Shown: positions 1-63,996, counted from the whole stretch's first letter. The stretch is 63,996 nt of DNA, filler included, from Collodictyon triciliatum (GCA_043381765.1; 5 parts of 5 records of this genome joined end to end with filler, not necessarily neighbours in it), one strand, 5' to 3'. The notes: generated by a model from the sequence alone, not told the origin. Numbers and translations are program-made.

Positions 1-12825
<12,825 letters not shown>

Positions 12826-12914
12826 TCTAGAGGCGTAGAGCCCTTGGAAACGTTTCGTCGACTTTGGTGAGTGGGCTTGACTAAAACCTTCTGACTGAGA
12901 GACTAGTCTAACTT

Positions 12915-14552
12915 ATGACGACAAACGTTCCAGAGGCCTTGCGATGGGACAGGAGAAATGAGCTGGTGTTGGTATTTCTAGACAGGGACAAAAATGACTT
13001 TGGCGTGCTTTGGAATTACATGCATATCTCTGTCACAATAAAACTCTGTACAGAGGAGAAAGAAGAAAAGCAAAAAGAAAAGCAAAAAGAAAAGCAAAAA
13101 GAAAAGCAAAAAGAAAAGCAAAAAGAAAAGCAAAAAGAAAAGCAAAATGAAAAGAAAAAAGAAAAGAAAAATGAAAAGAAAAATGAAAAGAAAAATGAAA
13201 AGAAAAATGAAAAGAAAAATGAAAAGAAAAATGAAAAGAAAAATGAGAAGAAAAAGAAAAAGAAAAGCGAGGACGATGATCTGAGCGAGAGCATGGGCTG
13301 TAATGAGAGCCATGACTGCTAGTATTTGAAAAACGCTTATTTGCTTTTGAACAGGCTCTAGAGTAGGAGCTAGCTTTGGCTGACGAGTGGATTACTAATC
13401 AAAATAGACCATTTTTTTCATTTTCACCTTCAACTGCAAAGGAAGCACTTTTTTTGGAGCAAACCAACAGCTTTCTTCAGCGATTCAACTCATATAATCT
13501 CAACATTATCAACGCCCAGCCGCCTCTGAGTGATTCATCCTCGCCGTATTGTCTTGTGTATCTTCCCTTCTTTTCTTGTTTTTTGTTTTTTTTTGCTTTT
13601 TTTTTGCCTTTTTTTTTGCCTTTTTTTTTGCCTTTTTTTTTGCCTTTTTTTTTGTTATCTCTGGTGTGTTGCGCAAGCTCTTTTGATCATTTGCGAAAAT
13701 TACTTGCGAAATCATTGCTTATTTGGAATCCGTTATTTCTTACTTGAGGTTTATATAAATATGGAATATAAAATATTTATTGATTTTATAATGTATGATA
13801 CGGCTAATGGAACTGAGGATTTGCACACAGTTTTACTTGTGATATTGAATAGAAAGTAAGGGTAGATATCATACAACACCCAGGAATTTCGATTCAATCA
13901 ATGTATTGCAGGTGATCTTTAAAGGTGCGATGTAAGTTAATGTTCAGATAATTCACTAATTGAATGATTTTAACATATATTTAATAGAAATCTGCTTGAT
14001 ATGATAAAATTCTATGAATACTCCAGTCCATATCCAGCTCCATTCTCGGATTGTTTTCTTTGTGCGTCTGGACAAAAGCAGCGTCGACAAACACCCCCAG
14101 AAAGAAAGATGGCCTTCCAAATAAATCGTATTCAAAAAGCCTCATTCAACACAAACTGCCCCACGCAAGGAACCAACGAGCCTTCTCCGCAGATGCAGGC
14201 TTAGGTAAGTGAACTGGTCCGAGTAATCCTAAAGAAAACACCACGCATACATTCTTTTCTGTTGGCAGATACCTTTAGATTTGCGCAATATTTCTCAGCC
14301 GGGAGCCTCTTAATCATCCAAACCCAGGGCCGAGTTTGTTGGACGCAAGAATGGAGCCATAAATCTGGTGCAGTGCCCGAAGATGGTGCTCTCTTCCCTT
14401 TGTCTTTTTTCGTTCTGTCCCTTCCTTGATTGAGACTATTCACAGCTGTGTATAAAGACGCAAGTGTTCACCAAGGCAGATTATTGGTCATGCACCGGCT
14501 TGCCTGGCTGTGTGACATCTGGACAACAATCGTGTTTACTGGACGAAGATGA
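12915..14552 (+). CDS. Possible multi-exon hypothetical gene, head-to-head with dynein
   Basis: ATG 12915 with a phase-compatible GT-AG chain (exons near 12915-12971, 13367-13545, 14038-14204, 14269-14385, 14446-14552). No recognisable domain. Confidence 0.25.
13063..13267. repeat. 12-bp A-rich tandem repeat (GAAAAGCAAAAA / GAAAAGAAAAAT)n
   Basis: Directly visible tandem units. Confidence 0.95.
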
Positions 14553-14908
14553 CACCGCTCCTTCCCTGCGGCGAGGGTCGGCACAGTCACCATCACCTCT
14601 CAATCGCCAACAACCAAGTTGTCCAGCCTCACTAAAGCGCGACTCTTAACCCTCGCAGCTCACCAGTTGTTTTCAGTATTATTGGATTTCTTCTTGACTC
14701 CAAATCGACTTCCTTTCTGACACGCAGCTGAGCGAGTTTTTTTTTTATTTTTATTAAATCACTCCCTCTTTAATTAAACTAGAAATATTCTTGCTGCCCA
14801 CAGCCCCGTAGCTAAAGGTGTGTTTGGTTGAATCACGCCCTAATTGCTTGTACGAAGAGCTGCAAACATTTCGCAGATGTCCTATTATCCACATCCCCGA
14901 ATGTGTAA

Positions 14909-14993
14909 ACAAAAAACAAAAAACAAAAAACAAAAAACAAAAAACAAAAAACAAAAAACAAAAAACAAAAAACAAAAAACAAAAAACAAAAAA
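14909..14993. repeat. (AAAAAAC)n repeat at contig end
   Basis: Tandem 7-mer running into the N linker. Confidence 0.95.
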
Positions 14994-15093
14994 NNNNNNN
15001 NNNNNNNNNNNNNNNNNNNNNNNNNNNNNNNNNNNNNTTAATTAATTAANNNNNNNNNNNNNNNNNNNNNNNNNNNNNNNNNNNNNNNNNNNN
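14994..15093. other. Artificial contig linker N44-TTAATTAATTAA-N44
   Basis: An identical 100-bp structure with stops in all six frames recurs four times. Confidence 0.97.
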
Positions 15094-15687
15094 CAACAAT
15101 GCACACTTTGCAGCAACGGTGATGAATCCATTGAGCACACATTTGTGCAATGTCCCTTCGCTCAAAACCTGCGCGAAACAGCCGGTGAGATTGTTCGACT
15201 GACACTCAAGACAGCTGCGGCTGTTGGTCCAATCCAGGCGATATTTGGGCCTATACAACAGCCGCGCCCAGATGCAAAAACATTCTGGGCAGTGACGCGA
15301 GGCCATCTGCTATGGACTATGTGGATAGCACGTATATACTCACGCAAAGCAAGACTCAACAACCAGCCACCCATTCCCGATAATAGACTGAATGACATCA
15401 TACAAATCCCTTTCCTCAATAGCTTTCTTCGCCACCTGCACGTTCTCTACTATTCAGACCCCGTGAGAAGAGACATGTGGATAGAAGCTGAGAAAGATAT
15501 TTAACCTCGCCTTGTATCTCTCATGCAAGCACAAGACCCAGGCTACAGGCCAAAGCGCAGGATGCAATTCCTGATTACCGACTGCTTCTCCGCCACCCGG
15601 CCAACAAGTAGCGTCCATGCAAACGATGGCTAGCGAACCAAAGCCAAAACCTCCACCATCCTGCACAAAATTGAAAGGAAAAAAAAA
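15094..15687 (+). mobile_element. 3' end of a non-LTR retrotransposon ORF2 (L1/Tx1-like, zf-RVT zinc knuckle); ORF stops at 15504, putative 3' UTR ends in A9
   Basis: QQCTLCSNGDESIEHTFVQCPFA (CxxC...E..H.F..C) followed by LLWTMWIAR (WxxWxxR). Intronless; 5' part cut by the contig edge. Confidence 0.8.
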
Positions 15688-15992
15688 CCTGAAATGACAG
15701 GAAGTTGAAAAATAAAATGCATTGAGCTACTTATGTTCGACTCTTCACCCTTTTCTTGCGGAATAAAAAATGCACTAACCACGCAAACATTAAAAAAAAA
15801 AGGTTTTTCATTGTTTTTTTCTTCATGAATTGACTTTGTTTAATCACAACTGATTGTTGAATGGTAGCCTTCGTATATCTCTTGTGATATTACTGGCTTC
15901 ACACGATGGGACGTGAACCCGATTTCAGCACAAATGTTCTATATATACTTCCTTCTTTTTTCTTTTCTTTTTTTTTGATTGTGGCAGTCTTG

Positions 15993-18900
15993 TCACACAA
16001 GTTTCCTTCCAATAACAGAGACTATGCAGTCGTCCAGGAGGCTTCGTCCCATCCACAAAGCAGCGGCGTCTACCGATTTGATTTGCAGATGCTCTCCAAG
16101 TTCATCCTATCGTGTGTGTTAGTTGGTTATTAATTTTATTTTTTTGGTGCAGGTTCGAGAATTTATTTTTTTTCAAAAACAAATGAAAAGGTGAAAAAGA
16201 GAAAGAGACCTTTCTGAATCCGGCTATGTTTAAATAATCAACAGCACCGTCAAAGCGAGCGAGCTGCGTCGATATTTTTTTTTTTTGAATCACAATTAGA
16301 TGATGTCCAAATGAATACACATGGATGTTACGTCGCCAAAATCTCCTTACTTAAGTTCTCCAAAACGTTCATATTACTGTTTCACTATTACCTTGGAATA
16401 AAATGAGGGATTCGTGAGACGTAATTTCTTGAACTTCTCCTCTGCAGGATGTGTCAGCACATTTTTAATGCACTGTGACAGTGTTTGCAAAGCTATTTCC
16501 CTGTCTGTCATTGTTTATGATAGTCTGTTTACAATCTGCATCGAACGAGATAGTGAATGGTGAAACACGATATCTTTATGGATTCATATCCGATTTCGTT
16601 CAAGGATTTGCATAACCAGCATGGTTACCTTTATCGTCTTGGGCGTATACAATGAGCGCTGTCAAGAAACGATCGAGAGCTTGGTTGTATCTGCTAAGCA
16701 TTGACTGAGAGGCCTCTGCTACGGCATGGGTAGTGGTGGGGACATCACTAAGATTCTGGCCACCATCACCAGACTGCAATTCTCTCAGAGACCTGCGTAT
16801 AAATATTGCACTTCACACTCACAGGGATATTGATTCTTTCGTAAAACGGAAGTGGTAAACGGAGTAATTCAATCAAATTTTTTCATTTTGTCTGAAAAAT
16901 TTCCAGAATAATTTTTTAGAGTAAAAAGAAAAAAAAGTGAGCCAAAAGAAAAATTATACGACACATACAAAACAAACCTTTTTTTTTCCACCAAAAGACG
17001 TATTAATTCCGATTGTACTTCTTTGGGCTGTGGCAACTGCTCGCTCCCGGTCATAGAACTACTTTCTTTGCCTGAGGGATCGTCCTTCATATAAAATGAT
17101 AAACATTTGCGTTGTGTTGACTGATTATTTACAATTAAAATTATATTCGCATTGAGCTTCAAAAAAAAAAAGCGACATGATAATAAAAATCAGATAACAA
17201 TTCAGGGGGAAAAATGAAAGAACGAGGTGAAGACAAAAAATGGAGATAGAGAGGCCAGAACCAAACTTTTGACTCATTGAATACTGGAGTACAAAAAAAA
17301 AAAAAAATTTAGATACCTCTTCAACATATGGAAGCAGTTTCTCATTATCTTCTGCCTTATCATAGCTATGGCTTTTTGGTACAGATGGAGATTCAGCGTC
17401 TAGAGGGAAAATGATGCGAAAATAATGCCTCAGTAATAATTATTCGTTGGTATTACAAGGGCATAGATAAACAGGAGCTATTATTCAGTGAATAACCTAG
17501 GAGAGGTTTGGCCATTTTCTGTCTTGCAATCGCAGCATTCGCAGCTGCCATGCTAGGGGCAAGTCGATGAGATGCCGACAGAGATCCTCCAGTTTTATGT
17601 CCTTTTGATAGAAATTTGATTCGCAAGACATATTTTCAAAAAAAATCAAAGAAAAATAAAGAGAAAAGAATAATTATGATAAATATGATTATAAATGAAG
17701 TTTGATTGCAGAACAAAATACTTAAGTTTATCAAAGACTGATATTGATGGCATAAATTTCAATATTACATTGTGAGAGGTGGTTTTTTTTAAAAAAAAAA
17801 AAAACTATCCACAAAATTTTGCTGAAAATATGTCGAATAACACTCACCGCTAGAGTGGCTATCTCGTAATATTGCCCGAGTACTTGATTTATGATAATCA
17901 CCTTCTAACAAAGGGGATATTTAAACAAATAACAATCTAGAAAAGAGTCACGCTTCATCATCGCAGTAAAATATACGTCTGTGAGAGCCTTTGATCAGAT
18001 ATGTATTACCGATCAGTTTATTTCCCGATGAGGTGGAGGTCCAGTCCCATTTTTGGTACTCAGCTTGCAAAATCCTAAGAAGGTCGTAAAAATCCTTGTT
18101 GTGTTGATCGTGGATCATGTGAGAAAGCTCATGCAGCAGGGTATCCTTGATTCTGTGCAGGTGTTTGCAGATGCGAGTTTAGTGAGTGTTTTTGCCTTGG
18201 TTTGTATTTGGGTGATCTTTGACATTATGAAAGAAAGCCCTGCTTACGTATCGTATCTTCTAAAGCCTTTCAAGTCGTCCGTGCGGAGACGAAGGGATAT
18301 TTCCATGCCGCGCCCTTTATTGAAGCCGAGAATGCAGATTTCGGACACTCCGACCTTGTGTAATGGCGCAAAATCGTTTCTGTTATGGAAAGCTTCGAGT
18401 TCGATACGCCACTATCATGAGTCTGAATAGCAGTTATCAAGAACAAGATTGACATGAAAGTGAAGAAGCCAACTTTTCCTTCCGGCTCCATTTCAGACAA
18501 AAGACCCACGCGCCATTTGTACTTTTCCATTATATGACATATTGCTATGGTAGGATTTGGTGGGTGAGTCGGCGAAAAAATCAATACATAGGCTAAGTGG
18601 CCTTGAGTTCACAAAGCGATATAATAGTCTCAACACATCTATGGATACAAAAAGAAAGAGACATATCCAACTATCCGTATCATAAGTTTTCATTTATCTA
18701 TCTTTTCATTATTTATTTCATAATATTTGTAAAAATCATATTCGTCAAAATGAATATGTTGATATCTGAGTTTATGGGTGAGCGCAAAGAAAAATAATAG
18801 AGACAGACCGCGGTCATCGGCAAGTTTGTGAAGGAGATCCATCGCACGCGCTGGTGGAGGCGTTTGGTGGTGAGGAAGAACGCGGAACTGTGAGAAGGTA

Positions 18901-19438
18901 TACTCGCTGTGCCGCTTCTTTTGCACATTGCGCCCAACATTCCTATCGAGGAAGAGCTGCTGCTGTTCCTGTTGCGCCTTGTGCCTGTCCAGAATCCTGT
19001 CCAGCTCCTCCACATCCTAGGATGCATATTTACTTAACATATTTATCTATATATTTGTCAGAAACTGTAAAAGAGGGGGTTTTAATTGATTTTATGATTT
19101 TTTTTTAAAAAAAAAAATATGAAAAATGGAGCTGTCCATACCTCGTGCGCACTATGCTGTAAAAGACGTATCTTCGGAGTGTTTGGCCCGATGCCAAGTT
19201 TCTCGAGGGTCAATGCAGACTGAGCCTCTTTCAACTGACGCCCGTCATGCAGTAGCCTCTGCAAGTCCACAGGGATTCCGGTCAACTGCTCGAGCCTTTG
19301 TTGCAGATCGCAGAGGAGTGTTTGTGGAGTCACTTGAACCGCAACACTGGAGCCACGCACAGCAACGCTCACTGCAAAGCTGCCTGCTGACGAGTTCTCT
19401 TCGCCTCTTCCCTGGTCGTTCTCATCTTGGCTCTGCAT
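15993..19438 (-). CDS. Ubiquitin-like + WLM (Wss1-like) metalloprotease + PUB domain protein
   Basis: UBL (LQQRLEQLTGIPVDLQRLLHDGRQLK). WLM: IMEKYKWRVGLLSEM, LGFNKGRGMEISLRLRTDDLKGFR, TLLHELSHMIHDQH (HEXXH). PUB: CIKNVLTHPAEEKFKKLRLTNPSFYSKLARFDGAVDYLNIAGF. All introns GT-AG. Confidence 0.92.
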
Positions 19439-19856
19439 CGCTTCTCTCTTCCTTTTCCTTCCTTTTCCTTCCTTTTCTTCTTGTTGCTCTTGTTTCTGCG
19501 ACAATTGCTATTGTTGTCTTTACTGCTGTCTTCTCTGTGTGGACGTGGTTATCACAAACATCCTTCGCTTAGTGGGCCGCGAATGAAAGAGGCGTTCCTT
19601 TGGCCGTTTTTTATAAGGTTGCGGTCCGCACCCACCCGTGGAACAGATCGATGGAGCTTTGGAAGCTTCTTGGAATCAGAAGGATTCTATGCCGGGAAGT
19701 TTGGGATAAAGCAGGCGCGTGGAAGAATCGGGCACCGAATGCAGACATTGGTGCGTCCAAAAACGAAACGCCCTTCATCGCTGCTCTTTAAACATTGATA
19801 TCGGTTGTTTTTTTGTTTTTTTTGTTTTTTTAATGACGCGCGCTTTTCGAGGAAGT

Positions 19857-22208
19857 CTATTCGTTAAGAACGGCGGGTTCGACTGACGGGACATCTTCGG
19901 TGGTGAGGAAGTTTGCCATGGCCTTTGCAGCCTCGAACGTCTCGATTCCGCTGGGGATGATTTGGTTGGCCGGCAGAAGGAAGCCTGGTATGATGAGTTG
20001 TGATGAGTTGTGATGAGTTGTGATGGAGAGATATATAGAGATATAGATGGAGAGATATAGGTGAGATAGAGATGGAGATATATAGAGATAGAGATGTAGA
20101 TGGGATGGAGATATATAGAGATAAGTGGGAGGAACAAACCGTAGCGGCCGGTGTCGCGGAGCTCAACACCAAATGACTGGACAATCTTGCGGGAGCCGTA
20201 TGCCCAATCGGCGCTGGAGCCGCTGGCCACGTAGATGATGTTTGCGATGTTGCCGACCTGGTAGGCTGTGCCGTAGGGCTTGCGGAGTGCAGTGATGGCA
20301 GCATTGCCAAGGCGCTTTTGCACGGCATCGTCAGCAGGCAAAGCAGTGGTGTAGCCTGCGGATGTGCGTTTTCAGATTGATTGAGACCGAGAGAGAGAGA
20401 GAGACAGATTCTGAGATGTATATATGAAAGGGTGGCATACAGAAGTTGGGAAGAGAAAGACTGCAAACCCCATGGGCTCATCCACAGCTGGCTGTAGGCG
20501 TGGAAGTCGATGTATCCCACCACGTTGGACTGGCTGGTCAGGAAATCAGCCATGGCTTTGTTCTCGGGCTCAGAGAAGGGGCCGGATCCGTGGTATGAGT
20601 CGGAGCAAGGGTTGGAGGAGGAGCCGCCAGTGTTCCAGTTGTATCCCCTGATACAGGTTGGTGTCGGTGTGTTTGATGAGTAGGCGCTTTTGCGTTTGTT
20701 TATAGATACATTGATGCAGTCGTACCAGTTGCGGTTGGTGTCCACACCCGCGCAGACGCCGTTGATGCGGCGATTCTTTCTCCACATGCGGTCGTTCGTC
20801 TGCATGCAGTAGCGTATCGAATCAGAATGGGATGTTAGAAATACACATATACCCGGCACAAATAGACAAACCAAAGAATGGTGCTTGAACCAAACGCATG
20901 TGTGCGCTCAAATCAGAAGAAGAAGAAAAAGAGGGCTTTGTTTGGGCTGTCGGCAGCCGAATGAATTTTGCAGACGGATAGATAGAGTCATCAGATAGAA
21001 TGAGGCACGCACCCAGGAGTAGATGTATCCGTCCGGATTGAGCACAGTCACGATAATCCAGTCAAAGCGGTCGACCACAGCACGGACAGAGGTGTCTGAC
21101 GCATACTTTGTGACAAGCTCGTTGGCGATGTAAGCAACGGTGGCGCAACTGATCCATTCACTACATGTGTTTTGCAATCGTGGTTGTAACGTCAATAAAT
21201 TAAAAGAAGGAAGAAAATAGACAAAAAAAAAATAAAACAAAAAGAAATCACTCATGAGACGAGAGCGAACGCTATCAATTAAAAGATAAATGATATTTAA
21301 ATATGAAATATGAAAAAAAAAAAAAGAGGTATTCAAACCGGGCGTGCTGGCAGCCGTTGTAGACGATCTTCTGGCGAGAGCCGTTTCCACCAGACGAAAT
21401 GCGGATGCCGACAATCGGGCGGCCTTCGAGGGATGTGCCGATTGTGACGGTGCTAACGAGGCTGGGATATGAAGACGCAAGGTTCTTGAGGAAGGTGATG
21501 TGCGCTGTGGAATTGATGTTAGGTGAGTCTCATTTCCATGGAAAGCAGACAGGTTGCATGCATTTAGTGTGTGTATGTGTGTGATGTTTAGATATCTTAT
21601 ATCCACAGCAGCATTCGCAGAAAGTAGAATAAAGGAAACGCACAGTCATATGTCTGGTAGTCGTCAAAGAAGCCGGCAGTGGAGGCGTTGTTGCCATTCA
21701 CGTTGAGCGAAAACTTTGTATTCTCATCGATGAGAGCCTGCGCAAAAGGATAGGAAGGGTCAAACAGTTTGTATATATTTTGTTTCTTTGATTATTATTC
21801 TAGTCGATCGGTTCTTTTTCCCGTTTCTTCCTTACGGAATTCCAGCCGCGGGAAAGAGGAAGAGGGACAGACAACTCAAGAAAAGGAAATGTATGGAAAA
21901 AGGGCGAGTCAAACCTGGACGTCTGGGATGAAGACTTCATAGGGAATGTGCAGGCCTTCCACAACGGCATCGAGGGCGGGCGGCACGCGGATGTCAACGT
22001 AGCCCAGGCGGACAGCATCGGACCATGAGTCAAGCTCCTCATAGGTCTCGAGCAGAGCCTCCAAAGCGTGCATGTGCTCCTCCTGCTGCAGGTGGAAGCG
22101 CAGAACCCGGTGCTGTTCGTAGCGCTTCACCTCGGAGGCGGCTTCGACGGAAAGAAGGCATACAACTGCAAGAGTCGCAATGATGGCGAGGGTGCTTCGC
22201 GGATTCAT
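19857..22208 (-). CDS. Secreted zinc carboxypeptidase A/B (M14A) with signal peptide and propeptide
   Basis: Signal MNPRSTLAIIATLAVVCLLSVEA; propeptide with VDIRVPP; GCQHAREWI, NPDGYIYSW, RMWRKNR, GVDTNRNW, FSEPE, DFHAYSQ, ASGSSADW, ELRDTGRYGFLLP. Confidence 0.96.
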
Positions 22209-22240
22209 CGCTGCGGGTTTTATTGTGGTTGTTTTGTTTC

Positions 22241-22332
22241 TGTTTTGTTTTGTTTTGTTTTGTTTTGTTTTGTTTTGTTTTGTTTTGTTTTGTTTTGTTT
22301 TGTTTTGTTTTGTTTTGTTTTGTTTTGTTTTG
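22241..22332. repeat. (TTTTG)n immediately upstream of the carboxypeptidase ATG
   Basis: Tandem pentamer. Confidence 0.97.
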
Positions 22333-22728
22333 CTTCTGCGGTCTTTGTTCGTGGTTAGAAGGTGCTCTGCTGGGCAAAGATCCCACAGAAGCTGATTCAT
22401 CTCTGAGTGCGCCGCGATCATTGCAAGGCCGGGTGTGTTTATATACTGGTGGGCCACGAATGGTTCGACGGTGGGAAATTTAGGACTGGTTGCAATATAT
22501 CCGGTCCAGTATTTTCCAGATTTGAATGAAAGGCAGAACATACGTTGATGGAATCCCTTTTTGGACAGAAATGTACGGTATTTATCTACTTTGGTACGTG
22601 TGGCCTGCTGTGGTGCATCTCGTGTGGTGCTGACCTGTTTCTGGAAAGAATAAATGTAGTCAGGATTCGACTCGCTGAAAGTACCAGTATGTCACGCTCT
22701 GTGCGAAAAGAACAGCCAAAAACAAAGG

Positions 22729-25700
22729 TTAGAGGGTATGAGCGAGTTTGCCGATGAAGAGTATGACTAGCCGCGGGTACCGTTGGTCGAGTGATGCAGG
22801 GTCGAAGCCTTCAAAGGTTGAAACGAGCAGCTCCCAAAAGACAGAGAGCGCCAGATTGCAGAAGGCCAAAGCAACCATTTTCAGGCGAAAGTCAAAGGGT
22901 AAATCGACTGATAGAACAGGAAAACTCAATCAATCGAAATGCTGAAGGGATTAGAATGGATCGATAATGCAAAAACTGTGGGCAAACCAAATCATTTTAC
23001 ACAAAAACTGTGGCCCAGAAACTTGTTAGTGACGACGACAGTAGAATCAAGAAGGAACTATCCATATACACAACCCTCGAGAAAAGGACGCCACTTTTGA
23101 ATTCGTTTCAATGTGATTACCTATTTGGAGCAGCTCCTTGGTCTGAGGGTGTGCATACAAAACGACCATGATGCACAGGCACCACTTCGACAACATGGCG
23201 GCAGCAAAACTGCGGTTCCGATAGAATGGCTGACGAAATGGTTTTGATACAATACTGAACGCAAAGGCTGTGATGATGTACTGGAAATTGGAGTACAAAA
23301 ACACTATCGTATTATCATATCCTTTCAGGGCATAAGCATCACCATTTGCGTTCGTAGGCTGCGTGCGGTGTCCGATATATGCGCGAAAAATAAAGATTCA
23401 AAAAAAAGGGCTACTTTACGCATTCAATTATATAATTGATGTGTGTGCTTTGTTACTGACGCTTATAAGTGGCATCATGGTATATTACCCACACTTTATC
23501 CCGAACAGTAAACACCACAATATATCAATAAACAAAAACAAATAATAATTGTATGCTCAAATCCAGTATTTGCAAAACATATCATAAAAGTTATTTCAGA
23601 GTCGAAAGGAGGCCAACCTTGAAGAAATTTTGCGTGGTTCCGTAGAAATGAACACCCACCTGAAAGAAAAACTATTTGGTCCCGTAACAAACGAGATTAG
23701 ATAGTTTTACAAGATTACCTCGGATGCTACATCTTGTAAACTGACATTGATTCTCGAATCTTTACAATATTTTTTCTTCAAGAGACAGCAGACCTGGATA
23801 GCACCTTGCCCTATGATAGAACTTAAGACGCCCTTAGAAAGCAAGCTGCTGGGTGGCTGCTGCCATGTTAGTTTCTCATATGCACCAGTCCGTCCCATCG
23901 TCACCGCCAACGGCAAAATAAGAAACAGGTCGATGAATAGGAACTGAGAGGCAAAATATTACAGATAATAAGAGCATGTTTCAACTTCGCTTGAAAAAAA
24001 GTTGTAAATAAAGATATAAAGCTTGTAGAATAAAAAATTTCAAGAAACTTTCGACCATACTAGTAAATACTTGAAATGCTTCAATTTGAATTGATTGTGT
24101 CAAGAAAATGTTACTTGGTTGTTCCCTAGCGTGATACTCAGGGTGTACATTTGAAGCACAGAAATAAATTGTATCAGAGAGTACAGACTCATGAACTTGA
24201 AGCACTGAAACGATGTAGCCAAAGCAGCACGTCCCTCTCTGATTAATTTGAACATGCCGTTAATAACAGTAACATGCACCTTATCCATATCGATATGGAT
24301 CTCACCTTATTACACTTACAACACAGTCTATGCTTGGGATGTGGCTGGTCAGTGGTGCTGCTATAGATGCTTCTGCTTCGCTTAAAGAAATACCAACCTG
24401 GAAATTGGATGATAGCGATGGCACATTAGCGATACGATGAGTCTCACAATGACTTACTTGCTATGAGTGTATCATTCATGCTTCTTTTTTCATTTTTTGG
24501 CTAGGCAGCAAGATGTTTGACATATTGAATTATATTAGAGCCGCTAATCGACTTCAAATATTCGATGAGAGAAGAAAGAGAAGAAAAAATACTCATCGCG
24601 TGCGTGTAAAATATCATATGTGTAACCTGAGCTGCACGGAGTGCTCCACAATCGTTGGCCCCGTCACCGCAGAAAGCAGTACAGTGTCCCATAATATTGA
24701 ATTCATCCACCAATTGAGACTTGTGTTCTGGCGCCATTCTGGCAAAAACCTTACAATTATTTACAATCTTCTGAAAGGCATCTATCCTACTTTGCAACAA
24801 TGCCAGGTTGCTATCATCATATAATGGTTCGATACATGATTCTACATCGTGCGCACCAATCAAAGTGTATGGGTTCATACTATTCGTGAGTGTTTTTTGT
24901 CTTGCATTCCTTTCAACTTGCCTTTGCATGGCAAACTGAGCACGAGATTTCCTTGTGTACAAAAAGATAAGGTTATCATTAAATTTTATAATCAAGACTA
25001 ATACAACATAACCGCATCAAATAATTTAGAAGAAAGTTTACATCTGATAAAGATGTTCGAACAAAACCCCTGTCATGGATAGTTGGTATGTTGTCGACAA
25101 CTGGGTGTCTATATATTCTTCCATATCACGCCTCTTTGGACAAGAAAACGGAGTAAGGGTTATCGGATTCAACTGGATATCCGAATTATCAACATTTCTC
25201 CAAACAATGGTCTTATCAATCGGGAGCTCAAAAAATGCTTGAACGTCTTTATCCAGTCTATTTTCAGATATGTGAACATCACGAGATTGGCCTCTTTGAA
25301 TGATATCTCCCAAAAATATTTGTGTATCAGCAGGCACAATCTGGCATTTTCGTGCCACGCTGATTCCAGTATGGGCGTTGTCACCTTTCAAAGTCACATA
25401 TTTGACCAAATATAAAGCCCATTTATTTGGGTTAATTATATAAACATGAAAACATATGAAAAATAACCTCTTGTATATTTGTAATGATAAAATTAGTGGC
25501 CTGAATAGTTCCTTTTGAATTGGAGACAAGATATATTTGCGTACCTGTGACCATTACGCTCTTTAAAGAAGCCCTCGTTAAGCGCTGGATTACGGCTAAG
25601 GTGTTATAAGCGATGAGAAAGTGAATAGATCATATTTTCATGCCAGACATCATGAAATAAATAGAAACAAATCATTATCATATATTGAACAAATCTACAG

Positions 25701-39300: not shown

Positions 39301-42300
39301 TGAGCGTATGATTGGATTTTTTGCTGAAAGTTTGTAGATGCTGATTGCAACATAATTGAATCAACGTCTTTGGATTTTTGTAAGTATGGTATATCCACAA
39401 GCTGGAGTCTAGTATGGGTAATGTTGGATAAGTTTGTATGAACTATGTATCGCCTTAGGACAGCTGAACCCATGCAATTATATTTTATGGAATTAGTATA
39501 AAAAAATCTCCAAGAAATCTATACTTTTGGCACTCGATAGTCAGACGCTTATTTTCTGCAGAAACTGATGCAAACTCATGTCTCAAAGAATTTAATTCCA
39601 TTTGAGTCTGCCTATGCTTTTCCATGAGGTCTCTTTCTCTGGCAATAAGCTCGGACATTGATCGCTGGTGATTTTGTTCTGATTTTTCGATGGTTTCTTT
39701 ATATACCTATACTTTATCAAATCAGCCATGGATATATGAACAGTAGATCGTCAAATGAGCGCATATTGTAGGTGGATGATGGTGTGTTCTGAAAACGTTG
39801 GCTGGTACCTGCGCTACTGTAGTGATAAAGCCGGCCTTACGTCGTAAGCTCACGATTAATTGGGTCACAGCTGAGTCTTCGTCAGGGTTGGTCGTAGATT
39901 TATTGGGTCGCGGAGGGCTACAACAGTTGTATTCCATATATGAATGTGGTATTAAAAGAAATGTATGTTAATACTTTTATAGAATCTATTCCAGAATGCA
40001 GAATAATCATTATAATAAAATATGATTATTTATATAAATACCTTGGATTTGTATCTGACAAAATGAACGGATGAAGTGCTTGTTGCGAGGAGAAATCATG
40101 ATGCAAATCTTGAGCGCATTTAAATAAGACATCACGCTCAGATTTTGCACTGAAAAACTCGTTCTGAAGTCTTGCCTCCGATTCCTTTAGTTTACTTTAG
40201 AAATAAACCGTCAATTTAAGTAGTCAACAAATAGTTCAGCATCAAAGAAACCATATTTACTAAATAACTGAGTACTTATTCCTATTTCTATTTTCCTCCA
40301 ACTGGTGCTTCAATGTTTCCACATTTTCTGACAAAATGGACTTTTCTTTTTGGAGAATCTGTCTTTGGGACTTTGATAGGTGTAGAATATTTTAAAAAAA
40401 AACTATGAAGAGCGCGCTTTACATGTCTTTAAATGGTTCGCTGATTACTTATAATGAAAAATAGTGAAGACAATTATACACTTTTTTATACCAAGTCAGA
40501 GTCCATTTGATTTTGTTGCTGTTCATAAACTGACTGCATTCTCAAAAATCTTTCACTAATTTGCTGTAGTTGCGAATTTTGATCCTTCAATTTACGCACC
40601 ACGGTATCAACAACTGTTTGAAACGAGATTGTCAACGTGTCCTGAGTTATCAAATATTAGCAACTGGATTAGTGTCTTCAAATGGCATTTTATTCAACCT
40701 AGAGGAGAATAGAGAAGGGAGAAGAGAAAAAAGTATTTCGTTCAAGTATACATACTGACTTTGCTTACATCGGTCAATGCTCGTGTATCGTATGTCTCGT
40801 TTGGCGTTGACATGGCATGAGAAAGCTTTGTGTAACAATCTGATATGACTGTTTCTAGTCTCTTTTTCTGTTCTTGAACCTTTAATTTTTCTACCGACAG
40901 ATGATTCTTTTCTCTTTTCAATTCAACATTCTCGGACTCTATGGTGGATAATTCATGTTCAAACTCCAATATTTTGGACGAGTCTTGGTCAACCCCTTGG
41001 GTTAGCTCTTCATTCTAGATGGTATCAAACAATCAAATTAATGGAGGTGCAGGTTTTACATATAACTCCTATCATGGATATTTGACATCAAAAATATTGG
41101 ACATCATATACTTTGATTAGAATGATTTTACAAAGCTTGTGAACATGATATATAGTTGAAACCTTTCTTTGAAGTCCTTCATTTTCTTTCTTGAGATTTT
41201 GGAGTCTTAAATTTTGAAGACGATGCTCTTTTTTCAAATCAGCACATTGTTCTGAGTATTGTCTGCACACTCGATGCTCTTGGTTGATGTACGCCTATCA
41301 TAAGTGATATACATAACGAGATTATTGACTTAGGCTCACCATAAATTATGAAAGAGAATTATATATTTGCAATCTGATGCATTCATCTATGATCTTGGGT
41401 GATATATCAAGAGTACCATGAGCATTTGCAGTTGAGAATTTATTGAGTCGTCTAAATGTATATAAAATAAACCTCAATTTTAAGACTGATGAGCCAATTA
41501 ACAATACTCAATGACATATACCATTGTATTAATTCCCGACTGAAAATAACAATATGTTATTTTTTATATAAAGAAAAACCTGTATATGTAGGAGGATGCT
41601 CACTAATTCGCGTAAAATTTACATTTATGTTTAAGTTAATCGAATGGTTCAGGTCCGCTTAGGTCAAGTATAAAAACATGCGTAAATATAAAGAAATTGA
41701 TGCTACTATACTTTATTCTTAGTTCTGAAAAATGGGCTTTGAATGAACGAAGTGCATCATTTAGGAAACTTCTCACTGGCCGCATATCAGATGTTTCTTG
41801 TGAATGATTCTAGGAAAAATCCCATATTGATTGAAATTTAAGACTTTGGATATGATAACGAGCTAAGGAAAGAATTGAGGTCAAATATTACGGTGAGGTT
41901 CCCGTGACTTGTTTTATGGACCGATTGAAAAGCGTCATCACTCTCGTCTATTTTAGCCTAGTTTACACGGAACAGCTTTTTTTTAAAAATGAACTTCATC
42001 ATGTGTAATCCAAAATAGAGATGTTTTTTTTTTTAAAAAAAAAAAGACTCGAATGAACCTTTGATAAATCCAGAATTCTGCGCCAGGTAAGCAGAGAGTA
42101 TTTCTTTTTCAACTCTAGAAGCTCTTGTCTTAGCATCAAGGCAGTGATAGCTTGGTCTTCAATCTTAATAGGACATAAAATCTTTTACAAAAAATAACCG
42201 AGGGCAAGTTGACTCAGGGTTGCGGAAACAATTATTATACTACGCACCTTGTTGATGTGGTGGTAGTTTTTTATTCTTCGGGCTCTAATTCCGAGAGATA

Positions 42301-44963
42301 AGGTATTTTTTGTCTCCTGTGCACAACTGGACGACATAGTAACTAGGTAAAATTCGAGCGTGTTATGAAAAAGACCACGTTATTGACACGGTTAATACAA
42401 GGCTACCCGTGCAGAGGATAGCTGTGATGCAATTTCCTCCCAACGCATTTTGAAGAATCCTCGTAACCTTGCTTTCTCGATACGGAATTGGGCCGCTTGT
42501 GCTTTATTCCGTTTCGATTGTAATAGAGTAAGATATTGAATAGAGAAGCACAATTATGTTAACTCGAAAACATATATATATATATAAACATCAAAGGAAA
42601 TGCAACCAAGATGACAAATTGGTTTTAAGAAAAATTACCCCCCTCTTCCGTCCCCCAATCGGTCGATGACAGATTTCAAAGAATTTATCCATTTATATTC
42701 TAATTCTTCATTCATGTCTGCACTTTTTCTGGAGTTCAGGGAATGGAAAGTTAGAAAATGATGTAGAATAAAAAAATCCCTGATATTTGATTGAAAATTG
42801 ATATATTTAATATGATAACATATGAAGACAGTAAATTTTTTTGGGCATGTTTATTAAAAGTAAAGAGACGTACCTTCCAGCCAGATCAAAAATTGTCTAT
42901 GTTGAGAGTATAAAGACCAAATAAATCATTTTAATTACAATATGTACATATTCACCTAGAAAATCATGAATTGAATCAAATACATTGCAGGAAAATAATA
43001 ATCACCAGATGACTAGATGTAGCTCCTGATTGGTGGTTGCCGGTAGCAATATCAAAACTTTCTATTTTCTGGGAGGGGAATATTATTGTTTAACTATTCT
43101 ATGACCAATTTTTTCTGTAGTTCAAAGCATGCCTATGTGAAAAATTAATTAGATAACAGAATCACAGAATGTGATGATTCTCACCAGTTTGTAAATCACA
43201 TGAGATCTGTTCATACTTCTGCCCGATGCAGCGGTATAGACAAACCTAGCTTCTGAATTTGGATAGCGTACTATTGTAAGAGAAAAAGAGAACAAAAGAG
43301 AACAAAAGAGAACAAAAGAGAACAAAAGAGAACAAAAGAGAACAAAAGAGAACAAAAGAGAACAAAAGAGAACAAAAGAGAACAAAAGAGAACAAAAGAG
43401 AATGGGCCATGATAAAATCATGCTACTTTCAATATCAGATTTTCAAACAATTAAGATGGGTACTTTGAGCTTCGTTAATCATATCCATGGCCTCTTTTGA
43501 GTCTGCAACTATAACCTCTTTTATGCCGACCACGTGTGGTCCCTTCATGATGAATCCAGCACAGTTTATGATTAGTAGTGTTATTCTATTTTATTTTGCA
43601 CTTACAATACCAGCCTTTTTTTTTTTGCTACAAAATAGGAAAATCAAAGTGATTCATAGTATATCAAAAATATGTAAATAAACATACTCGGTCGTCCTCT
43701 GCTATTCTCATGTCCATTTTTCCAGGTTCAAGTAAGTCTGATATAGATTCTTGATATATTTCAAATATGGAAAGCCTAAAGCAATAGATTTTCTCCTTTC
43801 TGTGTTGAATGGAAAGAGAGAAAGCATCCTTAATGGCATACTGCAGAATTCCCTGTAGAAAATGCACAGTTTTCAGGAAGTTAGTATGGGTGCGAAGGTA
43901 TATAAATTTGCAATCCAAAACAATCATACGCCGGAAATCTTAAATTTTTACAAGCTCATCTGGCGTTCCAGTCACGGTGTAAGATTTTCCTGTTAAACTC
44001 TGTCCATACACTATGAGTGCAGCTGCATACGGTATTTTTAAAAAATTATTCAACATAATATCTCAAAAAATAGATAAACCGTGTCAGTGTATCGACTTAA
44101 CCAGTTCATGTCATTACAAAATATGAAACATAGAAAATAAAAGGCTTGATTGATTAGGCATTTGTCTTTTAAGGCTAAACTATGCAAAAATAAAAATCGC
44201 AAGAGTAGCAATGAACGGCTAAGTAATCCATCAACTTAAAGAGGGGATTTTTTTTCACCATGAAATATTAATTACCGTTGCTTCCTTGTAAACTTGATAC
44301 CACTAATTCTTTTAATAGTTGGTTATATACATCTGAATTTGATGTCTCTGTGTCGAATACGTGGTCTAAAATTTTATGTGTTTTTATTTAATGACATGCA
44401 CATGAGCATATATATGAACATACTTCAAAAAGTTTCAAACATCATTTCCTATTCTTTACCAAAATTATAAAAGCTTTCTCTCTCTGGGCTTGACGACTTT
44501 GCTGCCGAACCATGTAATTTGATTTTTGATGAAGATGCGTTTGATAACGAGAAACTCGGTATATTATCCGGTGTCTCAAGTGGTTTCTTGAAATAGTAAT
44601 GATTTATATCAAATATGTTTTCTTGATGTCACAATAAAATAAAAGATAAATATTGCTGGATGTAGACATATAAAATATAAAAGGTACAATTTATAAGGAT
44701 TTTTCGAAGTTGAGAATAGAGCAGTTTACATAAAATAAAAATAGCTCTCTATGCAAACTAAGTTTTTGTTATGTGTTTCATATATGTCCATTCATATGTC
44801 AACTTTGAATCGAATAAAGAAAAATAAATTGATATACCAGTACGCCGACGGTGTTTCCTCGAATTGTTAAGCAGCTGGCTTCGCTATGTTCTGTGCTGTT
44901 TCGTTTGGAAGGACAGACTCGAACGCAGGCGAATATGTTACTCTGCGATCCAAGCGTGCTCAT
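30345..44963 (-). CDS. Giant kinesin-like protein: divergent N-terminal motor domain plus very long coiled coil (kinesin-7/CENP-E-like architecture); 3' end missing
   Basis: [98 protein letters not shown]. These are followed by phase-compatible coiled-coil exons, including the 378, 394 and 1505 aa ORFs. Confidence 0.9.
43281..43402. repeat. (AACAAAAGAG)n 10-bp intronic tandem repeat
   Basis: About 12 tandem units. Confidence 0.97.
44803..44828 (+). mobile_element. Ultra-short insertion, copy 4 (degraded, opposite orientation), in kinesin intron 1
   Basis: ctttgaatcgaataaag-aaaaataaa. Flanks attcatatgtcaa and attgatataccag match at only 9 of 13 positions. Confidence 0.6.
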
Positions 44964-45158
44964 CGCTTCTGTCCGCCTGCAGCTGCTCAGTAAGGTTTTT
45001 TTCTTTTTTTTTCTTTTTTTCTTTTTTTTCTTTTTTTCTTTTTTTTCTTTTTTTCTTTTTTTCTTTTTTTCTTTTTTTTCTTTTTTTCTTTTTTTTCTTT
45101 TTTTCTTTTTTTTCTTTTTTTCTTTTTTTTCTTTTTTTCTTTTTTTTCTTTTTTCTTT

Positions 45159-45258
45159 NNNNNNNNNNNNNNNNNNNNNNNNNNNNNNNNNNNNNNNNNN
45201 NNTTAATTAATTAANNNNNNNNNNNNNNNNNNNNNNNNNNNNNNNNNNNNNNNNNNNN
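45159..45258. other. Artificial contig linker, flanked by T-rich simple repeats
   Basis: N44-TTAATTAATTAA-N44. Confidence 0.97.
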
Positions 45259-45513
45259 TTTTTGTTTTTTTTGTTTTTTTGTTTGTTTGTTTGTTTGTTT
45301 GTTTTTTTGTTTTTTTGTTTGTTTGTTTTTGTTTGTTTTTGTTTGTTTTTGTTTGTTTTTGTTTGTTTGGGTGTTTGTTTGTTTTGTTTCCTCCATAGTC
45401 GCGTTATTCTACATGTCACTAAAGTCAACCATGTAGAAAGAGTCCGGGAGACGGCCCTGTTTGATGGCTACGTTTTATTATGCTTTTCTTTCCTTTTAAA
45501 AAATATTATGCTG

Positions 45514-48500
45514 TTATTCCCATTCGATTGTTGATGGCGGTTTGGAGGACACATCGTAGACAACTCTGTTGACTCCGCGCACTTCGTTGGTGATTCGGCC
45601 GGATATCTTACGGAGGAGCTCATACGGCATGGGATACCAATCAGCTGGTTTTTTGATTACATTAAAAAAAAAAGTGTGAATTCTATGTGAACCATGCATA
45701 AATCAATTTGTTAACAATACTCCTATGCAAAAAAAACGGCGAGGGGTGGAACCATAATATGTTAACATAACAGATAAATACTGTGAAGGGGCGCCAGAAG
45801 GAAAAGAAAAGAAGAAGCGCAGAAAAGACACATGAGACGGATGACTGCTGTGCGATTCAAATGATAAGAGGAGCTCTTTTCACCTGTCATGAAGTCTGTA
45901 GTTTGAACAGCGCGCAAGGCAATCACTTTTTCATAAGTGCGGCTGTCGCCCATGACTCCAACCGATTTGACTGGGAGCAAAACGCAGAAAGCTTGGTTGA
46001 TTTTGCTGTATTCGCCACTCGCATGCAGCTCCTCAAGAAAAATCTTGTCGGCTTGGCGCAAAATATCCAGGCTGCTTCGGTCCACCGGCCCGAGAATGCG
46101 GATGGCAAGACCGGGTCCAGGAAACGGATGGCGGTTGATGGACTGCTCATCAATTTCGAGAAGGCGGCCCACCTCACGAACCTGTACCATTTTATCTTTT
46201 CAGTTGGTTTTTTTTGGGGATTATTTTGTTTGGTTTTGTCGGAATGAGATTTCATATGAAAGAGTGTGTTCATTTGTCAGTTGGTAGTATAATATGCTGT
46301 AGGTGACACCAGTGGGGTTTTGAGTTCATTTAAATGGTTTTTTTTTCTATTTGTTATTGTACTTCATCCTTGAAAAGCTCTCGAAGAGGCTCGATAAGTT
46401 TAAGTTTCATGTCGGCCAAGAGACCTCCGACGTTATGATGCGTTTTTATGGTAGCAGAGGGTCCTTTGAAGCTGATGCTCTCAATAACATCCGGGTATAG
46501 AGTTCCTTGGAGTAGGAAGGCAAAAGCTCTATAGGAAAGAAATAAGACCAAAATTTCTTTATTTGTTTGATTTAACAATAATTGGATTTATAATGCAATA
46601 TCAATTGAAATAAAGGGGGTTTTGCACATTTAAATACTCATGTATAAAGCAACCATCTTACTCTCCAAGTCTCTTTGCTTCAGATTCGAAGACTTCGATA
46701 AACTTATTTCCGATGATCTTTCTCTTTCTTTCGGGGTCCTCGACACCTGGATTGTTAGTGGTGTTAAGTCATTTGTTTTTCTCAGAACAGTAACACATAT
46801 ACCGGGTTGGTATAAATAAGGCTAGAAAGAAAGAAAAAAAACCAGCAAGATTTTCAAGGAAAAGGTCGGTTGCATCAACAAGATGCAGATTAAGTCCCAT
46901 TCTGTCCCGAAGTCGCTTCATCACATTGGAGGCCTGAGGAATACAGAGAATGGAAAAATATAAACGAAATATACAAACTAAGAAAAATATGTGTTATACA
47001 TCATAACCCCCAAGATAATTGTGAATTGAATAAAGAAAATAGCTTTACTTAAACTTGGAAACCAAATACCTCATCGAGGCGAAGTACTCCGTTGTCAACC
47101 AAGATAGCATGGAAACGCGGCCCGATGGCTTTGTGCATTAGAACAGCGGCGACCGTACTATCGACTCCTCCGCTGACAGCTCCAATGACACGTCCTTCCT
47201 CGCCAACCTTTGAGAATAAGTTCATGAGAATAGTCGTATGGTGCAACATATGCGCGATGTAATGTCTATTTGACTATGTATGAAAGGGAAAATAATCGGT
47301 TTATATGAAAAGTCATTTTATTGACTCTTCCATCAGGAAAAAATTATTCGCAAATTAAATACTCATCATATTCATGAGAGTCATCCATACCTTCTCTCGA
47401 ATAGAGGCGATGGCTTCGTCAACAAAACTGGACATGGACCAGTCCCGTTCGCACTTGCAAATATCAACAAAGTTTGACAAAACATCGATTCCGTGTTGGG
47501 AATGGGTAACTTCGGGGTGGAACTAGTAAAGAGCGATGAATACTGTAAGAAAAATATTTTTGATGATTTATATATCCTTATTTGAGAAAGATCACTGCTG
47601 ATCGAGATAAAGCATAATGAGGAAGCGAAAAAAGTTGGTTGCGTACTTGGAGTCCATAAATATTTTTTTCAGATGAAAAAACTGCGGCAAATTCGCAATT
47701 TTCAGTCACTCCGATAGTTTCGAATGATGGAGGAAGCTTTGTTACCTTGTCACCTTCACAAGTTGCATGAATAAGAGAGAAGTGTCTTAAATTCCTTAAT
47801 AAAAAAAGAAAGCATGTTGGATGTATTTTTTGAGAATACGATATATTCTTTTCGCACATAAGTTAACTCTTACGTTTTTTTTTAATAAAAAAAAAAGGAA
47901 CACCAAAATAAAACAAACCATGGCTCATCCATACAGAAAACTGCTCAGTGATTCCTTGGAACAAGGGATTGGATGAAGTGACGCTAATCTTTGCATGTCC
48001 ATACTCACGCTTTTCTCCTGGCTCCACTCTGCCGCCCAACTGGTGACAAACTTCCTGGAGGCCGTAGCAGATACCCAGAATCGGCACTCCTACATATAAG
48101 ACGGTGTTGTTTTACTAACGCTGCAAACACGTTATGTGTTCCCCTTCATGGGTTATCTTCGTAAGGCAGAAGTTCATAAAGAATTCCATTTGATGGTGCA
48201 TATATTATCGGGCCTTATAATACTCAAATATGCATTTGATTAAAACTACAGAAAATGGTTCACAGTATAAAGTGTGGAACATAAACACTACCATGAGCTG
48301 CAAAAAAAAAAAAAAACTAAAGATAAACAACAACAAATATTATGATTAAAATCATCATAATAATGGGAGAAAACATCTTACCCAAGTCCCAAATGCCCGG
48401 CTGCACATGCGGGCTTCCTTCTTCATAGACTGACGACGGACCGCCCGAGAGAATGACTCCCTTTGGATGAAGCCTGGACACTTCGGCTATGGACGCCGTG

Positions 48501-48613
48501 CAAGGGAGCATTTCGGAGTAGACGTGGAGCTGGCGCAATCGGCGGACAATCAGATGGCTGTACTGAGAGCCAAAGTCGAGGACGACGATGCGATAGCGAT
48601 CTGCGGAGGCCAT
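45514..48613 (-). CDS. GUA1: GMP synthase (glutamine-hydrolysing)
   Basis: [98 protein letters not shown]. Confidence 0.98.
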
Positions 48614-49317
48614 GGTGCTTTGCCTGTCTCTTGGGTGCGGATAACAGTGATTAGTGTGTCCTTTTGAGTCTGCTTTTGCACGGCAGCAAGGAAAAGCGGT
48701 GGTGGGCTTTGCTTGCCTTTTCCAAAGGGTGAGTATCAACCTTTCGTGATGTCATGCTCTCGTTGACTGTGTCTTTTTTTTTTCTTTCTTCTTTTGAAAC
48801 TCTCATGCATGATCCTTGAGCCGAACTGAGGTTTGTCGCATCGGTTACTTTGTCAGCGAGTTGACCCAAGCAGCTGACCAAATCCGCCTCTTGTTGTAGG
48901 TTTGCAGCTGCGAGGCTGATTTTAGTGGGGAATATTAATTTTCCACAATTGGATAGAGGCCACAATGCGGTGTGTCTTTAATCTGGATTCAAGAAACCCG
49001 CCTTCCATCTGCGCTATTCCATGAAACCACGAACATAACCGGCATGGTGGGGTGCTTCGATAGAAAATGTATGGATTTGGTAACGGTTTTACCTCGTTGT
49101 TTGCTTCCTGTGAAATAGCGGCCTACTCCCTGTCACTCCGTTTCCAAGACGAAGCAGAAGCCAGCGAAAAAAAAAGCGAGGACAAAGTCAGTGAGGTGGG
49201 GAAGAGTAACGCAGCGCAAGAAGCAAACACACAGCTCTTTTGTTTCCTTTTTTTTCTATTTCTCTTATTTTCTTTCGCTTAGGAGAAGAGTAAGAGCAGC
49301 AATAGACAGACGAAAGC

Positions 49318-49380
49318 TGGAGAAAATATATAGATTTTTTTTTTCCTTTATTCGATTCAAAGTGGAGAAAATATATAGAT
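49318..49380 (-). mobile_element. Ultra-short insertion, copy 2: 27 bp with perfect 18-bp TSD
   Basis: tggagaaaatatatagat [tttttttttcctttattcgattcaaag, 49336-49362] tggagaaaatatatagat. Confidence 0.9.
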
Positions 49381-49401
49381 AGACATTAAATAAATAAATT
49401 A

Positions 49402-49402
<1 letters not shown>

Positions 49403-49458
<56 letters not shown>
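49403..49458. repeat. Poly(A) tract upstream of the 49587 gene
   Basis: About 56-nt A run. Confidence 0.95.
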
Positions 49459-49459
<1 letters not shown>

Positions 49460-49586
49460 CAACGACGGGCTGTTTTTTCTCCAGAGCAGCAGCGCCCTTC
49501 TTGCAGCCTTTCTTCGCTGTGCTGACCAATCCACGTAATCAGTCTCCCACGCTTCCAGCTAAACAAGCACCCTTCTTGAGGCCGAC

Positions 49587-51161
49587 ATGGGGGGAGGAAG
49601 CAGCCGCCACACCGCAAACTCAGCCCCGTCCCGGGCGAGCAAAGCGCCTCCCGCACGGCAAGGAAGCCTGACCAACCCGGACAGCGAGAGCACCAAATCC
49701 AGTATCATCAACCTGAAGCCGATGAGGCAGCCGCCCGGGTCGCCGGTGCCGTCCGGGTCCAAGAAACAAGGCGGGGCTGAGCAGAACAGCAGCAAAGGCA
49801 AGAAGAGAGACAAAGACAAGGACAAGGACATGAAGGGCGGAGGTGGCCCGTCCGGCAAGTACGCCGCTGCGCCGTCAGGCTCGGGGCCAAAGTCCAAGGC
49901 CGAGCTGGAGAAGGAGGCGGAGATCTATGCGCTGGAGCAAGAGCGCATGAGCAAGCCCAAGTCGCTGAGCGAGGGCTTCTGGGCGCCCGGGTGGATGGCA
50001 CCTGGCGAGCTGGGCACCCCGGCGTTTGAGTGCTGGCCGGACAAAGTGCGCCCGTCCGACCTACATCAGGCAGCAGCCGGGCGCATTGTCTTTGGCAAGA
50101 AGCCGCCCCATCTGACTCCGGCGGGGGCCAAAGTCTCTGCGCCCGATGCAAACGCAGGCTCAGGCGGCGACGGCAGCCACGGCCATGTGAGCAGCCTTAC
50201 GCAGCCGTCGCGCTTCCACTCACACGAGGCCATCTGCGGCTCCGCATTCCTTCCGTGTAGACTCCCACGCTACTGCATCGGATACCAGCGGCCCCGCGAG
50301 ATGTGGCGGCCGCTGCATCACTTCTGCTATCTCAACCCGACACAAGGCGCCTGGGTGGCCATGTATCTCTACATCGACGGGACCGCCGTCTGCCCAGCCC
50401 GCCACATGTTGCAGCCCGTCCCACGCAGGCAGCCGTCTTTGCTCTTCCAGATGGACGGCTCGTTCCTCAACTCCCATGACCACTACGACGTCGAGTCCAT
50501 CGGAAACAGCTCCGACTCCGACGTGGATCTTGAAAATACCCCGGCGGACGGTAACCACGACGATGATGACGACGACGATGATGATGATGACGATGACGAT
50601 GACAATGATGATGAGAATGGTGGCAACGTCGAGGCCAAAGCCGCTGGGGCTGCATCCAAAGGCAAAGAGCGCGGTGTTCATATCCGAGTGGGTCGAATCT
50701 TTCATGCCGCATTTCATATCTACCGTCTGCCCCCGGAAGAAGTTGGCCAGACTGTCCTTCTCCCTATTTACCTACTCCCTGAGCCTGACCACCAATCTGA
50801 TGTGCATCCAAAGCCACCTGGTATTGGGACCTTGCCTGGGGTGGAGAATACGACCATCAACAACATTCCTCCCAGGCATCGCGAGTCTTGTCGCCGCTTC
50901 GCTCGCTTGCTGGCTGCCATGCCTGCAGGTCGTCACCGGGTGGACATTGAGATTCGCGTTTTGTTTGAAGATGGCCAAACTGCACTCATTGGATATCATC
51001 CGGCGAGCAAGACCGTGGCTGACAATTTTGTGTCAGGTCCAAAGTTTTGCCTGGGTCCTTCTGAAATCCTTGCTCGTGGTGATTTTGTTCTGAATGTTCA
51101 TCGGCGAGACCGCAAGACTTTGACACAAGTAGCCAATCAAGGCGTCGACCTTCAAGTGTGA
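49587..51161 (+). CDS. Intronless hypothetical protein (524 aa) with N-myristoylation-like start and poly-Asp tract
   Basis: Long GC-rich ORF with strong third-position G/C bias; MGGGSS fits the MGxxxS myristoylation motif. Confidence 0.85.
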   Translation: MGGGSSRHTANSAPSRASKAPPARQGSLTNPDSESTKSSIINLKPMRQPPGSPVPSGSKKQGGAEQNSSKGKKRDKDKDKDMKGGGGPSGKYAAAPSGSGPKSKAELEKEAEIYALEQERMSKPKSLSEGFWAPGWMAPGELGTPAFECWPDKVRPSDLHQAAAGRIVFGKKPPHLTPAGAKVSAPDANAGSGGDGSHGHVSSLTQPSRFHSHEAICGSAFLPCRLPRYCIGYQRPREMWRPLHHFCYLNPTQGAWVAMYLYIDGTAVCPARHMLQPVPRRQPSLLFQMDGSFLNSHDHYDVESIGNSSDSDVDLENTPADGNHDDDDDDDDDDDDDDDNDDENGGNVEAKAAGAASKGKERGVHIRVGRIFHAAFHIYRLPPEEVGQTVLLPIYLLPEPDHQSDVHPKPPGIGTLPGVENTTINNIPPRHRESCRRFARLLAAMPAGRHRVDIEIRVLFEDGQTALIGYHPASKTVADNFVSGPKFCLGPSEILARGDFVLNVHRRDRKTLTQVANQGVDLQV

Positions 51162-52355
51162 AATAACCCAAACTCTCCTCCATTGTTCCATTATGTGATA
51201 CCCTATACTTTTCACCCTTTTCAGTATCGAACACTATTGTCATGAAACAGGCGGTGGTAACCATCTTCTTTATGAGAGCCTTTAAGAATAGTTTCCCCTT
51301 TTTTTTAAAAAAAAATAATGAATTATGAATAAATAAAAATGAAATTAATTGCTTCTCTCAGCACATACCTTCTAATTTGTGGGAAAACGTATATATATAT
51401 CAATTCTCATCGCTTGGGTCAAGAGAGGTACTTAATGCGTGCAGTAGTTACTTTATCATACTCGTTTAAAATCCATTTTTTTTTATTTTTTAATTTTTTT
51501 GCTATCTTGTTTCTTGTTTGTTGATTAGTTGTGTGTGAGCTCCTAACAACGTAAATGTAAGAAAAAGAAGCAAGCACTTAAGCTATCACAGCACATAAAG
51601 GATACCTGCAAACCGGTGATGCTTACAACGTTCTCAGGTGCTGACCCCTAATTCGCTCGCGGGAACTGAATGTAAAGATAATCTCATATCTATACTATGA
51701 TAAAAATGATAATTAAATCGTTAGAAAATTCTGGCTTGATATCAAAAGTGTGCAAAATAGTGAGTTTTTCACTTTATTTTGTAAAATCCACTTTTGTATA
51801 AAGGGCTCATTTCCATCCACAGAATTTCTAGCCTAATTCATTTGTGGAATATTATCAAGGTACCATATGAGGCAAAGGCATGTTCTCCTTATTTCGGGAA
51901 GCTTCTCTGCAACCCCGACAAAACACGCACCAAATAAAGCCAAACCACTCACGAAAAGCCATTTTTCGTTTTGCCATGGTAAATTTTGCCGGAGTGAAGC
52001 AGGCAAATGAATAAAAACAGGCGAAAATAAGAAGAAAAAAGGGTAAATGAAAAAGAATATAAAGATTTTGCCTGGCCAATAACTTCCCACTCGCACGGAG
52101 GCCCAGTGATGAATCGTGATGCACGAAGCGCCTGGCGGCGAAATGATTTCTGCGGGAGGAAGGAAATGCCCCGAGAATAAAGCCAAGGATAATTCGCTCA
52201 CGGGTTGGGTGAAGGCGAGACATTGGAGCGATAATTGTACGGACAGCTTGCGCTCATGGCTTCGCGAGCGGAGTCGGGGATATGGCCAGCGGAACGACTC
52301 GCTAATCAAATGGTTGCTCTTGCCATCCAGGAAGAACAGGGAGAAAGACAAAAGA

Positions 52356-54706
52356 ATGGCGTGCCGGATATTGTTCCCACAGCTCCAAATTGTCGGGGAA
52401 AGCGGGGTGGAGGAAGATCTGCTGCCCTTGGACCAGGAAGAGCCGCTGACGCTCGACACTTTCCAAAGCCTCATCCGCATGTACGAGGAGAGCGGAAAAG
52501 CCTGCTTGATTGCCCGCGTTAAGACAAGGTCTACCCTTTTTTTCCTTTTTTTTTCTTTTTTCTTTTTTCTTCTTCCTTTCTTCTTTTTCTTTTCTTCTTT
52601 TTCTTTTCTTCTTTTTCTTTTCTTCTTTTTCTTTTCTTCTTTTTCTTTTCTTCTTTTTCTTTTCTTCTTTTTCTTTTCTTTTCTTTTTTTTCTAATCAAC
52701 CCTTCGCTTATGGTAAACAGAGAAGCGCTTCTGCACACTAACTATACTGACGCACGGTTTATGTACTTTTGTTAACAGAGACCCAGAAAACATCCGGTTC
52801 TTTCACTATGACTACTATTGCGCGCACCAGCTTAATAAGGTCATATTTCGCAAAGGCCTGAATGAGCTTATCTCTCGCTACCACCCTACGCAGCCAATCA
52901 TGGCAAAGAATCCCCTCTCAAACCTCGACATTGTCGGCGAAGTCTCGTATTACAAGGTAAACATATCTAGCCTTCATACCTAGTGTGCCGATGTAACAAT
53001 CTGAGAGAAATAGAAACGAAATGGTATCGTGTTGCTCAGTCCTGCGTAAACCTTAGGTTCTGCCATCGGAAAAGAAGACGAAGAAACAGGTTGATAGATT
53101 CCCACTTCTGACTCCTTTCAAAAAAATTTCCTCTTGTTTAAAAATCACACCCGCTCCGAGCCTTTGTGAAAACGAAAGCGTTGGGCTACATCTAACTAGA
53201 CTTTCACAACCTTAGACAGCAGAGACAAAGTCAGGAGTATCTAGTCCCGTGCTGACAGCATGCCCTATTGCCGTCCCTGCGCCCCCAACTCTGCTGACAA
53301 ATGATGGCGATAAGCTTTCTCTGAATGAAGAGAGGACTCTATCCAAACCTCAGGATGAATCACATATCGAAGGGCTCGCTGACACGTACTTTTTTTTAAT
53401 TAAACATCATGAAAATAACCAAGAATTTATTTTAATTTTCCATCCTGAACCAACAACCTGATGAGTCGTGGCTACGTGAACGTGATGGAGTTTAAGTGTA
53501 ACGTGTTTATTCAAATGCAGTATCAGTAGAATGGTCCAAGTGAGGGAAGACGCTAGTCCAGTTATAATCAAAGTGTACCGAGAGCAAATCTCTTCTGCAA
53601 CTACATCAAGCGTGACACCTCTTCCAAACACCTTGGAGGAAACAATATCCCGCAGAACATCTATGCAGGATGCACAAGGCACTTCGCCCGATGCAGCGCG
53701 TATAGCCCAATTCATTGGGACTGACTACAATTATCTCCATTCATCAATTTTTCGATTTGTAAGCTAATCCTTGTTGATCTTTGCTAATAAAATTTCAATA
53801 ATTTTGTTACGTCCTTTGCGAACAATATATTGATGAAATAACTTGTTGCAGGAATTTGTGAGAAATGCCTTGAACGATGACAATGAGCTCCTCACCCAAC
53901 CCGTCAAGATCAGTCAGCCTGGAGGTTTCTTCAACAACCTACAGGAGGAGGAAATACAAAGTTTCCTTTCAAGAATTCGCTCAGTAAGTTACTTAACCTA
54001 TAAAACATACACAAAATTTTAAGTGGAAACCCATTATTTCTATGCATCAGAGTATTCGAAAGTGGCCTATTTGCATCGCTAGCCTAATAAACTTCCTCCT
54101 TCTCTTTTCTTTTTTTAAAGGCTGATACCGAAAGTCAATCTGGGGTTTTATATTTCATTCCTTATTCACAAGCGCGCTTGTCTGGAGCTATTTTGTCTAT
54201 TTACGTAGTGTGCTGCATTCTGGTTACCATCCTGTCCCTTGTGTAAGTCATGTTCACTTTTGAAGGATATTATATTAAAGTCATCATATGGTTATTAATT
54301 GCCACAGTATCAAGGTGTCAAGATACAGACTTAATTAATAGTCTCCTTGTTGGGTTTCTCGTCGATTGACTTTTAATATTCAACCTTTTTTTGTTAATAC
54401 AGTTCCTTAACCACGGCCTCTTATGGACCATGGTCTGGGTGGATTTGTGTCCTCGTTCCATTCGTTTCCTTCTTGCATGATCGAATCATATTCCTAACGT
54501 TTCAGAGACCTGAGCCGGGAGGCGTTCTGTTTGCAAAGATGGTTTCGTGGTGTGTGTACATCTTCTTCCCTGCAGCTGTCTCGCCAGAATCCAGCGACAT
54601 GTTTCGCTTCGTCCGAGGCGTGATGGATGTTGCTTTTCCGTTGTGTTTTCTCCTCTACTCAGTTGGATATATATACTACTCAAAGAAAGGCCGAATTGTC
54701 GTTTAG
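52356..54706 (+). CDS. DUF5092-like protein with C-terminal transmembrane segments
   Basis: EPLTLDTFQSLI...IARVKTRDPENIRFFHYDYYCAHQLNKVIFR...AKNPLSNLDIVGEVSYY and AQFIGTDYNYL...FVRNAL. The family assignment is recalled similarity, not a search result. Six phase-consistent GT-AG introns. Confidence 0.65.
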
Positions 54707-55194
54707 TATCATTTTCACCCACGCACACCATGCCTAGCTCTTTACATAAACATTACATATATATCTAGCCACTCATAGTTTATCGTTGAGTTTTACATTC
54801 TTTGTGTGGACTTTATCCGTCGACTCAGAGCATATCCCTCTATCATTTGTGCTATTTATTTCCCGTTATATGACCAACTATATATTCTTTTAAACCTATT
54901 ACATGCTCCTTACTATACATCTCTCCATCCTCTTACTTCTGCCATTGGACATCGTCATGTGGCGATAAAACCTGGAGAGTAAGAACTTCAACTTCCAAAA
55001 ATACCACCAGATAGCAATGAGGGAAAATAAATTTTAATAATAAAAACTATAGTGAAAAGAAAAGGCAGAAACCAGTCGGTTTGCGTCACCTTTTATGATC
55101 ATTTTATCAGCCATTCTTCAAAGTCCGCCTTCTCAATGTGCCATTTTTTCTATTAAAGTTTTCTATATTTGATTGCTTGATAATTCTTATCTAT

Positions 55195-55257
55195 TGTCAT
55201 CACTTCGATTATTTTTTTTTTCCTTTATTCGATTCAAAGTGTCATCACTTCGATTAT
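55195..55257 (-). mobile_element. Ultra-short insertion, copy 3: 27 bp with perfect 18-bp TSD
   Basis: tgtcatcacttcgattat [tttttttttcctttattcgattcaaag, 55213-55239] tgtcatcacttcgattat. Confidence 0.9.
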
Positions 55258-55359
55258 GATTAGCTCCACACAATCGTCTTTGATCGATTATTTTTTATTT
55301 TTTATTTTTTATTCGAGGCAACCTGGAGCCGCGCAAACTTTTTCTTCGCAAGGGCGGTC

Positions 55360-57908
55360 TTATTCCAGACTGTGGAGCAGGTCCTGTGTCCTTGGGTCAA
55401 GATTCTTGCAGTCCGACAAGTCGAGGCCGTGCACAGACAACAGAGGAAAGGGAGAATTCAGATATGTGTGTCTGAAAACCATCTGATTCTCTGCGGCCTC
55501 GCTGCCCAGCGAGCCTGACTCGCCGGGTTGATGAGATATGAGCCAGGTGCGGTAAGTATGGTCGCGCGATGCTGTGGTGAGAATTGAAGTCCCAGATTCC
55601 TGTGCGTAGGAGGCCATCGAGACAATCTCCATACTATGGCTTTGGAATCTGCACACGATGCGGCCAGTCCCCAGGTCCCAGATGAGGACCTCGCCACAGT
55701 CGTATCCGCAAGCGACATATTGAGCACCATAAAGCGTCACGGCGCGGACGCAATACGGCTTCGAATCCATACTTTCATCCACGAGCTCGGACATTATTTC
55801 GTTAAAGCCGTTTGAAATCTCGAATGTGGAGAGACACCCATCATCTGAGCCTATCACGAGGATGCCTTGGTCGGTGGGGTCGCTGTTGAGGACAATGCAG
55901 CCTGTTGTTGCTGTCATAGTGATTTCTATGGGGTCCCCAACCTCAATACCTGCTTTCGTGATGACCAAGCGAGCCAAATACCCGCCGACCACATACAAAA
56001 CACATCTGCCGTTCTGTGAGGCGTCTAGAATTTCAATGATTTGTCCACATTGTACTTCCTCCGAAAACAATGGGGTGTCCGAGTTGTTATCCCACACACA
56101 TAGTAACCCTTTCTCGCACACAGTCACCAGTAGGGCTTCTTCTTCCACCTCCACAAAGAGTAGGAATACAACCTTGTCTCCATTCCCTGGCAATTTCCGC
56201 ATGACCTCGAACTTGGATGCGTCCCATATGTGTGTAAACCCTTTTGCATCACCGGCCGCGATGATTTGCTTGTCACCACATAATCCCGCGTCAACCACTA
56301 GTATGGAGGCAACAGCTTCAGAGGTGGCGTGCAGCAGACTTCCGTTAAAAAGGTCACGAACTTGAATCGACCCATCCTTGCTTCCCGAAACAACAACTGT
56401 TCTCCCTCTGTCGGATAGAGGACGTATTGAGACAGAATTTACTGTCCCTGAATATGGTGCATAATCCCTCATTTTCTTCAGAGGGTTGGTTTTCCATACA
56501 CAAAGATTTCCTGCGTCATCGCCGACAATTATTGCAATGTGATCACCTTCTTCACTTTCAATAGTGCATACTCCCGTGGTCGGCTTGCTAAATCCGTGGT
56601 ATTTCTCAACCTTCTGTCCCTCCATGTTCCACAAGGTCCCAACTCGCTCTGTGTCGGATGTTAAAATATAGTCGCCCATTTTTGCGTGCGAAACAAAGAC
56701 AGCCTGATGGAAACTGTACTCGGTAGATGAAATTCTTTTCATTATTTTCCATTCCCCTTCGTATTCGACGATATCAACAGCTGATTTATGAGTAACCAAG
56801 AATCTATTATTCTCACCTTGCATGGGAACTATACCCAGGAAATCTTTGTTGCTGTACTTATAAAGCTGTTTGGGCTCCCCGTGATTATGCGCGTATTCAA
56901 AGATTGTGCCATCCTTGGCGCCGATGATAAATGTGGGTATGGTTTTCCTCTTTACTGGAACGATTTTACCCCAAGCCCATGTATTTTGTTGAAAGCCAAG
57001 CTCCACTGTCGTCGAAGTTAGGTCCCACCAACCAATTTGTACATCACTAATGATAAATACAGCTAAAGGTTTACCTTCGTAGTGTCCCCAAAATGACAAG
57101 GATGAAATAATTCCAGATACTGCATTTGATGTGGCTATATTCTTTTGTTGGTTGACACTCCATATGGATATTTTGTTGTTGTTGTCTACATAGAGGATGA
57201 TTCTCCCTCCATCACTATCAACTCCAAGACATGCTACTTTCACCTCACCACCTCGATAGAATATGGTTTCAGACATCGTCTCAAAATCCCAAATCATATT
57301 GTCCTTGCTAGTGGATATCAGTACCTTGCTATCTGATAGATGTAGAATCGAAGAGACCTTTTTAGAAAGCGATAATTTCCTATATATGCCAAAGTCGGTA
57401 TTGTTAATTGTAGCGCCTTTCAGTATCGCACCTTCTAAAAATGAATCACGCAAATTCACATTTACAAGGACTGTGCCACTTAAATCAGCTCGGTGTAGAT
57501 TAGCTCCTCTCAGATTAGTTCCCGAGAGCACCTTGTTTTGCAACTTTAAGCCATGTAAAGGCTCACGAGCCTGGTTCAGGACAGAGAGGGCATCAGAGAC
57601 GGTAAAAGCATCAGGGGTTCTATCCGCATTAATGTAGTCTCGTAGTGCTGTGCGAATTCTCTCATCTTTTAGGCATTCCTGATAAAGATGACTCTGAATT
57701 GTTGAACGCAAGCATTCTACGTCACACTCATCGCCCAGCTTGTTGGATGCTTTCACCGGACTTTGAAAGAGAGCAATCCTCTTGGAAGAATTGTCCCCTA
57801 ACAAAGAATCAGGGCTTTCGGCAGAAGATTGCTTGCTGAACCTCAAAAGAGTCTTTTCAGACATACTTGGAGACGCAATTTTCTTCCTACTCGACTGACG
57901 CCTGGTAC
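55360..57908 (-). CDS. Pentapeptide-repeat + WD40 beta-propeller protein; single long 3' exon, 5' end probably incomplete
   Basis: LSGTNLRGANLHRADLSGTVLVNVNLRDSFLEGAILKGA, then WD40 motifs (VVSGSKDGSIQVRDL, CGYDCGEVLIWDL, LTTASRDHTYRTW). The frame stays open up to an AG acceptor at about 57909. Confidence 0.88.
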
Positions 57909-58153
57909 CTGATATTTATCATGTAAATATAAGGGCACATAAGAACAGTTAAATGAAATATGTATATAAAGTCCTGAAGGATGCAGCCTGTATGTGTTGG
58001 TAAATAAAATTCATTGTGTGTCCTATCCCCTCCTTCCCCCGACCATGAGCCCTTTTTTTTATTTTGAAAAGGTGCAGGGGGGGGGGGGGGGGGGGGGGGT
58101 AATTTTTTTTTTTTTTTTGTGGTATTTTTTTTTTTGGTCCTTTTTTTGGATTT

Positions 58154-58253
58154 NNNNNNNNNNNNNNNNNNNNNNNNNNNNNNNNNNNNNNNNNNNNTTA
58201 ATTAATTAANNNNNNNNNNNNNNNNNNNNNNNNNNNNNNNNNNNNNNNNNNNN
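58154..58253. other. Artificial contig linker
   Basis: N44-TTAATTAATTAA-N44. Confidence 0.97.
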
Positions 58254-58351
58254 GGGGGGGTGGTGTTTGGTTCTGTGGATGGTTGTTTTCCGTTTACTTT
58301 TTTTTTTTTTTTTTTACCAAGTTTCTGTTTGTGTTGGTGTTTGTAGTATAG

Positions 58352-58557
58352 TCCTGATGATCTTCAGTCATCTTGTTTCAGAATCTGTCAGATTGATCCA
58401 ATCACTCCCGTTTTGATCCCTGGTAGATATGTCGAAGCAGCTCAAGTGTCTGGAGACGGCCGCTCGTTGGGTTGCGGGGCAGGGCTGGGATCCTTCCTTG
58501 TACTCAATCTGTGTGAGCCCACACCAGTCATGTCCAGAAGGTCGCCATACATGCTTG

Positions 58558-58602
<45 letters not shown>

Positions 58603-59125
58603 CTTTTTTTTTTTACCTACTTTGCTTCCTCTATTCGTTCGCTCATTCGCGCGCTCTGACAGTGTTGTTACTTGAAGGGTACCTAAGCGTGGAGGTTACT
58701 CACATGCCCATGATTCCTGGAGAAGGACCTTTGGAGCCGCGAGAACAGCTCCGCCTGAGCCGCTTATTGGTTTGTTTGATGGATTCAGAGAGAATGAGAG
58801 AGAGAGAGAGAAAAGTGATGAAGTGATGAAGTGATGAAGTGATGAAGTGATGAAGTGATGAAGTGATGAAGTGAAGTGGTGAAGTGATGACGAGGGCTGG
58901 ACAAAAGTGGATAGTGATAAACAATTACCACAGGAAATAAATCTTGAGACCGCGGTTATTGGCGATATACTCGCCGCAAGAGACTTGCAAGCGCTCGAGC
59001 GGGTTCGCCGAATCGAACATGCGCGAATGGAAACAACCAGACTGCAGGAGAAGTTGGAGTCACTGGAGGAAGAGAACCGACGAGGGTTGTTGGAACAGCA
59101 AGAGCAGCAAAGCGTGAATAACTGA
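58352..59125 (+). CDS. 3' exons of a hypothetical protein with C-terminal coiled coil
   Basis: Three phase-compatible exons: ...QIDPITPVLIPGRYVE...FLVLNL|WYLSVEVTHMPM...LSRLL|EINLETAVIGDILAARD...QQSVNN*. Confidence 0.55.
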
Positions 59126-59750
59126 CCAAGTTCTCTACATCATAAAAACCCACAGAGCTATCAGATAGAAACCTTATGTAAGATTATGACAATCATAAAA
59201 CAAAATAACGGACCATTTTTTTCTACGATTTTCCTTTTATTACCGCCTTGAGACCAGGTAATGCAAAGAACTGAAAAGCCAGAATATTTTTTTATTTTGT
59301 TTTTGTTTTTCCTTTCCATGCGATTTTATCACCTCCCTCCTTCTACGCATCATGATTGGTCCGCTCTTTGAAGCAACGCATAGTGGGACAGTATCTCCAA
59401 GAAGCCTGGCTGCAAGTGGGCGTCTCCGCCTCAACACCCGACCATGAGCATAATAACAGGCTCGTTGCTATCCCTTGGCACTTGTGGGCGCATGTCTCTG
59501 GGTACCTACGAAGTGTGCTTCATCATGTCTTAGACTTCCTCGTGTGAGCGCCTTCGTGTCTGGATTTCATGCAACAATATCCCGACGCTGCAGAAACCAA
59601 CTTTTTCGCAGTGCTTCTCTCTTCAGATTATCTGCAGCGACAGGAATGGCGGAAGGGGGAGGAATGGGGCGATGGCGTCACACTTGGCCGATGCTACGAT
59701 GCTAATCCCGATGGCTACTAGAAACAGAAGAGAAAGGAGAATACCCACCC

Positions 59751-59922
59751 AAAAACAACACAACAACACAACAACACAACAACACAACAACACAACAACA
59801 AAACAACAAAACAACAAAACAACAAAACAACAAAACAACAAAACAACAAAACAACAAAACAACAAAACAACAAAACAACAAAACAACAAAACAACAAAAC
59901 AACAAAACAACAAAACAACAAA
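59751..59922. repeat. (CAAAACAA)n upstream of the PP2C gene
   Basis: Tandem octamer. Confidence 0.95.
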
Positions 59923-60111
59923 AAGCAAAAAGCAAAAAGAAGGAAAAGTTAAGCTACATGACCCTAGGTGAGAGTGTATTCTTTCTTGCAACCCTATTCT
60001 TCGCTTCGCTACACACGATCGCACACGATTAAACCTCCTCCGCCGCAAGCAGAGCCGACCAAACAGACCGACCAGGCGCGACCCACATACCAGAACAACA
60101 AAAAGGGAGAG

Positions 60112-61882
60112 ATGCTCAGGCTCGTCCGAACCGCACAGCGCACCCACGGACCGTGGAGGTTGCAGCGCACATTGTCGAGTGTTTGCAAAGGGCTGCAGCT
60201 GCGCTCGTCAGGAGTCACGATCCAAGCGCCGTACAAAGGGAGCAACCTGAACGAGGATGCGTTTGGACTGGTCTCTTCGACGGCCTCACAAACACAGACA
60301 CAGATACACTCACAGATACACTCGCAGAAGCAGAAGCAGGAGCAAATGCAAATGCAAATGCAGGAGAAGAGGGACACAGGGGACACTGATAAACACACAG
60401 CTGCCGCAACAAATGCCGACGGCGATGCAAATGCAGATGCAGACGCAGATGTAGAGCGGATCCGCGTGTACGAGTGGAGCTCGGTCGAGAGCGAAGACGC
60501 GGCGGACGCGGCATTGCGCGTGGGGGTGGGCCAGATGCAACCACAGCCACAGCCACAGCCACAGCCACAGCCACAGCCACATGTGCACATCTACTGCCAC
60601 GGCGTCGACGCATCGTTCTCGCCCGTCCGCAGGCATCACTGGCGCTCTGCAGAGTGTGCACCCGCCTTCGACTTTGCAGCGGTGGCCGACGGCGTGGGCG
60701 GATGGCGCTCCCAAAACGTCAATTCGGGCGTCTATGCCCGCGCCCTCATGAGGCACCTCCTTATGGCCCCTGCCGCACACCCCCGTTCTGCCCCTGACTG
60801 GCCGCGCACATGGGCCCAGAGCGCTGTCGATGCCGTCCATGCCCTGCGCGTCCCGGGCTCGTCCACCGCCTGCCTGGCCCTTTTGCCGCACGCTGCCGCC
60901 CAGGTCGGTGCGCCCTTTGCTGCATCCGTCGCCCGTCTCTCCGATTTCCACTTCCGTTCTTTCTCTCCATCGCCATCTGCGGATCACTCTCTGTCTCTGT
61001 CTCTGTCTCTGTCTCTGTCTCTGTCTCTGTCTCTGTCTCTGTCTCTGTCTCTGTCTCTGTCTCTGTCTCTGTCTCTGTCTCTGTNGTCTATGTCTCTGTC
61101 TCTGTCTATGTCTATGTCTATGTCTATGTCTCTGTCTCTGTCTCTGTCTCTGTCTCTGTCTCTGTCTCTGTCTCTGTCTCTGTCTCTGTCTCTGTCTCTG
61201 TCTCTGTCTCTGTCTCTGTCTCTGTCTCTGTCTCTGTGTCTGTATCTGTATCTGTGTCTGTATCTGTGTCTGTGTCTGTCTATGTCTATGTCTATGTCTA
61301 TGTCTATGTCTATGTCTATGTCTATGTCTCTGCCCATCTTCATTTCATCCTCTCCTTCATGTTTGCTTTCTGTTATCGCAGTCCCACAGCCCAAATGTTT
61401 ATGCGTATATAATATATATGCATACTCTCAAATACCCATTCATTTTCCCAATATGCATACACATTCAAACACACAAATGCACAGTCCGGTCATGTCTAAC
61501 GCAACCTCATCCGCCTGCTTTTTGTGCCCCTTTGCTTTTCCATGCAAAAGTCGGCGGCTCAGAGGCTGCACATCCTCAACCTGGGAGACAGCAGCCTGGT
61601 TTGGATTCGCAACCAAAGCGTCATCTACCGAACGCCCATCCTGGAGCACGCGTTCAACTTCCCGTTCCAGCTGGGGATGCAGTCTGAAGACTCGATGCGC
61701 GATGCTCTGGTGCACTCGGACATCGCGCAGGAGGGCGACATCCTCGTTCTTGGGACCGACGGCTTCTTCGACAACGTGTTCGAGGAGGACATCATCTCCA
61801 CAATCGCCACCATGGCCAGAGACCCGAAGCAGTACACCCCCGAAAAGATTGCCGAGAATCTTGCGGCAAACGCCCTTTTCAA
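60112..61882 (+). CDS. PTC7: PP2C-family phosphatase, PTC7/PPTC7 type, probable mitochondrial presequence; 3' end lies in the gap
   Basis: MLRLVRTAQR... Arg-rich N-terminus; NEDAF, AVADGVGGW, GSSTAC, NLGDS, HAFNFPFQLG, GDILVLGTDGFFDNVF. One intron, about 60904-61550. Confidence 0.9.
60988..61332. repeat. (TCTCTG/TCTATG)n in the PTC7 intron
   Basis: Tandem hexamers. Confidence 0.97.
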
Positions 61883-62412
61883 NNNNNNNNNNNNNNNNNN
61901 NNNNNNNNNNNNNNNNNNNNNNNNNNNNNNNNNNNNNNNNNNNNNNNNNNNNNNNNNNNNNNNNNNNNNNNNNNNNNNNNNNNNNNNNNNNNNNNNNNNN
62001 NNNNNNNNNNNNNNNNNNNNNNNNNNNNNNNNNNNNNNNNNNNNNNNNNNNNNNNNNNNNNNNNNNNNNNNNNNNNNNNNNNNNNNNNNNNNNNNNNNNN
62101 NNNNNNNNNNNNNNNNNNNNNNNNNNNNNNNNNNNNNNNNNNNNNNNNNNNNNNNNNNNNNNNNNNNNNNNNNNNNNNNNNNNNNNNNNNNNNNNNNNNN
62201 NNNNNNNNNNNNNNNNNNNNNNNNNNNNNNNNNNNNNNNNNNNNNNNNNNNNNNNNNNNNNNNNNNNNNNNNNNNNNNNNNNNNNNNNNNNNNNNNNNNN
62301 NNNNNNNNNNNNNNNNNNNNNNNNNNNNNNNNNNNNNNNNNNNNNNNNNNNNNNNNNNNNNNNNNNNNNNNNNNNNNNNNNNNNNNNNNNNNNNNNNNNN
62401 NNNNNNNNNNNN

Positions 62413-62444
<32 letters not shown>

Positions 62445-62485
62445 AGCAACGCTATCGATGCCGTGCGATGTATTGATTTCTGTTT

Positions 62486-63804
62486 TCAGCTCGAGGTTGT
62501 GTTTTCAAAAAGCTTAATAACAAGCGCTGAGAGAAAAGCAGGATACGAGCGATAATGGGTAAGGTATTCAGTCACACTTGGTTCGATGGTAGAGTAAAAA
62601 GGAGAGTCCAGGAGCGAAATCGTCCCGCTTGTGGAGATTTTAAAAACAAGTCTGTCCTCTTTGCATCCACCATACGTAGGAGTCAAGGTGTACCTGGAAA
62701 AGTTGGCTCTAATCTTAAAATTATACGATGAGATGTAGACTTTTTTTCCTTAAAAAAAAGTAAGAAAAAGGGAATATCATGGGACTGAAAAGTAGGTTTA
62801 CAAGTGCCCTCTTGTGGTCTCATTCATGTCGATTTGGTATCCCAGTAAATGGCAACAGGCCTCTCGGAAAAGTTTGCTCTTCTTCTTAAATACCTAAAAA
62901 GAAAAACGCATGTCCTATGTCAATCGGCAGGTAAAATAAACCGAGGGGGAAGAAAGATTTGCTAATGTGAGTTTAACCTCCGTTAAGCGCTTTAAATTCT
63001 TCTCTAATTCTTCCTTCTCTTTGGTCAACTTGTTGACTTCATCCGCGAGTACAGCAACATTCTTCCATTTGAATCGATTAGAATTGATGACAACGATGAT
63101 AAATATATACAACATAGTAAACGACACACACTCGATACCTATATTAGTCAGTGATACGTTATATAAAAAATCGCACCTGACTTGGCTGTGAAGTAGAAGG
63201 TATCGCTTCGAGGATTTCAATCTTTTTCTCCAACTCAGAACACTTATCTCGGAGTATTTGCTATTTCAAATTCATTCGATTAGGTCACTTGAACGTGTAG
63301 TTCGACTGATGACACCCAAATAATTTGTGATGATTCAGAGTTGAGTGATTCTGATCTGTTTACTTATATGCAGTTAACTGATCTATATTCAATCTAAAAC
63401 GAAAGGAAAGCAATTATTTGAAATACGGATTAAGATAATAACTGCTTCTGTTGAGGAGCCACCGACGAGCCGAAGTACTTTTGTTTTGGATGGATCCACA
63501 ATCTGAGAAGCCTGTCGTTGAGCCTCTTGTAGCTACACATATGGAAACAGTTGTAACATTAGTATTAATGATAATTATGATATTACAACAATTTCAATCA
63601 ACTGGCAAGGTGCATGAAGAAAAACAACCAAATACATAGAACACTCTTTGTTTTTTTGTTTTTTTTTTGGCATCACCCTAATTCACGCTGAGAGATTTAT
63701 ACTGCCATGATTACCTTCTCCTCTAGTTGTACAACGGCTTCATTTAAAGATACATTTTCTTTCTCCAAATCACCAAGATTTTTTCGAAGGTTAGCTACTT
63801 CCTT
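62486..63804 (-). CDS. MAD1: Spindle assembly checkpoint protein MAD1, 3' portion
   Basis: Spliced exons give VDPSKTKVLRL and the MAD1 C-terminal domain KNLKRLTEVFKKKSKLFREACCHLLGYQIDM...YTLTPTYG...LVFK...LLDSPF...YPAFLSALVIKLFENTTSS*. Confidence 0.9.
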
Positions 63805-63896
63805 CTGGTAAGACGAAATCTAAATAAAAGAAATGATGTTAGATGAACAAAACTGCCGATGGTATAAGAGGAAAGAATTGATTTCTTTCGGATTCT

Positions 63897-63996
63897 AAAA
63901 AAGAAAAGAAAAGAAAAGAAAAGAAAAGAAAAGAAAAGAAAAGAAAAGAAAAGAAAAGAAAAGAAAAGAAAAGAAAAGAAAAGAAAAGAAAAGAAA
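63897..63996. repeat. (GAAAA)n in a MAD1 intron
   Basis: Tandem pentamer running to the window end. Confidence 0.97.

Follow-up and report, generated by a model that had tools for sequence, protein, structure and literature searches.

Four copies of a 27-bp unit

The window analysed here, a 63,996-nucleotide stretch of Collodictyon triciliatum DNA, carries one and the same 27-mer, T9-CCTTTATTCGATTCAAAG, at two places, 49336-49362 and 55213-55239, and the question is what kind of insertion could be so short and why its copies should end alike. The window consists of five contigs joined via N44-TTAATTAATTAA-N44 spacers, and copies of the unit are found on contigs 1, 3 and 4, in agreement with the original count of four copies on three contigs. 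The 18-mer CTTTGAATCGAATAAAGG occurs three times exactly and once with one mismatch in the 64 kb; the exact copies are on the minus strand at 9186-9203, 49345-49362 and 55222-55239, and the fourth, with its last G changed to A, is on the plus strand at 44803-44820. With up to three mismatches allowed, four matches were observed against 0.19 expected, and none of 100 shuffles attained four. The positions and flanks of the 18-mer were verified by direct reading of the sequence, and the features are as follows, with sequences in the orientation of the element and TSD standing for target-site duplication.

9157-9174, minus: copy 1, downstream TSD GGAACAAATAATCTGACA, 16/18 identical to the upstream TSD
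9175-9185, minus: copy 1, decayed tail TAAAAAACAAC, read directly
9186-9203, minus: copy 1, LINE terminus, 18 nt, exact (18/18) despite decayed flanks
9204-9221, minus: copy 1, upstream TSD GTAACAAATAATCTAACA, ends ACA
44803-44829, plus: copy 2, 17/18 of the terminus and A-rich tail AAAATAAAT, preceded by AA, not CA
49318-49335, minus: copy 3, downstream TSD, 18/18 match
49336-49344, minus: copy 3, A9 tail, read directly
49345-49362, minus: copy 3, LINE terminus, 18 nt, exact
49363-49380, minus: copy 3, upstream TSD ATCTATATATTTTCTCCA, ends CA
55195-55212, minus: copy 4, downstream TSD, 18/18 match
55213-55221, minus: copy 4, A9 tail (A10 counting the first TSD base), read directly
55222-55239, minus: copy 4, LINE 3' terminus CTTTGAATCGAATAAAGG, 18 nt, includes AATAAA, exact match
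55240-55257, minus: copy 4, upstream TSD ATAATCGAAGTGATGACA, ends ACA, a 3-nt microhomology with the parent LINE

Searches of the whole window by sub-words, and at a Hamming distance of up to 5 together with an A-tail, revealed no degenerate, shorter or longer copies beyond these four. Two weaker matches were taken as chance: a 12-mer without a tail that falls in an ORF (36236), and one at 8932 with five mismatches.

The copies are found in different surroundings. Copy 1 lies in sense orientation in an inferred 153-nt phase-0 GTAAGT...AG intron (9285 down to 9133) of a dynein heavy chain gene, the intron being deduced from ORF continuity and splice consensus. Copy 3 is located in the spacer of about 830 bp between a minus-strand GMP synthase gene and a plus-strand ORF (ATG near 49588), and copy 4, again in sense orientation, lies about 120 nt past the end of a minus-strand WD40 ORF (55360-57915). 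As for the genes themselves, the dynein heavy chain homologues reach at most 56% identity, among fragments, the WD40 ORF has no relative at E<=1e-20, and GTAAGT introns are seen in genes of the window. Taken together, genes and introns point to a eukaryote that has introns and is flagellated or ciliated.

Target-site duplications and tails

The direct repeats at copies 3 and 4 (49318-49335/49363-49380 and 55195-55212/55240-55257) are perfect over 18 bp, and no other non-tandem pair of direct repeats of at least 13 bp is found anywhere in the window with its members a few hundred bases apart or closer. In both copies an A9 (A10) tail abuts the TSD, and the window contains no other structure of an A-run plus TSD, apart from one match inside a tandem repeat near 13621-13656. 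The design first noted, 27-bp inserts with 18-bp TSDs, is perfect at these two copies and holds in part elsewhere: a locus-specific TSD is present in three of the four copies, copy 1 having 16 of 18 positions identical and a decayed tail, and copy 2 having no detectable TSD (local alignment score of 7 against a null mean of 8.5). The limits of the duplication are ambiguous, as its first base (A) may be part of the tail and its final CA part of the element; 15 bp can be assigned to it without ambiguity, and at most 18 bp.

The three TSDs end in ACA, ACA and CCA, and all three place CA beside CTTTG, as had been noted. The frequency of the CA dinucleotide is 0.067, so that CA at three of three TSD ends would be expected by chance with a probability of about 3e-4. 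In copy 1, changes are found at 0 of 18 positions of the core, 2 of 18 of the TSD and 3 of 11 of the tail, a distribution with a probability of about 0.03 at equal rates by our own arithmetic. Simple neutral decay does not predict an intact core beside a changed TSD and tail.

The unit is the end of a LINE

The identical 18-mer followed by A10, and preceded by CA, terminates at least 1 kb of a LINE on a freshwater-type metagenome contig (L001), found by scanning metagenome contigs with a 22-mer. The L001 ORF contains a Pfam zf-RVT domain (32.5 bits, cut-off 27.5), and its RT core lies off the contig. Its nearest protein relative, P0121, is 63% identical, and just 16 relatives were recovered at E<=0.001 among 1.84 billion representatives. 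Four of these 16 are full-length, and all four (P0131, P0133, P0134 and P0137; distant, 27-34% identity) have Exo_endo_phos, RVT_1 and zf-RVT. In the close LINE family, known from its last ~190-345 residues, zf-RVT is found in L001, P0121 and P0122, and APE and RVT_1 are found in the distant full-length relatives. The same 22-mer scan gave a second metagenome locus, a chance match inside a bacterial ORF; scans of genome contigs (two loci) and viral contigs (one locus) gave chance matches throughout, encoding FESNKGK in bacterial-type ORFs. No relatives of P0121 were found in viral contigs.

A paralogous LINE end is present in the window itself:

15094-15687, plus: paralogous LINE 3' end, cut off by the contig start, tblastx 48-53% identity to L001

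Its ORF (P0122) has a CCHC zf-RVT motif and a stop codon at 15502-15504, and its 3' UTR runs to ...CACAAAATTGAAAGG at 15678, followed by A9 at 15679-15687, giving an AAAGG-A9 end in which the tail word reads ...ATTGAAAGG-An. This fragment shows that LINEs of the L001 group with AAAGG-A9 ends live in this genome. It is the only LINE piece in the window: no RT or endonuclease domain was detected in the 42 ORFs scanned out of 83 of at least 110 aa, the remaining ORFs overlapping these or being of low complexity.

Because the L001 LINE shares the terminus and the window holds a paralogous LINE end, the 27-bp units are, as judged from sequence, LINE tails inserted by target-primed reverse transcription, with the parent seen in the metagenome contig alone. 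A poly(A) tail combined with a long TSD had been read from the outset as the mark of this process, and both the L001 terminus behind a zf-RVT ORF and the paralogous tail in the window support that view. The unit is thus not a new kind of element, and its origin is ordinary. Variable extension of most copies into a LINE had been named as the sign of plain truncation, and this pattern was not observed: one of the five copies extends into a LINE, and this is the metagenomic one. With SINEs the unit has in common a 3' tail shared with a partner LINE, the 18-mer being the L001 terminus. A SINE head (tRNA, 7SL or 5S with an internal Pol III promoter) is absent, as no Rfam family reaches its gathering score in the window, and the unique sequence before the tail amounts to 18-20 nt. 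A DNA transposon, MITE or excision footprint was rejected, since the termini are not inverted (CTTTG versus a homopolymer), there is a poly(A) tail and the sequence is a LINE terminus.

A common 5' breakpoint

The similarity of all four window copies to L001 stops within 1-3 nt of CTTTG, copy 2 having the same 5' limit as the other three. The variable 5' truncation expected among LINE copies was not seen among these four, which end at the same base. The fixed 5' end noticed from the window alone is thus real, and so is the junction microhomology, as the parent carries CA at that very spot (CTACA|CTTTG). The LINE-tail origin is of a known kind; the exact common cut-off base, identical in four of four copies, is unusual.

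We consider it somewhat better than even, at a probability of roughly 0.55, that each unit is a dead-on-arrival retrocopy of the extreme 3' end of an L1-like LINE, comprising its last 18 nt, including AATAAA, and A9-10, with a breakpoint set by microhomology. The LINE endonuclease would nick the bottom strand, the tail would pair with the nicked end and reverse transcription would begin there; a second nick, in the top strand about 18 nt away, would yield the 18-bp duplication. The nicked top strand, ending in ...CA-3', could then anneal to the growing cDNA at the first TG that it meets, which is the complement of the first CA that the RNA has behind its tail. As CA is missing from the 18-mer itself, this CA sits directly 5' of CTTTG. 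Second-strand synthesis, or a template jump, would begin at this CA and shorten the copy at the same base each time. We infer the order of the nicks, a preference of the top-strand nick for CA, and premature second-strand priming, rather than pre-cut RNA, as the event that sets the breakpoint.

Several observations weigh on the other side of this microhomology reading. An 18-mer without CA arises by chance with a probability of 0.31, so the absence of CA is merely consistent with microhomology and does not discriminate. There are four copies in 64 kb, three of them with readable junctions; copy 2 is preceded by AA and has no TSD; and we know of no established CA specificity of the top-strand nick for L1-like endonucleases. 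The intact core of copy 1 beside its changed TSD and tail, and the sighting of the parent LINE in a metagenome contig rather than in this assembly, count on that side as well. The microhomology model also predicts tiny copies of the paralogous tail, and their absence from the window counts against it: a search for CA|AAATTGAAAGG-An gave eight matches, one being the LINE end itself and seven lying in a tandem repeat.

Alternative explanations

A possible, though clearly less probable, explanation is that the template was already short, i.e. that an RNA of 18-20 nt plus poly(A) existed before reverse transcription and was copied to its 5' end by a LINE RT bound at the tail. Such RNA could be cut from LINE mRNA at CA|CUUUG, endonucleolytically or under small-RNA guidance, or could derive from transcripts whose 3' end lies in an older tiny copy. 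On this view no retroposon-like element would be smaller than the unit, and the CA match would be required only for joining. This would account for the single 5' end common to all four window copies, for the uniform tails (A9-10 in copies 3 and 4 and in L001, A9 in the paralogous LINE), for the ratio of four tiny copies to no longer copies of the family in the window, and for a core that is intact in copy 1 (18/18) and has a single change in copy 2 (17/18) despite decayed flanks or an absent TSD. However, a fixed end alone leaves the CA at target positions 17-18 (3/3) and the constant 18-bp stagger unexplained, 18-20 nt is too short for a promoter, and no source was found: L001 contains no self-cleaving ribozyme (HDV-like, hammerhead or twister) at E<=1 in Rfam, where two chance lncRNA matches were the outcome, and the sequence 3' of the breakpoint available to this test is 18 nt. 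It is rather doubtful that the tail of 18-20 nt with A9-10 is a complete, self-sufficient template and hence, as a 27-bp insert, the smallest retroposon known. If it were, LINE transcripts would give rise to a discrete RNA stub, e.g. by guided slicing or other cleavage at CA|CUUUG; about one copy per 16 kb would amount to thousands genome-wide, each bringing a sense AATAAA into introns and gene ends; and the intact 18-mer in old copies would reflect recurrent sourcing or selection on the AATAAA signal.

It appears unlikely that the enzyme instead halts reproducibly about 18-20 nt into the template, in the manner of a telomerase-like template boundary, because it meets RNA structure or fails to switch from initiation to elongation, and that the resulting short cDNA is then joined. 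The predicted fold of the last 143 nt of L001 does show a long-range 8-bp helix (AGUG-C-UAGC with GCUACACU) that closes exactly at the breakpoint, but the fold is no better than those of shuffled sequences (z = -0.26; 74/200 fold as well), the paralogous LINE end has no comparable predicted helix and the target CA is left unexplained. The CTTTG-N7-TAAAG hairpin at which stalling had originally been proposed does not stand up: folding of the 27-nt RNA gives a minimum free energy of 0 kcal/mol, which each of 200 shuffled sequences equals or betters. An adapter, primer or assembly chimera, which the identical 27-mers of the two young copies could bring to mind, is very improbable: an independent metagenome assembly has the 18-mer with A10 at the terminus of a LINE, the diverged TSD and tail of copy 1 and the substitution in copy 2 fit old genomic copies, the TSDs are locus-specific, and the 14-mer core has no match in published text within the literature searched. 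The suggestion that the plus strand holds a polypyrimidine tract and AG acceptor, or a spliced-leader-like unit, is the least credible of all and is already contradicted. T9-CC...CAAAG does resemble an acceptor on the plus strand, but the intron that holds copy 1 belongs to a minus-strand gene, which makes the proposed signal antisense there, copy 4 comes after the stop codon of an ORF on the minus strand, TSDs enclose the unit, which equals a LINE terminus, and no Rfam match, spliced-leader RNAs included, was obtained in the window.

Significance

No part of retrotransposition is understood less well than the completion of LINE integration, i.e. the second-strand nick, the attachment of the 5' end and the cause of 5' truncation. 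If almost every event in a family stopped at one base 18 nt before the tail, always with an 18-bp stagger and with CA at the junction, that family would serve as a natural experiment on this step, separating early capture of the cDNA by the top strand from random fall-off of the enzyme; if breakpoints are spread normally genome-wide, these are ordinary truncated LINE copies. Retrotransposon activity can also leave scars below the size handled by standard repeat annotation, and each scar brings with it an AATAAA, placed here within an intron, behind a stop codon or in a promoter spacer.

Comparison with known systems

LINEs of the L1 clade encode an ORF2 with an APE endonuclease, RT and a C-terminal CCHC zf-RVT domain. 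The parent of the units, a candidate member of this clade, resembles them in its C-terminal zf-RVT, its end of AATAAA and A-tail and a TSD within the L1 range. Within the literature and terms searched, we found no description of a uniform family of LINE-tail insertions of less than 30 bp, and the 27-bp insert is shorter than the insert plus TSD of any family that we found described.

Stringent-type LINEs and SINEs share 3' tails. As in SINEs and other retroposons that depend on a LINE tail, the units have a fixed 5' end, a 3' tail in common with a LINE, poly(A), TSDs and several dispersed copies. Unlike SINEs, they have no head derived from a small RNA, no room for a promoter and 18-20 nt of unique sequence as opposed to 80-500, and there is no indication that they themselves give rise to new copies. 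For scale, PMC4864456 names Platy-1, at about 100 bp, as the shortest SINE of primates.

Hebe, a jockey-clade LINE of the bdelloid rotifer Adineta vaga, is described in PMC2861651 as having no 5' truncation, internal deletions and TSDs of 7-12 bp. The likeness is that LINE copies depart from the random pattern of 5' truncation and that microhomology helps to shape them (PMC2861651). Unlike in Hebe, truncation here is extreme and affects all copies alike, with TSDs of 18 bp.

A further parallel is with 5'-truncated copies of R1, R2 and L1. Human L1 shows microhomology at its 5' junctions. For R1 and R2 of Drosophila, PMC2718515 describes junction microhomologies of 1-5 nt as frequent in 5'-truncated copies, a fixed 14-bp TSD for R1, and annealing of the top strand to the cDNA as the proposed primer of second-strand synthesis. 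The units agree with such copies in an insertion anchored at its 3' end, TSDs, a lost 5' part and microhomology at the 5' junction, and with R1 also in the fixed length of the TSD. Their targets are dispersed, whereas R1 and R2 insert at one rDNA site, and whereas the breakpoints of truncated R1, R2 and L1 copies are spread along the element, all four copies here stop at one base, 18 nt from the tail.

Copies of the 27-bp unit and their duplications

The copies and the LINE sequence related to them are located in the window as follows; no feature should be read across the joins of this five-contig concatenation of a draft eukaryotic assembly, and its GC content is 32-52%.

Contigs, spacers, copies of the 18-mer and the paralogous LINE
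1-14993, 15094-30085, 30186-45158, 45259-58153 and 58254-63996: contigs
14994-15093, 30086-30185, 45159-45258 and 58154-58253: spacers, N44-TTAATTAATTAA-N44
9186-9203, minus: exact 18-mer CTTTGAATCGAATAAAGG (copy 1)
44803-44820, plus: 18-mer with 1 mismatch (copy 2)
49345-49362, minus: exact 18-mer (copy 3)
55222-55239, minus: exact 18-mer (copy 4)
15094-15687: 3' end of the paralogous LINE, truncated by the start of contig 2; C-terminal ORF intact, zf-RVT motif

A search of the window for the 18-mer at up to 3 mismatches returned 4 matches against 0.19 expected, a number reached by 0/100 shuffles. The 27-mers at 49336-49362 and 55213-55239 (18-mer plus A9 on the minus strand) are identical and each is bracketed by perfect 18-bp direct repeats, so that the copies of the 18-mer and the two identical insertions of the original prediction were borne out. 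Besides these target-site duplications (TSDs) of copies 3 and 4, a window-wide scan revealed no other non-tandem short-range direct repeats of at least 13 bp, and A-runs after which the upstream sequence recurs were found only at copies 3 and 4, plus one tandem-repeat hit. The TSD of copy 1 matches at 16/18 positions and its tail is TAAAAAACAAC; for copy 2 no TSD was detected, with an alignment score of 7, below the null mean of 8.5. Since the first base of the TSD, A, could belong to the tail and the last two, CA, to the element, the duplication is 15 bp for certain and 18 at most. The middle of the 18-mer is also matched exactly over 12 nt (TGAATCGAATAA; 36219-36236, minus) inside a 397-aa ORF, with neither tail nor TSD, and this match is taken as chance. 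Contig 1 also carries, near its 5' part, the 12-nt tandem repeats (AAAATGAAAAGA)n and (GGCAAAAAAAAA)n at 13144-13243 and 13596-13656, which give spurious matches in A-rich pattern searches.

Genomic context

All three TSD-bearing copies share their orientation with the nearest minus-strand gene, and each copy carries an AATAAA in the sense orientation. Contig 1 holds an axonemal-type dynein heavy chain gene on the minus strand (AAA_6, AAA_7, AAA_8 and DHC_N2 domains), and copy 1 lies within an inferred 153-nt phase-0 intron of it, to which the insertion contributes ~47 nt; the exons read in one frame (...EKFPR / IESSRGF...), and host introns are of the GTAAGT...AG type, ~90-150 nt. A long (ATT)n microsatellite in this gene region (~9430-9535, minus) apparently lies within the intron upstream. 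Copy 3 occupies the spacer that separates GMP synthase from a plus-strand ORF, and copy 4 lies ~120 nt past the end of the ORF of a WD40/pentapeptide protein; the window also encodes an M14 carboxypeptidase with propeptide. Copy 3 is separated by 22 nt from an unbroken stretch of 56 A (49403-49458), preceded by AATAAATAAATTAC and located ~130 nt upstream of the plus-strand ORF's ATG. This stretch could be a very long homopolymer within a divergent promoter or else the tail of an opposite-orientation retrocopy. The GC-rich low-complexity stretch at 59968-62555, in which several frames are open on both strands, contains a gap of 530 N (61883-62412), is flanked by (AG)n/(CTGT)n-like repeats and is probably simple-sequence DNA rather than a gene.

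LINE origin of the 18-mer

Using the 18-mer plus AAAA as query against JGI metagenome contigs, we obtained two loci, one of which, L002, is a chance match within a bacterial-type ORF. The other, L001, is a 1,157-nt contig in which CA is followed by the identical 18-mer, A10 and 107 nt of AT-rich flank resembling the intergenic DNA of the window. The sequence terminated by this 18-mer is richer in GC, spans at least 1 kb and has an open frame bearing a C-x2-C...H...C motif (Pfam zf-RVT, 32.5 bits, cut-off 27.5). The zinc-binding zf-RVT domain is found C-terminally in LINE reverse transcriptases. The L001 copy is itself degenerate, since its ORF is split between two frames (549-1127 and 205-606, minus). 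Among 5.8 billion clusters the nearest protein, P0121, shares 63% identity and also contains zf-RVT, and an exhaustive HMMER search gave only 16 relatives at E<=0.001, of which the full-length proteins (4/4; 1226-1339 aa, 27-34% identity) have Exo_endo_phos, RVT_1 and zf-RVT, which is the domain layout of an L1-like ORF2.

Contig 2 begins inside the ORF of a paralogous LINE (P0122, QQCTLCSNGDESIEHTFVQC...; stop at 15502) that shares 48-53% identity with L001 by tblastx, and its 3' UTR of ~175 nt ends ...CACAAAATTGAAAGG then A9; LINEs of this group, ending in AAAGG-A9, thus live in this genome. Judged by sequence, the 18-mer is the terminus of one LINE of the L001/P0122 group. An adapter origin is unlikely, because this terminus recurs in a LINE from an independent assembly and two of the copies have decayed in the ordinary way.

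A uniform breakpoint and its possible cause

All four copies cease to resemble L001 at one and the same position (blastn alignments spanning 27-36 nt and a multiple alignment), the invariant block running from the A before CTTTG through position 17 (G) of the 18-mer, and tiny copies of this family outnumber longer ones in the window 4 to 0. Four breakpoints on one base cannot be ascribed to random 5' truncation. The CTTTG-N7-TAAAG hairpin at which reverse transcription had been proposed to stall found no support, as the minimum free energy of the 27-nt RNA is 0 kcal/mol and none of 200 shuffles folds less well. The final 143 nt of L001 likewise fold no better than shuffles (z = -0.26), and Rfam revealed no ribozyme in L001; a predicted long-range helix in the 143-nt fold terminates at the breakpoint and is weak evidence that structure may bear on the fixed end.

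The junctions follow a rule that had already been noted: the TSDs end in CA before CTTTG (3/3; chance ~3e-4 at a CA frequency of 0.067), as ...GACA, ...AACA (its other copy GACA) and ...TCCA. As the parent reads ...GCTACA/CTTTG, these ends give microhomologies of 3, 3 and 2 nt. Because the 18-mer lacks CA, the breakpoint coincides with the CA that comes first behind the tail; this is only consistent with such a rule, given that 31% of such 18-mers would lack it. A precedent exists in Drosophila R1/R2 (PMC2718515): junctions of 5'-truncated copies are marked by 1-5 nt microhomologies, the R1 TSD is a constant 14 bp, and the proposal made there is that the top strand, once cleaved, anneals to the cDNA and primes the second strand. 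In our best model, early top-strand capture at CA sets the uniform breakpoint: a top-strand nick 18 nt from the first nick would leave an end ...CA-3', which, if the nick came early, would pair with the first TG in the growing cDNA, and this pairing would fix the copy length at 18 nt plus tail.

The chief alternative is an RNA stub of 18-20 nt, polyadenylated and formed beforehand, that is copied to its end. It would account for the uniform end equally well and fits both the uniformity of the A9-10 tails and the preservation of the core in old copies, although no source was identified for an RNA of this kind and the CA rule would still be needed for joining. Several observations count against microhomology: AA stands before copy 2, which lacks a TSD; copy 1 keeps its core at 18/18, yet 2/18 TSD and 3/11 tail positions are changed (probability ~0.03 at equal rates, by our own arithmetic); the readable junctions number three; the window holds no tiny copies of the paralogous LINE tail; and the parent LINE is known from the metagenome contig, not from the Collodictyon assembly.

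Comparison with known elements

By origin the units belong to a known kind, the 5'-truncated LINE copies. They fall outside the definition of a SINE, since they lack a small-RNA head, match no Rfam family and contain just 18-20 nt of unique sequence; Platy-1, at ~100 bp, is termed the shortest primate SINE (PMC4864456). In the literature searched we found no description of a LINE-tail family with a uniform, extreme breakpoint and a constant junction, and it is in these features that the units differ from described truncated copies. Hebe of Adineta vaga (PMC2861651) departs from random truncation in the direction opposite to that of the 27-bp units.
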